Source: an uncultured Elusimicrobia bacterium (GTDB lineage Bacteria > Elusimicrobiota > Elusimicrobia > 2-01-FULL-59-12). Taken from it: a stretch of DNA of 64,000 bases. Where the stretch lies: positions 1,344,001 through 1,408,000 of the forward strand of contig OY969767.1 in NCBI GenBank assembly GCA_963702895.1, written 5' to 3'. The translations under genes were made by a program, and so were the position numbers. Below are positions 1 to 64,000 of the stretch, one piece after another. Every line of letters starts with the position of its first letter. Positions within the stretch are counted from its first letter, which is position 1. The notes below the pieces were generated by a model. It searched no databases. It saw only the letters and a list, made by a program, of their open reading frames with translations, and was not told the DNA's origin.

Positions 1-63
1 TCGACAATAGTAGAAGGGGCACCCGTATGGTACCCGTTCAACTACTGACGATGGGCAAAGTCC

Positions 64-333
64 TTATCGACGCAACTTCAGCTCATCGATCAGGTCGCGA
101 TACTTGTTTCGATCGACAGACCTGAGGTAATTGAGGTGCCTGCGGCGATTGCCGACAAGCTTCAACAATCCCTGGCGCGAGGCATAATCCTTGCCATGCG
201 CTTTGAAGTGCTGCGTGAGTTGGTTGATTCGTTCTGTGATGAGAGCGATCTGGATAGCCGAACTGCCGGAATCGGCGGCGTGCTTTCTAAATCGCTCGAT
301 CGTTGTCTTCTTTATTTCCTTGGTTAATGGCAT
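64..333 (-). CDS. rpsO: 30S ribosomal protein S15
   Basis: 89 aa; DSGSSAIQIALITERI, HGKDYASRQGLLKLVGNRRR. Confidence 0.98.
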   Translation of the reverse strand: MPLTKEIKKTTIERFRKHAADSGSSAIQIALITERINQLTQHFKAHGKDYASRQGLLKLVGNRRRHLNYLRSVDRNKYRDLIDELKLRR

Positions 334-364
334 GACGTTTGTTCATCTCCTAATTTGGTATGAA

Positions 365-1297
365 TTATATCGAAAAATGAGCTTTTCTGTAAAGTTTGGC
401 CTTCACGAGGTCCCGACGGATCTGTCGTTGAAGGGCTTGCCGAGATGGGAATCTTCGCTCTGCTCGTAATCGTCTCAAAAAAACAAGGCGTATTTGCTTA
501 CCATAGAGGCTTCCCGGCTTGCCCCAAAGGTAGACCTCACAGTGATCGTGATGGGACTGGGGCGCGAAGGTTGGGCGTGTTCCGACATTGCATAGGCCAT
601 CCCATCCCGAGAGCACCTCGGAGAGGCGCACCGGAAATTTCGTGGCAGGATGCGCTTTGACCCAATAAACACCCGGTGGCACGATTTTTCTTGGATCGAT
701 CTGGAGGTTGGCGGTCGGAAAACTTATCGTACGTCCACGATGGTCGCCATGAACGACCCGCCCTTCGACCGAGTAGGGATAACCGAGCAGGTGGTTCGCT
801 CGTTCGATTTTCCCCTCCGCCAGAAGCGTTCGGATCCGGCGCGAGGAGACAGCTCCTGTTTTCGTTCTCACATCATGAACGACGTCGACGCGCACCCCAT
901 AGGTCTTGCCCAGGGCCTTGAGCAGAGACAACCGTCCCGTGCGATTTTTACCGAAAGCCACCTTGGGGCCTACCACCATCACACGGGCTCGCCACTTGCG
1001 AACGATCGTTTCCCGGAAAAAGCGCTCCGGAGGCGTCGAAGCCGTCTTGCGGTTAAAAACCAAGACACCCAGGCTCTTGATGCCAAAAGTTCTCAACAGC
1101 ATTCGCTTTTCTGCGAGGGTGGTTAAAAGGATGGGCTGTGTCCCGGGCTCCCCGGCGTGCCTTGGCGGCATGTCAAAGGCAAGCGCCACCGGGGTCGCGC
1201 GAGAGGCCTTGGCCTGTTGAATGACTTTTTTAAAGAGGGCTTGGTGGCCGAGGTGCACACCGTCAAACGTCCCTAACGTGAGAACCGTCTTACGCAT
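365..1297 (-). CDS. ribF: Bifunctional riboflavin kinase/FAD synthetase
   Basis: GTFDGVHLGH, SSRRIR, GRTISFPTAN, NVGTRPTF; truB-ribF-rpsO synteny. Confidence 0.97.
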   Translation of the reverse strand: MRKTVLTLGTFDGVHLGHQALFKKVIQQAKASRATPVALAFDMPPRHAGEPGTQPILLTTLAEKRMLLRTFGIKSLGVLVFNRKTASTPPERFFRETIVRKWRARVMVVGPKVAFGKNRTGRLSLLKALGKTYGVRVDVVHDVRTKTGAVSSRRIRTLLAEGKIERANHLLGYPYSVEGRVVHGDHRGRTISFPTANLQIDPRKIVPPGVYWVKAHPATKFPVRLSEVLSGWDGLCNVGTRPTFAPQSHHDHCEVYLWGKPGSLYGKQIRLVFLRRLRAERRFPSRQALQRQIRRDLVKAKLYRKAHFSI

Positions 1298-2006
1298 AGG
1301 CGGCGGCTGAGGCCGGATCCGCTGGCAGGAGGGCCGCTCGCAAGACCGTCAGCGGATTTCGCTCGAGATCCTCCCAACGAAGGGCCTGGGCCAGGGCGTA
1401 GGGACCGATGCGTTCGCGCACCAATTCAGCCAAAGCGGAACAAGTCTCAAGTCGGGTGGCCACATCTTCAACGAGGCTGCGGATGTAGGTTCCTCTGGAA
1501 CATACGGCACGCGCTGCCCAGAGGGGCGGAAAGAATTCCAAGAGATCAAAGGACGTGATGGTGACGGGACGAGGCGCGCGCGGTATGTCCTGACCCTTTC
1601 GCGCGTACTCATAATAGGGCTTGCCTTTGTACTTCAAAGCAGCGTACTTCGGCGGCACCTGCTGGGTCATGCCTAAAAAAGAGCTCATGGCGGATCTCAG
1701 AGCCTCCGGGGTGACGTGAGCGAAGAGAGCTGTCCTCATCACCTTTCCCTGCATGTCGCCGGTATCGGTCCCCACGCCCAGCATCGCTCGGAAGAAATAA
1801 GTCTTCGGGAGGGCTAGAAAGTTGTCCTGATAGCGTGTCGCCTGGCCTACGAGCACAAGCAAAAGCCCCCGCGCGGCAGGGTCCAGTGTCCCACAATGTC
1901 CGGCGCGCTCCGCCTGGAGCGAGCGTTGGACCCCCTGAACGCACTGGAATGACGTCATACCGGCAGGTTTGTCGAGGAGCAGAAGTCCTTCGGGTTTCTC
2001 AAGCAC
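1290..2006 (-). CDS. truB: tRNA pseudouridine(55) synthase
   Basis: LDKPAGMTS, GHCGTLDP, CSRGTYIRSL; start inferred at GTG 2006 next to the rbfA stop. Confidence 0.95.
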   Translation of the reverse strand: MLEKPEGLLLLDKPAGMTSFQCVQGVQRSLQAERAGHCGTLDPAARGLLLVLVGQATRYQDNFLALPKTYFFRAMLGVGTDTGDMQGKVMRTALFAHVTPEALRSAMSSFLGMTQQVPPKYAALKYKGKPYYEYARKGQDIPRAPRPVTITSFDLLEFFPPLWAARAVCSRGTYIRSLVEDVATRLETCSALAELVRERIGPYALAQALRWEDLERNPLTVLRAALLPADPASAAAYA

Positions 2007-2364
2007 CTTGATCGTGTGGGTCTCGCTCGTGCTCCAGTTGGGTGAGGACCTCGAGCACCTTTTGCGCTTCTTCCGCACTATGGTCGAGAACAAACATCAA
2101 CTCCGGAGCGTTCTTTAGATTTTCAAGTTTTCGCAAACGCGCACGGAAGAAACCTTTGGCTCTCTCGAGGGTTTCCTGCGTTCGCTTTTTTTCGTCTGCG
2201 GACCCGAGGACCGAGTAGAAGACTTTCGCGAGGTTAAAATCGTGAGAGAGGCGCACCGCGAGCACGGTAATGAACCCCAAACCCGGGTCTTTGAGCTTGG
2301 GGATGAGCTTGGAGATTTCCTGCTGAATAAGCTCGGTCACGCGTTCTTGTCGTCGTAGACTCAT
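1999..2364 (-). CDS. rbfA: Ribosome-binding factor A
   Basis: RQERVTELIQQEIS..LKDPGLGFITV..PELMFVLD; infB-rbfA-truB order; start at ATG 2364. Confidence 0.96.
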   Translation of the reverse strand: MSLRRQERVTELIQQEISKLIPKLKDPGLGFITVLAVRLSHDFNLAKVFYSVLGSADEKKRTQETLERAKGFFRARLRKLENLKNAPELMFVLDHSAEEAQKVLEVLTQLEHERDPHDQGA

Positions 2365-2384
2365 AGGGATGTTGGAAGGCCGGT

Positions 2385-4826
2385 TTAGGCCTGGGGTTCC
2401 AGCTTGCGCGCCTTGGTCTCTTCGAGGAAGACTTCCACAACATCCTTCGCTTTGATGTCCTGGAAATTGCCAAGGCCAATACCACACTCAAATCCTTTGT
2501 CGACTTCCTTCACATCGTCCTTGAAGCGCCGGAGGGACTCGAGAACGCCCTCATGGACCAAGACGCCGTCCCGGATCAGGCGGACGCGCGCCCCACGGAT
2601 CAGCTTGCCTTCCAGAACAAAACTTCCGCCAATGGTGCCACCCTTGGAGAGCTTAAAGACGTCACGGATTTCCGCGCGACCCAACTTCACCTCGGTCTTC
2701 TCGGGCTCCAGCAAGCCCTCCATGGCGGCCCTCACATCCGCGATCGCCTCATAAATGATCCGATAGGTTTTGATTTCAACGTCCTCTTTTCGGGCCAAAT
2801 CCTCGGCCTTGCTGTCCGGGCGGATCCCGAAGCCAATGATGACCGCGTCCGAGGCGGCCGCCAGCGTCACGTCGGTCTCGTTGATGCCACCGACACCCGA
2901 ATGGATGACGTGAAGTCGTATTTCATCGGTCGACATCCGCTCGAGGGAGTCGCGCAGGGCCTGCACGGACCCCTGGACATCCGCCTTTAAGATGATCTTC
3001 AGCTCGCGCACTTTGCCTTCGGCGACTTTTTCATGCAGATTGGCGAGCGTGACATGACGCCTCTTCTGCACCTCTTCGGTGAGGATCATTTGCCGGCGCT
3101 CGACGAGCGTCCTGGCCTCGCGCTCGTCGAGAATGACTCTAAAGCGATCACCGGCTTGAGGCACAGCCGAGAACCCCAGCACTTCGACAGGGGTGGATGG
3201 ACCTGCTTGGCTCAAGCGCTCGCCGCGGTCGTCCTGCAGCGCGCGAACGCGCCCGTAGGTCACCCCGGCCACAACGACATCGCCGGTCTTCAGGTTCCCT
3301 TTCTGAATCAAGAGCGTTGCGGTCACACCACGCCGGGGGTCGAGCTTCGCCTCGATGACGACACCTTGTGCGGGTCGGTCAGGGTTCGCTTTGAGCTCCA
3401 TGAGCTCGGCTTCCAAAAGAAGCATTTCCAGGAGCTTCTCGATGTTCGTGCCCTTTTTAGCGGAGACTTCCACAAAAACAGTTTTACCGCCCCATTCCTC
3501 CGAGACCAGTTGGTGCTGGGAGAGCTCGCGGCGGATCTTTTCGACATCGGCTGTGGGTAAATCGATCTTGTTGACCGCAACCACGATCGGAACGCCCGCC
3601 GCGCGCGCATGGTCAATGGCCTCGATCGTTTGCGGCATCACGCCATCATCTGCGGCCACGACCAGAACCACGATGTCGGTCGCTTTGGCGCCGCGCGCGC
3701 GCATGGCCGTAAACGCTTCATGGCCAGGCGTATCCAGAAAGACCACATCCCCCTTGGGCGTAGGGACACGGTAGGCGCCAATGTGCTGGGTGATGCCGCC
3801 CGCTTCTTTCTCCGCAACGCGTGTTTTGCGAATCGTGTCGAGGAGGCTTGTCTTTCCGTGATCGACGTGTCCCATGATGGTGACCACGGGAGGTCGGGGC
3901 TTAAGCTGGCCCGGGTCGTCGATGTCCTCCTCGAGCTCGGCCTCACTCAGAATCGGAATAATATCAACGTCAAATCCGAAAGAATCGGCCGCCAGGGTCG
4001 CGATATCGGAATCGATCTGCTGATTGATGGTCACCATGCTGCCAAGACCAAGGAGTTTCTTAATCACGTCGATCGGTTTAACATTAAGCTTGTCTGACAA
4101 ATCTTTGACCGTGAGCACTTCCGGAATCCGGATCTTCTGACGAATCGATACAGCCGTCTCTTCGTGTGGCGAGCTCGGCGGCGTCGTTGTCGAGCCGGCC
4201 GCGGACGGAGCGCCAGCCAGAGGCGAGGCGGCCGTGGCACTCTTTGGAGAAGGACGCGAAAGCTGCGGTTTTAAGGGTGTTGGCGGTGGAAGCTTATAGG
4301 TGGCGGTGGGCTCGCTTTTGCCAGGCTCCTTCTTGGGAGCGGGCGAGGGCTTCGCTGCCTTATCCGCCGGCAAGGGTTTTGCGGACGGGGCACCCACCGC
4401 GGCAGACGACTTGGTCGCCGCCACTTTGGTCGTCGACGGTTTAGGTGGTTCTTGAACGACGGGTGGCGTCTCAGGACTGGGTGGCTTCGGTTCGGTGATC
4501 GGCGCCGGCTGCTTTTCAACGGGCTTGGCTGGTGGAGCTGGAGGCGGAGGAGCCGGAGGCGGGGGCGGGGGCGCCGGCTTCGGTGGCGGCGCCTTCGGTA
4601 TGACACGACGCGTCATCACACCGGTGACCCTGTGCAGCATGGGGGAAGGTGGCGCAACGGAAGCACGCTTAAGGGTCTTTAAGACCATCCGCTTCGGACC
4701 GGTCTTCTCTGGAACGGAGGACGCGTGGTCGACCGGAACCGCTTTTTCCTCGACCGAGCTCTTGGGCTTGTCTGCTTTGGCTGGTCCCTTCTTGGTGTGG
4801 GCGTCAGTTTTTTTCTTGGTTGTCAT
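2385..4826 (-). CDS. infB: Translation initiation factor IF-2
   Basis: [28 protein letters not shown]; Pro/Lys-rich N-terminus; start at ATG 4826. Confidence 0.98.
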
Positions 4827-6165
4827 GTTGTTCTGCCGATTCGCCAGGGGAAGCCTCTTCGGCCGCAGCACTTTGCTGGGCCGTGTCTTCGACGGGTTGA
4901 GCGGCGGCCTCGTTCGCAAGTACCTTTTTGGCGGCTTCGATGATCTTGGCCGCTGTCTTTTCACCCACACCGCGAAGGACGGTCAAGTCATCCGGTTTAG
5001 CGCCGGCCAGCTTCTGAAGACTTCCCCATCCCCCCTTGATCAGAATGTCCGTCGTTTTCGGTCCTACCCCTTCCAGCTTGGAGAGCTCTTCGGCACTGTG
5101 CGCCGCGCGCTCTTGGGCCGCTTCTTTTCGCTGGGTCTCCGATTTGATGTCGATGTGCCAACCCGTGAGCCTGGCGGCCAGTCGTGCGTTCTGTCCCGAC
5201 TTGCCGATCGCTAGCGACAGCATATCATCGGACACCACAATCTCGGCCTGCTTTTCGGCTTCATGGATGATGTTAACAGATATGGCCTTGGCGGGTGAGA
5301 GGCTCGCCGCAATATATTTGCCAGGATCGGCAGACCAGGCGATGAGGTCGATCCGCTCGCCTCGCAACTCATCGATAATGGGGCGCACGCGCGACCCTTT
5401 CACACCCACGCAGGCGCCGACGGGATCGATCTTGGGGTTATTGGTTTTGACGGCCACCTTGGCTCGAAAACCGGGCTCCCGAACGACTTCGATCACTTCC
5501 ACCATCTTTTCATAAACTTCCGGGACTTCCTGCTCAAAGAGGCGCTGGACCACCAGCGGATGCGAGCGGCTCAGGAGGATCTTGGGGCCTCTCGAACCTC
5601 GCTCGACTTTAAGCACGACGACCTTCACGCGTTCCCCTATGGAAAAGCGTTCTCGGCGCACCTGCTCCCGAACGGGCAAGATGCCTTCCGTCTTGCCCAG
5701 GTCGATGATGATGTTGTGATCCACAAAACGATGGACCGTCCCGGCGACCATGGTCCCTTCTTTACTTTGATATTCTTCCAGAACGCTCTGGCGCTCCGTT
5801 TCCCGGATCTTTTGGATGATCACCTGCTTCGCCGTTTGCGCGGCGATTCGCGAAAAATCTTCCGTGATGACCGGGATGCGGACCTCTTCTTCGAGCTTGG
5901 CTTTGGCGTCATAGGTTTTAGCCCCAGCCAGGTCGATTTCGAGATTGTCGTTGGTGACCTGTTCCACCACTTTCTTGACCAGGAAGGCCTGGACTTCCGC
6001 TGTGTCCGGGTTGATGCGCGCTTCAAGGTTGACCATCTTCCCCGAATGCTTTTTGTAGGCCGAGACCAGCGCCTGCTCGATCATCTTCAAAATTTCATCT
6101 TTTTTAATGCCTTTGTCCCGCTCGATTTGCTCTAAAACGGGAAGTAACTCACTTTTTTCTGACAC
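4804..6165 (-). CDS. nusA: Transcription termination factor NusA
   Basis: FSRIAAQTAKQV, DPVGACVGVKGSR, AIGKSGQNARLAARLTGW, C-terminal HhH repeats. Confidence 0.98.
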   Translation of the reverse strand: MSEKSELLPVLEQIERDKGIKKDEILKMIEQALVSAYKKHSGKMVNLEARINPDTAEVQAFLVKKVVEQVTNDNLEIDLAGAKTYDAKAKLEEEVRIPVITEDFSRIAAQTAKQVIIQKIRETERQSVLEEYQSKEGTMVAGTVHRFVDHNIIIDLGKTEGILPVREQVRRERFSIGERVKVVVLKVERGSRGPKILLSRSHPLVVQRLFEQEVPEVYEKMVEVIEVVREPGFRAKVAVKTNNPKIDPVGACVGVKGSRVRPIIDELRGERIDLIAWSADPGKYIAASLSPAKAISVNIIHEAEKQAEIVVSDDMLSLAIGKSGQNARLAARLTGWHIDIKSETQRKEAAQERAAHSAEELSKLEGVGPKTTDILIKGGWGSLQKLAGAKPDDLTVLRGVGEKTAAKIIEAAKKVLANEAAAQPVEDTAQQSAAAEEASPGESAEQHDNQEKN

Positions 6166-6182
6166 GGTATTTCCTTTCTCCT

Positions 6183-6659
6183 TTAAAAGTGGATTTCAGG
6201 GTCCAGATGCGCCTTGGCGACATCCGCGAGCGGCAACACGAAGGATTGCTGGGAAACGTCCTGCACGACCACGGCCCCCGAATCGATCGATCGCAAGGTC
6301 CCCTTAAAATGACGCCGGCCGTTCAGCGGGGCATAGAGCGTCACATCCACTTTCTCGCCGATAAATCGCTTATAATCCGCCTCTTTTTTAAGCGGACGGT
6401 GTATCCCCGGGGAGGACACCTCGAGCCGATAGGGTTGGGCAATGATATCGGACGCGTCCAAATGCCTGCCCAAGTGGTCCGAGATCATCGCGCAGTCATC
6501 GAGCGTGATACCACCGGACTTGTCCAGATAAAACCGGAGCACCCATTGGCCATGTTCATGCACGAAAAGCAGATCAACGAGCTCCGCGCCGTGCTCGGCA
6601 AGCACCGGCCCTGCGAGCTGCTCGATCTGTTCCAAGAGAACGGTTTTCGCTGTTGCCAT
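6183..6659 (-). CDS. rimP: Ribosome maturation factor RimP
   Basis: GITLDDC, YRLEVSSPGIHRPL. Confidence 0.97.
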   Translation of the reverse strand: MATAKTVLLEQIEQLAGPVLAEHGAELVDLLFVHEHGQWVLRFYLDKSGGITLDDCAMISDHLGRHLDASDIIAQPYRLEVSSPGIHRPLKKEADYKRFIGEKVDVTLYAPLNGRRHFKGTLRSIDSGAVVVQDVSQQSFVLPLADVAKAHLDPEIHF

Positions 6660-6719
6660 AACAAAAAAGAGTGGCCCGCTTCGCCACTCTCAAGTGCCTT
6701 CATCGTACAAAAAAAGGGC

Positions 6720-8423
6720 CTAAGAGGCCAATGCCTGGAGCGCTTTCTTCATGGCGTCCTGCAAGATCACCTCTTCCGCCACGGGTGCTGAACGTTTACG
6801 GAGCTCCACTTTCCCCTCGCTCAATTTGCGTTCCCCCACCACCAGACGAACGGGAATGCCGATTAAATCCGCGTCTTTGAGCTTGACACCCGCGGTCGCG
6901 TCCCGGTCGTCCAGAAGGACATCCCCATGCTGCGAAAGCGCTTCCTGGTAGAGCTTTTCCGCCACTTCCTTCACCTTGGGATTCGAGACATTGAGCGGCA
7001 CAATGACGAGCTTCCAAGGCGCGAGGGCGATGGGCCAGACGATACCGTTGGCGTCGTGGCATTGCTCGATACAGGCCGCCACCACACGTGAAACCCCGAT
7101 ACCGTAGCAGCCCATGACGAAAGGTTTGGCCTTCCCTTGAGGATCGAGGTAGGTGGCCTTCATGCTGTCGGAATACTTGGTGCCCAGTTTGAACGTGTGC
7201 CCGACTTCGATACCGCGTGCATACGCCATCGGTTGGCCGCATTTGGGGCAGGGGTCCCCGGCAGCCGCTTTACGCAGATCGGCATAGCGTTCTGGCTTAA
7301 AATCCCGTTCCGGGACAACGTGTATCAGGTGTTTGTCCTTCTGATTCGCACCGCAAACCCCCTCTGTCATGGAACGTATGGCGTAATCGGCAACCATCTT
7401 GGCTTTCGACCCCACGGGCCCCGCAAATCCAACAGGGGAACCAGAGAGTTGTGTGTAAGTCGCTTCATTGGCTTTCACCACGCGAGAGACACCCAGAAGG
7501 CGCTGTAATTTGGCTTCGTTGAGTTCATGGTCTCCGCGCAGGAGCACCATCACGGGTGCTTCATCCGCCAAGACCACCAGAGCCTTGATAAAGTGCTGGG
7601 CCGGTTGATGGACTATTTTGGCGACGGCATCGACGCTCGAGGCGCCCGGGGTAGTCACTTCCGTCCAAGGTCCGAGGTCCGACGCCGGACGTCGCACGTC
7701 GGCCGGCTTGGGAAGTTCAGCGCGCTCCACATTGGCCGCATAGCCACAGGAGCAGCTGACGATGCCCTCTTCCCCCGTCTCGGCCAGGACCATAAATTCG
7801 TGAGAGAAGGAGCCGCCAATGGCCCCCGACTCCGCTTCGACGGGCCGGAACCTCAGTCCGCAGCGCGTAAAGATCTTTTGATAGGCTTCCACCATGCGCT
7901 TGTAGTACTGCTCGACATCGGCCTCATCGGCATGGAAGGAATAGGCATCCTTCATGAGGAATTCGCGCGCGCGCATCACCCCGAAGCGCGGCCTGATTTC
8001 ATCTCTGTACTTCACGCCGAATTGATAAAGCATCACGGGCAACGAGCGATAGGAGCGGATTTCTCTTCGGACAAGGTCTGTGATCACTTCCTCAGCCGTG
8101 GGCGCGAGACAAAATTCGGCTTCTTTGCGGTCTTGGAGTCGCATCAGTTCTTTGCCATAAAGACCCCATCGGCCGGTCTCCTCCCAAAGCTCTTTCGGCT
8201 GAAGTTGCGGCAACCAGACCTCTTGCCCCCCTGCGGCGTTCATCTCCTCGCGGACGATCTGCTCGACATGCCGCAGGACGCGAAGCCCCATGGGGAGCCA
8301 TTCGTAGAGGCCGGCGGCGAGTTTTCGAATCAGGCCCGCGCGCAGCATGAGCTGATGCGAGACGGTTTCCGCATCACTCGGAAGTTCACGTTGCGTCGGG
8401 ATAAAGGCTTGAGAGTATCTCAT
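6720..8423 (-). CDS. proS: Proline--tRNA ligase (with INS editing domain)
   Basis: SHQLMLRAG, RDEIRPRFGVMRAREFLMKDAYSF, GIEVGHTFKLG, MGCYGIG. Confidence 0.98.
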   Translation of the reverse strand: MRYSQAFIPTQRELPSDAETVSHQLMLRAGLIRKLAAGLYEWLPMGLRVLRHVEQIVREEMNAAGGQEVWLPQLQPKELWEETGRWGLYGKELMRLQDRKEAEFCLAPTAEEVITDLVRREIRSYRSLPVMLYQFGVKYRDEIRPRFGVMRAREFLMKDAYSFHADEADVEQYYKRMVEAYQKIFTRCGLRFRPVEAESGAIGGSFSHEFMVLAETGEEGIVSCSCGYAANVERAELPKPADVRRPASDLGPWTEVTTPGASSVDAVAKIVHQPAQHFIKALVVLADEAPVMVLLRGDHELNEAKLQRLLGVSRVVKANEATYTQLSGSPVGFAGPVGSKAKMVADYAIRSMTEGVCGANQKDKHLIHVVPERDFKPERYADLRKAAAGDPCPKCGQPMAYARGIEVGHTFKLGTKYSDSMKATYLDPQGKAKPFVMGCYGIGVSRVVAACIEQCHDANGIVWPIALAPWKLVIVPLNVSNPKVKEVAEKLYQEALSQHGDVLLDDRDATAGVKLKDADLIGIPVRLVVGERKLSEGKVELRKRSAPVAEEVILQDAMKKALQALAS

Positions 8424-9497
8424 CTATTTCCAGAAACCCAGGCGCCAGCGCAGGAGGTCCTGGTAAGAGGCATAAAGAAAGATCGTCAGCACCACCGACA
8501 GACCGATGGCATTGGCCACCTGCATGACCCGCTTGCTCAAGGGGCGGCGTAAGAGGCCCTCCATCGTGTAGAGGAGGATATGCCCCCCGTCCAACACCGG
8601 GATAGGGAACAGGTTGAAGAGACCGAGCCCCGTCGAAATGATCGCGATGAGATAAATGACATAGGAAAAACCCTCCCGTGTCGCTTTCGTGAACATCTGA
8701 GCAATCCCGAGGGGGCCGGAGAGATCCTTGGGTCCTTCCATATGGCGTATTTTGCTGTAAAGGTACTGAAGAGGCTGGATCGTCCATCCTTTCACATCTC
8801 GCCAAGCCGCCCGAAGGCTCCCTGCGGCGCCCGGCTTGATTTTGTCAATCTTCGGCATAATACCGATCAGCCCTCGGCCGGATTGCGGATCGCGCTTGGG
8901 CGTCAGAACCAGCCGAAGGGATTTCGAAGGAATGCCTTCGGCTTGAGGGCGTTCCAGCTGCACGCTCAGCTTTTCTTCGGGGTGGGCATGGATAAAGCGG
9001 GCCATTTCCTCCCAAGAGGTCATGGGGAGTTTGTTGATGCTCAGAATGCGGTCTTGTTCCTTGAGCCCGGCGAGCGCGGCGGGAAACGAAGGGACAACGG
9101 TCCCGACGACGGGAAGCGAGGAGGGCTGCATCACACCCGCAAAGGCAGCGACTAAAGCGAAGAGCACAAAAGCCAAAACATAGTTCATGGCCGGCCCGGC
9201 CAGGGCGATGAGATTTCGCCGGTACCAGGGTTGAGCGAAAAACTCATCCGGTTTATTCTTTCGCTCATCCTGGAATTCGCCTGCCATTTTGACCATGCCT
9301 CCCAGCGGCATGGCACAGATGGCGTAGCGGATTTTGTGATGGGTCCAGCCCACGATTTCGGGGCCGAAACCGACGGTGAATTTCTCCACACGCACCCCCA
9401 ACTTTAAAGCGACGATCAAATGGCCGATCTCGTGGATGACCACGACCAGACCCAGCGCGAGCAGGGTGATGAAAATTCGAAAGATGGAATCAATCAT
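8424..9497 (-). CDS. rseP: RIP metalloprotease RseP
   Basis: HEIGH, PDZ-like middle, NLFPIPVLDGG; start overlaps the dxr stop (ATGA). Confidence 0.95.
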   Translation of the reverse strand: MIDSIFRIFITLLALGLVVVIHEIGHLIVALKLGVRVEKFTVGFGPEIVGWTHHKIRYAICAMPLGGMVKMAGEFQDERKNKPDEFFAQPWYRRNLIALAGPAMNYVLAFVLFALVAAFAGVMQPSSLPVVGTVVPSFPAALAGLKEQDRILSINKLPMTSWEEMARFIHAHPEEKLSVQLERPQAEGIPSKSLRLVLTPKRDPQSGRGLIGIMPKIDKIKPGAAGSLRAAWRDVKGWTIQPLQYLYSKIRHMEGPKDLSGPLGIAQMFTKATREGFSYVIYLIAIISTGLGLFNLFPIPVLDGGHILLYTMEGLLRRPLSKRVMQVANAIGLSVVLTIFLYASYQDLLRWRLGFWK

Positions 9498-10714
9498 ACA
9501 AGAAGCTCCTTGGCGGTTTGGCGTGCCCATTGGTCTACAACCAACACGTGCTCGAGGCTCAGGCGCGCCGCACCTTTATGTTTCGACAACGTTTTCTCGA
9601 CAATTCTAGCAATGTCTGGAAAGCGGATCTGTCTGTTGAGGAACGCCTGGACAGCGATTTCGTCCGCGGCGTTCAGGACAGTGGGCCAACTGCCTCCCTT
9701 GCGCGCGGCTTCACGCGCCAGCGTCAAGCAGGGAAAGCGTTTGAAATTGGGTTCCATGAACTCCAGCTGCCGCACTTTGACCAAATCGAGGGTCTTCAGT
9801 CTTCCCGGACGCCTCGAAGGATAGGTCAGGGCGTATTGAATGGGAAGGCACATGTCCGGCCAAGAGAGCTGTGCGAGCATCGCCCCATCGGTAAAGTCGA
9901 CCAGAGAATGAACAATGGATTGCGGATGGATCACGATCTGAACACGGTCGATCGGAAGCCCGAAGAGAATCGAAGCCTCGATGGTCTCGATACCCTTATT
10001 CATGAGCGTCGCGCTATCGATCGTGATCTTTTTTCCCATTTTCCAGGTGGGGTGGTTGAGGGCCTGCTCGACCGTGACGCGGGAAAGGTCCCCCTTGTAC
10101 TGGTAGAAGGGCCCACCGGAAGCCGTCAGGATCAATCGATGAACATCCCGGCTCCGGGAACCTTGCAAACATTGGAAGATCGCAGAATGTTCGCTATCGA
10201 CGGGCAAGAGCGTGGCCTTCCAGCGGCGCACCTCGGCCATCACGAGTTCGCCCGCCATGACCAAGGCTTCTTTATTGGCCAGAGCAACGGTTTTGCCGGT
10301 CCGAATGGCCGCCAGGAGCGGCCGCAGGCCGATCGCGCCCACGACGGCGGACAAGACCACATCGGCGCCTGGCCACTGGGCCAGCTCCACTAAGCCTTCC
10401 ATCCCTGAGAGGACGACGAGCGCTTTGCCGCGGACACGCATGCCAAGATCACGGATCTTTTTCGCCTCGGGTTCTTCCCAGACCGCCACCGCTTCGGGCT
10501 GGCATCTCTTGATCTGTTCCAGCAACCGCACCCGATTCCCGTAGGCGCTCAATGCGACCACCCGATAGGAGGGTCCGAGGCGCTCCATCACATCGAGGGC
10601 GTTGACCCCAATGGAACCCGTCGAGCCCAGCAGGACGACTCGACGCTCGGGCAAGGGACCCTCGCGCAGCCGGCTGCGTTGAACGGATGTTTTCTCTGGC
10701 ATGAGAGTCGTCAT
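9494..10714 (-). CDS. dxr: 1-deoxy-D-xylulose-5-phosphate reductoisomerase
   Basis: LGSTGSIG, LANKE, PVDSEH, LTASGGPF, HPTWKMGKKITIDSAT. Confidence 0.98.
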   Translation of the reverse strand: MTTLMPEKTSVQRSRLREGPLPERRVVLLGSTGSIGVNALDVMERLGPSYRVVALSAYGNRVRLLEQIKRCQPEAVAVWEEPEAKKIRDLGMRVRGKALVVLSGMEGLVELAQWPGADVVLSAVVGAIGLRPLLAAIRTGKTVALANKEALVMAGELVMAEVRRWKATLLPVDSEHSAIFQCLQGSRSRDVHRLILTASGGPFYQYKGDLSRVTVEQALNHPTWKMGKKITIDSATLMNKGIETIEASILFGLPIDRVQIVIHPQSIVHSLVDFTDGAMLAQLSWPDMCLPIQYALTYPSRRPGRLKTLDLVKVRQLEFMEPNFKRFPCLTLAREAARKGGSWPTVLNAADEIAVQAFLNRQIRFPDIARIVEKTLSKHKGAARLSLEHVLVVDQWARQTAKELLV

Positions 10715-10721
10715 GGTAACG

Positions 10722-11546
10722 CTAATATTTCAGGAAAACCCAAAAATAATAATAGAAGGGCGAAGCCAGCAGGAAGGAGTCGAAGCGGTCCAGCATCCCG
10801 CCGTGTCCCGGCAGAAGCTGTGAGGAGTCTTTGAGGCCAGCGCCGCGCTTCAAAACAGATTCGCCTAAATCCGAGGCAAAAGCAAGGAGGCCGACCAAGA
10901 TCGCAAGACCGACCGCTTCCAGCAAGCCCAACTCTTTGCGCAGGAAAGTGAAATGAAAGAAAACAGCCACTCCCACGCAACCGATGAGACCCGCAATCGT
11001 CCCTTCCCATGATTTCTTTGGACTGATCGACTGCGCGATTTTGTGCCTTCCCCAGCGCGCACCGACAAAATACGCGAGGGTATCTTCCACCCAGATCATG
11101 GCAAAGAGGAGGAACGTCACCACACGGCCGCCGGGACGAAGGTCGCGGATTAAGACCAGGTGAGACAGAGACCAGGCAACATAGAAAATCCCCAGGAAGG
11201 TAATACTCCACTCGGAAAGGGACGTCTCCGCGGGCCCTCGGGCGAGACTTCGCCCAACAATGACGATGAGAAAAAGCGCGATCAGGGACGCGGTGAACGG
11301 GTTCTCCGCCACCTGCCCCATGGAGAGGCCATTCAGGTAGACGGACAGCACCAGAAGGGCACTCGCCACCAGACCCATCCAGGGGTAACAAGGGTACCCT
11401 GTTTCTTCGGCCAGCGAATAGAATTCACGGACACCGATGAGGACGATGGCCAGAACCACGAAAAGAAAGGGCAGACCACCCATGAAGATAGACCCCAAAA
11501 GAATGACGGAGCCAATCAGGCTGGTCAGAAAACGGGGCAGGAGCAT
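10722..11546 (-). CDS. cdsA: Phosphatidate cytidylyltransferase
   Basis: SPKKSWEG, ESVLKR..KDS..LPGHGGMLDRFDS. Confidence 0.97.
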   Translation of the reverse strand: MLLPRFLTSLIGSVILLGSIFMGGLPFLFVVLAIVLIGVREFYSLAEETGYPCYPWMGLVASALLVLSVYLNGLSMGQVAENPFTASLIALFLIVIVGRSLARGPAETSLSEWSITFLGIFYVAWSLSHLVLIRDLRPGGRVVTFLLFAMIWVEDTLAYFVGARWGRHKIAQSISPKKSWEGTIAGLIGCVGVAVFFHFTFLRKELGLLEAVGLAILVGLLAFASDLGESVLKRGAGLKDSSQLLPGHGGMLDRFDSFLLASPFYYYFWVFLKY

Positions 11547-11549
11547 GGT

Positions 11550-12287
11550 TTAAAGCCCTCCAAAGCGACGTTGGCGGCGCTGAAAATCGGCGATCGCCTC
11601 ATAGAGATGGGCCTTCCGAAAGTCTGGCCACAAAGTTTTGGTGACGTAGAGTTCCGCGTAGGCTGATTCCCAGAGCAGAAAGTTTGAAAGGCGCATCTCT
11701 CCGGAAGTGCGGATTAAGAGGTCCGGTTCAGGACAGTCTGGCGCATCCAAATAGCGCGCCAAAACTTTCTCATCCACGCGCTTCTGTCCATCGGCCATCG
11801 CGCGGTTGCAGGCATCGACGATTTCTTGCCTCCCTCCATAATTGAGGGCCAGAACAAGCGTCAGGCCTTTGTTTTGGGCGGTCGCCTTGATGGCGCCCAA
11901 GAGCTTGGCGCGGGGCCCTTCAGGTAGTCCCTCCAGGCGCCCAATGGCACGCACGCGTACGTGACTCTTCTGCAACGCGGCGAGCTCACGACCAATATAT
12001 TCCTGGAGGAGCCGCATGAGCGCCTTCACCTCCATCGTGGGACGCGCCCAGTTTTCGGAGGAAAAAGCATAGAGGGTGAGGTACTCAATCCCAAGCTCAC
12101 CGCAGACCCTCACCATTTCACGGACCGAATTCATGCCGGCGCGGTGACCCAACAAGCGCGGTAAATGGCGTTGCTTGGCCCAGCGACCGTTTCCATCCAT
12201 GATGATCGCGATGTGACGCGGTATTCGGGTCGGATCGATCGGAGTGAGACCTGACATGACGGAAGGAGCATCCAGAAGCGCGGGCAT
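11550..12287 (-). CDS. uppS: Undecaprenyl diphosphate synthase
   Basis: HIAIIMDGNGRWA, YAFSSENW, IRTSGEMRLSNFLLW. Confidence 0.97.
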   Translation of the reverse strand: MPALLDAPSVMSGLTPIDPTRIPRHIAIIMDGNGRWAKQRHLPRLLGHRAGMNSVREMVRVCGELGIEYLTLYAFSSENWARPTMEVKALMRLLQEYIGRELAALQKSHVRVRAIGRLEGLPEGPRAKLLGAIKATAQNKGLTLVLALNYGGRQEIVDACNRAMADGQKRVDEKVLARYLDAPDCPEPDLLIRTSGEMRLSNFLLWESAYAELYVTKTLWPDFRKAHLYEAIADFQRRQRRFGGL

Positions 12288-12301
12288 GAGGGAAGCTTCC
12301 G

Positions 12302-12862
12302 CTAGACTTCCATGATCTCGCGCTCTTTGGCCGCGAGCATTTCATCCACCTTTTTAATGAACGAATCGGTCATTCTTTGGACCTCCTGCTCGGCGGATTT
12401 GAGGTCATCTTCGGAGATTTCCTTCGCCTTTTCAGACTTCTTCAGCTTTTCCACGCCGTCGCGCCGTTCGTTACGGATGGAAACGCGGTATTCTTCGGCC
12501 ATTTTCCGGACGACACGGATCAGATCTTTTCGCCGCTCTTCTGTAAGTTTTGGAATCTGCAGCCGGACCACGGTCCCGTCGTTGGAAGGATTTAAACCCA
12601 AATCCGATTTCTGGATGGCTTTCTCGATCAGGGCAATGACGGACTTGTCCCAAGCCTTGACCTCCAGGGTCCTCGGCTCGGGTGCCGCGATGTTGGCCAG
12701 CTGATGGATGGGGACGAGCGTGCCATAGTATTCGACCTTGACATTCTCAAGAAGCGTGGCGCTCGCGCGTCCGGTGCGAAGGGTGCCGAAGTCCGCCTTC
12801 ATCTTCTCCAGAGTCTTATGCATCAAACCATCAATGGTGGTGAGGACCTCTCGTACAGGCAT
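12302..12862 (-). CDS. frr: Ribosome recycling factor
   Basis: LRTGRAS, LGLNPSNDG, LTEERRKDL. Confidence 0.98.
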   Translation of the reverse strand: MPVREVLTTIDGLMHKTLEKMKADFGTLRTGRASATLLENVKVEYYGTLVPIHQLANIAAPEPRTLEVKAWDKSVIALIEKAIQKSDLGLNPSNDGTVVRLQIPKLTEERRKDLIRVVRKMAEEYRVSIRNERRDGVEKLKKSEKAKEISEDDLKSAEQEVQRMTDSFIKKVDEMLAAKEREIMEV

Positions 12863-12867
12863 AGCGT

Positions 12868-13590
12868 TCAGGTTCCTTTGATGAGCGTTCCGACGGCCTC
12901 TCCGGCGACGGCGCGTCGGATATTGCCGTTCTTATAAAGATTGAAGACCCGGATGGGCAGATGGTTCTCCATGCAAAGCGAAAAAGCGGTCGTGTCCATC
13001 ACGCGCAGGCGCTTCCGGATCGCTTCCATCGCCGTGAGCTGCGTCAGGCGCTTCGCCTTGGGGTTGGTTCGCGGATCATCGGAGTAAACACCGTCGACCT
13101 GGGTGCCTTTGAGGAGCAGATCGGCATTAATTTCAACCGCGCGCAGAGCGGCCGTGGTATCGGTCGAGAAATAAGGGTTGCCTGTACCGCCGGCAAAAAT
13201 CACCAGTCGTCCCTTTTCCAGGTGGCGAATCGCACGTCGCCGGATAAAGGCTTCCGCGAGCTTGGAAATCTCAATGGCGCTCTGGACCCGCGTGGGGACC
13301 TTCATTTTCTCAAGGGCGTCTTGAAGGGCGAGAGCATTGATGACGGTTGCGAGCATCCCCATATAGTCCGCCGTGACGCGATCAATGCCGCGCGCGCGGT
13401 CGGAGGTCCCGCGCCAGATATTTCCCCCACCGACGACAATGGCCACCTGCACGCGAGCATGGACAGCGCCTGCGATTTCCCTGGCAATGCGGTGCAAGGC
13501 GTCCACATCGATGCCATAGCGTTCTTTGCCGCGAAAAGCTTCGCCTGAGATTTTAAGGAGGACGCGTTTGGGTTTGCCGGAGGAACTCAC
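12868..13590 (-). CDS. pyrH: UMP kinase
   Basis: [39 protein letters not shown] start at 13590 with SD GAGGTG. Confidence 0.97.
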
Positions 13591-13694
13591 CCCATCACCT
13601 CTTGACGCCTCTTGGCAGCGCCTCGAGCGCCGCATAGGCCAGCCTGGAGGCGGGCGTTGGCGGCAGCGAAAAGGCGATCAAGAGGTGGTGGGGT
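13589..13694 (-). promoter_or_regulatory. tsf-pyrH intergenic long hairpin covering the pyrH RBS
   Basis: mRNA arms ACCCCACCACCUCUUGA-U-CGCCUUUU and AAGAGGCG-UCAAGAGGUGAUGGGGU. Confidence 0.6.
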
Positions 13695-14314
13695 CAATCT
13701 TTCCCCACTTCGTAGCGGGCAAAGCGGCGCAGGACGATTTTTTCCCCGGTCTTCGCCGATGCCTCGGTTAAGAGATCCTTCACCTTGAGCTTGCCGGAGG
13801 GCTCACGGACATAAGGCTGCTCCAGCAGACAGAATTCAGAGAGATATTTGTCGAGCTTGCCTTCTGCGATTTTCGCGGCGACAGGCGCGGGCTTATTTTC
13901 CTTCATGGCGTCCTGCTCAAATTCTTTTCGTTTCATGTCCATCGCTTCAGCCGGGACTTGATCCCGGGCCACCCAGCGAGGGCGCATCGCGGCGATCTGC
14001 ATGCCCAATTCTTTGACCAGGCTCTGAAAGTCATCGGTTCGTGCGACAAAATCGGTTTCACAGTTGAGTTCGAGGAGCACGCCCACAGACCCACCGACAT
14101 GGATGTAGGAACCCACCAGACCCTTGGACGTCTCGCGTCCTTCCCGTTTGGCCGCCAGAGCCACACCACGGTCACGAAGCCAGGCCTTGGCTTTGTCCAA
14201 ATCGCCGCTCGACTCCTCGAGGGCCTTTTTGCATTCCATAATGCCGGCACCGGTCTGCTCGCGCAGGTCTTGGATTTGCGTCGCCGTGATGGGATTGCCG
14301 TTTGATTTTGACAT
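13694..14314 (-). CDS. tsf: Elongation factor Ts (short form)
   Basis: LREQTGAGIMECKKAL, ELNCETDFVA. Confidence 0.98.
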   Translation of the reverse strand: MSKSNGNPITATQIQDLREQTGAGIMECKKALEESSGDLDKAKAWLRDRGVALAAKREGRETSKGLVGSYIHVGGSVGVLLELNCETDFVARTDDFQSLVKELGMQIAAMRPRWVARDQVPAEAMDMKRKEFEQDAMKENKPAPVAAKIAEGKLDKYLSEFCLLEQPYVREPSGKLKVKDLLTEASAKTGEKIVLRRFARYEVGKD

Positions 14315-14317
14315 CGC

Positions 14318-15136
14318 CTAGGAGCGGCTGGGTGTTGGGACTTCGCTGGCGGACGGCGCTTGCTCGGCCGAGGACAGGTCGATCGGCTGCGTCGACGCCT
14401 CCTGCTGAGGCCCTTCAGGCTTGGACGCGACGTTGGGCGTCGCGGCCTTTTCGGCTTCCGCCCTGCCTTCGAGAATCGCGTCCGCAATCAGAGCGCAAAA
14501 AAGCTTCACGGACCGGATGGCATCATCATTGCCCGGGATGGGGTAGTCGATCATGTCCGGGTCGCAATTGGTGTCGCAAACAGCCACAACCGGAATTTCC
14601 ATGCGGCGCGCTTCAAGAATCGCCGTCGTTTCCTGGACGGGATCGATGACAAAAAGGCACCCCGGAAGGCTCTCCATGCCCTTGATGCCGGAAAGGGTCT
14701 TGGTCAAACGCAGGCGTTCCTTTTCGAGACGCGAGACCTCTTTCTTGGACATCACGCGGAACAGGCCATCGGCTTTCATCTTGTCGAGCTCATTGAGCCG
14801 CCCGATCGAGCGCTTGATCGTTTCAAAATTGGTCAGCGTCCCCCCCAGCCAGCGCTCGCTCACATAATAAGCGTTACAGCGCTGAGCTTCGGTCAGGATG
14901 GCTTCCTGGGCTTGCTTTTTCGTACCGACAAAGAGGATCGGCCTGTTTTGCGTTGCGATATCGCGAATATACTTATAGGCCTTCTTAAGCTCCTTGGCTG
15001 TCTTTTGAAGGTCAATAATATGGATATTGCTGCGGGCTCCAAAGATATACTTCGCCATCTTGGGATTCCAACGACGCGTCTGATGCCCGAAATGCACCCC
15101 AGCCTCGAGCAAGGCCTTCATCGAGATTGTTGCCAT
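14318..15136 (-). CDS. rpsB: 30S ribosomal protein S2
   Basis: [39 protein letters not shown]. Confidence 0.99.
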
Positions 15137-15159
15137 AATTCTCCTTTAAATGTCCGCGT

Positions 15160-15170
15160 ATTATATCACA
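15160..15170 (-). promoter_or_regulatory. Extended -10 promoter of rpsB
   Basis: TGTGATATAAT (TGn-TATAAT) about 24 nt upstream of the rpsB ATG; SD AAGGAG follows. Confidence 0.7.
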
Positions 15171-15279
15171 GAAAGATTCCTGGCAAACAAGGAGCCGGAA
15201 TCAGGACTTGGACACCGGAGATCGCGGAGGAGGCGAGGAAGCGGCCTCCCTGCGGACGAGGACCCCGAGCCATTCTATT

Positions 15280-16281
15280 TTATCGGGTACGGGTCACGAT
15301 GTACTGCGCGATGGCGGAAAGCGTTCTTTTTGGCGTCGAGTCGGGAAAGCTCTGTAAGGCGGCGCTCGCCTGTTGGGCAAAATTCGCGGCCTGGCGCAGA
15401 CCTTCTTGAATCGCTCCGGCATCTTTGGCCCAACGGACAATCTTCTGGGCATTTTCGCCCTGCGGATCCTTCAGACAAGCGAGAAAGGCTTCGCGCTGCG
15501 AGCCCGGGAGTTGATCGCGAAGCCAAATCAAGGGAAGCGTGAGCTTGCCGTTCACAAGGTCCGTCCGTAAGGTTTTTCCTGTGACTTCTTCTTCGCCTAT
15601 TAAATCCAGCGTGTCATCGATGATTTGGAAGGCCATCCCAAGGTTCCAACCGAAATGGGCGAGCGACGTGGCTTGATCGGAGGACAGGCGCGCCAGGCGC
15701 GCGCCGCCGCGCATGGAGGCCGCCATGAGCGTGGCGGTCTTGTTGTCGATAAAGGTGAGGTATTCGGCGACCGTGAGGTCGAGCTGGAACCTTCGCCGCA
15801 CCTGGTTGATTTCCCCCTGGCAGATCGAGCGCGTGGAGCGCGCAAAGAGTTCGACCAAGGACGGGTCCTGCAGCGAAGCCAGAAGCGTAAACGCCTCCAC
15901 ATAGAGCAGATCTCCCAAGAGGATCGCGACATCCTCACCATACTTCAGCGCAGCGGTGGGTTTCTGATGACGCAGGGCGGCGCGGTCGACAATATCGTCA
16001 TGGATCAGGGTGGCCAGGTGAATCAGCTCCGAGGCCGCTCCCACCGTGATGGGATCATCATTCTGGACGCCGCCGATCTGGGCGCTGAGCACCACGAGCG
16101 CCGGCCGCAAGCGTTTCCCGCCGGCCTGAACAATGTACTGCACGATCTCAGGAATCATCCCCTGACCGCGTGAGGCAACGTCCTGAAGGATCTTTTCGGT
16201 CTGAAGGAGATAAGGGAAGATATGCCGGTAGAGGTCCTCGAGGCGCTCTTCTTCTCGCTGGAGGGTCACACTTTTGCTCAT
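15280..16281 (-). CDS. Polyprenyl diphosphate synthase (HepT/IspB family)
   Basis: GGKRLRP, LIHDDIVD (FARM), FQIIDDTLD (SARM). Confidence 0.93.
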   Translation of the reverse strand: MSKSVTLQREEERLEDLYRHIFPYLLQTEKILQDVASRGQGMIPEIVQYIVQAGGKRLRPALVVLSAQIGGVQNDDPITVGAASELIHLATLIHDDIVDRAALRHQKPTAALKYGEDVAILLGDLLYVEAFTLLASLQDPSLVELFARSTRSICQGEINQVRRRFQLDLTVAEYLTFIDNKTATLMAASMRGGARLARLSSDQATSLAHFGWNLGMAFQIIDDTLDLIGEEEVTGKTLRTDLVNGKLTLPLIWLRDQLPGSQREAFLACLKDPQGENAQKIVRWAKDAGAIQEGLRQAANFAQQASAALQSFPDSTPKRTLSAIAQYIVTRTR

Positions 16282-17738
16282 GGCTCTAGCGTGACGGAGA
16301 CGACGGGCGGTGAGGGAAGAAACTTTTTCACATGCGCAATGCCCACCTGCGGAGCCACACCCAGAAAGAGCGTGGCAAAAGACGTGACCCCTAAAACGAG
16401 ACGCATCGAAAGCGAAAGACGGACCTCCGCCTTGGAACCGGACCCCTTAAAGTACATCGCGTGGAGAATCCTGAAGTAGTAGCCCACGGCGATGACGCTG
16501 TTAAGCAAAGCGATCACGAGAAGCGTGATCCAGCCCGCGTGGTAGGCAGCGGAAAAGACATAAAATTTCGCCACAAAGCCGGCCGTGGGAGGCAGCCCCG
16601 CGAGACTGATGAGGAAAAGGGCAAGGAGCGCGCTCAGGGTGGGCGAACGTCTGGAGAGGCCTTCGTAATCCGTCAAGTCGCTTGCATGCAGCGCTCGGGA
16701 GAGACAGATCACGATCGAGAAAGCGCCCAGGTTCATAAAAAGATAAATCCAACCGTAGAGATAAACGCTCGCCAGGCCTTCCTGCCCGCCCGCCAGGATG
16801 CCCAGAAGCACGTATCCCATATGCGCGATCGAGGAATACGCCAGGAGCCGGACCACGCTCTTCTGCTGGAGTCCAATGAGATTGGCGACGGTCATGGTGA
16901 GCGCAGCGAGCACGGCCAGAAGGTGGAAAACGCCAGGAGAACTGAGCGGCAGCGCAATGTTAAAAACGCGCACGACCAGCGCCGCTCCGACCATCTTGGG
17001 CGCCACCGAAAGATAGGCCGCGATCGGCGTCGGGGCCCCTTCGAACACATCGGGAACCCACAGATGGAAGGGGACAAGCGCCATCTTGAACCCAAAACTC
17101 ACGACGATAAAAAAGACCGCCAGTAGCGCGAGCGGCGCTTTTTCGTGAAAGACAGCGCCGCTCTGATGAAGCGCGGTGAGCGAGGTCGATCCGAGGAGTC
17201 CGTACAGAAGCGAAACACCGTAGGCCAGCATCGCGGATGAAAAAGCGCCGATGAGGAAGAATTTGATCGCGGCCTCAACTGACTTTTGCGATTTCCTGTA
17301 AAAACCCGTGAGGGTAAACGCGGGGATGCCGACCATTTCGATGGCCACGAAGATCATGAGGAAGTCCTGGGCGGCCACGGCGAGGAGCAAGCCGGTCGCC
17401 GACAGGAGCAGCATCCCATAATAGAGCGCCGAGGAAGAATCCGACCGGGCTGTTTCCTGTTCGCTGATGAGAACGACGAGCAGAGTGGACACGACGACGA
17501 TCCAGGACAGAAACATCGACAGCCCGTCCGCGACGAGCATCCCCCGGCCATAGACGACCGGAGCGCCATCCCCCGTATAGGGAAGAAAAGCCGCCGCGGC
17601 AAAAAGCCCCAGGACCGCGACCCCAAAGGCAGTCCGCGAGACTCTCGAACTCCCTTTCCTCTGGACCGCATCGATCCCAAAGAGGATGAAAGACACAGCG
17701 CTCAGGACGAGAGCCGGAGCGATGAGGACAAGTCTCAT
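16278..17738 (-). CDS. nuoN: NADH-quinone oxidoreductase subunit N
   Basis: EAAIKFF, FKMALVPFHLWVPDVFEGAP, RLLAYSSIAH; start overlaps the nuoM stop. Confidence 0.95.
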   Translation of the reverse strand: MRLVLIAPALVLSAVSFILFGIDAVQRKGSSRVSRTAFGVAVLGLFAAAAFLPYTGDGAPVVYGRGMLVADGLSMFLSWIVVVSTLLVVLISEQETARSDSSSALYYGMLLLSATGLLLAVAAQDFLMIFVAIEMVGIPAFTLTGFYRKSQKSVEAAIKFFLIGAFSSAMLAYGVSLLYGLLGSTSLTALHQSGAVFHEKAPLALLAVFFIVVSFGFKMALVPFHLWVPDVFEGAPTPIAAYLSVAPKMVGAALVVRVFNIALPLSSPGVFHLLAVLAALTMTVANLIGLQQKSVVRLLAYSSIAHMGYVLLGILAGGQEGLASVYLYGWIYLFMNLGAFSIVICLSRALHASDLTDYEGLSRRSPTLSALLALFLISLAGLPPTAGFVAKFYVFSAAYHAGWITLLVIALLNSVIAVGYYFRILHAMYFKGSGSKAEVRLSLSMRLVLGVTSFATLFLGVAPQVGIAHVKKFLPSPPVVSVTLEP

Positions 17739-19213
17739 GGCTGCGCGACCTTCACCAAATCCGCCAAATGTGCGAGCGTCGCGTTCATGGGGGAAAGCAA
17801 CAGGGACGGCAGAATCCCAAAGAGTACCATGAGCACACAAAGGGGCACGACCGCGATGAGCTCCCGGGTATTCATATCGGGGAGCTTCTCCCATTTGGAA
17901 TTGAGCGCTCCCAAAAAGACTTTCTTAATCAGGACGAGGAAGAAGGCCGCCGTAATGAGGATGCCCAAAAGTGAAATGACCGTGAGGTAGCGATATTGAA
18001 CCACCTGGAAGGCCCCCAGGAAACAGAGGAACTCGCTCACGAAACCCGACAGCAGCGGCAGACCGAGCGAGGCGAAACACGCCAGCGTCGTGATGCCCGT
18101 ATAAACAGGGAGTTTCTCACCGAGGCCCCCGAAAGCGTTGATATCGCGGGTATGGGCACGGTCATAAAGAACACCGACCAAAAGGAACAAGGCGCCCGTG
18201 ATAATGCCGTGATTGATCATCTGCATCGCGGCACCCGAGAACCCGATCACATTCAGAGACGCCATACCGAGGAGCGCATACCCCATGTGATTCACCGAGG
18301 AATAGGCAATCATGCGTTTGATATCGGTTTGGGCCAGTGAGCAAAACGCGCCGTAGACGATGTTGATGGCCGCGATGATCGCCAGGGCCATCGCCAGTTT
18401 CTGCGTGGCCAGCGGCAGGAGGGCGAAGGAAAAGCGCAGCAGGCCATACGTCCCCATTTTGAGGAGCACCCCCGCCAGAAGGACCGACACGGCTGTCGGA
18501 GCTTCTACATGCGCCAGCGGCAGCCACGTATGGAACGGGAACGCCGGCACTTTCACCGCGAAGCCAAGATAAAAGCCTAGAAAAATCCAAAGCTGGAGCC
18601 CCATCGCCAGCTTCGGGCTTTGCTGGAGAATCTCCGTGTAATCGAAGGTGTGAGGCAGCGTGTTGAAATACAAAGCAAGAATCGCAATCAGCATGAAAAC
18701 GCTGCCAAAGAGCGTAAAGAGGAAGAATTTGATGGCGGCATACTCTTTCTTCGGGCCACCCCAGATGCCGATCAGGAAGTACATGGGGACCAGGGTCAGC
18801 TCCCAAAAGACGTAGAACAGGAAGAGGTCAAGCGCGAAAAAGACCCCGACCATACCGGTCTCAAGCATCAGGAAAAAGAAGAAATACTCTTTGACCCGTT
18901 CTTCGATATGAAAGGAGGCGATGATGGACAGGAGCGTGAGGAGGGTGGTGAGCACCACCAGCGCAAGCGAGAGCCCGTCCACGCCCATCAAATACTGGAT
19001 GTTAAAAGCGGGAACCCAGGACATCCTTTCCAGAAACTTAAAGTCCGGCGTCGAGGCATCGTAATGCGCCCACAGCCATAAGGAGGCAAGAAAAGCACCC
19101 CCCGCGGAGATCGCGGCCACGACGCGCACGAGCTGCGTCTTTTCCTTTGGCAGGCAAAGCAAAGTGACAGCGCCCAACAAGGGCAGAAAGGTGATGAAGG
19201 AAAGTACGCCCAT
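17735..19213 (-). CDS. nuoM: NADH-quinone oxidoreductase subunit M
   Basis: FYVFWE, VKVPAFPFHTWLPLAHVEAPT, LLKMGTYG. Confidence 0.97.
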   Translation of the reverse strand: MGVLSFITFLPLLGAVTLLCLPKEKTQLVRVVAAISAGGAFLASLWLWAHYDASTPDFKFLERMSWVPAFNIQYLMGVDGLSLALVVLTTLLTLLSIIASFHIEERVKEYFFFFLMLETGMVGVFFALDLFLFYVFWELTLVPMYFLIGIWGGPKKEYAAIKFFLFTLFGSVFMLIAILALYFNTLPHTFDYTEILQQSPKLAMGLQLWIFLGFYLGFAVKVPAFPFHTWLPLAHVEAPTAVSVLLAGVLLKMGTYGLLRFSFALLPLATQKLAMALAIIAAINIVYGAFCSLAQTDIKRMIAYSSVNHMGYALLGMASLNVIGFSGAAMQMINHGIITGALFLLVGVLYDRAHTRDINAFGGLGEKLPVYTGITTLACFASLGLPLLSGFVSEFLCFLGAFQVVQYRYLTVISLLGILITAAFFLVLIKKVFLGALNSKWEKLPDMNTRELIAVVPLCVLMVLFGILPSLLLSPMNATLAHLADLVKVAQP

Positions 19214-19232
19214 CGAAGCCTCCTCGTGTCTG

Positions 19233-21176
19233 CTAGTGTTTCACAATAAAAGAATTGAAAGCCATCATCAAAGCGACCAGCGCCATCGTCATGATCAACA
19301 GATAGTTCTGCACCAAACCGTTCTGCACGCGCCGGGCGATCGCGCCCAGACCCATGGCGCCCGAACCCGTCCCGTCCACAGCGCCGTCCACAATGCGCTC
19401 ATCAAACCATGTCTGCATTTTGGACCAGAGCCGGGCCATCCAGCCAAAACCATCGACAAAGATCTTGTCCAGCACGTGAAAATCAAACCAAGCCAGAACC
19501 TCTGCCAGGCGCACGGTGGGACGGACCACCACCGCCCAATAGAACTCGTCCACGTAATAGTTGTGCTGCAGGAGTCTGTGCACGGGCGCAAAAACGGCGG
19601 CCAGCCGTTTCACCGTATCGAGCGATCGCAGGTACAGCGCGCCGCCCACGAGGAGTCCCGCGAGTCCGGAGCCGAGAGCGACATATCCCACCCAGCGCGG
19701 TTCGGCCATAGCATGAAGCGTGCGCATCGGGAAGAACCTCACCAAGGTCCCAGGCGCGTGCATGAAGTAGCCCAGCACGAGGGACGGGATAGCCAGGAGG
19801 ATGAGCGGCACCGTCATGGTCCAGGGCGATTCGTGCGCGTGGGCGAAGCGGTCACGCTCACGCGGCTCGCCCAGAAAGACCAATGCAAAGACGCGCGTCA
19901 TATAGAGCGAGGTCAAAAACGCCCCGGCGCACCCGATGGCATACAAGAGCAGATGGTGAGACACGAAGTCGGCGGCCAGAATCATCTCTTTCGAGAAATA
20001 GCCTGAGGTCCCGAAGAAACCGACCAGCGCCAGGGCGCCAAAGAGAAAGGTCCAGAAAGTCGTAGGCATCTGTTTGGACAGGCTTCCCATCTTCCAGATG
20101 TCGTTGGTATGAACGGAATGAATGATGGACCCCGCGGCGAGGAAGAGGAGCGCCTTAAACGCCGCATGCGTCGTCAGGTGAAAGAGTCCCGCGGAATACC
20201 CTCCCACGCCAAGACCCATGATCATGTATCCCAATTGGGAGATCGTGGAATAGGCGAGGACCTTTTTGACGTCATTGGCCGCAAGCGCGATGGTCGCGGC
20301 GAAGATGGCCGTGATGCCCCCGACCCAGGCCACGACTTCCATCGCTTGCGGCGCCAGCAGAAAGAAAGCGTAGGACCTGGCGACCAGATAAACCCCCGCG
20401 GCCACCATGGTCGCCGCGTGAATGAGAGCGGAGACCGGCGTGGGGCCCTCCATCGCGTCCGGCAGCCAGACGTGCAGCGGCAGTTGTGCCGATTTCCCGA
20501 CTGTGCCGCAGAATATGAGAAGGGAAATCAGCATCGCCATGTGTTGGGTCACATCGCCATCGTGAATATGCATCTGAATCTGGTTGAAGTTGAAGGTGCC
20601 GACAAAGAAATAGACGGTGAGAAGCCCGGCGTAGAAGCCCAGATCTCCCAGGCGCGTCGTCAAGAAAGCCTTGTTGCCGGCTTGGGCGGCGGCATCGCGT
20701 TCAAATTCAAAGGAAATGAGAAAGTAGGAACAGGCCCCCATGATTTCCCAGCCGATGAAAAACTGGATGTAATTGTTCGCCAGGACCAAAGCCAGCATCG
20801 CCGCGCTGAAGAGCGAAAGATATGAAAAGAAACGTTTAAACCGGGGCGCCTCATGCATGTAGCCTATGGAATAGATCTGGATGAGAGCGCTGATGCCGCT
20901 CACCGCCACAATCAAAACGAGGGACGGTCCATCCAACAACACGCCCCATTCAAACTGAAAGAGCCCAACCTCAAACCACGGATAAGAGATTTCCATGGGC
21001 AGTTTGAGCGATCCGTCCAAGACCTGCATCAAAAGATCAAAGGAGATTCCGAAGCTGACCAAGACGGCCAGGACCCCGAGAAGCGCGCCTTTCAGGGGCA
21101 ACCATCTACCGAAAAAGAAAATGAGCAGAGCCGCAACAAAAGGAGCCAGGGGTACCCAGTAAGCGTAATTAACCAT
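19233..21176 (-). CDS. nuoL: NADH-quinone oxidoreductase subunit L
   Basis: GKSAQLPLHVWLPDAMEGPTPVSALIHAATMV, HAAFKALLFL. Confidence 0.98.
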   Translation of the reverse strand: MVNYAYWVPLAPFVAALLIFFFGRWLPLKGALLGVLAVLVSFGISFDLLMQVLDGSLKLPMEISYPWFEVGLFQFEWGVLLDGPSLVLIVAVSGISALIQIYSIGYMHEAPRFKRFFSYLSLFSAAMLALVLANNYIQFFIGWEIMGACSYFLISFEFERDAAAQAGNKAFLTTRLGDLGFYAGLLTVYFFVGTFNFNQIQMHIHDGDVTQHMAMLISLLIFCGTVGKSAQLPLHVWLPDAMEGPTPVSALIHAATMVAAGVYLVARSYAFFLLAPQAMEVVAWVGGITAIFAATIALAANDVKKVLAYSTISQLGYMIMGLGVGGYSAGLFHLTTHAAFKALLFLAAGSIIHSVHTNDIWKMGSLSKQMPTTFWTFLFGALALVGFFGTSGYFSKEMILAADFVSHHLLLYAIGCAGAFLTSLYMTRVFALVFLGEPRERDRFAHAHESPWTMTVPLILLAIPSLVLGYFMHAPGTLVRFFPMRTLHAMAEPRWVGYVALGSGLAGLLVGGALYLRSLDTVKRLAAVFAPVHRLLQHNYYVDEFYWAVVVRPTVRLAEVLAWFDFHVLDKIFVDGFGWMARLWSKMQTWFDERIVDGAVDGTGSGAMGLGAIARRVQNGLVQNYLLIMTMALVALMMAFNSFIVKH

Positions 21177-21480
21177 GGAGAAGGCTCAACTTTTCCGCGT
21201 AAACGCTCTTGATGTTCCGATAAATGACCAAAACAAGAGACAATCCGACCACCGCTTCGGCGGCCGCGAGGGTCATGACAAAAATGACAAAACCCTGGCC
21301 CCACACCTGGCCTGGATGGAGGTACCGGTTGAAAGCGATGAGGTTGATGTTGGCCGCGTTAAACATGAGCTCAATGGACATAAGGATCCCGAGGATGTTC
21401 CGGCGGGAGAGGACCCCATAAATTCCAATGCCGAAGAGGACCGCGGAGAGCATCAAGAAGTGGTGGAGGGAGAGCATCAC
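21169..21480 (-). CDS. nuoK: NADH-quinone oxidoreductase subunit K
   Basis: RRNILGILMSIELM, LAAAEAVVGL. Confidence 0.96.
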   Translation of the reverse strand: MMLSLHHFLMLSAVLFGIGIYGVLSRRNILGILMSIELMFNAANINLIAFNRYLHPGQVWGQGFVIFVMTLAAAEAVVGLSLVLVIYRNIKSVYAEKLSLLHG

Positions 21481-21995
21481 GACTTCTCCTTTTCTTGGCA
21501 GAAGTAAATGGCGCCAATGAGCGCCGCCAGGAGCACCAGCGACACCACTTCAAAAGGGACGAGCATCTCTCCGAGCAGAAGCTTCCCGATGAGGGCGGTC
21601 GTCGGCAAAGGACTGCTGGTCTGAACAACATCCCGGTAAGCGGCCCGGAACGGCAGGAGGAGACCGCCCGCGACGACGGCGGCGAAGAGTAGCGCCAGAG
21701 GCCACTGTTCATTGGCTTGGCGCTCCAGCTCCGCCACGGGACGCTGCGAGAGCATGATCACGAAGAGCATGATAATCATAATTCCGCCGACGTAGATCAG
21801 GAGTTGACTGGCTGCTACAAAATCAGCTCCCAGAAGAGCATAAAGACCGGCGACAACGCTCAGCGCGCCGGTGAGCGCGATCGCGCTGTGAAAGACAGAC
21901 TTGGACGTCACCACGACCACCGAAAGACCGATGAGGGCCAAGGCCATCAGCGCGAAAACGAGCATCTGTAACCGATCAGGGGTTAAGAACGCCAT
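21477..21995 (-). CDS. nuoJ: NADH-quinone oxidoreductase subunit J
   Basis: QLLIYVGGIMIIMLFVIML, PFEVVSLVLL; start at ATG 21995. Confidence 0.94.
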   Translation of the reverse strand: MAFLTPDRLQMLVFALMALALIGLSVVVVTSKSVFHSAIALTGALSVVAGLYALLGADFVAASQLLIYVGGIMIIMLFVIMLSQRPVAELERQANEQWPLALLFAAVVAGGLLLPFRAAYRDVVQTSSPLPTTALIGKLLLGEMLVPFEVVSLVLLAALIGAIYFCQEKEKS

Positions 21996-23059
21996 AAAAT
22001 CATGACACCCGCCAGAGCAATGTTCGCGATCGACCAGGGCAGGAGAAACTGCCAGCAAAACTGCATGAGACGGTCCACCCGCAGCCGAGGGAAAGTCCAG
22101 CGAAACCAGAGAAAAAGAAAGACAACGCCAAAGGTCTTGGCCAGAAAGTACAGCCAGGAAGGAATCAGCCCCCCCGCCCCAAAGCCGTCCCCCCCGCCCA
22201 GGAAAAGCGCGGTTGCCATCGCGGCCGAAAGAAACACATAGGCGTATTCCGCGAGGAAAAAGAGCGCAAACTTAAGTCCCGAGAATTCCGTGTGAAACCC
22301 GGACACGAGTTCCGATTCCGCTTCCGGGATATCAAAGGGAGTCCTGTTGGTCTCGGCGACAGAAGCGATCAAGAAAATAAGGAACGCCAGCTGGCCCACC
22401 ACAGGATAAAAGATAAACCACTTTGGGAGCACCCCCATCCACCTTCCCCCCTGGGCCATCGCAATGCTCGAGAGGCTCTGGGTGCCGTAGTACATCAGCA
22501 CGGGCACCACCGACAAGATGCGCGGGATTTCGTAGGAGACGAGCTGTGCCGCCCCGCGCAGCCCCCCCAGCATGGAAAACTTGTTACCCGAACCCCATCC
22601 GGCCATCAGGATCCCGATGGAGGAGATGCCCGAGACGGCAAAGATAAACAGGACCCCAATATCAAGATCAATGGGGATGAGGCCCTGTCCAAAAGGAACA
22701 GGCGCAAAACAGACAAAAACCGGAGCGCACACCACGATCGGCGCCAGGATATGCACAAGACGGTCCGCGCCAACGGGGATAATATCTTCCTTAAAGAAGA
22801 GCTTAATGCCGTCCGCCAAGGTTTGGAGGATGCCGTAGGGACCGACTTCCATGGGACCGAGCCGGGCCTGCATTAAGGCTGAGATTTTGCGTTCCGCATA
22901 AACAAGAACCATGGGCACGAGCGATACCCCGAGCACCACCACTCCGGTTTGAATCGATTTGGCCAAGATCCACGCGCCCAGTGGGGGCACGCCCTGCGCC
23001 ACCACCTGAGCCTGGAGCTCGGCGAAGAGGTTGGACAAGACCGGCCCAAGCTCCAGCAT
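21983..23059 (-). CDS. nuoH: NADH-quinone oxidoreductase subunit H
   Basis: ERKI..QARLGP, ADGIKLFFKE, AETNRTPFDIPEAESELVSG; start at ATG 23059. Confidence 0.97.
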   Translation of the reverse strand: MLELGPVLSNLFAELQAQVVAQGVPPLGAWILAKSIQTGVVVLGVSLVPMVLVYAERKISALMQARLGPMEVGPYGILQTLADGIKLFFKEDIIPVGADRLVHILAPIVVCAPVFVCFAPVPFGQGLIPIDLDIGVLFIFAVSGISSIGILMAGWGSGNKFSMLGGLRGAAQLVSYEIPRILSVVPVLMYYGTQSLSSIAMAQGGRWMGVLPKWFIFYPVVGQLAFLIFLIASVAETNRTPFDIPEAESELVSGFHTEFSGLKFALFFLAEYAYVFLSAAMATALFLGGGDGFGAGGLIPSWLYFLAKTFGVVFLFLWFRWTFPRLRVDRLMQFCWQFLLPWSIANIALAGVMILWRS

Positions 23060-24210
23060 CAGCGGTCGACCTCCCCTAAGACAATATCCACGCTCCCTAA
23101 AATCGCGATCACGTCGGAGACTTTCCAGCCTTTCAGGAGGACCTGAAGGACTTGTAAATTCACGAAGGATGGGGCGCGAATGTGCATCCGGTAAGGGCAC
23201 AGCGTGCCGTCACTGACGATATAAAATCCCAAGTCCCCCCGTGGGGCCTCGAGGTGCCCATAACCTTCCCCCGGCGGAACACGGAAGGTTTTCGCGATTT
23301 TCCCCATGGTTTCCCCAGGCTTCATTTGGTCTAACGCCTGTTCAATAATCTTGAGACTTTCTCGCATTTCCTGAATGCGCACCTGATAACGGTCCCAACA
23401 ATCTCCCTCGTTCCCGACCGGAATGTCAAACTGGATCTTGGGATAGAGGCTGTAAGGGTCATCTTTTCGCACATCCGCTTTCATCCCGGACGCACGAAGG
23501 TTGGGGCCCGTGATGCCCCAGGCGATGGCCATTTCCTTGGACATTTTGCCGATGCCTCGGGTACGGTCGATGAAAATGGGATTGAAGGTGAGAAGCGTGT
23601 CATATTCCTTGATGCGCTCCGCCATTTCCTTAATAAAGCGTCGCACCTTCTCTTCCCAGCCCGCGGGAGCATCCGCCATGACACCACCGATGCGAATATA
23701 GTTATACGTCAGCCGAGCGCCGCAGATTTCTTCGAAAAGATCCAGGATCCGCTCGCGGTCACGACCAAAGGCGATCAGAAACGGTGTGAAGGCTCCTATA
23801 TCGATGGCGTAAGTGCCCAGGAAGACGCAATGGGAGGCCATGCGCTGGAGTTCCCCCACAATGATGCGCAGGTAATCGGCGCGTTCCGGGATCGCCACAC
23901 CCATCATCTTTTCGACCGCAAGGCAATAGGCCCAGTTGTTGGTCATGGCCGCCAGGTAATCCAGCCGGTCTGTCAAAACGATGATTTGGGGATAGGTGCG
24001 TTTTTCCGCGAGCTTTTCCGTGGCACGGTGCAAATAGCCCAGGTCCGGCTGGGCACTCGTGACCCGTTCCCCGTCGACCGTGATCGCGACCCGCAGCACG
24101 CCATGGGTCGAGGGGTGTTGTGGCCCCAGGCTGATGAACATGCCGCTTTCCGGCGCTTGCCGCGGAAAAACCTCAGGGGCTATGGAGGGAAGAGTGGGTT
24201 CGTTGGCCAT
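23059..24210 (-). CDS. nuoD: NADH-quinone oxidoreductase subunit D
   Basis: GPQHPSTHGVLR, GYLHR, DIVLGEVDR; no NiFe-binding CxxC motifs, so not a hydrogenase large subunit. Confidence 0.97.
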   Translation of the reverse strand: MANEPTLPSIAPEVFPRQAPESGMFISLGPQHPSTHGVLRVAITVDGERVTSAQPDLGYLHRATEKLAEKRTYPQIIVLTDRLDYLAAMTNNWAYCLAVEKMMGVAIPERADYLRIIVGELQRMASHCVFLGTYAIDIGAFTPFLIAFGRDRERILDLFEEICGARLTYNYIRIGGVMADAPAGWEEKVRRFIKEMAERIKEYDTLLTFNPIFIDRTRGIGKMSKEMAIAWGITGPNLRASGMKADVRKDDPYSLYPKIQFDIPVGNEGDCWDRYQVRIQEMRESLKIIEQALDQMKPGETMGKIAKTFRVPPGEGYGHLEAPRGDLGFYIVSDGTLCPYRMHIRAPSFVNLQVLQVLLKGWKVSDVIAILGSVDIVLGEVDR

Positions 24211-24218
24211 ACTCGCCT

Positions 24219-24692
24219 TTAATCGTAACGGTCAGCTTGGGAGACGTAATCTTTACGAAGGGGGTAGCCTTCCCAATCCTCGGGCAAAAGAATGCGGCGC
24301 AAATTATAGTGCCCGGCAAAGCGTATCCCCATGAGGTCGAAGATTTCTCTTTCTTGCCAGTCGGCCGTGGGCCAGATTTTGGCGATGGACGGCACTTCGG
24401 GCTGCGCGCGGTCCTCGACACGCACTTTGATCACGAGCTTATGCTTATGGAGCGTGGAGAGCAGGTAATAGACCACTTCAAAGTGGGTCTTCCAATCAAT
24501 CGAGGTCACAAACGAAAGAAAATCAAAGGACAAGGGCGGATCATAACGGAGGAACTGAGAGACTTCGGAAAGTTGAGAAGCCGGAACATTCAAATAAAGT
24601 TCATCGCCGCGTGCTTGAGCTTCTGGCTTGGGAATGTCTTGGACCGTTGGAAACTTCGCCTGGATCGCGCTCAGGAGCTCGGCGGGGTTCAA
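24219..24692 (-). CDS. nuoC: NADH-quinone oxidoreductase subunit C
   Basis: [32 protein letters not shown]. Confidence 0.96.
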
Positions 24693-25219
24693 GCGAGCGT
24701 CTCGGCTTTCTTCTTCGCGGCGCTGAGCATGCTGTAGCGCTGGATCTTCTTCTGCAAGGTGATCACGCCCTGCAGAAGGGCCTCCGGACGCGGCGGGCAG
24801 CCCGGCACGTAGATATCGACGGGAATGATTTTATCGACCCCCTTGCAGACAGAATAGGCGTCGTAATAGGGTCCACCCGAATTGGAGCAGGAACCCATCG
24901 AAATCACATAGCGGGGCTCAGGCATTTGGTGGTAAAGGAGCTCGATACGCGGCGCCATTTTCTTCGTGACGGTGCCCGCGATGATCATGAGGTCGGCCTG
25001 CCGGGGTGTGGGGCGAGGGATCACGCCCAGCCTGTCAAAATCAAATTTGCTCGCGTAAGAGGACATCATCTCGATCGCGCAGCAAGCCAGTCCAAAGGTC
25101 AAAGGCCAGACGCTGGATTTCCTTGCCCAATTGATAAAGAAGTCCGCCGTGGTCATGAGGAGCGAGCCGCCCGGAAGGTGCTCCAGGTAGACGGGACCTT
25201 GATCGAGCAAAATGCCCAT
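24689..25219 (-). CDS. nuoB: NADH-quinone oxidoreductase subunit B
   Basis: [21 protein letters not shown]. Confidence 0.97.
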
Positions 25220-25582
25220 TTATTTCTTCCACTGGAGCGCCCCGCGGCGCCACGCGTAGATCAGGCCGAAAAACAGAACTCCTATAAAGAGGAGCATGCT
25301 CACAAAGCCGTTCCACCCGAGTTCGCGGAAGATCACGGCCCAAGGGTAGAGGTAGAGGGATTCGATGTCGAAGACCACAAAGAGCAGCGCGAAAATATAA
25401 AAATTGATGTCCATGGGGACATAAGGCGTCCCCAGGGGTTCCATGCCGCACTCATAGGCGATCTTCTGCCGCTCGTCATGGCTTTTAAAACGGAGCAGAG
25501 GCGACAGAACAAGGAGATTGACCACCGCAAAGCCCGCGCCGAAGAGCACAAAAATCAGGACATGGCCGTACTGCGCTAGCAT
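25220..25582 (-). CDS. nuoA: NADH-quinone oxidoreductase subunit A
   Basis: YECG, FVVFDIE..YPWA, YAWRRGALQW. Confidence 0.96.
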   Translation of the reverse strand: MLAQYGHVLIFVLFGAGFAVVNLLVLSPLLRFKSHDERQKIAYECGMEPLGTPYVPMDINFYIFALLFVVFDIESLYLYPWAVIFRELGWNGFVSMLLFIGVLFFGLIYAWRRGALQWKK

Positions 25583-26274
25583 GGCTTCTTGCCCTCGTAC
25601 AATTGGACCGCACCCAGGGTGAGGGGCCTGTGCCGCACGTCCTGAAAGCCCGCCTCTTGCAGCATGTCACAGACCTCTCCGGGCTCATAAAAATCGCGGA
25701 TGGTGCTGGCGAGATAGTCTTTCGGCCAGCGGTCCTTACAGACCCATTGACCGATGAGCGGCAAGCCAATACGGAGGTGCACGCGGTGACCGAGCTTGGA
25801 AATAGGCGAGCTGGGCCGCCCAAAATCCATGTGCAGAACTTGGCCGCCCTGCCTGAGGACACGGAAGTTTTCACGGAAGACCGCGTGGAGCGATCCCCGG
25901 AGGTTGCGCAGCGCGAAGGCCGAGGTGACGCAACCAAAGGAGCGGTCGGAAAACGGCAGTTTGTCCGCGGAACCATTCATCCAACGGATTTGGCTTTGAC
26001 GGTCTTTGGCTCGAGCTTGCTCCAGCATCCGTTCGGAAAAGTCAAGGCCCACGACCTCGTGTCCCGCCTTCAACGCCCAAAACGCCACATCGCCGGTCCC
26101 GGTCGCAAGATCCAACACCCGGGCGCCTTGGGGGATATGCCTCACCAGCGTTTTTCGCCAATGGTGATCGAGGCCCAAGCTCGCCCACGCGTTAAAACGA
26201 TCGTAATCAGAGGCGATACGATCGAACATGAAACGGAGATGGGGATCGCGGGGTGGCGATACGGCAGATGTCAC
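25576..26274 (-). CDS. menG: Demethylmenaquinone methyltransferase (MenG/UbiE)
   Basis: MFDRIA..YD.FN..SLG, VLDLATGTGD, FALRN; start uncertain (GTG 26274). Confidence 0.9.
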   Translation of the reverse strand: MTSAVSPPRDPHLRFMFDRIASDYDRFNAWASLGLDHHWRKTLVRHIPQGARVLDLATGTGDVAFWALKAGHEVVGLDFSERMLEQARAKDRQSQIRWMNGSADKLPFSDRSFGCVTSAFALRNLRGSLHAVFRENFRVLRQGGQVLHMDFGRPSSPISKLGHRVHLRIGLPLIGQWVCKDRWPKDYLASTIRDFYEPGEVCDMLQEAGFQDVRHRPLTLGAVQLYEGKKPC

Positions 26275-26278
26275 TGAT

Positions 26279-26461
26279 CTACTGAAGGTCTTCAGCCCCG
26301 AGGGTCTTCTTGGTACCATCGGCCTTTACTTTTTCAATGGAGGCCTGGACGAGCTGCCCGATACGGCTGGAAAGAGCCTCGACATAATCACCGCCTGTGC
26401 GGAAACCCGCTTCCTTCACCATCTTCTTCACTTTGCTGACCACCACGAGCGTTTCGGCCAT
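26279..26461 (-). CDS. Bacterial histone-fold protein (Bd0055/HBb-like)
   Basis: 60 aa MAETLVVVSKVKKMVK..RTGGDYVEALS..A..KADGTKKTLGAEDL; LVVxSKVK start and (R/K)KT-x-x-x-x-D end as I recall for Bdellovibrio Bd0055; SD GGAGG. Confidence 0.85.
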   Translation of the reverse strand: MAETLVVVSKVKKMVKEAGFRTGGDYVEALSSRIGQLVQASIEKVKADGTKKTLGAEDLQ

Positions 26462-26520
26462 AACGTTTGCCCTCCAGTTGGGATTAGTACCAGGTAATGT
26501 TAGTGTGAGAAAGAAGGCTC

Positions 26521-26550
26521 AATATAGCCGGAGAACGCCCCTGTTGTCAA
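26521..26550 (-). promoter_or_regulatory. Sigma70-type promoter upstream of the histone gene
   Basis: TTGACA-18 nt-TATATT. Confidence 0.75.
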
Positions 26551-26568
26551 CGGGGATGGAGACAAGGG

Positions 26569-27660
26569 TTAGGGTAGAGCAGGGGAGGGGCGCGAGGCGG
26601 CTAGCTCTTTGATCAGGCGCACATGTTCATCCGTATCCCAAAGCGCGGCCCCCTCATGCTTGACGACCATCCGTCCTTGCGGCGAGATGATGATGGTGGC
26701 AGGGACTCCTGAGATCTGATACGCGGAAGGCCATGTCCCGACGAGGCGGGCAAAGGGAAGGCCAAGCTTTTCCCGCTTCACGTATTTGGCGATCACGGGA
26801 AGTTCTTCATTGGACAAGCATAGGAAGGCAATCCGATCATCGTCTTTGACTCTATCATAGAGACGCTGCAGGCTGGGCATTTCGATTTTACACGGTCCAC
26901 ACCAGGTCGCCCAGAAATTCAGCACGACGACCTTGCCCCTCAGGCTCTGCACGGGTAGTTCACGACCGTCCAGACCTTGCGCTCTCCACCCAAAATCCGC
27001 CGGCGCGTCGAGTCGCGTAATGACAGGAGGCCGTAGAAATCGTCGCATGAACGTGCTGTTGCCAGCCGTGATCAGCAGCCCTGCCACCAACGTGATGAGG
27101 ACGACGCCTGCAACCAGGACGTTCGGTAAAAGAAAGGATCCAATCGCCCTTCTTACGCTGAACCCGCATAGCACCCGTATCATCCAGATCAGAAGGACAG
27201 CTTTCCAGATCTCCATCGACCATATCATCGGCTGGGAGGATTCGGCCAGATGAGTCAGCACGATAAAAGGGGATTCGATCAAGACACAGCCCGTCCAGAA
27301 GGTCTTGAAGGGAACCTTGGCGCCCAGGATCCTGGATCCCGCGTACAGCACCGCTCCAAACAAAGTGATGGCAGCAAGAGAGATGGGAATGACAAGAAAC
27401 GAAAAATATCTCGCCACAGAGAGCGGCGCGTGTGTCCAGTGCCAGAGGAGACGGACACCTCTCGCGTAGGCGTGTTGCTGCGGCGGCGTGAGAAAATCGG
27501 CCAGTGTGAAAAACGATTGTATGATCAAGATGACCAGCAAGACGAGAAAGACTTCAACGGTCGGAGGGTCGTCGCGCAGTCGTTGGAACGCCGAAGCGGG
27601 CCTGACCAAAAGATTCCAGTAGGGCAGCTGGCGAAATGGCTTAGAAGGGCCTGTGAACAT
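26569..27660 (-). CDS. Yip1-like membrane domain fused to TlpA-family thioredoxin
   Basis: N-terminal LLVRPASAF plus about 5 hydrophobic helices; C-terminal GKVVVLNFWATWCGPC..EMP, GVPAT. Confidence 0.8.
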   Translation of the reverse strand: MFTGPSKPFRQLPYWNLLVRPASAFQRLRDDPPTVEVFLVLLVILIIQSFFTLADFLTPPQQHAYARGVRLLWHWTHAPLSVARYFSFLVIPISLAAITLFGAVLYAGSRILGAKVPFKTFWTGCVLIESPFIVLTHLAESSQPMIWSMEIWKAVLLIWMIRVLCGFSVRRAIGSFLLPNVLVAGVVLITLVAGLLITAGNSTFMRRFLRPPVITRLDAPADFGWRAQGLDGRELPVQSLRGKVVVLNFWATWCGPCKIEMPSLQRLYDRVKDDDRIAFLCLSNEELPVIAKYVKREKLGLPFARLVGTWPSAYQISGVPATIIISPQGRMVVKHEGAALWDTDEHVRLIKELAASRPSPALP

Positions 27661-27804
27661 GCTTATCCTCGGCGTTCAATCTTTCAACTTTGATTCACCA
27701 TGATGTCATTATTACAAAAGAGAGACCTTCGTATGTCCGTTTTCCGTCTGCCCTAGGGACTGTCGTCTTATGGGTCGAGGCGGGTTCCCGTGAAGGCCTG
27801 CTGA

Positions 27805-28773
27805 TCATCTTCGCGCCACCAGGCTCTGGCCTCCTTGAATTTCCCCTTCCGAAAACGCTCGGATTTTATCTCGAGACTCGATCAGGAGCGCACCAGAAGC
27901 GTTGACGCCAATGGCAACACCCCTCACCTGACCATCGGTTGTCTGAAGGGTCACCGGCTGGCGGGGCGCGTCATAGTGGGACCAGTATCGCGCCTGGAAG
28001 GGTCCAAAGCCCTCTTTCTGGAAGCGTCGATAGGCCGGACGGAATTCGTCGAGAAAGGCCGCCAAAAGTGCAGCTCTCTTGGACCGCTTGCCCGTAAGCT
28101 CGGCAACCGAGATGGCCCGGCCTCTCAGAGATCTCGGCACAGTGTTATGGACATTAACGCCGATGCCGAGCACGACCCATTCCGTACGATCGATTTGTCC
28201 GGACATGTCCGTGAGGACTCCCGCCAGCTTCTTTCCTTGAACGAGAAGATCATTCGGCCACTTGAGTCGCGCTTGGACGCCGCAGGTTTTCTCGATGGCC
28301 TCCCGGAGGCACAGGCCGGCTAGAAGTGTGAGCGGTGGAATGCGCGGTGCGGGCAAGGAAGGTCGCAGCAACAGCGAGAACCAAAGCCCGCCATAGGGAG
28401 ACTCCCAGACTCTTTCGAGACGGCCTCGCCCCTTGGACTGCATCTCGGCGATCCAAAGATGACCTTCGGGAAGTCCGGAAACTCCCCCTTCTTTGGCGAG
28501 AGTTTGGGTGGAACGGGTGGTGAGGAAGTAATGGGGAATGGTCCAGGACCCTTTCGCGGGCCTCCAGTCCATGAGCGATGGATCCGGCGTCACGGAAAAG
28601 CGATAACCGCGGCGTTCGGCGCTTTCGATGGGAAATCCCATGCCCGCCAAGGCCTGCACCTGCTTCCAAATCGCCACGCGTGAGACCTTGAGGCGCTTCG
28701 CTAAGAGCTCGCCCGACACCACCGATCGGGGCTTTTCACTTAAAGCTCGAAGCAGGCGCTCACGAATCGACAC
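27805..28773 (-). CDS. birA: Biotin--protein ligase/repressor BirA
   Basis: wHTH VSGE.LA..L.VSRVAIWK; QSKGRGR, KWPND, KKLAGVL; start approximate. Confidence 0.95.
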   Translation of the reverse strand: MSIRERLLRALSEKPRSVVSGELLAKRLKVSRVAIWKQVQALAGMGFPIESAERRGYRFSVTPDPSLMDWRPAKGSWTIPHYFLTTRSTQTLAKEGGVSGLPEGHLWIAEMQSKGRGRLERVWESPYGGLWFSLLLRPSLPAPRIPPLTLLAGLCLREAIEKTCGVQARLKWPNDLLVQGKKLAGVLTDMSGQIDRTEWVVLGIGVNVHNTVPRSLRGRAISVAELTGKRSKRAALLAAFLDEFRPAYRRFQKEGFGPFQARYWSHYDAPRQPVTLQTTDGQVRGVAIGVNASGALLIESRDKIRAFSEGEIQGGQSLVARR

Positions 28774-29626
28774 GGGTGATATGCAAACTGCAGTCAAAGG
28801 CCTTGACGGAGTGCGTCAGGCAACCCATCGAGATGCGATCGGCGCCTAAGCGGCCCAACTGGCGGAGGTTTTCAGGACGCACGCCGCCTGTGATCTCGAT
28901 TTCGATGCCGGGCACCTGCTTTCGGAGCAGGCGGATCATCCTCTTCATCACGCGAGGTGACAGATTATCCAGAAGGACCCGATGCGCTTTGATTTGAAGC
29001 GCGTCGTGCAAGTCCCTTTGTGTTTGGATTTCGACTTGGACCAGGGTGTGAGGGTGTCGGCGATGCCAGCGCTTGATCCGGGAGGCCCAGTCCCGACCCG
29101 CGAGGCGCACCACCTCGAGGTGGTTTTCCTTAATCATCATCGCTTCCCCCAGGGACATGCGATGGTTCTTCGCGCCGCCACAGCGGACCGCGTATTTCTG
29201 CAAGGCCCTCCAACCCGGAAGTGTTTTGCGCGTATCAAAAAGAGTGGCGGAAGACCCTTTGAGCAATTCCACCTGGGCATGGGTAAAGGTGGCAATACCC
29301 GACAAGTGCTGCAGCGCGTTGAGCGCCGGGCGCTCCGCGGACAAGACAGACCTCGCCTTCCCCTTCATGACAGCGAGGACCTGGCGAGCTTGGACATGAT
29401 CGCCATCCCGAGCGAGCGGCCTGAAATAAATGGAAGGATCAAACGCCCTAAAAACTTGACGGACCAGCGGCAGTCCAGCGATCACACCGGCGTGATTGGC
29501 GGTGATGGCGGCATGGACGCGCCAGGCGGGGTGGATCAAGAGACGCGTGGTGATGTCCGAACGGGCGGAATCTTCCTGGAGAGCGGAACGAACGAGGGCG
29601 CGAAGGCTATTTGTATTGGGAAACAC
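28760..29626 (-). CDS. nadC: Nicotinate-nucleotide diphosphorylase (carboxylating)
   Basis: ALQED..DIT, AERPALN..HLSGIAT, DTRKTLPG, MIKENH, VLLDN. Confidence 0.95.
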   Translation of the reverse strand: MFPNTNSLRALVRSALQEDSARSDITTRLLIHPAWRVHAAITANHAGVIAGLPLVRQVFRAFDPSIYFRPLARDGDHVQARQVLAVMKGKARSVLSAERPALNALQHLSGIATFTHAQVELLKGSSATLFDTRKTLPGWRALQKYAVRCGGAKNHRMSLGEAMMIKENHLEVVRLAGRDWASRIKRWHRRHPHTLVQVEIQTQRDLHDALQIKAHRVLLDNLSPRVMKRMIRLLRKQVPGIEIEITGGVRPENLRQLGRLGADRISMGCLTHSVKAFDCSLHITRVDS

Positions 29627-29643
29627 CCCAATACAATAACAGA

Positions 29644-29916
29644 TTAGCCCTTCTTCATGAAGACAAACGGCAGGTAAGCGACTTGCTCATTCTCGTACGA
29701 AATCTTGCAGATGTAGTCGCCCGTCTGCACCGTTTGCCCCATCAAGTCATGGCCATCCCAACGAATCGGTGCTTGAAGGCCCTCTTTGTTCTGCTTCCAG
29801 ACGGACCTCCCGGAGCGGTCGAGAATCGACACCTCACAGGCTTGAGGATCGAATTCCAGTCCGGAATTTCCGATCCGACGAAAGGGCTGAGAGGGTCGCT
29901 GTGGCGAGTTGTACAT
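29644..29916 (-). CDS. Small FlgD-Ig/CTD-like beta-sandwich protein
   Basis: VSILDRSGRSV, IRWDGHD..G..V.TG.YI pattern. Confidence 0.55.
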   Translation of the reverse strand: MYNSPQRPSQPFRRIGNSGLEFDPQACEVSILDRSGRSVWKQNKEGLQAPIRWDGHDLMGQTVQTGDYICKISYENEQVAYLPFVFMKKG

Positions 29917-30152
29917 GTCTGGCCTCCGACGTAAATTTAGCCCTGCGTGCGTGGGCATGCAATGACTTTTTAAAGCGCCATTTTCGTATTATATTTTAGA
30001 GGTGTTTTGAGACCACCTTTATGAGTATGTAAATCGGTGTTTCGCATTGTTTTTATTATTAAAGATTAGTATTGCAGAGAAAAAAAACTCCTGATAGACT
30101 GATCGCGATTCAGGTAGTGATGACGCAGAGATTGAGAGAGGAGTTCGCATCC

Positions 30153-30902
30153 ATGAACCCGACGGTCCTGATCGTGGAAGATGACCCTGAAGTCAGAAGC
30201 CTGGTCGAATACACACTGGCCAAGGAAAAATACAAGGTCCATGTCGCGGAGAACGGCAAACAGGCCCTTGAAATTTTAGACACGATGATACCGGATGTCA
30301 TCACCCTCGATCTCATGCTGCCCGATATCCATGGTCTGGAATGCACCAAGAAATTACGCGCTGACCCGCGCTTTCAATCCGTTTCCATCCTGATGCTCAC
30401 CGCACTCGACAGCTTGGATGATATTGTGCGCGGTTTTGAAACAGGCGCTGATGATTATCTCGTTAAACCCTTTCAACTTCCGGAACTTGTGGCCCGAATC
30501 AAGGCGTTGCTCCGCCGACGGCATGTCGGGCGCTCCGAACGCATGGTCGCGATGGCTGGCAGCACGACCGTGGACCTCTCCCATCACCGCGTCATGATCA
30601 ACGGACAGCAGACCGACAACCTCACCTACAAAGAAATGGAATTGCTTTTTATATTGCTCCGGAAAAGCCCCAAAGTGGTGCGCCGTTCCTTCCTTTTGCA
30701 ACGTCTCTGGGGACGCCAGGACAGCCGCGCGCTCGATGTTCATATTCTTCATTTAAGGCAAAAACTGGGACCGAAGGCGGGCGAGCAGATTCTAACGGTT
30801 CCAGGGCAGGGCTATAAATTCGTGCCGATGCTTTTCGCTCAGGAGAACAGCCAGCCGGCCCCCCCGAACTCTCCTTCCTCGACCCAGGCTTCAGCAGCCT
30901 AA
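30153..30902 (+). CDS. OmpR-family response regulator
   Basis: VLIVEDD, LDLMLP, GADDYLVKPF, LTYKE, LDVHI..LRQKL, TVPGQGY; SD GAGGAG. Confidence 0.93.
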   Translation: MNPTVLIVEDDPEVRSLVEYTLAKEKYKVHVAENGKQALEILDTMIPDVITLDLMLPDIHGLECTKKLRADPRFQSVSILMLTALDSLDDIVRGFETGADDYLVKPFQLPELVARIKALLRRRHVGRSERMVAMAGSTTVDLSHHRVMINGQQTDNLTYKEMELLFILLRKSPKVVRRSFLLQRLWGRQDSRALDVHILHLRQKLGPKAGEQILTVPGQGYKFVPMLFAQENSQPAPPNSPSSTQASAA

Positions 30903-30907
30903 AGGGA

Positions 30908-31282
30908 CTACGGTTTCTTTTTGGCGAGCAGAGCGTTAATCTCTTCCACCAGGTAGGTTAAATCACAGGGCTTGGTCACAAAGAGGTCCGCCCCGAGTTC
31001 CGCCCCTTTGCGTTTGTCCGAGGTTTGCGCGTAAGCCGTGAGGATAACGATCGGGATGTCCCGGGTGTTCTCACTGCCCTTCAAGCGCCGGCAGACTTCC
31101 CAGCCATCGAGCTTCGGCATGCCAATATCGAGCACAATCAAATCAGGACGATCCTTTTCGATCTGCTCGAGCGCTTCAAGGCCATTGTAGGCCGTGGTCA
31201 CTTGGAAGCCGCTGAATTCCAGGCTGTCCTTCAGGATCATGACAATGTGCTCTTCGTCGTCTACAACGAGGATCTTGGCCAT
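30908..31282 (-). CDS. Single-domain response regulator
   Basis: ILVVDD, LDIGMP, ILTA, TKP. Confidence 0.93.
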   Translation of the reverse strand: MAKILVVDDEEHIVMILKDSLEFSGFQVTTAYNGLEALEQIEKDRPDLIVLDIGMPKLDGWEVCRRLKGSENTRDIPIVILTAYAQTSDKRKGAELGADLFVTKPCDLTYLVEEINALLAKKKP

Positions 31283-31702
31283 TTATACTTCCTTGTCCAT
31301 GATGGATTGGAGCACTTTCTGTACAGTTTGTACCAAATTCTGAGCGTCAAAGGGCTTATTGATCCAATAAAGAACGGGATCTTCCCCATCGATGCCAACC
31401 GCGTCCGCTCTGGACATCACAGAAATGACCAGCACGGGAATAGAGGCCCACAACGGATTTTGCTTGAGCAAGCGGGCCAAATCAATCCCACTCATGCCCG
31501 GCAAGAGCATGTCCAAAAGGAGCAAGTCCGGCTTTTTGCCTTTGACCAGAGCTTCATAGGCTTTTTCAGCGCTCTCAAAAACCACGGATTCCATGGCGGC
31601 CTTCCTCAAGTGTAAAACCACCAGCCGCTGCGTGCTGGGGTCGTCCTCGACAATCCAGATGATGGGGAGCTTATCCAAGGGCGACCACGACCACAGACTC
31701 AT
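31283..31702 (-). CDS. Single-domain response regulator
   Basis: IVEDD, LDMLLPGMSG, VIS, NKPF. Confidence 0.88.
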   Translation of the reverse strand: MSLWSWSPLDKLPIIWIVEDDPSTQRLVVLHLRKAAMESVVFESAEKAYEALVKGKKPDLLLLDMLLPGMSGIDLARLLKQNPLWASIPVLVISVMSRADAVGIDGEDPVLYWINKPFDAQNLVQTVQKVLQSIMDKEV

Positions 31703-32864
31703 TATGAAAAACAGGTCCCGCTTTGGCCAAGCCGCCTTTGCCCATGGCCGAGGGCGCGACTTCGCCGTAGGAGTAGAACCCTCCTAAACGGACACCCGAA
31801 CCACCCAAGGCGTCGCGAATGACGTCGATTTCCCCCTGGAACTCGCTGCCTAACATTTTTTGGCGCGCGCCACTCGAAAACACAAGACCCCCGCAGAGTT
31901 TGACCCGGCCGAGTCGGTCCTTGGCGTCACAAGCGGCCTGCTGCGCGGCCTCAAGGGCCGATTCGTAGCCGCCGATCATGAGACGCACGTCACTGCCCTG
32001 AGGGACATCCCCCGTGCACAAAAGGGAACCGGCGCGCCCCACACGAATGGCATCACGAAGAAGATATTCCGCATTTCCCTCAGGCTCCAGACCCAGGGGA
32101 TAAGGAAGCGTGATACTGGCCAGGGGATCGCCGAGGAGTTCCTGGCGCTTCAGGCCAAGGAAGTCTTCGTAGATCGAAACGGCAGGGCGATGGTCCAGCT
32201 GATAGACCACGCGCCCCAAAGACCGCGTGACTTTTCGCGGGCGCCCCACGGGCAGCCACCCGTGGCGCACGCCAACGCCCAGGCGGATCTCGCGTGAAAA
32301 TTGCACGCCCACAAGCCCATCGGTGAGCACTTCGTCGTTGTAGTACTGAAATGTTTTTTGAAAGTAAAAATCATCGCCCGCGCTTGCGCCAGCGACAGAC
32401 ACGCGCCGGTCGAGCCTGTTCTTGAGGCCCGCAAGGACTTCCGAGCCGCTCGCCGTGAGCCCGTCAAAGAAGACGAGCATCGATCCCGCAGGGCGGTGGA
32501 GCTGTTGTTGGAGAGCGGTGGCCAGGCGTTCCCCCGCGGCAAAAGGCTCGACGGAGAGTTGCCTCTCGACACTCGTGACGCAGCGCCCTTCGCCGAGCAT
32601 GAGGCCGATGACGGTCACGGACCTCCTTTTAGGCCCGGCGGTCATGATCCCACCGGCATCGGTACAACCGATGAGCGGCGCCGGACCCGCGACCGAGCGC
32701 ACGGCCTTGAGCATTCGGGGATCGGCGAACCGAATCGATGAGAAAACGATCGTGAGGTCGGGCGCGCGCCCTCCCAGGTGCGCCACCACCTCGCGCGCGG
32801 CCTCCTGTCCCGCCGCAAAGATATCCGCTTCCGAGCTGGCCCCGACGCCCATCACCACGCTCAT
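31671..32864 (-). CDS. FIST N/C domain protein
   Basis: PLIGCT..G, GASAGD, HGW.PVG, LDHRPA, GFYSYGEV. Confidence 0.9.
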   Translation of the reverse strand: MSVVMGVGASSEADIFAAGQEAAREVVAHLGGRAPDLTIVFSSIRFADPRMLKAVRSVAGPAPLIGCTDAGGIMTAGPKRRSVTVIGLMLGEGRCVTSVERQLSVEPFAAGERLATALQQQLHRPAGSMLVFFDGLTASGSEVLAGLKNRLDRRVSVAGASAGDDFYFQKTFQYYNDEVLTDGLVGVQFSREIRLGVGVRHGWLPVGRPRKVTRSLGRVVYQLDHRPAVSIYEDFLGLKRQELLGDPLASITLPYPLGLEPEGNAEYLLRDAIRVGRAGSLLCTGDVPQGSDVRLMIGGYESALEAAQQAACDAKDRLGRVKLCGGLVFSSGARQKMLGSEFQGEIDVIRDALGGSGVRLGGFYSYGEVAPSAMGKGGLAKAGPVFHNESVVVVALG

Positions 32865-34321
32865 GGAAGAGCCTCCTGGGGACGTTCATCAGGAGGGCGG
32901 ATCTCTTTGTCATCGTTGAGAGGAAGCGTAAAGAGAAACCGGCAGCCTTCATGGGCTTCGCTCTCGACCCAGATTTTTCCTCCATGGAGATTGATCAAGG
33001 CGCGGCAAATAGACAAGCCGAGGCCTGTGCCAGGGTTTTTACGGTTGGTTTCATTATCCAGACGATAAAACTTTTCAAAGATCTTCTCCTGCTCGGCAAA
33101 GGCAATCCCTTGGCCTTCATCCTTCACTTCGATGACCACCCCGCCCTTTTGCTGACGCCCGGCGACCCTCACGCAGCTCTGTTCAGGGGCGTATCGCAAG
33201 GCGTTGCCCACCAGGTTGATCAGGACTTGCTCCAGTTTGTCGGGGTCTGCGACCAGACGCGGAAAGTCCGCCGGGAAATCCAGCACGAGACGGACATGCG
33301 AGGCTTTCACGGAAAGCGTCTCGAAGACACGCCCGACGATCTCCGGCACCGAGAGGCGACACCACTGGAATTCCATTCGGCCAGACTCGATGCGCGAGAT
33401 GTCCAAAAGCTCATTGATTAAGCGCGTCAAGCGGTCGGTCTCTTCATTCAACACGCTCAAGTAAACGCGCCGCTTTTCATCCGGGATTTCCTTGTCGTAA
33501 TGATAGAGCGTCACGATGAATCCTTTGATGGCCGTCAAGGGTGTTCGCAGCTCATGCGAGACCAGTGAAATAAAGTTCGACTTGACTTGATCGAGTTCGC
33601 GCAGGCGTTCATTGGCCTCCATCAGGTTGCGCGTCCTTTCTTGGACATTTTCTTCCAAGGTGAGGTTCGCCTGCCCCAGCGCCTCATAGAGACGTGAATT
33701 CTCAACGGCCGTCGAAGCCTGCGTGGCATACATCGCGTAGAAATGACGTTCCGATTCGCTCAGCCGCAGGGTCACATGGGTGCGAGCGCCGATGATGAAC
33801 CCGATGAGACGCGACTTAATTCGCATCGGCAAGAGCAGAAGACTCGACACCTCCAGTGACTTGAGGAGTTTTCCCCAGACCGAGGGAGCGAACAGAGACG
33901 TCTGCAAGTAAACGTCCTCCTGTAAAAGTGCCGGCATCAGCAACTCCTCAAAGTTTTCCAAGAGAAGTGTATATTCATGGCTTGAGAAACCCGTATAGGC
34001 GCTTTGCATCGGACGACGCGAGTGTTGGTCCAAAAAGACAATGCCGCTCTTTTCAAAGTCGAGATCACGCGCCATCGATTCTGAAATCGCGCTCAGAATC
34101 AGCTCGAGATCAAACGTGGAATTGATGCTGGAACCAATGCGGTGCAGGGCATGCAATTGCGAGATTTGCTCATCAAAGCGTTCGTTGGCTTTGTGAAGCA
34201 GATAGTCCGTCCGAATCAAGGTTTTGGCCGTGCGGTCGAGCTCCTCGTAAGCTTTCTTGAGATCGCTTAGTTTGGACTTGTTAGAACGCAGAGTTCTTTT
34301 TGACTTGATATTTCGACTCAT
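32861..34321 (-). CDS. Cytoplasmic GAF-HisKA-HATPase sensor kinase
   Basis: SHELRTPL, NLVGNA, DEGQGI, FEKFYR, GTGLGL; no TM segment. Confidence 0.95.
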   Translation of the reverse strand: MSRNIKSKRTLRSNKSKLSDLKKAYEELDRTAKTLIRTDYLLHKANERFDEQISQLHALHRIGSSINSTFDLELILSAISESMARDLDFEKSGIVFLDQHSRRPMQSAYTGFSSHEYTLLLENFEELLMPALLQEDVYLQTSLFAPSVWGKLLKSLEVSSLLLLPMRIKSRLIGFIIGARTHVTLRLSESERHFYAMYATQASTAVENSRLYEALGQANLTLEENVQERTRNLMEANERLRELDQVKSNFISLVSHELRTPLTAIKGFIVTLYHYDKEIPDEKRRVYLSVLNEETDRLTRLINELLDISRIESGRMEFQWCRLSVPEIVGRVFETLSVKASHVRLVLDFPADFPRLVADPDKLEQVLINLVGNALRYAPEQSCVRVAGRQQKGGVVIEVKDEGQGIAFAEQEKIFEKFYRLDNETNRKNPGTGLGLSICRALINLHGGKIWVESEAHEGCRFLFTLPLNDDKEIRPPDERPQEALP

Positions 34322-34354
34322 TATTTAAAAGTCTAGCCTCTGTCCGAAGGCATT

Positions 34355-36352
34355 TCAACGCTTTTTTCGAACGGACATTTGTTGAATCTCCTTGATTTTA
34401 TCGCGAAAAACAGCAGCCAACTCAAACTGGAGGCTCTCGGCGGCTTCCAACATCTGTTTCTCCAGGTACGCCAGGAGCAAGGGGACTTGATCAGGATGCA
34501 GATGTGGATCAACAGGGAAGGCGAAGAGATGCTTCATATGGGCCCCATAGGCTTGAATCTGAAACTCCTCGAGCTCCTGGATCGATTTTTGAACGGTCTG
34601 CGGGGTGATGTGGTGCTCCTTGTTATAGGCGAGCTGCTTTTGGCGCCTTCGATCCATTTCCTTAAGCGCCCGTGTCATGGACCCCGTCCTTTTGTCCGCA
34701 TAAAGGATGACCCGGCCCTTCACGTTTCTGGCAGCACGACCGCAGATCTGGATCAGGGTCGTTTCGCTGCGGAGGAAACCTTCTTTATCCGCGTCCATGA
34801 CGGCCACGAGGGACACCTCCGGCAGGTCCAAACCCTCCCGCAAGAGGTTGATCCCCACGAGCGCGTCGAAATTGCCCTTGCGGAGGTCTTTTAGGATTTC
34901 GATGCGCTTGAGCACCTCAATATCGGAATGAAGATAGCGAACGCGCAATTTTTTTCCTTTGAAGAAATCCGCGAGGTCTTCCGCCATACGTTTCGTGAGC
35001 GTGGTGACCAGGACCCGTTCATGGCTGGCAGCGGTCTCTTGGATCTCGCGCCAAAGATCATCCACTTGGCCCTCAATCGGGCGGATCTCCACGGCGGGAT
35101 CGACGAGACCGGTGGGACGAATGACCTGCTCGACAATAGCGCCCCCGGTCTTGTGGAGCTCATAAGGGCCGGGCGTGGCGGACACATAAAGGGTCTGAGG
35201 CACGAGCCTCTCAAACTCGCTGAATTTCAAAGGCCTGTTATCGAGCGCCGAAGGCAACCGAAAACCGTAATCCACCAGGGTCTGCTTGCGTGAGCGGTCC
35301 CCCTCATACATCCCGTTGATTTGAGGGACCGAGACATGGGACTCGTCAATCACGAGGAGGAAATCGCGAGGGAAGTAATCCAGAAGGCAGGCCGGCCGCT
35401 CACCCGGCGCGCGGCCAGAAAGATGGCGCGAATAATTTTCAATCCCGCTGCAGAAACCCATTTCGAGCATCATCTCCAGATCAAACCGTGTCCTCTGCTC
35501 AAGACGTTGGGCTTCGAGGAGTTTCCCCTGGCTCTTCAAGAACGTGATTTGCTCTTCCAGCTCCTTGCGGATTGACGCCGCAGCGGCTTCCAATTCCGGT
35601 CTTGTGCTGACGAAATGCCGGGCAGGGTAGATATAGACGCGCTCCTTCTCGGCCAACACGTCTCCCGTGACGGGATGGATTTCTTTGATGCGCTCAACCT
35701 CATTGCCCCAGAGTTCAACGCGCAATCCGGTTTCAAGGTAAGCGGGAAAGATCTCGAGGGTATCGCCCTTGACACGGAATTTTCCGCGGGAGAACTCCAC
35801 CTCGTTGCGCTCATAATGGATGGCGATCAGGCCCTGCAGGAGCTCTTCACGGGCCATGGACTTGCCCTTCTCAACGCTCACGCACATCGCTTTATAGTTT
35901 TCCGGAGAACCTAAACCATAAATACAAGAGACGGAAGCGACAACAATGACGTCCCGGCGCTCCAGGAGCGAGCTTGTCGCCTTCAGACGCAGACGATCGA
36001 TGTGGTCATTGACCGAAGAGTCTTTTTCGATGTAGGTGTCCGAGGCAGGCACATACGCCTCCGGCTGGTAATAGTCATAGTAGGAGATGAAATACTCGAC
36101 GGCGTTTTGCGGAAAGAATTGTTTGAACTCGGCGTAGAGTTGAGCCGCCAGGATCTTGTTGGGAGACAAGACGAGCGTCGGACGATTGACCCGGGCGATG
36201 ACATTGGCCGCGGTAAAGGTCTTCCCGCTGCCCGTGACCCCCAGGAGCACTTGGTGTTTCGCGCCTTCGTTTAATCCCTTGACCAATTCTTCGATGGCGA
36301 AGGGTTGGTCGCCCGAAGGCCGGAACGGTGAAACGAGCTCAAAATCAGCCAT
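34355..36352 (-). CDS. uvrB: Excinuclease ABC subunit B
   Basis: [34 protein letters not shown]. Confidence 0.99.
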
Positions 36353-36368
36353 GCCCTATTATAGAAGG

Positions 36369-36683
36369 CTAGCCGGGAATCTGCAGTTGTCGTCATCCCG
36401 GTGAAAACCGGGATCCAGTCCATCGTCGTTGAACTGGTCCCCGGCTTTCGCCGGGGTGACGGCACTAAAAAGGCTAGCCGGGAATCTGCAGTTGTCGTCA
36501 TCCCGGTGAAAACCGGGATCCAGTCCATCGTCGTTGAACTGGTCCCCGGCTTTCGCCGGGGTGACGGCACTAAAAAGACTAGCCGGGAATCTGCAGTTGT
36601 CGTCATCCCGGTGAAAACCGGGATCCAGTCCATCGTCGATGTACTGGATACCGGCTTCCGCCGGTATGACGGCACTAAAAAGA
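36369..36683. repeat. 3 x 105-bp tandem repeat of a REP-like double palindrome
   Basis: CTAGCC at 36369, 36474, 36579; each unit has GTCATCCCGGTGAAAACCGGGATCCAG..CTGGTCCCCGGCTTTCGCCGGGGTGAC (third copy varies). Confidence 0.95.
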
Positions 36684-36769
36684 CCAGACGTGTCAGTTGA
36701 TTAACCACGGTCACCCGAACTTTTCGGGCTAAGCGTGCTTCTTCGGTGACAAGGGAGGAGTGTGGGGCT

Positions 36770-37150
36770 CTAAGCGTCGGGGTATTTTTCCAGGGTTTGG
36801 CGTATGAGCGACAAAAGCTCATCCAGGTCGACGGGTTTTTTGATATGCGTGACGCGGCCCATCGCTTCGACGGTCGGGAAGACCTTGGCGGAGACCTCAC
36901 CGGTGAGCAGGATGATGGGGATGCCTTGGGAGTCCTGCTGAGCGCGGATCATCTCAGCGGCTCGGATGCCGTTGGTCATCGGCATGTTGACATCCAGAAG
37001 AATGAGGTTTGGCTTTTTCGTCCTGGCCAGATAAACCGCGGCCTGACCGTCATAGCCTTCGAGGGTCTTGAAACCCTCCTGCTGCAAGCCTTCCCTCAGA
37101 AGATTGACGAGGGAAGGGTCATCGTCGATGATCAGGATGGTGGCGGACAT
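36770..37150 (-). CDS. Single-domain response regulator
   Basis: ILIIDDD, LDVNMP, LLTG, KKP. Confidence 0.9.
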   Translation of the reverse strand: MSATILIIDDDPSLVNLLREGLQQEGFKTLEGYDGQAAVYLARTKKPNLILLDVNMPMTNGIRAAEMIRAQQDSQGIPIILLTGEVSAKVFPTVEAMGRVTHIKKPVDLDELLSLIRQTLEKYPDA

Positions 37151-37167
37151 AAGCAAGCAATGTTAGC

Positions 37168-38229
37168 TCAGTCTGAGCTCCTCGTCAAATGGCTGACGAG
37201 TCTTTCGGCCGCGCCGGTGCTCCACTCCTTGGGACCTGGGCCGGGTTTCGGCCCTGGCCGCTGGAGCAAGAATTCAACCAAGCGAGCGGGGGACAGATCA
37301 TGCTCAAGGACCATCGCCCCAAGCCCCGCGTCAACGAGGACTTTCGCGTTGCGGACCTGATGGTCGTCAGTGGCGAAGGGATAGGGAACAAGCAGAGCCG
37401 GGCGCTTGGCCACCAGAAGTTCGGCGATCGTCGACGCCCCGGCCCGACAGATCACAAGATCGCATGCCGCATAAGCACTGGCCATCTCATGACAGTAAGG
37501 AAGGATGTGGGCGACGCAAGGCAAATTCTGGTAAAGCTGCTCGACCCGTTTGTAATCGGTCCCTCCCGTGACATGGAGCACCTGGAACTTGACGCCTTTG
37601 CGAAGGAGATCATTCCACGCCTCGATCACGACAGTATTGAGTTTCTGCGCTCCGAGGCTCCCTCCGAAGACCAGATACGTGGTCGTCTCAAGTTCGAGGC
37701 CGAAGCATCGCCTGCCGGAGGTCCGGTCCACCTGGCCCATCTCGGAACGAATGGGAAGACCGGCGACCCAGGTCTTCGTTCGTGGAAAAGCCCCGAGGCT
37801 CTCTTCAAAGCTCACCGCCACAGACGAAGCGACGTGTCCAAGAAGCCTGTTCGCGAGTCCCGGCACGACATTTTGCTCATGAATTAAACTCTTCATCATC
37901 AGCAGGCGCGCCAGAAGGACCGCCGGCACGGAAAGATATCCCCCCATGCCAACGACCCCGTCGGGTCTGTGGCGCAGGAAAAAGAGGAGAGCCTGAAGTG
38001 TTCCCAGAATAAACCGGAAGGGAAAGCTCAGGAGCGTCACGCCCAAGGAGCGAGGGAAGCCTTGGCCAGAGATCTCATGGACGGGAAAACCTTCCTTCTC
38101 AAGAATAGCCTTGCCCAGATCGCCGCGTCGGACCATGAACACCACCTCGTGTCCCACGAGCGCCCTCGCCAGAGCGATCCCGGGATAGAGGTGCCCGCCC
38201 GTGCCGCCCGCTACGATGACAAACCTCAT
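37168..38229 (-). CDS. murG: MurG glycosyltransferase
   Basis: GGTGGHLYPG, HEQN, GGSLGA, RAGASTIAE. Confidence 0.97.
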   Translation of the reverse strand: MRFVIVAGGTGGHLYPGIALARALVGHEVVFMVRRGDLGKAILEKEGFPVHEISGQGFPRSLGVTLLSFPFRFILGTLQALLFFLRHRPDGVVGMGGYLSVPAVLLARLLMMKSLIHEQNVVPGLANRLLGHVASSVAVSFEESLGAFPRTKTWVAGLPIRSEMGQVDRTSGRRCFGLELETTTYLVFGGSLGAQKLNTVVIEAWNDLLRKGVKFQVLHVTGGTDYKRVEQLYQNLPCVAHILPYCHEMASAYAACDLVICRAGASTIAELLVAKRPALLVPYPFATDDHQVRNAKVLVDAGLGAMVLEHDLSPARLVEFLLQRPGPKPGPGPKEWSTGAAERLVSHLTRSSD

Positions 38230-39365
38230 CTGCGCCTCCGTCGTCGGGAAGCGGTGGGCTGCGGGGGACGTTGGGCCACCGCCTGCGAAGAAATATTGAG
38301 GAGAATGCCGGCCGCGGCGAGCGTAATGATCAACGAGGACCCTCCAAACGAAACAAAGGGCAAAGGCAATCCTTTGGTGGGAAGGAGCCCGCAGGCGGCG
38401 CCCATATTGATGGCGGCCTGAAAGAGGACCCAACAGGTAATGCCGGCCGCCATCAGCTGTCCAAAAAGGTCAGGGGCTTTTCTGGCCACCTTCCATCCTC
38501 GCAGCCCCCAGGCGACAAAAAGCAAGACCACCCCCAGAGCGCCCACGAAGCCTAACTCTTCACCGATGACGGGAAAGATGAAGTCCGTATGAGGGTCCGG
38601 CAAATACAGCATCTTGAGTTGTGAGGCGCCCAACCCCTTTCCGAAGAGTCCCCCCGAACCAAAAGCCATGAGCGACTGTGTCAGCTGATAACCCGTACCG
38701 CTGGCGGTGGCCCAGGGGTTGAGAAAGGTTGTGAGCCGTTTCAAACGATAGCTCACGTGGAAAAGCTCGTAATAGAGAGGCACGGCCGCAAGTCCGGCGA
38801 GCGCAGCGAGATGCAAAACCCGCGCACCCGAGAGAAAGAGCAGGATGATGCCCGTCGCCACGAGGAGGATCGGCGTCCCCAGGTCTGGCTCTTTGAGGAT
38901 GAGAGCACTCACAAGGCCAAGCATGGCGATCGGCGGCAAAAAACCTTTCCGGAAGTCCGTGATTTGACTCCGGTGCCGGTCGAGGAAGTCGGAGAGCCAG
39001 ACCAGGGTGGCCAACTTCGCCAGCTCCGACGGCTGCACGTTCATAAACCCAAGCGGGATCCAGCGCCGGGCCCCCTTGACGACAGGCCCCACGACCAGGA
39101 CGACGACCAAGAGAACGACGGAGATGACGAGCAGGGGCATCGCGGCCTTCTGCCACCTGTGATAATCGATTCGCATGCAGACCAGAAGCGTCATCAGACC
39201 GAAGACGTCCCAGAGGAGCTGCTTGCGAAGGAAAAGGTACGCGGACCCAAAGCGCTCTTCGGACATCCCCGCGCTCGCCGAAAAGACCATGACGAGCCCC
39301 AGACCCAAGAGCAAGAAGGTGAGAAAGAAAAGCGGTCGGTCAATATGGAACAGCTGTTTTTTCAT
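38226..39365 (-). CDS. ftsW: Peptidoglycan polymerase FtsW
   Basis: GARRW, QPSELAK, EPDLG, LPDPHTDFIF, LPFVSFGGSS. Confidence 0.97.
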   Translation of the reverse strand: MKKQLFHIDRPLFFLTFLLLGLGLVMVFSASAGMSEERFGSAYLFLRKQLLWDVFGLMTLLVCMRIDYHRWQKAAMPLLVISVVLLVVVLVVGPVVKGARRWIPLGFMNVQPSELAKLATLVWLSDFLDRHRSQITDFRKGFLPPIAMLGLVSALILKEPDLGTPILLVATGIILLFLSGARVLHLAALAGLAAVPLYYELFHVSYRLKRLTTFLNPWATASGTGYQLTQSLMAFGSGGLFGKGLGASQLKMLYLPDPHTDFIFPVIGEELGFVGALGVVLLFVAWGLRGWKVARKAPDLFGQLMAAGITCWVLFQAAINMGAACGLLPTKGLPLPFVSFGGSSLIITLAAAGILLNISSQAVAQRPPQPTASRRRRRR

Positions 39366-40678
39366 CGAAGCTGAAGGACCAGCGTCTTAAAATCCCGGCC
39401 CCGCTCTTCGTAATTCTGATACTGGTCAAAGCTGGCGCAGGCGGGGGACAGAAGCACGACATCACCCTCGCGCGCGAGCTGCCCGGCGCGTTGAACCGCC
39501 CTGGGCATGGTCCGCACATGCTCCACCGGCACCACACCACCGAGCTCCCTGGCAATGCGGCGGGCGTCTTCCCCAATGAGGAGCAAGTGCCGTACTTTTT
39601 TTTGGACGGGCCTCTTGAGCGGCGCATAAGGGGACCCTTTGCCTTGCCCCCCCATGATCAACACGAGCGGCTGTTCAAAGGAATCCAAGGCGACGCGCGT
39701 GGAATCCACATTGGTGGCTTTCGAATCGTTGACGTAGCGCACTCCGTTGAAGGTCCGCACCCATTCCAGGCGGTGCTCCACGCCCGGGAAAGACGTCAGG
39801 ACTTGACGAAGAATGTTCTGGGAGACGCCGCCTGCCGTCGCCATGGCGACGGAGGCCAGGATATTTTCGATGTTATGGGGGCCCGGCAAGAGCGTCTGGA
39901 GTCGCCACCGGGCACGTCTGCCCCCCCAACGGATGACCAGGTCGCGCTTCGACCAAAAGACGCCGGAGCGCAGCGTCTTGGTTCGGCTAAACCAAAAAAG
40001 GCGTGCCTGACAGGACCGGGCAAGACGCCGGCACCAGGGATCGTCGGCATTGAGCACACAGACCTCACGGGCGCTTTGATTTTCAAAGATCTTGCCCTTG
40101 GCTCTGGCATAAGCGCGCATCGTCCCATGATGCTCAAGATGATCCGGCGTAATGTTTAAAATCGCGGAGATCTGCGGCCGGAACGCGTGGATGTTTTCGA
40201 GCTGATAGCTGGACACCTCCGCCACGACTGTGTCACGGGGCTTGCTCTTTTGAACAAGATCGGAAAGAGGCGTTCCAATATTGCCTCCCACCCAGGTGCG
40301 TTGTCCTGCGGCTTTAAAAAACTCCCCGACCAAAGTGGTCGTGGTCGTTTTACCATTGGTGCCGGTGATCGCCAGAAGCTGACGGCAGGCCAGATGCCGA
40401 TAAGCCAACTCCAGCTCACTCCAAAGGGGCACCCGGCTTTGCGCCGCCCGCTGAAGGATCGGGAGATGCGACGGGACGCCCGGGCTGCGTACGATCAGGT
40501 GGCTTTGGAGCAGACGCGTGGAATGTTTGCCGGATTCAAAGGCGACCTGCGGCGGAAGTTTCCCTTGGATCTTGCCGCGTTCACTGAGGAAGACTTGAGC
40601 ACCAAGCCGTCGCAAGAGCCGGACGGCCGCCAGCCCCGATCGCCCAGCACCGATGACCCCGACCTTGAGCCCTTTCAT
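39362..40678 (-). CDS. murD: MurD ligase
   Basis: TGTNGKTTT, EVSSYQL, NDSKATN, LSPACASFD. Confidence 0.97.
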   Translation of the reverse strand: MKGLKVGVIGAGRSGLAAVRLLRRLGAQVFLSERGKIQGKLPPQVAFESGKHSTRLLQSHLIVRSPGVPSHLPILQRAAQSRVPLWSELELAYRHLACRQLLAITGTNGKTTTTTLVGEFFKAAGQRTWVGGNIGTPLSDLVQKSKPRDTVVAEVSSYQLENIHAFRPQISAILNITPDHLEHHGTMRAYARAKGKIFENQSAREVCVLNADDPWCRRLARSCQARLFWFSRTKTLRSGVFWSKRDLVIRWGGRRARWRLQTLLPGPHNIENILASVAMATAGGVSQNILRQVLTSFPGVEHRLEWVRTFNGVRYVNDSKATNVDSTRVALDSFEQPLVLIMGGQGKGSPYAPLKRPVQKKVRHLLLIGEDARRIARELGGVVPVEHVRTMPRAVQRAGQLAREGDVVLLSPACASFDQYQNYEERGRDFKTLVLQLR

Positions 40679-40687
40679 GCTGGATGA

Positions 40688-41766
40688 TTATCGCAGTTTG
40701 AGTGAGGCGAGCGCGATCAACGCGAGAACAATCGCGATAATCCAGAACCGGATCGTGACTTTGGATTCCGGCCACCCGAGAAGCTCAAAATGATGGTGGA
40801 GGGGCGCCATTTTGAACACACGACGCTTATGGACACGGAAGACGTAGACTTGCAGGAGGACGGAGAGCGCCTCCGCAACAAAGACACCGCCGACGATAAC
40901 GAGCAAGAGTTCTTGTTTAACCATGAGTGCCACCACGCCAATGGCCCCGCCGAGAAATAAGGAGCCTGTGTCACCCATAAAGACTTCCGCCGGGTGCGCG
41001 TTATACCAGAGAAACCCGAGACAGGCCCCAATGAGCGCCGCAAGGAATACGCTGAGCTCTCCCGCCCCGGGTACGGGGACGATGCGCAGGTATTCCGAGA
41101 ATTTCGCGTGACCGGCGAGATAGGCGAAGATGCTGTAGGTGAGCGCCGTGATCACAAGCGTGCCGCAGGCCAGGCCATCCAGACCATCGGCGAGATTCAC
41201 CGCATTCGAGGACCCAATTAAGACAGCGATGCTGAATGGAATGTAGAGCGAACCCAGATAAACGAACCAGGCCTTGGAGTAGGGAATGCCCACGGAGGTG
41301 GCGTAGGCGGCATTCGGAGGGTCGAGGTAGAGATAGGCAGCCACAGCCAGCCCCAAGAGGAGCTGCACGCCCATTTTAATCGAAGGTGTAAGGCCGTCCT
41401 TTCGGCTCTCCCTGGCTTTGAGAAGATCATCCACATACCCCAGCAGACACAAGACCGTGCAGGTCACCAGGCACACCAGAACAAACCGGTCGGACAGGCG
41501 CGCCCACAACAAGCAGGAGCTCGCCATCGCCAAATAGATGATGAGACCGCCCATTCCAGGCGTGCCCGCTTTTTTTGATGCTGGGCCGGCGTATCGGCCC
41601 GCACCTTGTAGGAGCGTTGGCCCTTCAGCCAGCGGATGACGGGCGGTGCGACGAGCATCGAGACGATCAAGGAGGTGAGGAAAGCACCCGCCGACCGAAA
41701 GGTGATGTACTGGAAGATATTGAGCGGCGAAAAGAAAGGCTTAAGAAGATAAAGATGATAAAGCAT
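40688..41766 (-). CDS. mraY: MraY, split by a 1-nt frameshift at an A7 run (41570-41576)
   Basis: N-terminal frame (YITFRS..HQKK) and C-terminal frame (GTPGMGG, NAVNLADGLDGL, FMGDTGS, MAPLHHHFE) join if one A is added. Confidence 0.9.
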
Positions 41767-43141
41767 GGGTGACCTCTTCGAGTTTCATACGTCGCGACGC
41801 TTTAAAGAGTATGGCGGTCTTGGTTTCATTTGCAAGGGCTTGCTGAAGGGCCTCGATCAGCTTCACTTTCTTCCGGTAGCGCTCGACAGCGCCTTTGAAA
41901 TGGGCCGCGAGGGCGCCTTCCTGAATATACCGGGCGTCTCGTCCATAAAGATACAGGCGCTCAAGCGGCCACGGGGCCAGCCACTGCCCAAGCTCCCGAT
42001 GTTCCTGCGGGGCCCCGGGCCCGAGTTCCCGCATATCGGAAAGCACCAACCACTTGGGGCGATCGGGGTAACTGCGGCAGAAGCTTTCGATCGAGGCCCT
42101 CATGGAAGAAGGGTTCGCGTTGTAAGCGTCATTGACCAGCGTGATCTGCGCGCGGGTCGTACGGACTTCCATACGCATCGCTGTCGACTTGAACTGTTGG
42201 AGTCCCCCGACGATCATGTCGGGCGAAATCCCAAGCGCATAGGCGAGCGCCGCCGCCGCAAGGGCATTTTGGACCTGAAGGACCCCGCTCACCTGAAGCA
42301 CGACAGGATAGGCGGCGGAGCCGAGCTTGAGCGTAAAACGCAGCGGCGAGGGATAGGCCACAATCGCTTCGGCTCTCACGTCCGCCTCAGGCGCAAGGCC
42401 ATACGTCACGACGCGGCGCGCCAGAGCCGGCCGGCATTCTTTTAAAAGAGGATCATCCAGGTTGATGACCGCGATGCCGTCGTGCGGGAGGGCGTCGAAG
42501 AGCTTGCGGTTTTCTCGCACGACACCTTGCGGGGTTTTAAAGGACTCCAAATGGTCCTTACCGACGTTGGTGATCAGAGCCACCTGAGGCCGGAGCAGAT
42601 CGGCCAGAAGATCCATATCGCCAGGCATGGAAGTTCCCAACTCCAGGAGGGCGTAACGGTGGTCCGGTTCCCACTCTGTGAGCATCAAAGGAAGACCGAT
42701 ATGATTGTTGAGGTTCCCGCGAGTGGAGAGCGTTTTTCCGGACCTTTGGAGGATGAGCGCCAGCATATCCTTCGTGGTGGTCTTGCCGTTGGAACCTGTG
42801 AGCCCGATAAAGAGCGTGTGGTCCGCTTGGCTCCTGACCATGCGCGCCGTGTCCTGGAGGGCCTTCAGTGTATGGCCCACCTGAATCACATGGGTGGTCC
42901 GGTCCACATCAAAGTCCAAACCCGCTTCCAAGCGATCGACCACGAGCGCCTGGGCCCGCTTGCGGGAGGCCACTTTCAGAAAGCGGTGTCCATCGAACCG
43001 GGGTCCGCGGAGCGCAAAGAAAATATCCCCGCTTTGAAGCGTTCGTGTGTCAATGGAGACTTTCCGGCAGGGCGTTTGGGGATAACCCAGTACGAGACGC
43101 CCGCCCGTGGCCTTGACGATCTCTTGCACGCACACGTTCAC
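41741..43141 (-). CDS. murF: MurF ligase
   Basis: TGSNGKTTTK, GNLNNHIGLP, NDAYNANPSSM, FKASR. Confidence 0.96.
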   Translation of the reverse strand: MNVCVQEIVKATGGRLVLGYPQTPCRKVSIDTRTLQSGDIFFALRGPRFDGHRFLKVASRKRAQALVVDRLEAGLDFDVDRTTHVIQVGHTLKALQDTARMVRSQADHTLFIGLTGSNGKTTTKDMLALILQRSGKTLSTRGNLNNHIGLPLMLTEWEPDHRYALLELGTSMPGDMDLLADLLRPQVALITNVGKDHLESFKTPQGVVRENRKLFDALPHDGIAVINLDDPLLKECRPALARRVVTYGLAPEADVRAEAIVAYPSPLRFTLKLGSAAYPVVLQVSGVLQVQNALAAAALAYALGISPDMIVGGLQQFKSTAMRMEVRTTRAQITLVNDAYNANPSSMRASIESFCRSYPDRPKWLVLSDMRELGPGAPQEHRELGQWLAPWPLERLYLYGRDARYIQEGALAAHFKGAVERYRKKVKLIEALQQALANETKTAILFKASRRMKLEEVTHALSSLSS

Positions 43142-44613
43142 GCGAGGGTCTCCAGGAGTTGGCGCACCACGAGCCGATCATCGAAAGGGACCGTTCGATC
43201 CGACAGAATCTGATAATTCTCGTGGCCTTTGCCGGCCACCAGCACCAGGTCCCCTTCGGTGGCAAGCGCAATGGCTTTCTGGAGGGCCTGTTCTCGGTCC
43301 AAAATGATTTCGTAGTGGTTCGACCGCACGCGGCGCACACCGACCTCCACGTCCAGAGCAATCCGACCAGGATCTTCACTGCGGGGATTGTCGGAGGTGA
43401 CGATGACTTCGTCACTCATCTGGGCAGCCGCCTCGCCCATCAACGGACGTTTCGCCCGATCTCGGTCCCCCCCACAGCCAAAGACGGTGATCAAACGCCG
43501 GGGATTGAGCTTGCGCAGGGCGGCCATCGCTTTCCGCAAGGCGTCTTCGGTATGAGCATAATCCACCACGACCGTAAATCCCCGCCGGGAGGGGATGCGC
43601 TCCATGCGCCCTGGAACCATCGACACCGTTTCAAGCCCTTCGACAATATCGGGGACGGCAAGGCCCTGAGACAAGGCCACCCCGGCGGCGGCGAGCGCGT
43701 TCATCACGTTATAGTCGCCCACCAGCGGCAGTCGCACAGGATGGTTGCCGCTCGGGGTGCAAAGGAGGAACCGGCTGCCCGTCGCCTCACAGACCAGGTC
43801 TTTCGTCGAGAGATCAGCGGGGCCGGTCAATCGGTAGAGAAGCTTGGGGACCCGGGCTGATCCGAACCCTTTCTGGACCCAAGGATCGTCGGCATTGAGG
43901 ACCGTGCACCGCGGAAAGGCCTTGGAGGATCGAGGTCCAATCGACGTAAAGAGCTTGGACTTTGCCGCGGCATAGGCCTCCATGGTCTTGTGGAAGTCCA
44001 GATGATCCTGGGTGAGATTGGTCAAGACCGCGACATCGAAATCGACGCCTTCCACGCGCGAGAGCTCCAATGCATGGGAGGAGACCTCCATGATACAGGC
44101 TTGGGCGCCCCGTTGGAGGATGTCGGACAAGAAACGCTGGACATCGCTCGCAAAAGGTGTGGTGTTCGGAGCCGGCATACTTTCATTTCCAAAACGGTAA
44201 TTGATGGTCCCGAGCACGCCTGTCGGCCACCCGACATGACGGAAGATGGATTCCACAAGATAGGACGTTGTCGTCTTCCCATTGGTTCCGGTAATGCCGA
44301 CCAGGCGAAGCTTGGACGAGGGGTTGTCCCAGAACCGGACGGAGACGTGCGCCAGGGCCTTGAGGGCGTTGGAAACCTGGACCCGCGTGACAGAACCCGG
44401 GACCACCTCTCCCTCCGCCAGAACAGCAGAAGCTCCCGCTTTCACCGCTCGATCGATGAAGGCCCGTCCATCCTGATGGACTCCCTGAAGGGCGACAAAG
44501 AGCGAGCCTTTCTTGATTTTCCTGGAGTCAAAAGCGATGTCCTCCACGCCAACCTGGGAGGACCCCCGCACATCACAGGGCAGGCCCTGAAGGAGAAATT
44601 CGAGGGTTTTCAT
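43138..44613 (-). CDS. murE: MurE ligase (meso-DAP type)
   Basis: TGTNGKTT, MEVSSH, DYAHT, DNPR, AGKGHE. Confidence 0.97.
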   Translation of the reverse strand: MKTLEFLLQGLPCDVRGSSQVGVEDIAFDSRKIKKGSLFVALQGVHQDGRAFIDRAVKAGASAVLAEGEVVPGSVTRVQVSNALKALAHVSVRFWDNPSSKLRLVGITGTNGKTTTSYLVESIFRHVGWPTGVLGTINYRFGNESMPAPNTTPFASDVQRFLSDILQRGAQACIMEVSSHALELSRVEGVDFDVAVLTNLTQDHLDFHKTMEAYAAAKSKLFTSIGPRSSKAFPRCTVLNADDPWVQKGFGSARVPKLLYRLTGPADLSTKDLVCEATGSRFLLCTPSGNHPVRLPLVGDYNVMNALAAAGVALSQGLAVPDIVEGLETVSMVPGRMERIPSRRGFTVVVDYAHTEDALRKAMAALRKLNPRRLITVFGCGGDRDRAKRPLMGEAAAQMSDEVIVTSDNPRSEDPGRIALDVEVGVRRVRSNHYEIILDREQALQKAIALATEGDLVLVAGKGHENYQILSDRTVPFDDRLVVRQLLETLA

Positions 44614-46349
44614 CAGCGACGGCCTATGATCCGGGCGGTGGCGACGGGGGCCAGCGATTCGGAGGGGATCTTGAGGTAAGGCGCCGCATGTTTCAGGATC
44701 CGCGAAAACAGTGGCGCGGCTTCGGAGCTGCCCCAATAGTTGACACGAGGCTCATCGAGGAAAACGCCGATCACCAGGCGCGGCCGATCGAGTGGAGCAA
44801 AACCGCAAAAGGAGGCGATATAGAGAGAGTCCGAATATTCGCGTGTGCGTGGGTCGATCTTTTGGGCCGTGCCTGTTTTTCCCGCCACGCGGAGCCCCTC
44901 GACATGGGCGGCCTTGCCGGTACCCTCTTCGACGACCGCTCTAAGGATCGAGCGCATGATGGCGGCTGTTTGTTGGGAAACGACCCGTCGAATGGGAGGG
45001 GCGGCCGTCCATTCCTGGTACTGGCCATGTTCATCGATGACGCCCTTGTAGAGACGCGGCTCGTAGAGCAGTCCGCCATTGGCAAGGGCACTGAAGGCAT
45101 TGACGATCTGAAGAGGGGTGGCACCGACTTCTTGGCCGAAAGCGATCGTCTCAAGACTGGAGAGGTGCCACTGCTGCGTGGGCCGAAGAATGCCAGCGCC
45201 ATCGCCCGGGAGACCGCATCCCGAAGGCATGCCGAAACCAAAAGCTCTTGAATAGCGATAGAGGGGGTGTTTCCCCAGCTTGCGGGCGATCTTGGCGGTA
45301 CCGATATTGGACGAGTGGCTGATCACTTCAGAAAACGTCAACCATCCATCCTTTTCATGGTCATGAATGGTTCGTCCGGGAATATCCCATTCGCCGTTTT
45401 CGCAGAAGAAATTGTCTTTGAGCGAAGCGGCACCTTCTTCCAGGGCGGCCGCCGCGGTGACAATTTTGAAGGTGGAGCCGGGCTCAAAGACATGCTCCAC
45501 CGCTGGGTTTTTCAGGTGCTCCGGACCATAATCGGAGGGCTGCAGGGGACTGCCCCAGACGTTGGGGTCAAAAGAAGGCGCCGTGGCCATCGCGAGGATT
45601 TCGCCGGTCTGCGGGTCCTGCACAATCACAGTCCCGCTTTTCGGGCGTGAGAGTTTCATTTGGTCGGCCAGTTCCTGCTCCACAATGGTTTGCAGGGTCC
45701 GGTCCAGCGTCAACACCACCGATTGGGGCGGCAGGTCCGGTTTCGTCGCCACCGGAGACTGGCGCTTCTTCGCGAAGGTCCATGACTTGAAGATCGTGGG
45801 TGTCCCTTGACGGCTGAGCCACCGCTCCGTCATGAGCTCGACACCGGAGAGCCCTTTTTGGTTGTCGCCCACAATACCCAGGACATGCGCGGCCAGCGAC
45901 TCCTCGGGATAGAAACGTTTCGTGTCCGAAGCGACGCTGATGCCGGGGCGTTTGAGGGATTTTATTTTGATGGCCGTGTCCGGATCGAGTCGCCGGGCGA
46001 GCCACACAAAGCGCTTGCGCTGGGTGAGCTTCTGATAAAGGACCTCGAACTTCTCCTGGAGGAGCGGCGCCAAGATTTTCGCGGTCTCCAGGGGGTCCGT
46101 CACCCGGGCAGGGTCGGCATAGCAGGCCCCGCCGTGCAGGCTCATGGCCAGCGTCGCTCCGTTCCTGTCGAGGATCGCGCCTCGTGGGATGATTTCTTGC
46201 AGACGCTGGGCGCGCGTATTTTCACGATCGACGCGCTTCTGGAGCGACGCGTGGCAATAGATCTGAAGATAACCCAGGCGCAGCGCGACAAAGGCGAAGA
46301 ACGCGAGGGACGCGACGCGCGTCATCCAGAGCCTGGTATTTCGGATCAT
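44613..46349 (-). CDS. ftsI: Class B penicillin-binding protein FtsI
   Basis: PRGAILDRNG, EPGSTFK, SSN, GKTGTAQ. Confidence 0.95.
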   Translation of the reverse strand: MIRNTRLWMTRVASLAFFAFVALRLGYLQIYCHASLQKRVDRENTRAQRLQEIIPRGAILDRNGATLAMSLHGGACYADPARVTDPLETAKILAPLLQEKFEVLYQKLTQRKRFVWLARRLDPDTAIKIKSLKRPGISVASDTKRFYPEESLAAHVLGIVGDNQKGLSGVELMTERWLSRQGTPTIFKSWTFAKKRQSPVATKPDLPPQSVVLTLDRTLQTIVEQELADQMKLSRPKSGTVIVQDPQTGEILAMATAPSFDPNVWGSPLQPSDYGPEHLKNPAVEHVFEPGSTFKIVTAAAALEEGAASLKDNFFCENGEWDIPGRTIHDHEKDGWLTFSEVISHSSNIGTAKIARKLGKHPLYRYSRAFGFGMPSGCGLPGDGAGILRPTQQWHLSSLETIAFGQEVGATPLQIVNAFSALANGGLLYEPRLYKGVIDEHGQYQEWTAAPPIRRVVSQQTAAIMRSILRAVVEEGTGKAAHVEGLRVAGKTGTAQKIDPRTREYSDSLYIASFCGFAPLDRPRLVIGVFLDEPRVNYWGSSEAAPLFSRILKHAAPYLKIPSESLAPVATARIIGRR

Positions 46350-46627
46350 AGCTGTATGCCGATGCGCCGCGTCGCGGGCAAGGGGCCCATGGACCGTTCC
46401 TTCGCGACCGCGTCTAAGCGGCTGGGTGAGACGGCCTGATGGATTTGTGTTTGCCGAAGGCCGTTTTGATAAGTCAACCGGTCCACTTCAGCGCGCATGC
46501 TGGACAGATGTCTTCCCAGACGCTGCGCCTGGACATGTTCCCACACCCTCAGCATGAGCACGGCCAGGACGAGGACGCAGAGTTGGACCCACTTCTTCAT
46601 GTTCTCCCTGTCTCGCGCGTTCTTCAT
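46346..46627 (-). CDS. ftsL: FtsL-like cell division protein
   Basis: Single TM plus coiled coil and SPSRLDAVAK, lying between rsmH and ftsI. Confidence 0.75.
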   Translation of the reverse strand: MKNARDRENMKKWVQLCVLVLAVLMLRVWEHVQAQRLGRHLSSMRAEVDRLTYQNGLRQTQIHQAVSPSRLDAVAKERSMGPLPATRRIGIQL

Positions 46628-47559
46628 AAGTGTTCCAACGCCCTGAGCTTCGCGCTGCGGGACCGGGGGTTCGTCTGGACCTCCGTCTCGCTGGGGCGCA
46701 CGGGCTTTCTTTGCAAAAGTCTGCCCCAAGGCTTCCGGTGACACACACATTGAGGAAACCTCGGCGGGCATACACAGCCCTTGACCGCGGCTTGAAAGGC
46801 GGTCTTGACGCGACGGTCCTCCAAAGAGTGGAACGAGATCACCGCCGCTCGCCCCCCGGGAGCCAAATGCTGTTCAAGGCCGTCCAGAGCGGATTGCAGA
46901 TTGGCGAGTTCGCCGTTCACCGCGATACGCAGGGCCTGGAAGCACCGGGTGGCAGGATCCATTCGTTGCAGCGGCGTTGACGTGGTCTTGCGGATGAGCT
47001 CCGCCACCTTCCAAGCGTCATTGCTCAGCGTATGATTTCGGATCGCCTGCGTCAGCGCACGCGCGATCTTTCGCGCCTGGGGTTCTTCCCCATACTCGCG
47101 GAACAACCGCGCGAGCTCCTCTTCGGAGGAATGCGTCAAGACTTGCCAGGCGGTCTGTGTCAAAGACTGGCTCATCCGCATGTCCAGCGGCCCCGGACGC
47201 AGGAAACTAAAGCCCCGGTCCGAGTCCTGGAGCTGCATGGAGGAGAGCCCCAAGTCCAGAAGGATCCCGTCGGCTGTCTCACGACCCCTCTGAGACAGAA
47301 CAGACGGGAACTGGGCATAACTGGCCGCGACCCCTTCGAAGCGTTCGCCAAAACGGGCAAGACGCGTGGTGGCATGGTCCAGGGCCTCGGTGTCCCATTC
47401 AAGGCCCAAGACCTTCATACCCGGGTAGCGCTCCAAGAGCCTTTCGGAATGCCCCCCCAGACCCAACGTCCCATCGATCACCAACGCGGGACCCGGAAAC
47501 GAAAAAAGCTCAACGACCTCCTCCGCCAGGACGGGGACGTGCTCGTGGACCACGCTCAC
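46624..47559 (-). CDS. rsmH: 16S rRNA C1402 methyltransferase
   Basis: HVPVL, DGTLGLGGHS, DLGLSSMQL, FQALRIAVN, NPRSRSAKLR. Confidence 0.98.
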   Translation of the reverse strand: MSVVHEHVPVLAEEVVELFSFPGPALVIDGTLGLGGHSERLLERYPGMKVLGLEWDTEALDHATTRLARFGERFEGVAASYAQFPSVLSQRGRETADGILLDLGLSSMQLQDSDRGFSFLRPGPLDMRMSQSLTQTAWQVLTHSSEEELARLFREYGEEPQARKIARALTQAIRNHTLSNDAWKVAELIRKTTSTPLQRMDPATRCFQALRIAVNGELANLQSALDGLEQHLAPGGRAAVISFHSLEDRRVKTAFQAAVKGCVCPPRFPQCVCHRKPWGRLLQRKPVRPSETEVQTNPRSRSAKLRALEHL

Positions 47560-48005
47560 AGCGCCAGTTGCGGTGCGACTTTTTCGAAACTGACTCGCGC
47601 CACTTTGCTGTAACGGCTCCAGTGTTCCCGGGACCACAATTCGACGTGTCGTAAAACCCCCAAAATGACCACCTGGCGCTTCAGGCCGGCATAGTCCTTT
47701 AAATGCTGAGGGATCAGAATCCGGCCTTGCGCATCGATCTCGGCTTCACAGGCCGCGGAAAGCAGCACCCGCTTAAACGCGCGCTCCTGCGCTTTGTCCT
47801 TCAAGGCAAGCGCGTCCAGTTTCGCGGCCAGGTGGTCCCAATATTTTATCGGAAAAAGAAACAAACACCGCTCCAGGCCCTGGGTCAGCACGTAATCGGC
47901 GCCATGGGATTTTTCGCGGAAATGCGACGGAAGAAAAAGCCTGTTTTTGCCGTCCAGGCCGTGCTCGTACTGCCCGAGGTAACGATAGACTCTACTTTCC
48001 ACCAC
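47556..48005 (-). CDS. mraZ: Transcriptional regulator MraZ
   Basis: G.YEH.LDGKNRL.LP, D.QGRILIP; first gene of the dcw cluster. Confidence 0.95.
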   Translation of the reverse strand: MVESRVYRYLGQYEHGLDGKNRLFLPSHFREKSHGADYVLTQGLERCLFLFPIKYWDHLAAKLDALALKDKAQERAFKRVLLSAACEAEIDAQGRILIPQHLKDYAGLKRQVVILGVLRHVELWSREHWSRYSKVARVSFEKVAPQLAL

Positions 48006-48052
48006 TTTTCCCCACTGGGCTCTAGTATACCCCCCGAGGGAGTTTCTGTCAA
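47990..48052 (-). promoter_or_regulatory. dcw promoter and MraZ boxes
   Basis: TTGACA-17-TATACT (48052-48024), then GTGGGGAAAA GTGGTGGAAA GTAGAG at 10-bp spacing overlapping the GTG start. Confidence 0.8.
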
Positions 48053-48094
48053 CGGCCCCGGCGCGTGCCAGAGGTGATCACGCGCCACACGGCA

Positions 48095-48128
48095 GAAAGG
48101 CCTCCCACCGTGGAGGGTGGAAGGCCTT
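48095..48128 (-). terminator. Probable terminator after rnpB
   Basis: AAGGCCTTCCACC-loop-GGTGGGAGGCCTT followed by only a short T tract. Confidence 0.55.
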
Positions 48129-48137
48129 AAGGAAAGT

Positions 48138-48970
48138 GAAAGCTGCATTCTATACACCGAATTCTGTACGGCAACGGCAAACGTCGTAAATGGTAAATGG
48201 TGAAGGAGGAATGGTGAAGAGTTCGATAGAACATAACGATTCACCATTTTCTATTTACTATTTACGCCGTCTGCCGTCACCGTCGAGCGCCATTCTTCTG
48301 GGCGACGACCTCGAGTGCGGACGAGCCGGGACCAGCTCTCCTCGAACCCCGGGAACGGCAAACGTCGAAAATAGAAAATGGAAAATAGCACTTTCTCATC
48401 TCTCTATTTTCGATTCTCTATTTTCGCCGTATGCCGTTCCCGGCATCTTGCTCCGGATGGGGTTTGCCTTGCTCCCTTCGTTACCTCAGGGACGGTGAGC
48501 TCTTACCTCGCCATTTCACCCTTACCCGTCACGACCAACTCAGGGTTCAGAGCTCAGAACTCAGAGAGGGCGATGGTTTTATAAGAATCATCCTTATCTC
48601 TGAGCTCTGAGTCCTGAATTCTGAGCTGGCCGTTCCAGGCGGTGTATTTTCTGTGGCACTTTCCGTTGAGAACGGCAAACGTCGTAAATAGTAAATGGTG
48701 AATCGTGAACAGTATTTGCGCATGCTCCTACTCACTATTTTCTATTTACTATTTACGCCGTCTGCCGTTCCCCCCCTGGCTTGCGCCAGGCATCCTGCCC
48801 ATGGAGTTCGGACTTTCCTCCCACCTCCGCTCATTCTTGCGCTTCGCGCGGCGATGAGCTACGGTGGGCAAGCCCCCCCTATAAAAAAGGGGCCTGCCCG
48901 CCATAGCTCTGCCGCAGCGCGTTAGCGCTAAGAGCGGGCGGAGGCGGGCGGCGCTCCGAATGCAGCTTTC
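48138..48970 (-). ncRNA. rnpB: RNase P RNA (type A-like), expanded to 833 nt
   Basis: 13-bp P1; GAGGAAAGUCCGAACUCC, GGAAAGUGCCACAGAAAA, GGUAAGGGUGAAA, GGCAAACCCCAUCCGGAGCAAG, AGAAGAAUG, ACAGAAUUCGGUGUAU in canonical order. Confidence 0.95.
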
Positions 48971-48990
48971 AAAGAGCGAACAACAAAAGC

Positions 48991-49707
48991 TTAAGCAGCC
49001 GGGACTTCTTCGAGATAAACGATGCGCGAGCAGGACTCGCAGCTGACGATCTTATGGCCGCGGCGCAATTCAACGATCAGGTTTTGTGAGACCTTCATGT
49101 GGCAGCCGGAACATTGCCCTTTGAGAATCGGGACCACCGTGGCCCCGCGCTTGCCGTTGCGCAGCGTGGAATACTGGTGGGCCAGGGGCTTCGCGAGGGA
49201 GGCCAGCGCCTGCGCGCGCTCGGCTTGCTTGGCCGCGATGGTTTTTTCGAGCTCTTTGCCCCTGGCTTCCCATTCCAAAATCTGTTGCTGGAGCGTTGTT
49301 TCGTGACCTTGGGAGTCCGCCTCTTTTTGCTTCCAGACTTTGGTCGCCTGGTCGATCTGCTCCATCAGCTGCAAAATTTGGTCTTCGAGCGACGATTTGA
49401 CCTGCTTGGCTTTATCAATCTCGCCAAGCAAGGCTTTATAGGCTTCGTTGGTTTTGATGGCATTCAGGTCCGTCGAATGCTTACGAATGGCCGTTTCCTG
49501 GACGTCCAGGTCCAGCTCCTTCTGCTTCTTCGTGAGCTGAAACTGGTTCAGCTCTTTCTTCGCAGACTCCAGCGCCGTTTTCTCTGCCTGGATCTCCCCC
49601 TTTAAGCCGGCGACCCTGCCAGGGACTGACGCCAGTTCATTTTGAAGCCGGTCCAACTCGAGATCCCTTTCCTGTAGGGACAAGAGCAACTTGATGTCGT
49701 CTTTCAT
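48991..49707 (-). CDS. Coiled-coil C4 zinc-ribbon protein (DUF164/CT398-like)
   Basis: LL.LQE.D start, long coiled coil, CSGC..CESC.RIVY. Confidence 0.9.
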   Translation of the reverse strand: MKDDIKLLLSLQERDLELDRLQNELASVPGRVAGLKGEIQAEKTALESAKKELNQFQLTKKQKELDLDVQETAIRKHSTDLNAIKTNEAYKALLGEIDKAKQVKSSLEDQILQLMEQIDQATKVWKQKEADSQGHETTLQQQILEWEARGKELEKTIAAKQAERAQALASLAKPLAHQYSTLRNGKRGATVVPILKGQCSGCHMKVSQNLIVELRRGHKIVSCESCSRIVYLEEVPAA

Positions 49708-49804
49708 TGAGGGATGTCATTTTATCTTATCACCCGCGCCATCACCAGCCCCGGAAGCGGGGTGGGGAGTTGGAGACATTCCCCAAGTTATGCATAATTC
49801 GCCC

Positions 49805-50551
49805 ATGAGCATGGTCTTTCTGTTCTGGCTGAGCGCCCTTTATACCCTGGCTCTCTTTAGCGCACAGTTCGCCGAATTTCTTACCGCGGGTCGACTTCAC
49901 GTTCAGCTTGCCACAGCCAATGCTCTGTATCTTGCTCTTCTATCAACCTATGTCGGAGGAAAAGAGATCAAACGCTGGACGGTCGGCTTCAAACCCAATG
50001 AACAAGGCGTGTCCACAGAGCAGGGTCAGCGTGCTCCCTTTCGGCTTAAAGGCGAATGGTTTGTGGGGCTTTGGGTTCTTTTTCTGCTCGCCGCCAATCT
50101 GGGGTCGGAGATCTGGCCCGCACGATTTGCCTACCCCAAAGGATTGACCCTCATTGCGTTTGAAGTCCTGGGGTTTTATATCGGCTCCAGCGCCTCCCGC
50201 TGGCTGAACGACCGGATCGAGGAAAGGGCGCATGTGGAGCTTGAGCAACAGCTCGAGGCCGAAAGCGGGAAGGGAAATGCGCGATCCGCATCTTCCGTAT
50301 CTCCCGTCACAAGCCCACGCCTCAACCGTAAGCGTCTACGCTACGAGAAAGCGATCCTTGAAGCGGTACACCGCAAAGGAGGCCTGCGGCGCCAAGAGAT
50401 CGAAGCGCTTCTTGGACTTTCGCGGGCGGCTTCCTTGCGCATTATCGGCCATCTCATGGAGAAAGGTTTGCTCAAGCGTACCGGCGAGCCGGGCGACCCC
50501 GACACGTTGTATCAAGCTGATTCAGATCTCCATCCAGCTGCTCGTTTTTAG
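49805..50551 (+). CDS. 4-TM membrane protein with C-terminal winged HTH
   Basis: Four hydrophobic helices, then ILEAV..GGLRRQEIEALLGLSRAASLRII..LMEKGLLKRTG..T.Y; candidate promoter TTGGAG-17-CATAAT ends at 49798. Confidence 0.75.
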   Translation: MSMVFLFWLSALYTLALFSAQFAEFLTAGRLHVQLATANALYLALLSTYVGGKEIKRWTVGFKPNEQGVSTEQGQRAPFRLKGEWFVGLWVLFLLAANLGSEIWPARFAYPKGLTLIAFEVLGFYIGSSASRWLNDRIEERAHVELEQQLEAESGKGNARSASSVSPVTSPRLNRKRLRYEKAILEAVHRKGGLRRQEIEALLGLSRAASLRIIGHLMEKGLLKRTGEPGDPDTLYQADSDLHPAARF

Positions 50552-50741
50552 CCCAACCTGCTCACTTTTTCAGTTGAAGCTGCTCGTTTTGGAAGGCCAA
50601 CCTGCTCACTTTTCGAGGAAGCTGCTCACTTTTTTGAGCTGAAGCTGCTCGTTTTAGAAGTCCAAGCTGCTCGTTTTTCGAGGAAGCTGCTCACTTTTTT
50701 GAGCTGAAGCTGCTCGTTTTCAGAGGGGACCTGCTCACTTC
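50535..50741. repeat. Ten phased direct repeats AA(G/C)CTGCTC(GT/AC)TTT
   Basis: CTGCTC at 50538, 50558, 50580, 50602, 50622, 50645, 50667, 50687, 50710, 50731. Confidence 0.95.
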
Positions 50742-50772
50742 TCGCGGAGGGCGTCGTGGGGACGGCGCATCG

Positions 50773-50860
50773 TGGGGCGTAGAGGATTCGAGCGCCACAC
50801 AACAGGCGCTCGCCCGCCGGTCCTGTGGCGGGCGAACCTCTGGCTTCCATCGTGTGAGGA
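50773..50860 (-). pseudogene. tRNA-Val(CAC) 3' relic with T-loop insertion
   Basis: TCCTCACACGA..AGAGG TTCG[insert]AAT CCTCT ACGCCCCA. Confidence 0.7.
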
Positions 50861-50894
50861 CGTTCGCCCTGAACGATTGAGAACCATGCCAAAG

Positions 50895-50969
50895 TGGTGG
50901 GCGCTACAGGATTCGAACCTGTGACCCCTGTCGTGTGAGGACAGTGCTCTACCGCTGAGCTAAGCACCC
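50895..50969 (-). tRNA. tRNA-Val(CAC)
   Basis: Full cloverleaf GGGTGCT..CTGTC CTCACAC GACAG..GGTTCGAATCC..AGCGCCC ACCA. Confidence 0.97.
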
Positions 50970-51074
50970 AAATTGATTCTCAATCACCGTTTGATGACAA
51001 TGAGCATTCAGGGCGAACGCTCCCGCCTACGACTTGCGGGACCAACACGCTATAAGGAATTATGGAAGCACACG

Positions 51075-51175
51075 TCTACCGCTGTCCCGTCCAATATTTG
51101 AGACCGCCTCTGGCGGGCAGGATCGTCGGGGCAATCCCAACTCGATCGCTCGACGAGGCGATCTCAAACAATAGT
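51075..51175. repeat. Unknown structured repeat, copy 1
   Basis: 18/18 block TCTACCGCTGTCCCGTCC and a 23/26 block shared with 52235-52313. Confidence 0.75.
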
Positions 51176-51484
51176 AGTGTTGTTGCTTTCAACTCCAATG
51201 CTTGTGAAGGCGTATTTTACTTAATAAAGAGAAATGTAAATGGATAACGTGACCAGAGCGGCCAATGTTTCAACGAGTTGCATACGAAGGAATTATCATT
51301 TTCGTCGGGAGGAAAGACCCTCCCGGAGTATGGAAATAAGTGTATTTGATACGTGTTACAGGGAGACTTCTTCATTGAAACAAGAACGTAAATTATAGTC
51401 CCAGCCCTAACGCCGACAGACTTCTATTTTTCGTGGGTATTATGCTCAAACTAAATAGTACCGTCGAAGTCCCTTTGAGCAGGG

Positions 51485-51823
51485 CTAGTTGGGCCAGCGA
51501 ATCAGCTTACCCGGTAATGGGAAGACTGGCTTTTTCGACCACGCTTCTTGGAAGGCACGGGCATAGGCTGAGCCGCGCTGCTGAGGGAGGGTGATCAGAA
51601 TAACGCTGATATTCGGAAATTTCTTAAGTGCCTTCGCAGCGGATTCGCTGAAATCTTGATCTTTTGTGAGAATGCAAATAACCCCGGCAACGGCAGCCAT
51701 CTTTACCAACTCGCCGTTGCTCAATCTTTGCCAGCCACGTTCTGCGGTGGTTTCAGCAGGAATTCCTAGCGATTGAAAGATCGGCGCTAGTTGGCGAGGT
51801 AGATTGTGATCAAGCAGCCACAC
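51485..51823 (-). CDS. DUF5615 (Mut7-C/PIN-like) toxin
   Basis: WLLDHNLP, GW..L.NGEL, ILTKDQDF. Confidence 0.85.
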   Translation of the reverse strand: MWLLDHNLPRQLAPIFQSLGIPAETTAERGWQRLSNGELVKMAAVAGVICILTKDQDFSESAAKALKKFPNISVILITLPQQRGSAYARAFQEAWSKKPVFPLPGKLIRWPN

Positions 51824-52040
51824 GATGCATCTGCTGGGCGGCGAATTTGAGGATTTCAGGAACGGATTCTGGGGGAAATCCCGGATAATCGTCGGCGATT
51901 TCCTGTGCCAACATGCCGATAGAGAGACATTCCAAGACCTGGGCTACGGAGATACGCGTGCCTTTAATAACAGGCTTTCCTCCAAGCAGGTCCGGGTGAT
52001 GGACGATCCATTGAAACCCTTTATAGGGTCGAGTTTGCAT
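51810..52040 (-). CDS. DUF433 antitoxin
   Basis: I...PDLLGGKPVIKGTRISV..VLE.L..G...EI..DYP. Confidence 0.92.
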   Translation of the reverse strand: MQTRPYKGFQWIVHHPDLLGGKPVIKGTRISVAQVLECLSIGMLAQEIADDYPGFPPESVPEILKFAAQQMHRVAA

Positions 52041-52234
52041 AGCTATATTCTACCTTTTCAAGGAAGCACTCTAGCCAACCGCTGTTTCCGAATCTCAATT
52101 ACTTACGTCACCAAGTTGCGTCACTAGGAAAGAGACTTGGGGATACGGCAGGATACCAAGATTTCTTACTCCTCAATGATGGTCTACCTAAAGATACCTC
52201 AGAAATAATTTAAATAAATGCCTGAGGATGGCAC

Positions 52235-52336
52235 TCTACCGCTGTCCCGTCCCCCATACCCGCACCCCGAAGGGGAGCTGAAAGAGCCGGGACAATCCCA
52301 ACTCTATGGCTCGCGAAAGCGAGCTTCAACAGTGGA
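52235..52336. repeat. Unknown structured repeat, copy 2
   Basis: Direct repeat of 51075-51175 at offset 1160-1161. Confidence 0.75.
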
Positions 52337-52407
52337 TGGGATGAGTGAACGCCCCGCGCTGCGCCCAATTTCTGCTTTCTGCTCTCTGCTTTCTGCCCTG
52401 AATTTAT

Positions 52408-52477
52408 TGGGCCCGCCAGGACTCCCCGCCACTACGTCATGGCGGGCCCGCCAACGTCTTAGTGGCGGGGAACCTGG
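52408..52477 (-). pseudogene. tRNA 3' relic (T-arm plus acceptor strand) with T-loop insertion
   Basis: CCAGG TTC[45-nt insert]GAGT CCTGG CGGGCCC A; acceptor strand identical to the adjacent tRNA. Confidence 0.7.
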
Positions 52478-52484
52478 GAAAGAT

Positions 52485-52558
52485 TGGGCCCGGAAGGACT
52501 TGAACCTTCAACCCTCCAGTTATGAGCCGGACGCTCTAACCGATTGAGCTACGGGCCC
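52485..52558 (-). tRNA. tRNA with CAT anticodon, probably Ile2 (Met not excluded); CCA not encoded
   Basis: GGGCCCG TAGCTCAATCGGTTAGAGC G TCCGG CTCATAA CTGGA..GAAGG TTCAAGT CCTTC CGGGCCC A. Confidence 0.93.
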
Positions 52559-52639
52559 TTTACAACCAGCTCAGAACTCAGAAGGCAGAGTTCAGAAATA
52601 TTCACTGGTTGCCAAATCTGCGTCGACGCATTTTACAAA

Positions 52640-52990
52640 TTAATTAATAAACCGAAGCGTCAACGGATAGCGCACGGATTCGCCTTTGTTCGCCCGAAGG
52701 CCCGCGCGGATGACGAGCAGGATATGCCCAATCAGAACCAGCGGCAAAAGGACAAACCCGATCAGAATGTAACAAAGCAAGCCTGCCACAAGAGCATAGA
52801 CCGTCACGGAAAGATTAAAATTCACGGCCTCTTTCCCCTGCTCTTGCAGAACAGGATCGCTCTTCCTCTTGAGGAGCCAGATCAACAGAGGAACCAGGAC
52901 ATTCCCCAGAGGTATCCCAATGTACAGGGAAAGTCCCGCGAGGTGACAGATCATGCTCCAATTGACGGTACTTTGTGTTGGTTCTCCCAT
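52640..52990 (-). CDS. DUF4870 (Tic20-like) membrane protein
   Basis: WSMICHL, PLLIWL.K, QGKEAVNF, YPLTLRFI; SD AAGGAG. Confidence 0.88.
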   Translation of the reverse strand: MGEPTQSTVNWSMICHLAGLSLYIGIPLGNVLVPLLIWLLKRKSDPVLQEQGKEAVNFNLSVTVYALVAGLLCYILIGFVLLPLVLIGHILLVIRAGLRANKGESVRYPLTLRFIN

Positions 52991-53934
52991 GACGTTTCTC
53001 CTTTGACTGAGTGTAGCACATCGGCAAGATTCACCCCGCCGTTGAGCCAGTCGAGTGGCGGTCTCTGCATTTGCCCCAAAGGACATAGGCGTGAAACACC
53101 AAGCCCCTGCAGGTCTCGTTCGAGCTGTTCCTGCCGACCAGTCTCGCCCGCATAACCCACGCAAGAAAGATGCGGCGCGAGGGTTCGCATCTTGTCGAGC
53201 ACATCCTGCCAGCGCTTGAACCCTTCCAGGCGTGGTGCCACCTCCAGTGCGGCCCCCAAGGCCTGCCACTGACTCGGGTCCAAATTTTCCACAAAGATCA
53301 CCTGCGGTGACAAGCAGCCCTGGAGCCGAAAGGGTTCAGCATCAGCGATGATTCGGTCCATCCAGACGTTCGAGAGTTCCTTTTGGGCTTCTTCAAAGAC
53401 AACCCCGACGCTCAGTTGATGACCATACCCAACAAAGCGTGTCCCAGCAGGCACAGAGGCTTGGACGAGCCGAAGGGTCTCATCGGACCCATAGGCCACC
53501 ACGACATCAAAGTCGCACAACAACGTTTCACTCCACGCCACGATGTCGACTAATTCTGAGAGTCTTTCATCCATACGCTCAAGCGACTTCTTCCATGCCA
53601 TTGGAAAGACAGGCTCCCGAAACGATGGTTTAAGGGCCACCTTCCAACCCGATAGGAGGCTTAGCACAACCCCATGGACCCAGGCGGTAAAGGCGTTCGC
53701 CGGCAAGATATGGAGGACCGTTCGTCCGACGTTCGACGTCCGACGTCCCGACATCCATTGGAGGAGTTTCTCACACGTAAGTTCTTCAAAACAACTCGCA
53801 AGCGCGCGCTCGATCGAACGGCGGCTATAGCCAGTTGAAACTTGAAGGGCCTGGATCGTTTCCGACCGGAAGGCGTCGTCCGGATTCAGCCATCGCTCCG
53901 CAACCTGACCCAAATATTCTATCCGATGGTTCAT
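52951..53934 (-). CDS. LuxC-like acyl-CoA reductase
   Basis: VLHILPAN, LKPS.REP.F, VVAYGSDET, YGHQLS, QGCLSP, GVSRLCPLGQMQ.PP..W. Confidence 0.85.
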   Translation of the reverse strand: MNHRIEYLGQVAERWLNPDDAFRSETIQALQVSTGYSRRSIERALASCFEELTCEKLLQWMSGRRTSNVGRTVLHILPANAFTAWVHGVVLSLLSGWKVALKPSFREPVFPMAWKKSLERMDERLSELVDIVAWSETLLCDFDVVVAYGSDETLRLVQASVPAGTRFVGYGHQLSVGVVFEEAQKELSNVWMDRIIADAEPFRLQGCLSPQVIFVENLDPSQWQALGAALEVAPRLEGFKRWQDVLDKMRTLAPHLSCVGYAGETGRQEQLERDLQGLGVSRLCPLGQMQRPPLDWLNGGVNLADVLHSVKGETSWENQHKVPSIGA

Positions 53935-54986
53935 GTTCGATAGGCCTCCGCCGATAGCGAACAACCCCGGACCTCAGCATTCGGAGCCCGACCAAGCAGA
54001 TGAAAAGCGTCGGACGTCGAACGTCGGACGGACGTTCCAAGGTCCTCCGTCTGAACAGCCATCACGGAATCCACATTGGCCAGGTCAAAATGCCGCAAAA
54101 GGCCGGTTTCGCCTTCCTTGGCGAGTCCACCCGTCACCGAATCCACAACGATGGTTCGCGTCCAAGGAGGTCCTTGGAGAGAGGAAGTCCCCCCTCGTCC
54201 ATAGAATTGAGAACTGAGCTCACACATTCCATATTCATTAATGCATGCTTCTTCTGGGATGCCCAGGGATACTGTCACTTGCTGCACAAATTCTGGCCTG
54301 GTCACCTGGCGTTTCTCTGTTTTCATTCCCCCCGTATCCATCAACCGGCTGCCAGGAGGAAGACGAAATATCTTTCCCGTCTTGCTTAGATAATCAAAGA
54401 ATTTCAGGAAGCTAATCGTTGTGCCCAAGAGAGCCACCGGCACTCCGGTACTTTCCGACTCGCAAAGTTTCCGGAAGAGTTGTGTCTCGAGGAGAACACC
54501 TCGTTCGATGAAGGTGCCGCTACCGGGTGTGCCAAATTTGCGCTTGACGACCTCCAGCATCCAACTCAAGGAAGAGTGCGGGGCCTCCGCTGGAGCCGGC
54601 GCTAACACCAGCATGGGCAGGCGCGCCTGGTCCGGCAAGACTTGAGATGAGAAAAAGCTCTCAAGCGAGCTCTCGTAGTAGCGAAGTGTCCGAAGATAGT
54701 GTTGGCTCCGGGACGATGAGGTCGTGCCGCTCGAACGAAACACCGCCGCCGCTTGGGCCACAGGAAAGGTGGCCAGCTCAGAGGACTTAAAGGCGGACAC
54801 GGGAACCGCGGGAATTTCCTGCCAGGTCTGGATCCGCACCGGACTCAGACCCTGCGCGCGGCAAAAGGCCTGATAGGGTTTGTTGCGCGCAAACTGATAG
54901 GCAAAAAGTTCAAGGGCGACAGACTCAAAATCACCCGTGCCCGTGCGCAAGAATTGCTCGATACGCTGTCCAAGGCTTTCGGTCAT
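53931..54986 (-). CDS. LuxE-like acyl-protein synthetase
   Basis: IPAVP..AFK, FRSSGTT, MDTGGMK, NEYGMCELSSQ, DLAN, TEDLG, LGR..AEVRGCS. Confidence 0.88.
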   Translation of the reverse strand: MTESLGQRIEQFLRTGTGDFESVALELFAYQFARNKPYQAFCRAQGLSPVRIQTWQEIPAVPVSAFKSSELATFPVAQAAAVFRSSGTTSSSRSQHYLRTLRYYESSLESFFSSQVLPDQARLPMLVLAPAPAEAPHSSLSWMLEVVKRKFGTPGSGTFIERGVLLETQLFRKLCESESTGVPVALLGTTISFLKFFDYLSKTGKIFRLPPGSRLMDTGGMKTEKRQVTRPEFVQQVTVSLGIPEEACINEYGMCELSSQFYGRGGTSSLQGPPWTRTIVVDSVTGGLAKEGETGLLRHFDLANVDSVMAVQTEDLGTSVRRSTSDAFHLLGRAPNAEVRGCSLSAEAYRT

Positions 54987-56458
54987 ACGGTTTTTATGCC
55001 GTCACCCCGGCGGAAGCCGGCCCTCCACACATCCGGCGGGCCGTCCGCCCTGCCGTGTGGCGGACGGGGTCCATCATTGTCGGCAAAGAATGGATAGATC
55101 CCCCGCTTACTACCGCGGGGGATGACGGCGAACAGTACCTCACAGAGAATATGGGTTGCCAATTTTAAATCATTTCCTGAAATGGTCAGCGGCGGCGTGA
55201 GGGTGAGCACATTGCGCCGGACTCCTCCGGACAAGACGATGAGCCGCTTCTTGAGCGATTCGGTGACCACCCGCGCGGCAAGCCTGGGTGCCGGCGTGAG
55301 GGTTTTCTTGTCTTGGACCAATTCGATGCCGATCATAAGCCCCAGACCGCGCACCTCTCCCACACAGGGATGATCGGCCAAGGCGTCCTGGAGTTCCCTG
55401 AGCCACGGTTTGCCCACACGCGAGGCCCGCTCGGCCAGCTTCTTCGCTCGAAGTTCCTTCAGCGTCGCAAGCGCCATCGCACATCCCAGGGGATGGCCCA
55501 GAAACGTGCTCGTATGGATGGCCTCGCCATCCGACGGCGGCCACGCGTCCATCGCGGCCCGTGTGCCCAGGCAGGCCGAAAGAGGAAAACCATTCGTCAG
55601 CGCTTTACCGACGCAGACAAGGTCCGGGTCGACGCCAAAATGATCCACCGCCAAAAACCGGCCGGTCCGGCCGGTGCCAGAAAAGATCTCGTCGTCGATC
55701 AAGAGCAGCTGATAGCGCCTCGCGAGCGCTCGCAAACCCCGTAGAAACACGGGGCCGGCGACGCGCACGCCGCCCCGGCCTTGCACGGGCTCCACGATAA
55801 TCGCTCCAAAGGGCCCGGCGGGATGTTTCCCTTGCTTGAGGAGGCGCTCTAAGTTCTCAAGGCACCGCTCGGCAGAGTTCCCGCGGAGCTCATCGGGGAA
55901 TGGCGAAAGCGCGCACCAGGCGGGCAGTTGATCTTGGAACGGATTTCGAAAATCTTCTCGATCGCACAACCCGAGGGTCCCGTAGCTCAGCCCATGGTAG
56001 GCCCCATCGAAAGCGATCACACCTTTCTTGCCTGTCGCCAGGCGCGCCGTTTTGAGGGCAGACTCCACCGCTTCCGCGCCGGAGCTCGAAAGGATGGCGA
56101 GCGGAAATCGTCGCGAAGTGGCCACGCTCAAGGCCTCAAGGAGCTGAACTTTGACCGCATTGGGATGCACGTCGCCCATGCCATGCCACATCTTTTGGCT
56201 TTGTTTTACGATAGCGCGCTGGACGCAAGGTGCCCCGTGACCCAACCCGGCCACACCGAAGGCGCTCGTGAGGTCGAGATACCGAGTGCCGTCCACGTCC
56301 CTCACCCAGGAGCCTGCGGCGGACTCCCAGAACACGGGAAAGTCATCCGAGAGGTAGGTGATATTCCTGGACTCGACCCGGCGCAGCCGCCGCGCAAGCT
56401 GTCGGGATTTCGGACCCGGAAGGCGACTAGGGTGAGCGAGCGAAGTGAGTCGATTCAT
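54983..56458 (-). CDS. Class III PLP aminotransferase (GabT/ArgD-like) with repeat-derived C-terminal extension
   Basis: DVDG..YLD, SGAEAVESALK, YHG, EPVQGRGG, DEIFSG.GRTG, GKAL, STF.GHP. Confidence 0.92.
   Translation of the reverse strand: MNRLTSLAHPSRLPGPKSRQLARRLRRVESRNITYLSDDFPVFWESAAGSWVRDVDGTRYLDLTSAFGVAGLGHGAPCVQRAIVKQSQKMWHGMGDVHPNAVKVQLLEALSVATSRRFPLAILSSSGAEAVESALKTARLATGKKGVIAFDGAYHGLSYGTLGLCDREDFRNPFQDQLPAWCALSPFPDELRGNSAERCLENLERLLKQGKHPAGPFGAIIVEPVQGRGGVRVAGPVFLRGLRALARRYQLLLIDDEIFSGTGRTGRFLAVDHFGVDPDLVCVGKALTNGFPLSACLGTRAAMDAWPPSDGEAIHTSTFLGHPLGCAMALATLKELRAKKLAERASRVGKPWLRELQDALADHPCVGEVRGLGLMIGIELVQDKKTLTPAPRLAARVVTESLKKRLIVLSGGVRRNVLTLTPPLTISGNDLKLATHILCEVLFAVIPRGSKRGIYPFFADNDGPRPPHGRADGPPDVWRAGFRRGDGIKTV
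54998..55129. repeat. REP-like element (same family as the uvrB-upstream repeats) inside the aminotransferase CDS
   Basis: GCCGTCACCCCGGCGGAAGCCGG..GGTCCA..GATCCCCCGC..GCGGGGGATGACGGC. Confidence 0.75.
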
Positions 56459-56484
56459 CGACGGTATTTTATCTTAAAAAACAT

Positions 56485-56517
56485 ACGGGGACGTTGGTAA
56501 CTTACCAACGTCCCCGT
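56485..56517. repeat. Perfect 33-bp palindrome
   Basis: ACGGGGACGTTGGTAA-C-TTACCAACGTCCCCGT. Confidence 0.9.
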
Positions 56518-56525
56518 GTGTCCTG

Positions 56526-57910
56526 GAGTTACCATCAAAAGTGCTGGAAATAGGTTCTGAGGCAAGGAAGGATTTGCCTTAGGAATAGATAACGGCGTAC
56601 CCTTTCGTTGAACCAAACAAACCTGTCCGTTCAAGCGGACAATAAACGAAAAGGAGACGCCGTTATGAAGACCATTGTAAACGTGAAAGGCTGCGAACAC
56701 AAAGAGAGCATGCTGGATTATCTGGCCCGAGAGGGAGCGCGCAAAATGCTGGTGGAAGCCCTGGAGGAAGAAGTGACGATGTATCTGGAGCGGCGGCGCT
56801 ATGAGCGGGCGAAGAGCCTGGAGAAAGGCTATCGCAACGGAACCCGGGAGCGGAAGGTGACAGTTTTGGGAGCAGGTTTAAAGCTCTCGGTGCCGCAAGT
56901 CGACGGGGGCGAGTTTGAGTCGAGCATCTTGCGTCCGTACCAGCGGCGAACCGAGGGTGTCGAGGAGTTATTCCGGCGGCTGTACCTGGAGGGGCTCTCG
57001 AGCCGGGACTTTGAGCCGGCGATGCGAGCACTGATCGGGGATGGAGCCACCTTATCAGCCAGCACGATCCTGCGTTTATCGGCGAAGTTTCAATCGGACC
57101 TGGCCACCTTCAGCCGCCGGGACTTATCCGAAACGCGTTACGCCTATGTCTGGGCGGACGGCGTGTACTTGAAGGCCGGGCTGGAGAAAGAGAATACGGC
57201 GCTTTTAGTGTTGGTTGGCGTGAATGCCGATGGGAAGAAAGAGCTGATTGCTCTGATGGAAGGCTACCGGGAGAGCCGGGATTCCTGGAAGGAAATCTGG
57301 CGAGGGGTGGCGGAGCGTGGAATGCCCGCTCCGCTCTTGGTTATCGGCGATGGGATGGGTGGGCTCTGGGAGGCGGTGGCGGAGGTCTATCCGACCGCCA
57401 AAGATCAACGGTGCTGGAAGCACAAGATGCGCAACGTCGTGGATAAAGTGCCGAAGGCCAAGCAAGAGGAGGTGCTCAACCGTCTGCGCGTAGCGTATCA
57501 GGCGGAGCGTCGAGAAGACGCGGAGAATCACCTGGCCTTGTTAGCCGAGGACCTGGAGATTCGCTACCCGAAGGCGGCGGCTTGTATCCGGAAGGACCAT
57601 GACGCCTTGCTGCGCTACTTCGACTTTCCGAAGGAGCACTGGGTGCATTTAAAGACGAGCAATCCGATCGAGTCGGTCTTCGCGGGGGTCCGATTGCGAA
57701 CTCGCGTTGTGCGGCGGTTTCAGAAATCTCGCACGGGAGTAGCGTTCGTCTACAAAATCATTGAACGCCTGGCGCAATTCTGGAAGCCGATTGAGAAGCC
57801 GGAATTGGTGATGGGATTATTCGTCGAACGAGAGAAGCTGGAGGTAGCGGCCTAAGAGACTTTCGACCAAAGGGGCGCCGATCGATTTCCATCACATTTG
57901 ACTAAAGCTC
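56526..57910 (+). mobile_element. IS256-family insertion sequence, 1,385 bp
   Basis: 26-bp imperfect IRs (19/26) GAGTTACCATCAAAAGTGCTGGAAAT and GAGCTTTAGTCAAATGTGATGGAAAT; 9-bp TSD TGTGTCCTG at 56517-56525 and 57911-57919. Confidence 0.95.
56665..57855 (+). CDS. IS256 (Mutator-type DDE) transposase
   Basis: YRNG, LYLEGLSSRD, VWADG, IGDG, QRCWKH, TSNPIES; SD AAGGAG. Confidence 0.96.
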   Translation: MKTIVNVKGCEHKESMLDYLAREGARKMLVEALEEEVTMYLERRRYERAKSLEKGYRNGTRERKVTVLGAGLKLSVPQVDGGEFESSILRPYQRRTEGVEELFRRLYLEGLSSRDFEPAMRALIGDGATLSASTILRLSAKFQSDLATFSRRDLSETRYAYVWADGVYLKAGLEKENTALLVLVGVNADGKKELIALMEGYRESRDSWKEIWRGVAERGMPAPLLVIGDGMGGLWEAVAEVYPTAKDQRCWKHKMRNVVDKVPKAKQEEVLNRLRVAYQAERREDAENHLALLAEDLEIRYPKAAACIRKDHDALLRYFDFPKEHWVHLKTSNPIESVFAGVRLRTRVVRRFQKSRTGVAFVYKIIERLAQFWKPIEKPELVMGLFVEREKLEVAA

Positions 57911-58027
57911 TGTGTCCTGGGCCGTCGATACCCATATTTTATGGGTCTTTTAGGCCCGTATTTTTGGCCTTCCCTACTATATATTCATTGCCGGAAACCC
58001 CCTATTATTAAGGAGACTAGATCTTCG

Positions 58028-61000
58028 ATGATTCCCTTTATATTTCAGCGATTTGTCGCACTTCTCCTGGTCCCCTCCCTTCTCGTGGACCCGCTCACGG
58101 CGGCTGCCTTATCCAATGAAAGTCCGAGACCTGTTGACTTGGCTGCCGCACGCGGCGTCAATTTCCTCAACCAAGCCTTAATGGAGAGGCTGACAGGCGC
58201 TGAATTCCATCCTGCCGCATCGCCAAAACATATCAGTGTCGTGAAGGATTTAATTCAAAGATTGAGGGAAGCCGCGAAAGGGAAAGTTCAGGGCGGGTCG
58301 TCAACCGATCATCCGTCCTCTGGTAAGGTCGGCCATGGCGATACCGCAGGCTCCGTTAACGGAAATGGTATGTCGCGGCGTGATTTGCTGAAGCAATCTG
58401 CGCTGGCTTTGATGGTTCAGAACCTTCCGGCAGCGGCTCAAGCGGCTCTCGAGGCAGTCCCCATGAAGAGGCGCACGGCTTTTATCCAATTTCTCAGTGC
58501 CTTTCAACAAACACTTGAAGCCTTGCCGCGCGAGGTGAGAGACTACCATCAGGACCCCGACCTCCAGATGGGTGCCGGCAAATTCGGAGAGTTGGCAGAC
58601 GCGATCAGATCCTTGCGCGCTCAAGGAGCTTCGTCAGGGTTCAGCTCGGGCGCGTTGGGGGATTTGCAGGACATCTTTAAATTTTTGCAAGGGTCCGTTC
58701 GTCAACAGGTGGCGTCTCCGGAGTGGCAGACCCGATTTGCTCCAGAGACGCTCAGGATGCTCCAACTCGCAGCCTCGTCACCGAATGACTTTGAGCTGGA
58801 ATATCGTGTCGGCCTCTCCTGCCGCTGGCTGGAAAGCAACGGTATACAGGTAAGCCGTGAGGCAGCCCTGCAATCCGCGCGCGACGCTGTGGTGACGGGG
58901 CAAGAGCCACTTGGCGACTACCTTCAGAAGTGGCTTACGCCGCTCGTTTCAGAGCGTGTCGCGCCTACGGTCGCGCAGGAGGCGCAGCAATTGGCTCGCC
59001 TCGGCGCAAACCCAATTCAAACGGCGGATGCTTTTGCCGTGGAATTCATCCGTGAGTTCCAAAAACATCCTGGCAACGCTTTCTGGCCGAATCCGGATAA
59101 ATTCCAGAAATATGTTCATGGCCAGGCGCGGCTCAAGGCGTTAGATGCGTTCCGCAGCAGCGTCAGCGAATTGGGGACGACCCTGGCGAAGGCTGGGGTC
59201 AGAATCGACGGCGGATTTGTGTCAGCATACAGCAATGACGACTGGGGTTTTAACAAATGGATGAAGGATCCCGCTGCCTATATCCAAGAGATCCGAAGAA
59301 TCACTTGGACTTCGCATGTCCGCGGAATGATGTTACAGCGGCTCGAAGAAAAACGGTCACGCTACAACCACGTCGCCTACCAGCGATTGAGAGACAGCAT
59401 CTTTGACATCCAGGACGAGGGCCTCGATCTGGACGCGGACCCCGACACGCTGTTCCACCAGCTCGAGTCCGCCATGGACGCGGAAGGAATCAACCGTCTC
59501 CCGGCAATTCCCGCGAACCGCGTGCCGCCTCCAATGTCCCAGGTTAAGGCACCCGGCGGCGTGCCCGCGGATCTGGATTCGCTCGTCAAGGACATTGCCG
59601 AGAGAGCGACAGCGACGGATGTCGAGGTCCGGGTCTTTATGGATGCGAAGGGGGCCGTCCGGTTTTTCGACATCCGCCCCTTGGATCCAAACGTGAGAGG
59701 CTTGCTGAGGACCCTGAGAGGCGCAGACCTCCCGTTCCTGAAGAAGAGGAACGGCCGCCCAGGGTGGCGTTACGGAATGCGCATCTCAAAGGGGACGCCT
59801 GCCTCAAAGATCAAATCGCGTCTCTTGTCGGGACTCGATTCTGGCCTCTGGCTGGACTTTTACACGGCGCCGCAGCATGACGGATCCCGCCTCCTCCCAG
59901 CTCAAGAGCCGCAAGCGAGCGAACCACTTTTAGCGCCCCGGATGAGCATTTTCAGCGGCCCCGAGTGGTTTGAACGGTGGGGCGCCCCCCTGGAAAGCGT
60001 GATGGTGGGCGCTCTGGCCAGCGGGATCCCGGCGCTTCTGCTTCTCCTTGTGGGCGTGGACTCAAGTGCTCCGACTGTCCTAAACGAGGCCGTCTTGTTG
60101 CCCGCGATGGCTTTGCTGATCTTGACCTTGGGCCAATGGTTGGCCGTTGACCTGTATAGCGGGCGGCATCCTTTGGATCGAAGGGAAGCATGGGACCGGT
60201 TGATCCGAAATGGCACATGGCTTCGGACTCCGCCGCAGAAGGTGCACGGTTGGGCCACGCGCATTGCCCTGGGCGCTGGCGCCGCGGCGCTGCTCCTGCA
60301 GGCCACGCCGGTACTACCCCTCAGCCTGGCGTCCTACCTCGCCGTCGTCGCAGGGACCTACACGCTGACCCATCTGGCCGTTCATTTCCACCACAATCTC
60401 ACCCACGACAGCGACTTGCGCATGAGCCTTCGTCCGGCCGTACGACCTCCGCTCAATATCCCGATCATGGAATCCCTAAGAGAGCGATGGAAATCGATTT
60501 TGATCGCCGCGCTGTCTCCTCTTCCGTTTTATCTCATCCCCAGAATTATACAGAGACTCATGAAATGGCCGTTTCCTTCGGATCTGGAATTTATGATCAC
60601 ACTTCTGTTCGGTTTTGCGATCGGCATGGCGGGCATGATCATCTATGAAACAGCCGCGCATACGCTGAAATCTCAACGTGGGGCGGGGACCGAACCTTCG
60701 GGACCCTTGGTGACCCAGGGCTTATATCAATGGGTCCGACACCCTATTTACATGGGTTATTTCCTTGCCTACGGCGGAATCCTGTCGATGTTCAGCTCTC
60801 TGATTACCACCGTGCCCTTATTTGTCGTTCTCCCTTCGGTGGTCTACTACTGTGTCGACAAAGCGGGCGCGGAAGAGACCCACTTGCATGCTCGGTTCGG
60901 CGATTTATATCGTGATTACGCGCGCCGCACCCCTTCCTTTTTCCCCTTCCGGCTGCCACGGCTCCGTCTGATGTCGGCAACGGCTCCCGCGGTCGACGGC

Positions 61001-64000
61001 CAACACGAAACTCAAGACCCGGATTCCGAAATCGCCGTTGAGGAGAAGCCTCTCGTCATCATGGCCGAAGATGACCGCCTGCGCCGGCCGCGTATCTTTG
61101 ACGAGATCACAAAATTCCTTGGTGATGCCTATGCTTATCGCGTCTGCAACGATGGGCTTGAAGCGTGGAAAGTCATTGAGGACGCTATAGCATCCGGCCG
61201 CCCCATTGCCCTTCTCGTCACCGACATCTCCATGCCCGGAATTTCGGGATCGGAATTGACGGCACGTCTGCTCGCGTTGCACCCATATGTCCCCATCATC
61301 ATTCATACCACCGAAGCTATGGACGACCTCAGACAAGCGTTCATGGACCCCCGCGTTCGAATCGTTGCCAAAGAAAATTACGCTGGCCTTCGAAGCGATA
61401 TTGCGGAACTTCTGAAGTTGCCCCCCAACGCCGCGGTCGGTAGCGCGGATTCAGCTCCGATGCCGCAGGATGACCCATCACCCGCCAAAAAGACAACTGA
61501 ACCGGCCGCGGGGACTCCTGCAACTCCTGAGCCATCGTCCACAGAACCACAAGCATGGTTGTCGTCGTTCCACGACCAAACCGAAGTCTGGGTGTTCTTC
61601 TTGATCGGCGCCTCCCTGCTCGCGGCCCAAGGTCACATCTTCCCGGTGACCGCGGACTCCGAGACGATGCCTGTGGGTCTTCCCGTGTTTCTTGGATTGG
61701 GGCCCCCTTACAATTTCATTGTCGGTGCTTTTGATCGGGCCCTCCGCCGGATTTTTCCACCTCTGTTTTCGGGACCGGCTGAAGCGTTCACAAATCTGAC
61801 GCCGGAATGGTTTCGAGCGTCCTACAGCGCTTGGCTGCAAACTAAGCGAGGCCGTGCGCTCACGACGGAGGAAGAAACTGAAATTGATCGGTTTGCGCGA
61901 CTCTTGGCTCCCCCGCTGAATCCCATACGCGCAGAAAAACCGACCTGGAAGGACGAATGGAACTCTGCGTACCGGTACATTTTTTTAGGGCAACCTTTGG
62001 ACCTCAAGTCAAAGCGCGCACCAGCGGAAAACGCGACCTCCCTTGGTGAATTGAACGACGCGCTGAAGATTATCGACGGCTACCCCCGCCTATGTTTAAC
62101 GGCTGCCCCCTTGGCGTTTAAGATCCTTCAGGCGCGGGGCTTTTCCGTTCGAAGGGTGAGACGGACGAGATTCGAGGGGATCGTTGAACACGAGTATGTC
62201 GAAGTCGAAGTGGCGGGGCAGTGGCTCATTGTTGATTTGGTGGCGAGCCAATTCGGCATCTTGCAAACCTGGGGTGTTGTCGCGATCCCGAAAGAAATCG
62301 CGACATCCGAGCCTGCCGTGCAGATCTACACGTACGGGGAAGCGGTCGTAAAGGAACAGGCCTTGCTGCCATCCAACCCTGAGACCCCAGGTGTTAGCGA
62401 TAGCCGCGATCTCATCGGACTTGACGCGGTACGGTTTGTTCTATCGAATCAGATGGGACGGAGACTCCCCGAGACCACCATTCAAGAATTGACCAGCTAC
62501 ATCGAAGACTTCTTAAGGGCGCATCAGCTGGAATGGTTGCTGGACCGTGCCAGCATCACGGAGACACGACAGGGGGTGCGGGACAGCACCTCGGAGCTCC
62601 ATGCAGGGCACCAAAACCAAAACAGCCTCGACTGGGTCGAACCCGCGCTGGCTGCGCGCGGCGCCTCCAGGGACACGATCTACCAGCTCAGGTACACTCT
62701 GCCTGGACGATCTCCTCGTAACACTCACGCCGTTTATGAAGCGGTGTCTGCTCTCCTGTTGACGCTCGTGCCGGATGACGTGCCAGTCTATCGCTGGATC
62801 GAGCCCGCCCATGCTGGCCTCCCGGGCGGCGACAGCATGCGAAGCTATTGGGCCGTTGCAACGGCCCAAAACAACAAAGACTTTGCCCATTCAGGCCGTA
62901 TCCTTCTTAAAAGCTATTTTGGACGCCTCAGGCAGACAGGCGTCTTGGTTGACGATACGGGCGTTGACTTCCCAGCCATCTCTCTGATCCATGATCGAAG
63001 AAACGGCCTTGTTTCGCATGAGGTTGTAACTCCTCAACTCGTGCAACCTGGTCCCACCGCATCCACGCTTTCCTCTGCTTTCTCAATACTGGCGGTCTGG
63101 TTGCCCATCCTGATCGGCGCCTCCCTGCTCGCGGTCCAGATGGCATCCGGCCAGTTCTTCCCGGGAGCCGCACAACCAGAAGCCCTGCAGGCGGGCGGCG
63201 CGGCCATGGGGCTGGGCTGGCTCTTCTTGCGTTTGATGGATCTGGTCTCTGCGCCTGAAGGACGCCACGTGGATCCAAGCCCGTCCAGGACGGCGAAAAC
63301 CCAGGCGGCCGATCTGGGAATAGTCTTCAAGCCCCATCTGCTTGAACAATTGCGATATGCGCTCCAAGGCCCCCGTATCGAAGTTTTGAAACGGTTGTTG
63401 GAGTGGGCGGAAGGGTCCGAACTGCGAGGATTGTATCTTCGCACTACCCTGATGCAGCTTGTCGAGGACAATCCCTCATTCGGGGATCGCTTTCATCAAA
63501 AAACGCTTGCCTTGTTCCGGGAGCTGCGCTCGACACCGACACGTTCGACGGTGCAGTACCTGGCATCCCTATTCACGAAAGACAGTACCGCAGGGGTATG
63601 GCTAAAAAACAACCGGATATTCTTGTGGGACGCCACTCACACCTTCGAAGGTCGAATCAATGTGCGGTATTCCCTAAGCTCCGGCCAACGTCAAGCCTTG
63701 GTCGGCGATCTTCTTGTCCCGGAGTCCGGCTCCACCTTCCTGCTGGAATCGGTCCGGGAGGTCTTGAACGACAACCGTATTGGCGATGACGATTTGAACT
63801 ATCCGCTGCAGGTAACAATGATTCAGGAAGGGCTTCGTCAAAAGGTTTACGCCGTGTTCGTCGAATTGAAGGACGGCCGAATGGCGCCGTTTGTCATATC
63901 GGTGCCCCAGAGCGTGAAGCAGAACAACATGGTCAGGAAGGAATTCGAATACTTGCGCCTCCACATAGGTGATCCGCATGCTTTGAGCGTCCTTCGATTA
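58028..64000 (+). CDS. Giant multidomain membrane protein, 3' partial (at least 1,991 aa)
   Basis: Manual translation finds no stop from ATG 58028 (AAGGAG at 58010) to the window end; signal peptide, ICMT/PEMT motif VRHPIY, REC motif TDISMP, transglutaminase-like C-H-D. Confidence 0.93.
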   Translation, partial: MIPFIFQRFVALLLVPSLLVDPLTAAALSNESPRPVDLAAARGVNFLNQALMERLTGAEFHPAASPKHISVVKDLIQRLREAAKGKVQGGSSTDHPSSGKVGHGDTAGSVNGNGMSRRDLLKQSALALMVQNLPAAAQAALEAVPMKRRTAFIQFLSAFQQTLEALPREVRDYHQDPDLQMGAGKFGELADAIRSLRAQGASSGFSSGALGDLQDIFKFLQGSVRQQVASPEWQTRFAPETLRMLQLAASSPNDFELEYRVGLSCRWLESNGIQVSREAALQSARDAVVTGQEPLGDYLQKWLTPLVSERVAPTVAQEAQQLARLGANPIQTADAFAVEFIREFQKHPGNAFWPNPDKFQKYVHGQARLKALDAFRSSVSELGTTLAKAGVRIDGGFVSAYSNDDWGFNKWMKDPAAYIQEIRRITWTSHVRGMMLQRLEEKRSRYNHVAYQRLRDSIFDIQDEGLDLDADPDTLFHQLESAMDAEGINRLPAIPANRVPPPMSQVKAPGGVPADLDSLVKDIAERATATDVEVRVFMDAKGAVRFFDIRPLDPNVRGLLRTLRGADLPFLKKRNGRPGWRYGMRISKGTPASKIKSRLLSGLDSGLWLDFYTAPQHDGSRLLPAQEPQASEPLLAPRMSIFSGPEWFERWGAPLESVMVGALASGIPALLLLLVGVDSSAPTVLNEAVLLPAMALLILTLGQWLAVDLYSGRHPLDRREAWDRLIRNGTWLRTPPQKVHGWATRIALGAGAAALLLQATPVLPLSLASYLAVVAGTYTLTHLAVHFHHNLTHDSDLRMSLRPAVRPPLNIPIMESLRERWKSILIAALSPLPFYLIPRIIQRLMKWPFPSDLEFMITLLFGFAIGMAGMIIYETAAHTLKSQRGAGTEPSGPLVTQGLYQWVRHPIYMGYFLAYGGILSMFSSLITTVPLFVVLPSVVYYCVDKAGAEETHLHARFGDLYRDYARRTPSFFPFRLPRLRLMSATAPAVDGQHETQDPDSEIAVEEKPLVIMAEDDRLRRPRIFDEITKFLGDAYAYRVCNDGLEAWKVIEDAIASGRPIALLVTDISMPGISGSELTARLLALHPYVPIIIHTTEAMDDLRQAFMDPRVRIVAKENYAGLRSDIAELLKLPPNAAVGSADSAPMPQDDPSPAKKTTEPAAGTPATPEPSSTEPQAWLSSFHDQTEVWVFFLIGASLLAAQGHIFPVTADSETMPVGLPVFLGLGPPYNFIVGAFDRALRRIFPPLFSGPAEAFTNLTPEWFRASYSAWLQTKRGRALTTEEETEIDRFARLLAPPLNPIRAEKPTWKDEWNSAYRYIFLGQPLDLKSKRAPAENATSLGELNDALKIIDGYPRLCLTAAPLAFKILQARGFSVRRVRRTRFEGIVEHEYVEVEVAGQWLIVDLVASQFGILQTWGVVAIPKEIATSEPAVQIYTYGEAVVKEQALLPSNPETPGVSDSRDLIGLDAVRFVLSNQMGRRLPETTIQELTSYIEDFLRAHQLEWLLDRASITETRQGVRDSTSELHAGHQNQNSLDWVEPALAARGASRDTIYQLRYTLPGRSPRNTHAVYEAVSALLLTLVPDDVPVYRWIEPAHAGLPGGDSMRSYWAVATAQNNKDFAHSGRILLKSYFGRLRQTGVLVDDTGVDFPAISLIHDRRNGLVSHEVVTPQLVQPGPTASTLSSAFSILAVWLPILIGASLLAVQMASGQFFPGAAQPEALQAGGAAMGLGWLFLRLMDLVSAPEGRHVDPSPSRTAKTQAADLGIVFKPHLLEQLRYALQGPRIEVLKRLLEWAEGSELRGLYLRTTLMQLVEDNPSFGDRFHQKTLALFRELRSTPTRSTVQYLASLFTKDSTAGVWLKNNRIFLWDATHTFEGRINVRYSLSSGQRQALVGDLLVPESGSTFLLESVREVLNDNRIGDDDLNYPLQVTMIQEGLRQKVYAVFVELKDGRMAPFVISVPQSVKQNNMVRKEFEYLRLHIGDPHALSVLRL

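Follow-up and report, generated by a model that had tools for sequence, protein, structure and literature searches.

An oversized RNase P RNA gene of an Elusimicrobia bacterium carries heptamer-repeat hairpins in its peripheral helices

The window, a 64,000-nt stretch from the genome of an uncultured Elusimicrobia bacterium (labelled G000 below; one contig of 2.72 Mb), contains a class-A RNase P RNA gene, rnpB, that measures 835 nt from P1 to P1 (Table 1). The DUF164-type gene upstream is syntenic with rnpB in relatives, and in Borrelia rnpB is likewise found downstream of a DUF164 gene (PMC3372290). The downstream neighbour, mraZ, has a promoter-like site of its own at 48024-48052. The Rfam model RF00010 matched the minus strand at 48247-48888 with 123.2 bits (gathering score 100), and the same gene was recovered at 117.2 bits in a search of the whole genome. 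We fixed the gene ends by a perfect 14-bp inverted repeat (I16) that forms P1, and the P1 pairing covaries across relatives (G004, G005 and G006); covariance-model annotation sets the ends of such rod-bearing genes wrongly. An earlier sequence-only reading of this DNA had proposed an oversized rnpB of 833 nt, and the gene and its excess size stand, with the length corrected to the P1-to-P1 measure. It had also allowed for a second, normal rnpB elsewhere. Class-A and class-B searches of the 2.72-Mb genome found no second RNase P RNA, the only other match being 73 nt long at 19.6 bits, and the genome has an rnpA gene (PF00825 match, 95.9 bits, G000 86123-86446). Ten nucleotides past the P1 3' end lies a 12-bp stem-loop at 48098-48127 on the minus strand, lacking a strong U tract, which is possibly a terminator or a processing hairpin; a terminator scan did not flag it.

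Table 1. The rnpB locus: genes, core elements and inserts, with positions in the window
Feature	Position	Strand	Basis
DUF164-type zinc-ribbon gene, upstream neighbour	48991..49707	-	name by reading
rnpB	48137..48971	-	RF00010 match, P1 inverted repeat, P1 covariation among relatives
P1 5' strand	48958..48971	-	pairs with 48137-48150
P3, single long imperfect hairpin, unique sequence	48821..48947	-	fold and genome search
P4 5' strand, conserved GAGGAAAGUCCGAAC motif	48806..48820	-	RF00010 alignment
Copy c3, AAATAG-type heptamer hairpin, replaces P9 tip	48671..48769	-	D1, D2, I4
P12 rod, CUCAGAG-type heptamer hairpin, second repeat family	48531..48633	-	I2
J12/13, P13 and P14 of the specificity-domain core, usual size	48472..48526	-	high-confidence Rfam alignment
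Copy c2, AAATAG-type hairpin, 5' side of P15/P16 internal loop	48354..48438	-	I1
P16/P17 with P6-forming loop, then GGU, then P15 3' strand	48301..48345	-	
Copy c1, AAATAG-type hairpin in P19, between P2 3' and P4 3' strands	48173..48277	-	
P4 3' strand, ACAGAAUUCGGUGUAUA	48151..48167	-	RF00010 alignment
mraZ, start of the dcw cluster, downstream neighbour	47556..48005	-	name by reading

About 460-490 nt of the gene are lineage-specific additions, and the rest is a minimal class-A core of about 345-380 nt with helices P1, P2, P4, P5-P8, P10-P14 and P15-P17 together with P6 and GGU. The strands of the P4 pseudoknot carry the conserved GAGGAAAGUCCG and ACAGAA..CGG motifs, and their pairing, UCCGAA with UUCGG, covaries with the consensus CCGGG/CCCGG. 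P2 is formed by GAGCGCC and GGCGCUC, so that the P1, P2 and P4 pairings are all either perfect or covarying. Helices P10-P14 and the motifs of J11/12 and J12/13, which make up the core of the specificity domain, were aligned to the Rfam model with high posterior probability, and the J12/13-P13-P14 segment is 47-48 nt long in each of the nine rnpBs for which segments could be delimited. P6 and the GGU motif, which we take to be the one that binds tRNA CCA, were placed by homology with E. coli M1 RNA. When eight rnpBs of the family were aligned, the 352 core columns had a G000 residue in 346, and the 132 columns that are invariant across all eight include G000. The catalytic core is thus intact, as had been claimed from the sequence, and so is the claim that P18 is absent borne out: there are 0 nt between the P15 3' strand and J18/2 in G000 and in four aligned relatives, instead of 24-26. 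P18 is present in G011, which belongs to another family. Class-A RNase P RNAs without P18 are known, for example in Chlorobium, and for that reason we did not treat P18 as defining the class.

The additions sit at five places, all in helices that point outward: four are rods built of heptamer repeats and the fifth is an extension of P3. Each of them forms a single hairpin, both in the minimum-energy fold of the whole RNA and when folded alone. Three of the rods (c1, c2 and c3) are copies of one element, recognised as two families of direct repeats (D1 at 48173, 48354 and 48671; D2 at 48241, 48401 and 48732; identity 81-97%), and every copy in addition forms an inverted repeat (I1, I4 and I8). 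Copy c1, in P19, combines D1, D2 and I8, scores an nhmmer E value of 1.6e-28 and is widened by closing pairs to 48168-48281. The arms of c2 are 40 nt long and 90% complementary, with closing pairs that widen the hairpin to 48349-48443, and c3 (nhmmer E 2.7e-31) occupies a helix, P9, that is just 20-25 nt in G003 and G009. The arms of c1 and c3 are 93-97% identical. The rod in P12 belongs to the second repeat family; its arms (48531-48578 and 48586-48633) contain 4.0 and 4.3 copies of a 7-nt period according to TRF, and it folds at -65.8 kcal/mol. Relative to the shortest relatives, the P5-P10 segment has grown to 144 nt from 59, the P15-P17 segment to 147 nt from 70 and the P2/P19 segment to 123 nt from 29 (the P19 segment of relatives is 27-38 nt), and the P12 segment is 123 nt here versus 26 nt in G003 and G009. 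TRF found seven period-7 arrays inside rnpB, which cover all four rods; the rods are degenerate enough that a stringent lag-7 periodicity detector catches c3 alone. The direct and inverted repeats agree with the three element positions given by the sequence-only reading, and its assignment of the repeats to P19, P15/16, P9 and P12 agrees with motif anchoring and with comparison to eight family relatives. Its description of repeat hairpins in five helices holds for four. P3 is indeed extended (127 nt versus about 25-35 nt in relatives, with a short P3 in L032, G003 and G009), into a GC-rich hairpin of 55 pairs at -99.1 kcal/mol, but its sequence is unique: it has no other copies in the genome and no 7-nt period.

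A mismatch in the arms of the element had been read as a conserved G-U on the RNA strand that becomes A-C on the other, and hence as a sign of selection on the RNA. The G-U is present in c1 and c3, two copies that are recent and almost identical, and c2 has U-U at this place. Sense and antisense fold energies barely differ (c1 -46.8 and -47.9, c2 -52.7 and -50.3, c3 -49.7 and -46.7 kcal/mol). With the G-U found in duplicates only, the argument for RNA-level selection from this asymmetry is weak, and we do not uphold it.

To place these inserts in context, we compared rnpB across the phylum. The nearest loci are in Elusimicrobiota MAGs, and full-length matches in 40 plus 150 other Elusimicrobiota genomes span 296-618 nt (about 650 nt by P1), making the gene described here the largest among the roughly 190 genomes sampled. 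Within its family (f1), one or more segments are enlarged in eight of the nine rnpBs that were segmented, and the heptamers vary between genomes. This variation is seen at a single site within one genus: at P15/16, the AAATAG type is present in G000 and G003 and a CCTCACG type in G002, and G001 has a plain hairpin of 30 nt. Differences between family members extend to P12, P19 and P3, and shorter genes occur among the relatives (about 372 nt in G009 and about 468 nt in G003). The congener G003 has a homologous copy of c2 at the same site and lacks c1 and c3; in the 11-bp stem that closes c2, the two genomes are distinguished by two compensatory double substitutions and by one change from G-C to G-U. 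One heptamer family is found at P3, P12, P16/17 and P19 of G022, and two or three helices are enlarged in each of G004, G006, G007 and G008. The recurrence of heptamer hairpins at the same helices in relatives, at four or more sites in G022, indicates that the process is recurrent. Invasion of one ribozyme at several sites, which the sequence-only reading called unusual, therefore stands out from the literature searched, though it is no exception in this lineage. Rod-bearing genes also break short-read assemblies at the rods, and the contigs of L032, L033, G001 and G022 end inside P9, P12 or P19.

A search of public sequencing runs found none that contains this organism, the best of them having 6% of its sampled words. 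Contigs from four runs (X1, X2, X4 and X7) were limited to the conserved rnpB cores of other bacteria, in which P12 and P9 are short. A 176-nt contig from an RNA library (X1, depth 3.2) matches 48441-48512 with 0 differences and 48276-48351 with 4 differences, and has 28 other letters where c2 sits. We read it as coming from a close relative with a short hairpin at the c2 site and not as evidence of processing. A genus-specific 17-mer searched in metagenomes gave at least 121 stretches, a pattern too short for a collection of this size; beyond the match, none of the 80 loci examined carried the J18/2 motif AGAAGAATGG or the P4 3' motif ACAGAATTCGG, and we rejected them as rnpB.

The element is not confined to rnpB. 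An exact 14-mer from its 3' end occurs three times in the genome, always inside rnpB, and a profile built from the three copies identified about 20 further loci. A 20-nt terminus pattern allowing at most one mismatch gave 18 matches in G000, five of them in rnpB, and a reversed control gave 0. The nearest relative of c2 in the genome is a pair of arms at G000 811665 (identity 0.90) beside a gene of the PF05635 family, annotated as '23S rRNA intervening-sequence protein', whose ORF sits between arms of the same repeat family. There are 10 PF05635 genes in the genome, and a stringent 7/8-nt periodic array lies within 300 nt of eight of them, compared with 5.9% of 20,000 random intervals; the other two have no stringent array. 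Strict TRF missed most of the degenerate arrays near these genes, and lag-match detectors were used instead. PF05635 is the sole gene we saw between heptamer arms, and in the literature searched neither PF05635 nor the IVS protein is connected with STRRs or with heptamer repeats. The loops between the arms of the rnpB rods are at most about 35 nt, too short for an ORF. The families that make up the rnpB rods thus also flank PF05635 genes, and the rods look like copies of these cassettes that lack the gene.

The association extends to some of the relatives. In three of six genomes an exact word of at least 17 nt is common to the rnpB insert and to arrays that flank PF05635 genes of that genome (21 nt in G000, 18 nt in G007 and 17 nt in G008). 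The other three fail, with shorter shared words (13 nt in G003, 12 nt in G004 and 11 nt in G006); in this matrix, for which rnpB ends were defined by P1, the off-diagonal background is 9-14 nt with two exceptions, 16 and 17 nt, between related sequences. Counts of hairpins across the genome vary with the threshold, the rods being degenerate, and an 8-nt repeat class is as strong in this genome as the 7-nt class. By a crude ORF mask, 226 of 320 arrays fall inside ORFs of at least 120 aa. The union of these ORFs leaves 7% of the genome uncovered, which makes any enrichment relative to non-coding space rough, and because the mask covers most of the genome the arrays cannot be called mostly intergenic. 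Arrays are found within 150 nt of 8 out of 48 tRNAs versus 3.6% of random positions, an excess that we do not take as enrichment beyond non-coding DNA since random positions are mostly coding. Inspection by eye of 10 nt on each side of 10 full-length copies revealed no target-site duplication.

Taken together, we think it likely that this is a working rnpB whose degenerate-heptamer rods are neutral, gene-less hairpin copies of PF05635 cassettes in peripheral helices. The conserved core suggests that the 835-nt RNA is active, the rods appear to be neutral passengers, and the shared repeat families point to PF05635 cassettes as their probable source. The rods belong to families of inverted heptamer arrays that occur genome-wide, and copies of them lodge in, or survive only at, the tips of rnpB helices, where a self-closing hairpin would merely lengthen the helix and leave the catalytic fold intact. 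A silent or decaying gene, with the activity supplied by a second rnpB or a protein-only enzyme, might be suspected from the fact that nearly 60% of rnpB looks foreign. This we regard as very improbable, given the lack of another class-A or class-B match beyond the 73-nt one, the retention of rnpA and of every family-invariant core column, the perfect or covarying pairing of P1, P2 and P4, and the confinement of all inserts to the periphery with none in the core. Equally improbable is an assembly artefact in which repeats were mis-joined into rnpB. Short-read assemblies of relatives do break at rod sites, but G000 is a single 2.72-Mb contig, the closing pairs that flank each insert continue the host helix, the stretches shared between copies are under 40 nt with differing loops, and the homologous insert was recovered independently at the same site in G003. 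The rods could instead have been co-opted, to stand in for tertiary contacts that disappeared along with P18 and the L9 tetraloop or to serve as binding platforms for proteins, those of the PF05635 family for example. Consistent with a function, P18 is missing across the family, many relatives likewise have rods at these helices and the c2 closing stem has been kept through compensatory changes since G000 and G003 split. However, relatives with short helices (G009 and G003) manage without rods, close relatives have rods of unrelated sequence, c1 and c3 were acquired recently and are missing from G003, and sense and antisense folds are nearly equal in energy. Co-option is therefore improbable.

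Removal of the rods is a more serious possibility, although we lean against it. In this view RNase III or some other endonuclease would remove the rods from the transcript, the ends would stay unjoined, and the mature ribozyme would consist of up to five pieces held together non-covalently, much as rRNA does once an intervening sequence has been excised. Each rod forms a near-perfect duplex, about 36-44 pairs long and rich in A/U at its centre, and the genome has an RNase III gene (rnc). The rod families bracket PF05635 genes, and RNase III is described as excising the homologous rRNA IVS of Coxiella (PMC4990558). Further support is provided by the P RNA of Thermodesulfatator indicus, described as being cut around its expanded P12 and functional (PMC9945441). 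On the other hand, four such cuts would reduce the stretch from P10 to J11/12 to a fragment of about 35 nt that only P10/P11 and stub helices keep in place, an arrangement that looks fragile. Cyanobacterial RNase P RNAs that contain STRR repeats are reportedly treated as intact, which also counts against excision. A broader proposal, that heptamer cassettes with or without PF05635 are mobile inserts that target the hairpin tips of highly expressed structured RNAs, with the rods excised to give a split RNase P, seems unlikely to us. We saw no rods in the tmRNA (369 nt) or the 16S rRNA (1551 nt) and neither a rod nor a long inverted repeat in the 23S rRNA (3011 nt), and a general preference for helix tips of stable RNAs is thus unsupported. 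No SRP RNA candidate was obtained in G000 with RF00169 or RF01854, with a motif search, with BLAST or with a fuzzy query based on the G003 SRP RNA, probably for want of sensitivity; RF00169 matched an SRP RNA in only one of 12 relatives.

The closest known parallel is in cyanobacteria, where Vioque reportedly described STRR (short tandemly repeated repetitive) heptanucleotide repeats in P12 of rnpB from heterocyst-forming species in 1997 (Nucleic Acids Res 25:3471). The likeness, drawn already from the sequence alone, is apt: in both cases tandem 7-nt units pair with themselves to extend a peripheral helix, the core is untouched and close relatives carry unrelated repeats, and unrelated repeats in closely related strains point to recent, independent gains. 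The present case differs in its host, which belongs to the Elusimicrobiota and is not a heterocyst-forming cyanobacterium, in having four rod sites (P9, P12, the P15/16 loop and P19) rather than one, plus the P3 extension, in an RNA of 835 nt, in that a single dispersed element, whose GC-rich ends are conserved, accounts for three of the rods, and in that the repeat families bracket PF05635 genes. The last point connects the rods to rRNA intervening sequences such as that in helix 45 of the Coxiella burnetii 23S rRNA, which holds an S23p/PF05635 ORF (PMC4990558). Both are selfish-looking stem-loops with a long complementary closing stem at the helix tip of an essential stable RNA, and both are tied to the same protein family; here, however, the host RNA is RNase P RNA, the bacterium's own rRNA genes are free of inserts and the rnpB copies lack the ORF. 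The T. indicus P RNA is likewise a bacterial class-A RNA with an expanded peripheral helix and an A/U-rich middle; in its native host it is cleaved on either side of the A/U-rich portion of the expanded P12, and it still complements E. coli (PMC9945441). Unlike the present RNA, it is expanded at one site only. MITEs and REP-type palindromes are also described as inserted in structural RNA genes (PMC3184786), and the rods resemble them in being short, dispersed, hairpin-forming and non-coding, but no target-site duplication is visible at the ten element copies inspected and the arms are internally periodic at 7 nt. Finally, heptamer simple-sequence repeats of Xanthomonas and Nostoc (PMC4692102) and the TAACTGA repeats of Beggiatoaceae (PMC4679880) share the genome-wide excess of 7-nt tandem units, though they are apparently described as intergenic arrays and not as ribozyme inserts. 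A literature search combining Elusimicrobia and RNase P returned nothing on Elusimicrobia RNase P RNA, and among the matches listed nothing relevant concerned repeat or IVS inserts in rnpB.

At 835 nt this RNA has over double the normal length and is well beyond the 250-550 nt range given for rnpB, for which a class-A mean of 374 nt is stated in the same source (PMC7191817). It illustrates the amount of passenger RNA that a bacterial ribozyme can bear, and where, and the rods and the P3 extension amount to a natural map of sites at which insertion is tolerated, namely P3, P9, P12, the 5' side of L15 and P19. The gene extends the 1997 cyanobacterial case to another phylum and to several sites per gene. 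Excision of the rods, if it occurs, would make this a bacterial RNase P of several pieces. Overall these results tie the long-unexplained heptamer repeats of bacteria to PF05635 cassettes, and do so within a gene of known structure.

The RNase P RNA gene (rnpB) of the source genome, G000, is 835 nt long when its ends are set by helix P1, with helices named by their presumed homology with E. coli M1 RNA, plus Rfam alignments. The sequence-only reading had recognised the RNA as oversized, although it gave the length as 833 nt; according to a survey paper (PMC7191817), rnpB lengths range from 250 to 550 nt and class A averages 374 nt. The Rfam model proposed as a check, RF00010, gave a class-A match above the gathering score; this match is a local alignment and mis-sets both gene ends. 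The same reading's view of an intact core lacking P18 was borne out: P8, the P10-J11/12 block, J12/13, P13, P14, P15 and P16/P17 are of normal size, the P15/16 loop has a GGU on its 3' side, and 0 nt lie at the place expected for P18. When eight rnpBs of the family are aligned, 352 columns belong to the core, and G000 has a residue in 346 of these and retains all 132 that are invariant in the eight. A second, normal rnpB, raised earlier as a possible refutation, was not found in the whole of G000 (a 2.72-Mb single contig, 98% complete), where the next-best class-A match is just 73 nt long (19.6 bits) and class-B RNase P RNA has no match. Since there is a sole match, rnpA is encoded in the genome, the invariant core is kept, P1 pairing covaries across relatives and the peripheral helices hold all the additions, we infer that rnpB is a functional gene. 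A DUF164-type zinc-ribbon gene (48991-49707) lies directly upstream, and this synteny is kept across the family, including the relatives' loci L032-L035.

Segment lengths were taken between seven conserved motifs used as anchors in nine rnpBs, those of eight family members and of G011, which belongs to the same order. The additions sum to about 460-490 nt and therefore leave a core of 345-380 nt; the shortest relative's rnpB, in G009, is about 372 nt. Every addition forms one self-contained hairpin when the complete RNA is folded to minimum energy; folded singly, the additions have energies of -46.8 to -99.1 kcal/mol. Repeat hairpins had been proposed in five helices. Four are rods of 7-nt repeats (P9, P12, P15/16 and P19), with A/U-rich middles flanked by GC-rich ends, and the seven period-7 arrays detected inside rnpB by TRF cover them all; the P3 extension, in contrast, has no other copy in the G000 genome and no 7-nt period, and is not a repeat. 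Three of the rods, c1, c2 and c3, are indeed one element in three copies, whose in-register identity is 81-97%. The element is GC-rich at its ends, ACGGCAGACGGCG ... CGACGUUUGCCGU, and its arms consist of AAAUAG-type heptamers; the P12 rod belongs to a second family.

Features of rnpB and related repeats (window coordinates unless G000 is named; lengths are for G000, then for the shortest relatives)
Feature	Position	Strand	Remarks
Class-A RNase P RNA	48247-48888	minus	Rfam match, 123.2 bits; gathering score 100
P1	48958-48971 with 48137-48150	minus	perfect 14-bp inverted repeat
P2		minus	GAGCGCC/GGCGCUC
P4 strands	48806-48820 and 48151-48167	minus	
c1 (P19)	48173-48277	minus	element copy
c2 (P15/P16 loop, 5' side)	48354-48438	minus	element copy
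c3 (P9)	48671-48769	minus	element copy
P12 rod	48531-48633	minus	CUCAGAG-type heptamers
P5-P10 segment			144 nt; 59 nt
P12 segment			123 nt; 26 nt
P15-P17 segment			147 nt; 70 nt
P2/P19 segment			123 nt; 27-29 nt
P3			127 nt; about 25-35 nt
Further period-7 arrays	7663-7702, 52369-52396, 52570-52583, 53723-53748, 54008-54030		G000 1351663, 1396369, 1396570, 1397723, 1398008; units GTCCGAG/GTCGGAC, TTTCTGC, CTCAGAA, CGTCCGA, CGTCGGA
PF05635 genes	G000 497134, 730125, 811665, 353864, 1170686, 1185185, 1323370, 1647348, 1698211, 2082751		outside the window

The genome-wide count suggested by the earlier reading, made with a profile built from c1, c2 and c3, gave about 20 further element loci in G000. 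A 20-nt element-end pattern (at most one mismatch) has 18 matches in G000, five of them in rnpB, versus 0 for the reversed pattern; there are two matches in G003, of the same genus (both within its rnpB), eight in G005, one in G007 and none in the other 37 relatives searched. The exact 3' 14-mer of the element is confined in G000 to the three rnpB copies. Copies c1 and c3 are mutually nearest (0.93 identity over 68 arm positions), and c2 is nearest to arms at G000 812262-812362 (0.90) and also to the G003 copy (0.88). Because G003 carries c2 at the same site, c2 is older than c1 and c3, which are absent from the G003 rnpB and are recent copies. Ten element copies were inspected for a target-site duplication, and none is visible. 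At G000 9915-10104 and 714622-714890, AAATAG-type arms surround a stretch of 110-170 nt from another repeated, GC-rich hairpin element; elements are thus nested within elements. Two of the further period-7 arrays in the window adjoin tRNA-Met (52485-52558).

Between AAATAG-family arms at G000 811544 and 812330-812362 lies a 110-aa ORF matching Pfam PF05635, '23S rRNA intervening-sequence protein' (E 6.7e-26). All ten PF05635 genes of G000 are, by eye, beside or between arrays of 7-, 8- or 16-nt period, often inverted, as with TTTTGGA x4 and CCAAAAT x4 around 2082751-2083047. Under a stringent detection rule that requires 17 of 21 matches at lag 7, 8, 14 or 16, an array lies within 300 nt of 8/10 of these genes, compared with 5.9% of 20,000 random intervals. 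The periodicity excess is specific, with 130 segments at 7 nt and 144 at 8 nt versus 1-7 at lags 4-6, 9-11 and 13; 16-nt segments number 135, and 8- and 16-nt arrays are as abundant as 7-nt ones. In G000 and five relatives we also looked for exact words shared between rnpB and the 350 nt on either side of the same genome's PF05635 genes (25 PF05635 matches in those five). The longest such word measures 21 nt in G000, 18 nt in G007 and 17 nt in G008, against a cross-genome background of 9-14 nt (two higher words, 16 and 17 nt, involve shared element ends); G003 (13 nt), G004 (12 nt) and G006 (11 nt) are at background level. We read the rnpB rods as probable gene-less members of the families of these array-bracketed PF05635 cassettes, a link supported in three of the six genomes. 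By eye, a conserved CATCTAAGG-like motif lies 10-40 nt upstream of the start codon in 7/10 PF05635 genes of G000, and likewise upstream of many in relatives; a possible role is as context for ribosome binding or as a regulatory element. At G000 1170686-1171769 the order is a PF05635 gene, then five tandem CTCAGAG hairpin units about 120 nt apart, then tRNA-Val. The open-access literature searched yielded no link between PF05635 and heptamer repeats.

A conserved G-U in the arms had been taken as a sign of RNA-level selection, and this did not hold up. The G-U, at arm position 7, occurs just in the recent duplicates c1 and c3, c2 having U-U there; in all three copies the antisense strand folds within 3 kcal/mol of the sense strand, and in c1 the difference has the wrong direction. 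Better evidence that pairing matters is the 11-bp closing stem of c2, in which G000 and G003 are separated by two double changes, both compensatory, and by a single G-C to G-U change; the pattern fits selection on RNA and on hairpin DNA alike. As to the fate of the rods, two known cases favour excision: RNase III removes the Coxiella 23S intervening sequence, which has an S23p ORF (PMC4990558), and in Thermodesulfatator indicus the P RNA has an expanded A/U-rich P12 that is cut out in the native host, leaving the RNA functional (PMC9945441). G000 has an RNase III gene. By this analogy the rods may be excised at one or more sites, which we consider the less probable outcome; retention is somewhat more likely. 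A search of public sequencing runs showed that none contains this organism, and contigs built from them proved to be cores of other bacteria. One RNA library (X1) contains a 176-nt contig (depth 3.2, matching within 48276-48512) with both c2 flanks near-exact and 28 other letters where c2 would be, which we read as probably from a close relative without the c2 rod.

SRP RNA was not found in the whole of G000 with RF00169 or RF01854, nor by searches seeded with the G003 SRP RNA; RF00169 missed it in 11 of 12 relatives too.

The closest published case is reportedly that of STRR repeats in rnpB P12 of heterocystous cyanobacteria, from which the G000 rnpB differs in phylum, number of sites, size and the link to PF05635 cassettes. 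No study of Elusimicrobia RNase P RNA was found in the open-access literature searched, and no repeat or intervening-sequence inserts in rnpB beyond the cyanobacterial case were among the matches listed. The loci nearest to the rnpB region are in Elusimicrobiota MAGs, and family members carry other heptamer hairpins at the same helices: the same GCAATGA-type hairpin at P12 and again at P19 (G006), and hairpins in P3 and P12 (G004), P3 (G007) and P12 (G008). The P15/16 site varies within the genus, with the AAATAG type in G000 and G003, the CCTCACG type in G002 and a plain hairpin of about 30 nt in G001. In G002, G010 and G022 (loci L123, L026 and L029) the P13 5' strand is interrupted by about 50 nt that form two small hairpins; this site is empty in G000. 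G022, which belongs to a different family of the class, has P3, P12, P16/17 and P19 all filled by one CAGGG/AGGGGTT heptamer family, and its rnpB exceeds the visible 618 nt because the contig (G022:C127) ends within the last rod; contigs also end inside rnpB P9 or P12 at L032, L033 and in G001. When P1 sets the ends, rnpB is about 372-650 nt long across the family; full-model matches reach 618 nt in the first 40 relatives, and in another 150 genomes of the phylum they span 296-520 nt. Because rods recur in relatives' rnpBs, multi-site colonisation of rnpB is a lineage trait, of which G000 is the extreme among the complete cases seen.

Follow-up and report, generated by a model that had tools for sequence, protein, structure and literature searches.

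What does the long open frame at the end of a 64,000-nucleotide stretch of uncultured Elusimicrobia DNA (hereafter, the window) encode, how is it controlled, and what might a chain of such unrelated domains do? The giant protein itself proved to be a known kind of protein. What is apparently unpublished is the putative regulon of giant genes to which it belongs, predicted to share one dedicated promoter.

Extent of the Giant Open Reading Frame

The frame (forward strand) is open from 58028 through the window end at 64000, as originally predicted. Extending it to the stop codon, the check that the prediction called for, placed the stop at window-equivalent 64972 (C1:1408972 in the genome sequence), 972 bases beyond the window end, for a product of 2,314 aa. 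Per-block composition follows the pattern of coding DNA, with GC3 exceeding GC2 in 12 of 12 blocks. An alternative in-frame ATG upstream, at 57941, falls within the promoter element described below, and the leaders of paralogs align with the giant ORF from 58028 onward; 58028 is therefore the better start.

Domains of the Giant Protein

The giant ORF encodes a genuine membrane protein that strings together unrelated enzyme-like domains. The order of domains read from the sequence in the original prediction was supported, and the residue positions given there (Asp 61223, Cys 62093, His 62189 and Asp 62234) were all exact. At the N-terminus lies the family leader (58028..58207, forward strand, as are all features of the ORF), matched by a leader HMM and consisting of a signal-peptide-like helix (LLLVPSLLVDP), a spacer and an F-x-x-QAL motif. 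About 500 aa without known relatives had been expected next, and for the ~510 aa at 58367..59887 no convincing match was indeed found in Pfam, NCBIfam or further searches, and the Atlas yielded no reading. This region has a weak twin-arginine-like start (MSRRDLLK...), a Tat-like reading of which failed a hydrophobicity filter. Internal Tat signals numbered one match in 56,248 family residues versus one in 561,452 others, counts too small to make them a family trait, and the family match lies outside the giant ORF.

A four-helix, His-rich module (AP.(W)ES ... H ... HxxxHxxHN; 59942..60430, by motif and profile), with "RMS" at both ends, precedes a membrane methyltransferase domain of the ICMT/PEMT family (60470..60967). 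The latter assignment held up, as the domain passes the Pfam ICMT cut-off (aa 889–953, 27.6 bits against 24) and carries the SAM-site motifs. Its PDB matches include 5v7p (E 1.8e-6) and 4a2n (E 6e-4), with the RHP.Y and EE..L..FG..Y motifs aligned. The domain falls short of all three NCBIfam equivalog/exception models, scoring 41 bits against a cut-off of 160 for the isoprenylcysteine equivalog NF040696 and below the cut-offs of the LmtA and MddA models. The receiver domain that follows (61046..61417) was likewise confirmed, with a Response_reg match at aa 1011–1107 (32.6 bits, cut-off 30.2) and with the acidic pair (AEDD), the phospho-acceptor Asp (61223), and the Thr and Lys motifs all present.

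The next three domains were recognized by predicted-fold comparison. None has a Pfam or NCBIfam match, or a PDB sequence match below E 0.2, so that the original guesses about them gained backing from predicted-structure searches and none from sequence profiles. The first, at 61760..62347, carries a Cys-His-Asp triad in order (C1356, H1388 and D1403), and its model was closest by VIA-align to PMT C3 (Z 7.4, rmsd 4.6, 134 aa) and SseI (Z 6.7, rmsd 3.5, 115 aa). Foldseek returned E values >0.1, though its top rows were mostly Cys-His-Asp enzymes. Four homologues are available, one of which keeps the full Cys-His-Asp set and one more Cys-His-Glu. The fold comparisons give moderate support to a putative papain/transglutaminase-fold domain.

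The second, at 62420..63037, comprises a helical part and an ADP-ribosyltransferase-like core with VYR and S.W motifs. VIA-align scores for AvrPphF ORF2 (Z 6.0, rmsd 2.6, 77 aa), 9ld3 (Z 4.5) and the Tpt1 structure 7yw2 (Z 3.9) cover residues 338–433 of a two-domain model with a pLDDT of 68. Nine homologues plus P0044 were found, and the Atlas gave a lead only. Of the R-S-E signature, Arg and Ser are invariant in the homologue alignment and no conserved Glu was seen. The modelled assignment is weak.

The third domain begins at 63320 and continues past the window end to window-equivalent 64672. Its model (AF2 pLDDT 85) has a bilobed, protein-kinase-like fold, with 158 Foldseek matches at E ≤ 0.001 (best PknB, 3.2e-5) and VIA Z scores of 10.9 for Bud32 and 10.3 for APH. 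The fold is thus strongly predicted. The canonical beta-3 Lys and DFG Asp are apparently absent, since mapping by eye of the family alignment placed F.L.VAR and IAWR at those sites; an invariant G-D with N close by and a conserved Glu are kept in the same by-eye mapping. About nine proteins related to the kinase-like, ART-like and triad domains are stand-alone forms, each having a signal-like N-terminus (judged by eye) and no more than one hydrophobic helix.

Pairs of membrane helices, located by hydropathy, space these domains. Pair 1 lies at 61586..61732 and pair 2 at 63080..63247; the two share 44 bp at 86% identity, and pair 2 resembles one in the next paralog. A third pair, at window-equivalent 64712–64912, is followed by a basic tail (...RQRALGRAA).

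A Family of Leader-Sharing Genes

Paralogs with a common N-terminus and other cargo had been predicted, and the leader HMM recovered 15 matches in the genome G000. Across the family, leader genes number from 0 to 39 per genome, with none in G007. Cargo differs in each paralog of G000, where no two genes have a common architecture, and includes TIM, FBPase, PfkB, RmlD, sigma region 4, DnaJ and HTH domains; one paralog reaches ~12.9 kaa. No orthologue of fixed architecture was found for the giant ORF, and among the other 42 library matches, none has more than one cargo domain in common with its region.

The C-terminal ends are also distinctive. Every one of the 19 family giants has a final A, and in 14 of them the last two residues are AA, compared with 47 of 1,590 ORFs overall that end in AA, a number that includes those 14 giants and nine IS copies. 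The tmRNA tag of G000 ends LALAA. Conservation of the promoter, the leader and the tail extends across genera. One paralog carries two in-frame stops. A programmed frameshift in the next paralog, at a C8 run, was considered and set aside as a probable assembly error, because rpoD in the same assembly has a similar homopolymer frameshift in a G7 run.

A Shared, Predicted Promoter Element

A 70-bp element common to the gene family, defined with a family-wide model and symmetry analysis, lies immediately upstream of the giant gene (57939..58008, forward strand). It contains a palindrome, GGGTC-TTTT-AGGCCC (57943–57957), and a second, degenerate unit beginning TTGGCC (57964–57969), from which 33 bp lead to a -10 box, TATTAT (58003–58008), at the end of the element. 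With its two palindromes and -10 box, it is a putative promoter. In the leave-one-out test, the element of the giant gene ranked 8 of 5.4 million positions, and those of 12 of the 15 paralogs ranked 7–26; the remaining three scored poorly (ranks 50, 5405 and 8156). Among the readable top sites of other, held-out family genomes, 22 of 23 precede giant-type genes, and site count tracks leader count across 11 genomes (rho 0.95).

High-scoring sites also precede genes of other kinds, including two outer-membrane-barrel-like genes (one PorV and one TraF_2), a GH2 hydrolase and PilZ. Twelve such targets have a readable ORF, and in seven of them the start codon is 4–7 nt past the -10 box, as in leaderless mRNAs. 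The Xanthomonas PIP box, which marks an effector regulon, is similar: it too is bipartite, lies upstream of a -10 box at constant spacing and identifies a dispersed gene set. In contrast to the PIP box, the element here is palindromic, and an AraC-family activator gene was not found in the five genomes searched. OmpR, sigma-70 and CRP families occur in motif-rich and motif-poor genomes alike, which singles out no activator candidate. A sigma-54 promoter was rejected by eye, the GG-to-GC spacing being 13 rather than 10.

In the proposed mechanism, one dimeric activator would bind both palindromes, whose centres, near -65.5 and -43.5, are 22 bp from each other, and would drive a sigma-70-type -10 box. 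With a single activator of this sort, the giant genes and a few surface genes would be induced together at a single physiological stage, probably contact with a surface or a cell. From a family-specific promoter, one can predict where transcripts start and which genes are co-regulated, and its DNA can serve as bait for the activator and thereby lead to the inducing signal. The function of the giants is therefore testable without culture, and the promoter is a practical handle on when and why they are produced.

An IS256 Element at the Predicted Promoter

An IS256-family element (56525..57910, forward strand) was identified by NF033543 (303.7 bits, cut-off 150) and PF00872. It is bounded by a target duplication of 8–9 bp (TGTGTCCT at 56517–56524 and 57911–57918) and ends 29 bp short of the promoter element of the giant gene. 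All nine copies of this IS lie 29–31 bp upstream of a giant-family promoter site, in both orientations (5:4). Relatives in other family genomes are distant, at 27–29% identity.

Such regularity is at odds with Guerillot et al. 2014 (PMC3942029), who found insertions of IS256 proper (p-MULT 1), the group of the present element, to be random. That source assigns promoter targeting to other Mutator-like elements, namely TnGBS/ISLre2 (p-MULT 3) and the ISKra4 group (p-MULT 4), which likewise insert at a fixed distance upstream of promoters. The IS256 element differs from them in landing ~70 bp upstream of the -35 position, rather than 15–17 bp, in either orientation, and at one promoter class only. 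Landing so regularly at a single class suggests tethering of the IS256 element by a host DNA-binding protein.

Relation to Known Giant Proteins

Kinship with the giant multi-domain proteins of Omnitrophota and Elusimicrobiota, claimed in the original prediction, was supported. As described in the available parts of two sources (10.1101/2023.11.21.568195; 10.64898/2026.06.07.730766), Omnitrophota-type giants share with the present protein a signal-like N-terminus, many TM helices (assigned here by hydropathy), unrelated cytoplasm-type cargo (receiver, methyltransferase, HATPase and sugar enzymes), and, next to the largest cluster, secretin and Tad-type genes. They differ in size, since catalogued giants span 10–147 kaa and the ORF here, at 2.3 kaa, is under the 10 kaa length of those catalogues. 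They also differ in cargo, as Pfam detected no C39, S8 or SecA domain here, though divergent copies could escape. A common promoter, an Ala-Ala tail and a helix-pair spacer grammar are not described in those parts of the two sources, which offer competing hypotheses for the role of such patchwork proteins.

The polyvalent proteins of phages and conjugative elements, reportedly treated by Iyer et al. in 2017, are also large, with diverse enzymatic domains in shuffled order, and are proposed to serve in conflict. Unlike these, the genes here are chromosomal and multi-copy, with membrane-stitched products and a Sec-like leader, and no phage or conjugation context was seen around them.

Topology and Possible Function

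Fourteen hydrophobic helices follow the leader as seven pairs with short, mostly K/R-poor loops, and the tail has five K/R. The pairing would therefore place all cargo on one cytoplasm-like face, in a topology derived from hydropathy and from counting charges, in which several helices are weak (mean KD 0.9–1.2). Before the first post-leader helix, K/R residues outnumber those after it in 20 of the 28 family proteins with such a helix, are fewer in three and equal in five; 12 further proteins had none in the part read. The leader, however, resembles an N-in, cleavable Sec signal, which would put residues 28–656 outside and flip every later helix pair, in conflict with a cytoplasm-like face. The QAL segment of this protein is too low in hydrophobicity for an obvious return helix. 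This conflict separates models in which the protein stays in its producer from those in which it is delivered elsewhere.

The best explanation, held tentatively at a little short of an even chance, is that the giant protein is a cassette string from a lineage-specific, fast-shuffling, co-induced inner-membrane family. Helix pairs would stitch the chain into the producer's own inner membrane, so that the receiver, Cys-His-Asp, ART-like and kinase-like domains would face the cytoplasm, where SAM, NAD and ATP are, and the whole would act as a membrane-bound string for protein modification and signalling. A ClpX/FtsH-type protease may recognize the ssrA-like Ala-Ala end and clear or trim the chain once the stage is over, and new genes may arise by cassette fusion between reusable membrane spacers. 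The K/R-poor helix pairs, the Ala-Ala ends, the promoter-element results and paralog cargo that needs the cytoplasm, as listed above, were counted in favor of this explanation, and Nielsen and Lui (10.64898/2026.06.07.730766, section 21) give inner-membrane-anchored cytoplasmic enzymes as one surviving hypothesis. Counted against it were the Sec-like leader, the signal-bearing stand-alone relatives, effectors or toxins as the nearest folds of two cargo domains, the three paralogs with poorly scoring elements, and the searches that singled out no activator.

Alternatively, the leader could export the chain, and Tad or type II/IV-pilus contact could pass it to a host or prey bacterium, where it would take its positive-inside topology. 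The cargo would then modify host proteins and lipids or reroute host metabolism, and the promoter would define an attack or attachment regulon. Such delivery is possible, if on the unlikely side. It would settle the conflict between leader and topology, and the modelled triad and ART-like domains have effector or toxin domains (PMT C3, SseI and AvrPphF ORF2) as their closest folds. Architectures never repeated between genes, leader genes abundant in some genomes and missing from one, and surface-type members of the regulon point the same way. Four secretins were found in G000, as was a Tad pilus locus that adjoins its largest giant cluster, and interspecies transfer of giant proteins has been reported in another symbiosis (2026 preprint, 10.64898/2026.03.19.712371).

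The exported scaffold and delivery of the original prediction were nevertheless not borne out, given the cytoplasm-like face indicated by the paired helices and the lack of matches in G000 to FHIPEP, VipB and VirB4, marker families for type III/flagellar, type VI and VirB4 systems. No route across two envelopes is known for a 14-helix protein with an integral methyltransferase. The giant gene is immediately flanked by an IS and further giants, without a small immunity-like gene, and the full triad is kept in one of the four homologues. A fuller version, in which one activator induces dozens of reshuffled, membrane-stitched polyproteins that pass to another bacterium through a Sec-like leader and a pilus-type machine, there to face the cytoplasm and rewire metabolism and signalling, is rather doubtful; under it, at least two insertion sequences of unrelated kinds would use the activator-bound promoter as a landing pad, one of them an IS256 that has acquired target specificity.

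A self-processing polyprotein is improbable. In that reading, the four-helix module would be an intramembrane protease, a divergent one of the CPBP/Rce1 type, and together with signal peptidase it would divide the chain into products that act on their own. The module recurs in further long ORFs, and the consensus of 27 modules has four helices with AP.WES, His and HxxxN in the order of the Glu, His and HxxxN motifs of CPBP/Rce1 proteases (PF02517), and "MS" at either end. Moreover, hhalign superposes the terminal H..N on that of CPBP, and autocleavage by other protease domains has been proposed for Omnitrophota giants (West-Roberts et al. 2023, 10.1101/2023.11.21.568195). Against this, the hhalign probability was only 1.4% (E 0.037; controls 0.1% and 0.3%), PF02517 matched none of the 27 modules, and the consensus has ES where CPBP proteases have EE. 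The module appears CPBP-like at the motif level only, and PDB sequence profiles yielded nothing significant for it. It was found by motif and profile searches in just one family gene of G000, and a single-sequence search of 301 phylum genomes gave two matches including itself, a profile being needed to find more. A conserved coupling of Rce1 and ICMT was also considered and rejected: none of the 26 other modules has an ICMT domain after it (29–500 aa read), and the Rce1-then-ICMT order here therefore looks accidental.

Very improbable is a largely neutral domain graveyard, in which fusion and gene conversion would pile up cassettes, many of them inactive: a kinase-like family without canonical catalytic residues, a variable triad, the stops in one paralog and the failure to find orthologues would fit, but 2,314 codons are open despite the rpoD frameshift in the same assembly, the ICMT and receiver motifs are intact, and promoter, leader and tail have been kept from genus to genus.

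A Giant Reading Frame and Its Leader Family

The gene studied begins at window position 58028 (plus strand), and the frame reported as running off the window is indeed open to the window's end in translation. Genome sequence beyond it supplies the stop codon at window-equivalent 64972, giving a product of 2,314 aa, and all residue positions in the original prediction proved exact; its observation is confirmed, while its interpretation is partly supported. The source genome is one contig (2.72 Mb, 57% GC) that contains homopolymer errors, such as a break of rpoD at a G7 run (about 1429975), which makes an uninterrupted 2,314-codon frame more telling. Since the sole full-length database record is the identical sequence on the identical contig, the gene has no independent allele.

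Elsewhere in the window, on the minus strand, motifs suggest a row of ORFs resembling class-III aminotransferase, LuxE, and LuxC (52951-56458) and, at 44613-48005, mraZ-, rsmH-, ftsL-, and ftsI-like ORFs, presumably the start of a cell-division cluster.

Paralogs with a common N-terminus and different cargo had been anticipated, and they exist. A leader profile matched 15 times in the source genome and 5-39 times in each of nine of the ten other family genomes, with no match in the remaining one (G007), and cargo differed in each paralog scanned. Among 41 related genomes there was no orthologue of the giant ORF, and so none of fixed architecture, just single-domain matches. The giants also share their ends: among 19 listed by hand, all finish in A and 14 in AA, an ending found in 47 of 1,590 ORFs overall, a total that counts those 14 giants and nine IS copies. 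The genome's tmRNA tag ends LALAA.

The product is of an already known kind. Descriptions of giant multi-enzyme membrane proteins come from Omnitrophota, and Elusimicrobiota are noted to have them too (West-Roberts 2023; Nielsen and Lui 2026), with the same theme in Amaral and Devos (PMC11573180) and PMC12057145; receivers, papain-like peptidases, and methylases are named in such giants (PMC12419801). Domain catalogues in bioRxiv supplements could affect the novelty of single domains. What makes the family worth testing is its shared putative promoter and the homing of IS256 to it, and the literature searched, mostly open-access, yielded no description of the promoter, of a regulon formed by these genes, or of a promoter-homing IS256.

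A Shared Putative Promoter Element

A 70-bp element lies upstream of the paralogs. Its first unit is GGGCC-N4-GG.CC, a second, degenerate unit (TTAGCC...CYAT) follows 22 bp on, and TTAGCC is spaced 33 bp from TAnAAT. In leave-one-out ranking among 5.4 million positions, with training sites counted in, 12 of 15 paralog sites ranked 7-26, one ranked 50, and two fell above 5,000. The 29 best sites precede giant-family genes (16), other genes (12), or no ORF (one). Non-giant targets include a PorV-like gene, a TraF_2-like gene, PilZ, a receiver, a GH2 hydrolase, and unnamed secreted proteins; in seven of the 12 the start codon is 4-7 nt past the hexamer, as expected if the hexamer is a -10 box and the transcripts are leaderless. 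One such gene of ~195 aa (loci L076:4900-5475 and L060) occurs in the source genome and in its relative G008, the copies being alike by eye and without a Pfam match.

The element model, built from the source genome alone, found 1-56 sites in every one of the ten other family genomes (E <= 1). It returned 27 loci other than self; 24 were read, the exclusions being three weak matches in G004 and G007. An ORF was readable at 23 of the 24: in 17 cases it matched the leader profile (E < 0.01), in five it had a giant-type N-terminus by eye, and in one it encoded another protein. Site counts follow leader counts closely (rho 0.95, n = 11). At E <= 0.001 the model matched 6 of 7 family genomes and none of the 53 other genomes of the class, so the element is either family-specific or diverged beyond reach elsewhere. 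Searches for its putative activator singled out no candidate in the genomes covered. Leader genes and motif sites are few or absent in G004 and G007, two family genomes that are near-complete, and comparing these with motif-rich genomes offers a natural contrast for finding the activator.

Insertion Sequences at the Element

The element directly upstream of the giant ORF (window 56525-57910) belongs to the IS256 family, of which the source genome holds nine copies with target duplications. With a motif matrix trained on 11 sites lacking an IS in front, the IS256 end was located 29-31 bp upstream of a motif site in all nine copies, in both orientations; eight of these sites ranked 5-26 and the ninth 351. 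In contrast, IS256 insertion is random according to Guerillot et al. (PMC3942029), where promoter targeting is reported solely for p-MULT 3 and 4.

A second, divergent Mutator-like IS of 1.3 kb, whose weak Pfam match is slightly below cut-off, has two copies, at loci L074 (2241855-2244540) and L081 (2504160-2506843) of the source genome. It abuts the motif at both of these different sites, its 14-bp duplications directly adjoining it. The homing independently supports occupancy of the element's DNA by a protein. At the same two loci, two different IS256 variants later inserted at one spot inside the second IS's end.

Cargo Domains

The predicted ICMT-family methyltransferase and receiver both exceed Pfam cut-offs. 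Aligned with solved ICMT structures, the ICMT part shows intact motifs, but its scores fall far short of substrate-specific models. The His-rich four-helix module was matched in 17 of 151 class genomes, its well-covered matches sitting in open frames 507-8,021 aa in length. The alignment took 27 of 33 listed matches (six short or partial ones excluded); against CPBP intramembrane proteases hhalign gave a probability of 1.4%, below significance, and none of the 27 matched PF02517. ICMT followed none of the 26 other modules.

When aa 1241-2226 were compared with 1.84 billion representatives, 43 matches were returned, self included, and the other 42 each had one domain in common and no more. The kinase-like N-lobe suspected at the window edge extends into a protein-kinase-like predicted fold (aa 1765-2215; 13 sequences, pLDDT 85) with 158 Foldseek matches at E <= 0.001 and a VIA Z of 10.9 to Bud32. 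By eye, an invariant Gly-Asp and a Glu persist in the family but the beta-3 Lys and the DFG Asp are missing, pointing to an atypical kinase or a pseudo-kinase.

A two-domain model of aa 1236-1680 (pLDDT 68) had no Foldseek match at E <= 0.001. In VIA-align, where Z < 8 may reflect merely a common arrangement, its first half resembled PMT C3 (Z 7.4), SseI (6.7), TglA, and NATs, and its second half AvrPphF ORF2 (Z 6.0, rmsd 2.6, 77 aa), with two further, weaker ART-fold rows. Accordingly, of the two predicted folds here, the transglutaminase/papain-like Cys-His-Asp triad is moderately supported and the ART-like domain weakly. Searches with residues 110-630 gave no convincing relatives.

Topology and Possible Roles

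Hydropathy and inspection by eye place 14 hydrophobic segments, some weak, behind the leader; they form seven pairs with short loops mostly without K/R, and the tail carries five K/R. A later helix was present in the stretch read for 28 of 40 family N-termini; K/R favored the side before it in 20 of these and the side after it in three, and five were even (binomial p 0.0005, overstated because kin are not independent). Together these features suggest that the chain behind the leader lies inside. The leader itself, in contrast, has the look of an N-in Sec signal. The conflict would be resolved either if the leader folds as a hairpin or re-entrant loop within the producer, or if the topology is realised in another cell.

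We tentatively favor a stage-specific role in the producer, which could account for the family: giant genes would be induced together at one stage, modifying and signaling domains would be strung in the inner membrane facing the cytoplasm, and the ssrA-like tail would provide a route for clearing the string. An effector chain delivered to another cell is less likely. It is kept alive by about nine stand-alone cargo relatives with, by eye, a signal-like N-terminus and no more than one helix, but FHIPEP, VipB, and VirB4 had no match in the source genome. That genome has four secretins and a Tad pilus locus (L208, 717-730 kb; T2SSF, T2SSE, secretin, TadE/G, PorV-like), which directly adjoins its largest giant-gene cluster (730-808 kb). 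Among five genomes, a FHIPEP gene occurs in G004 only. A self-cleaving polyprotein is improbable, and largely neutral accumulation more so.

Minor Features of the Paralogs

One family gene (L015; 1604215-1608903, minus strand) has promoter element and leader intact and two in-frame stops, giving pieces of 71, 460, and 1,029 codons, and ends AAA. In the paralog that follows the giant ORF (L001:9024-9200, about 1409110), the leader and the body of 2,464 codons are in different frames, the break falling at a C8 run; as with the G7 run of rpoD, an assembly error is the probable cause. The paralog at 101783 (L003:11786-16267, minus strand) contains a near-exact internal duplicate of ~95 aa spanning a helix pair. 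Finally, a hairpin of the CGAACGCGCG...CGCGTTCG type, which the giant ORF lacks, lies directly 5' of the start codon in several paralogs of the source genome, hairpin-bearing 5' leaders being found at 1099321, 1417356, 2351901, 391118, and 460761.
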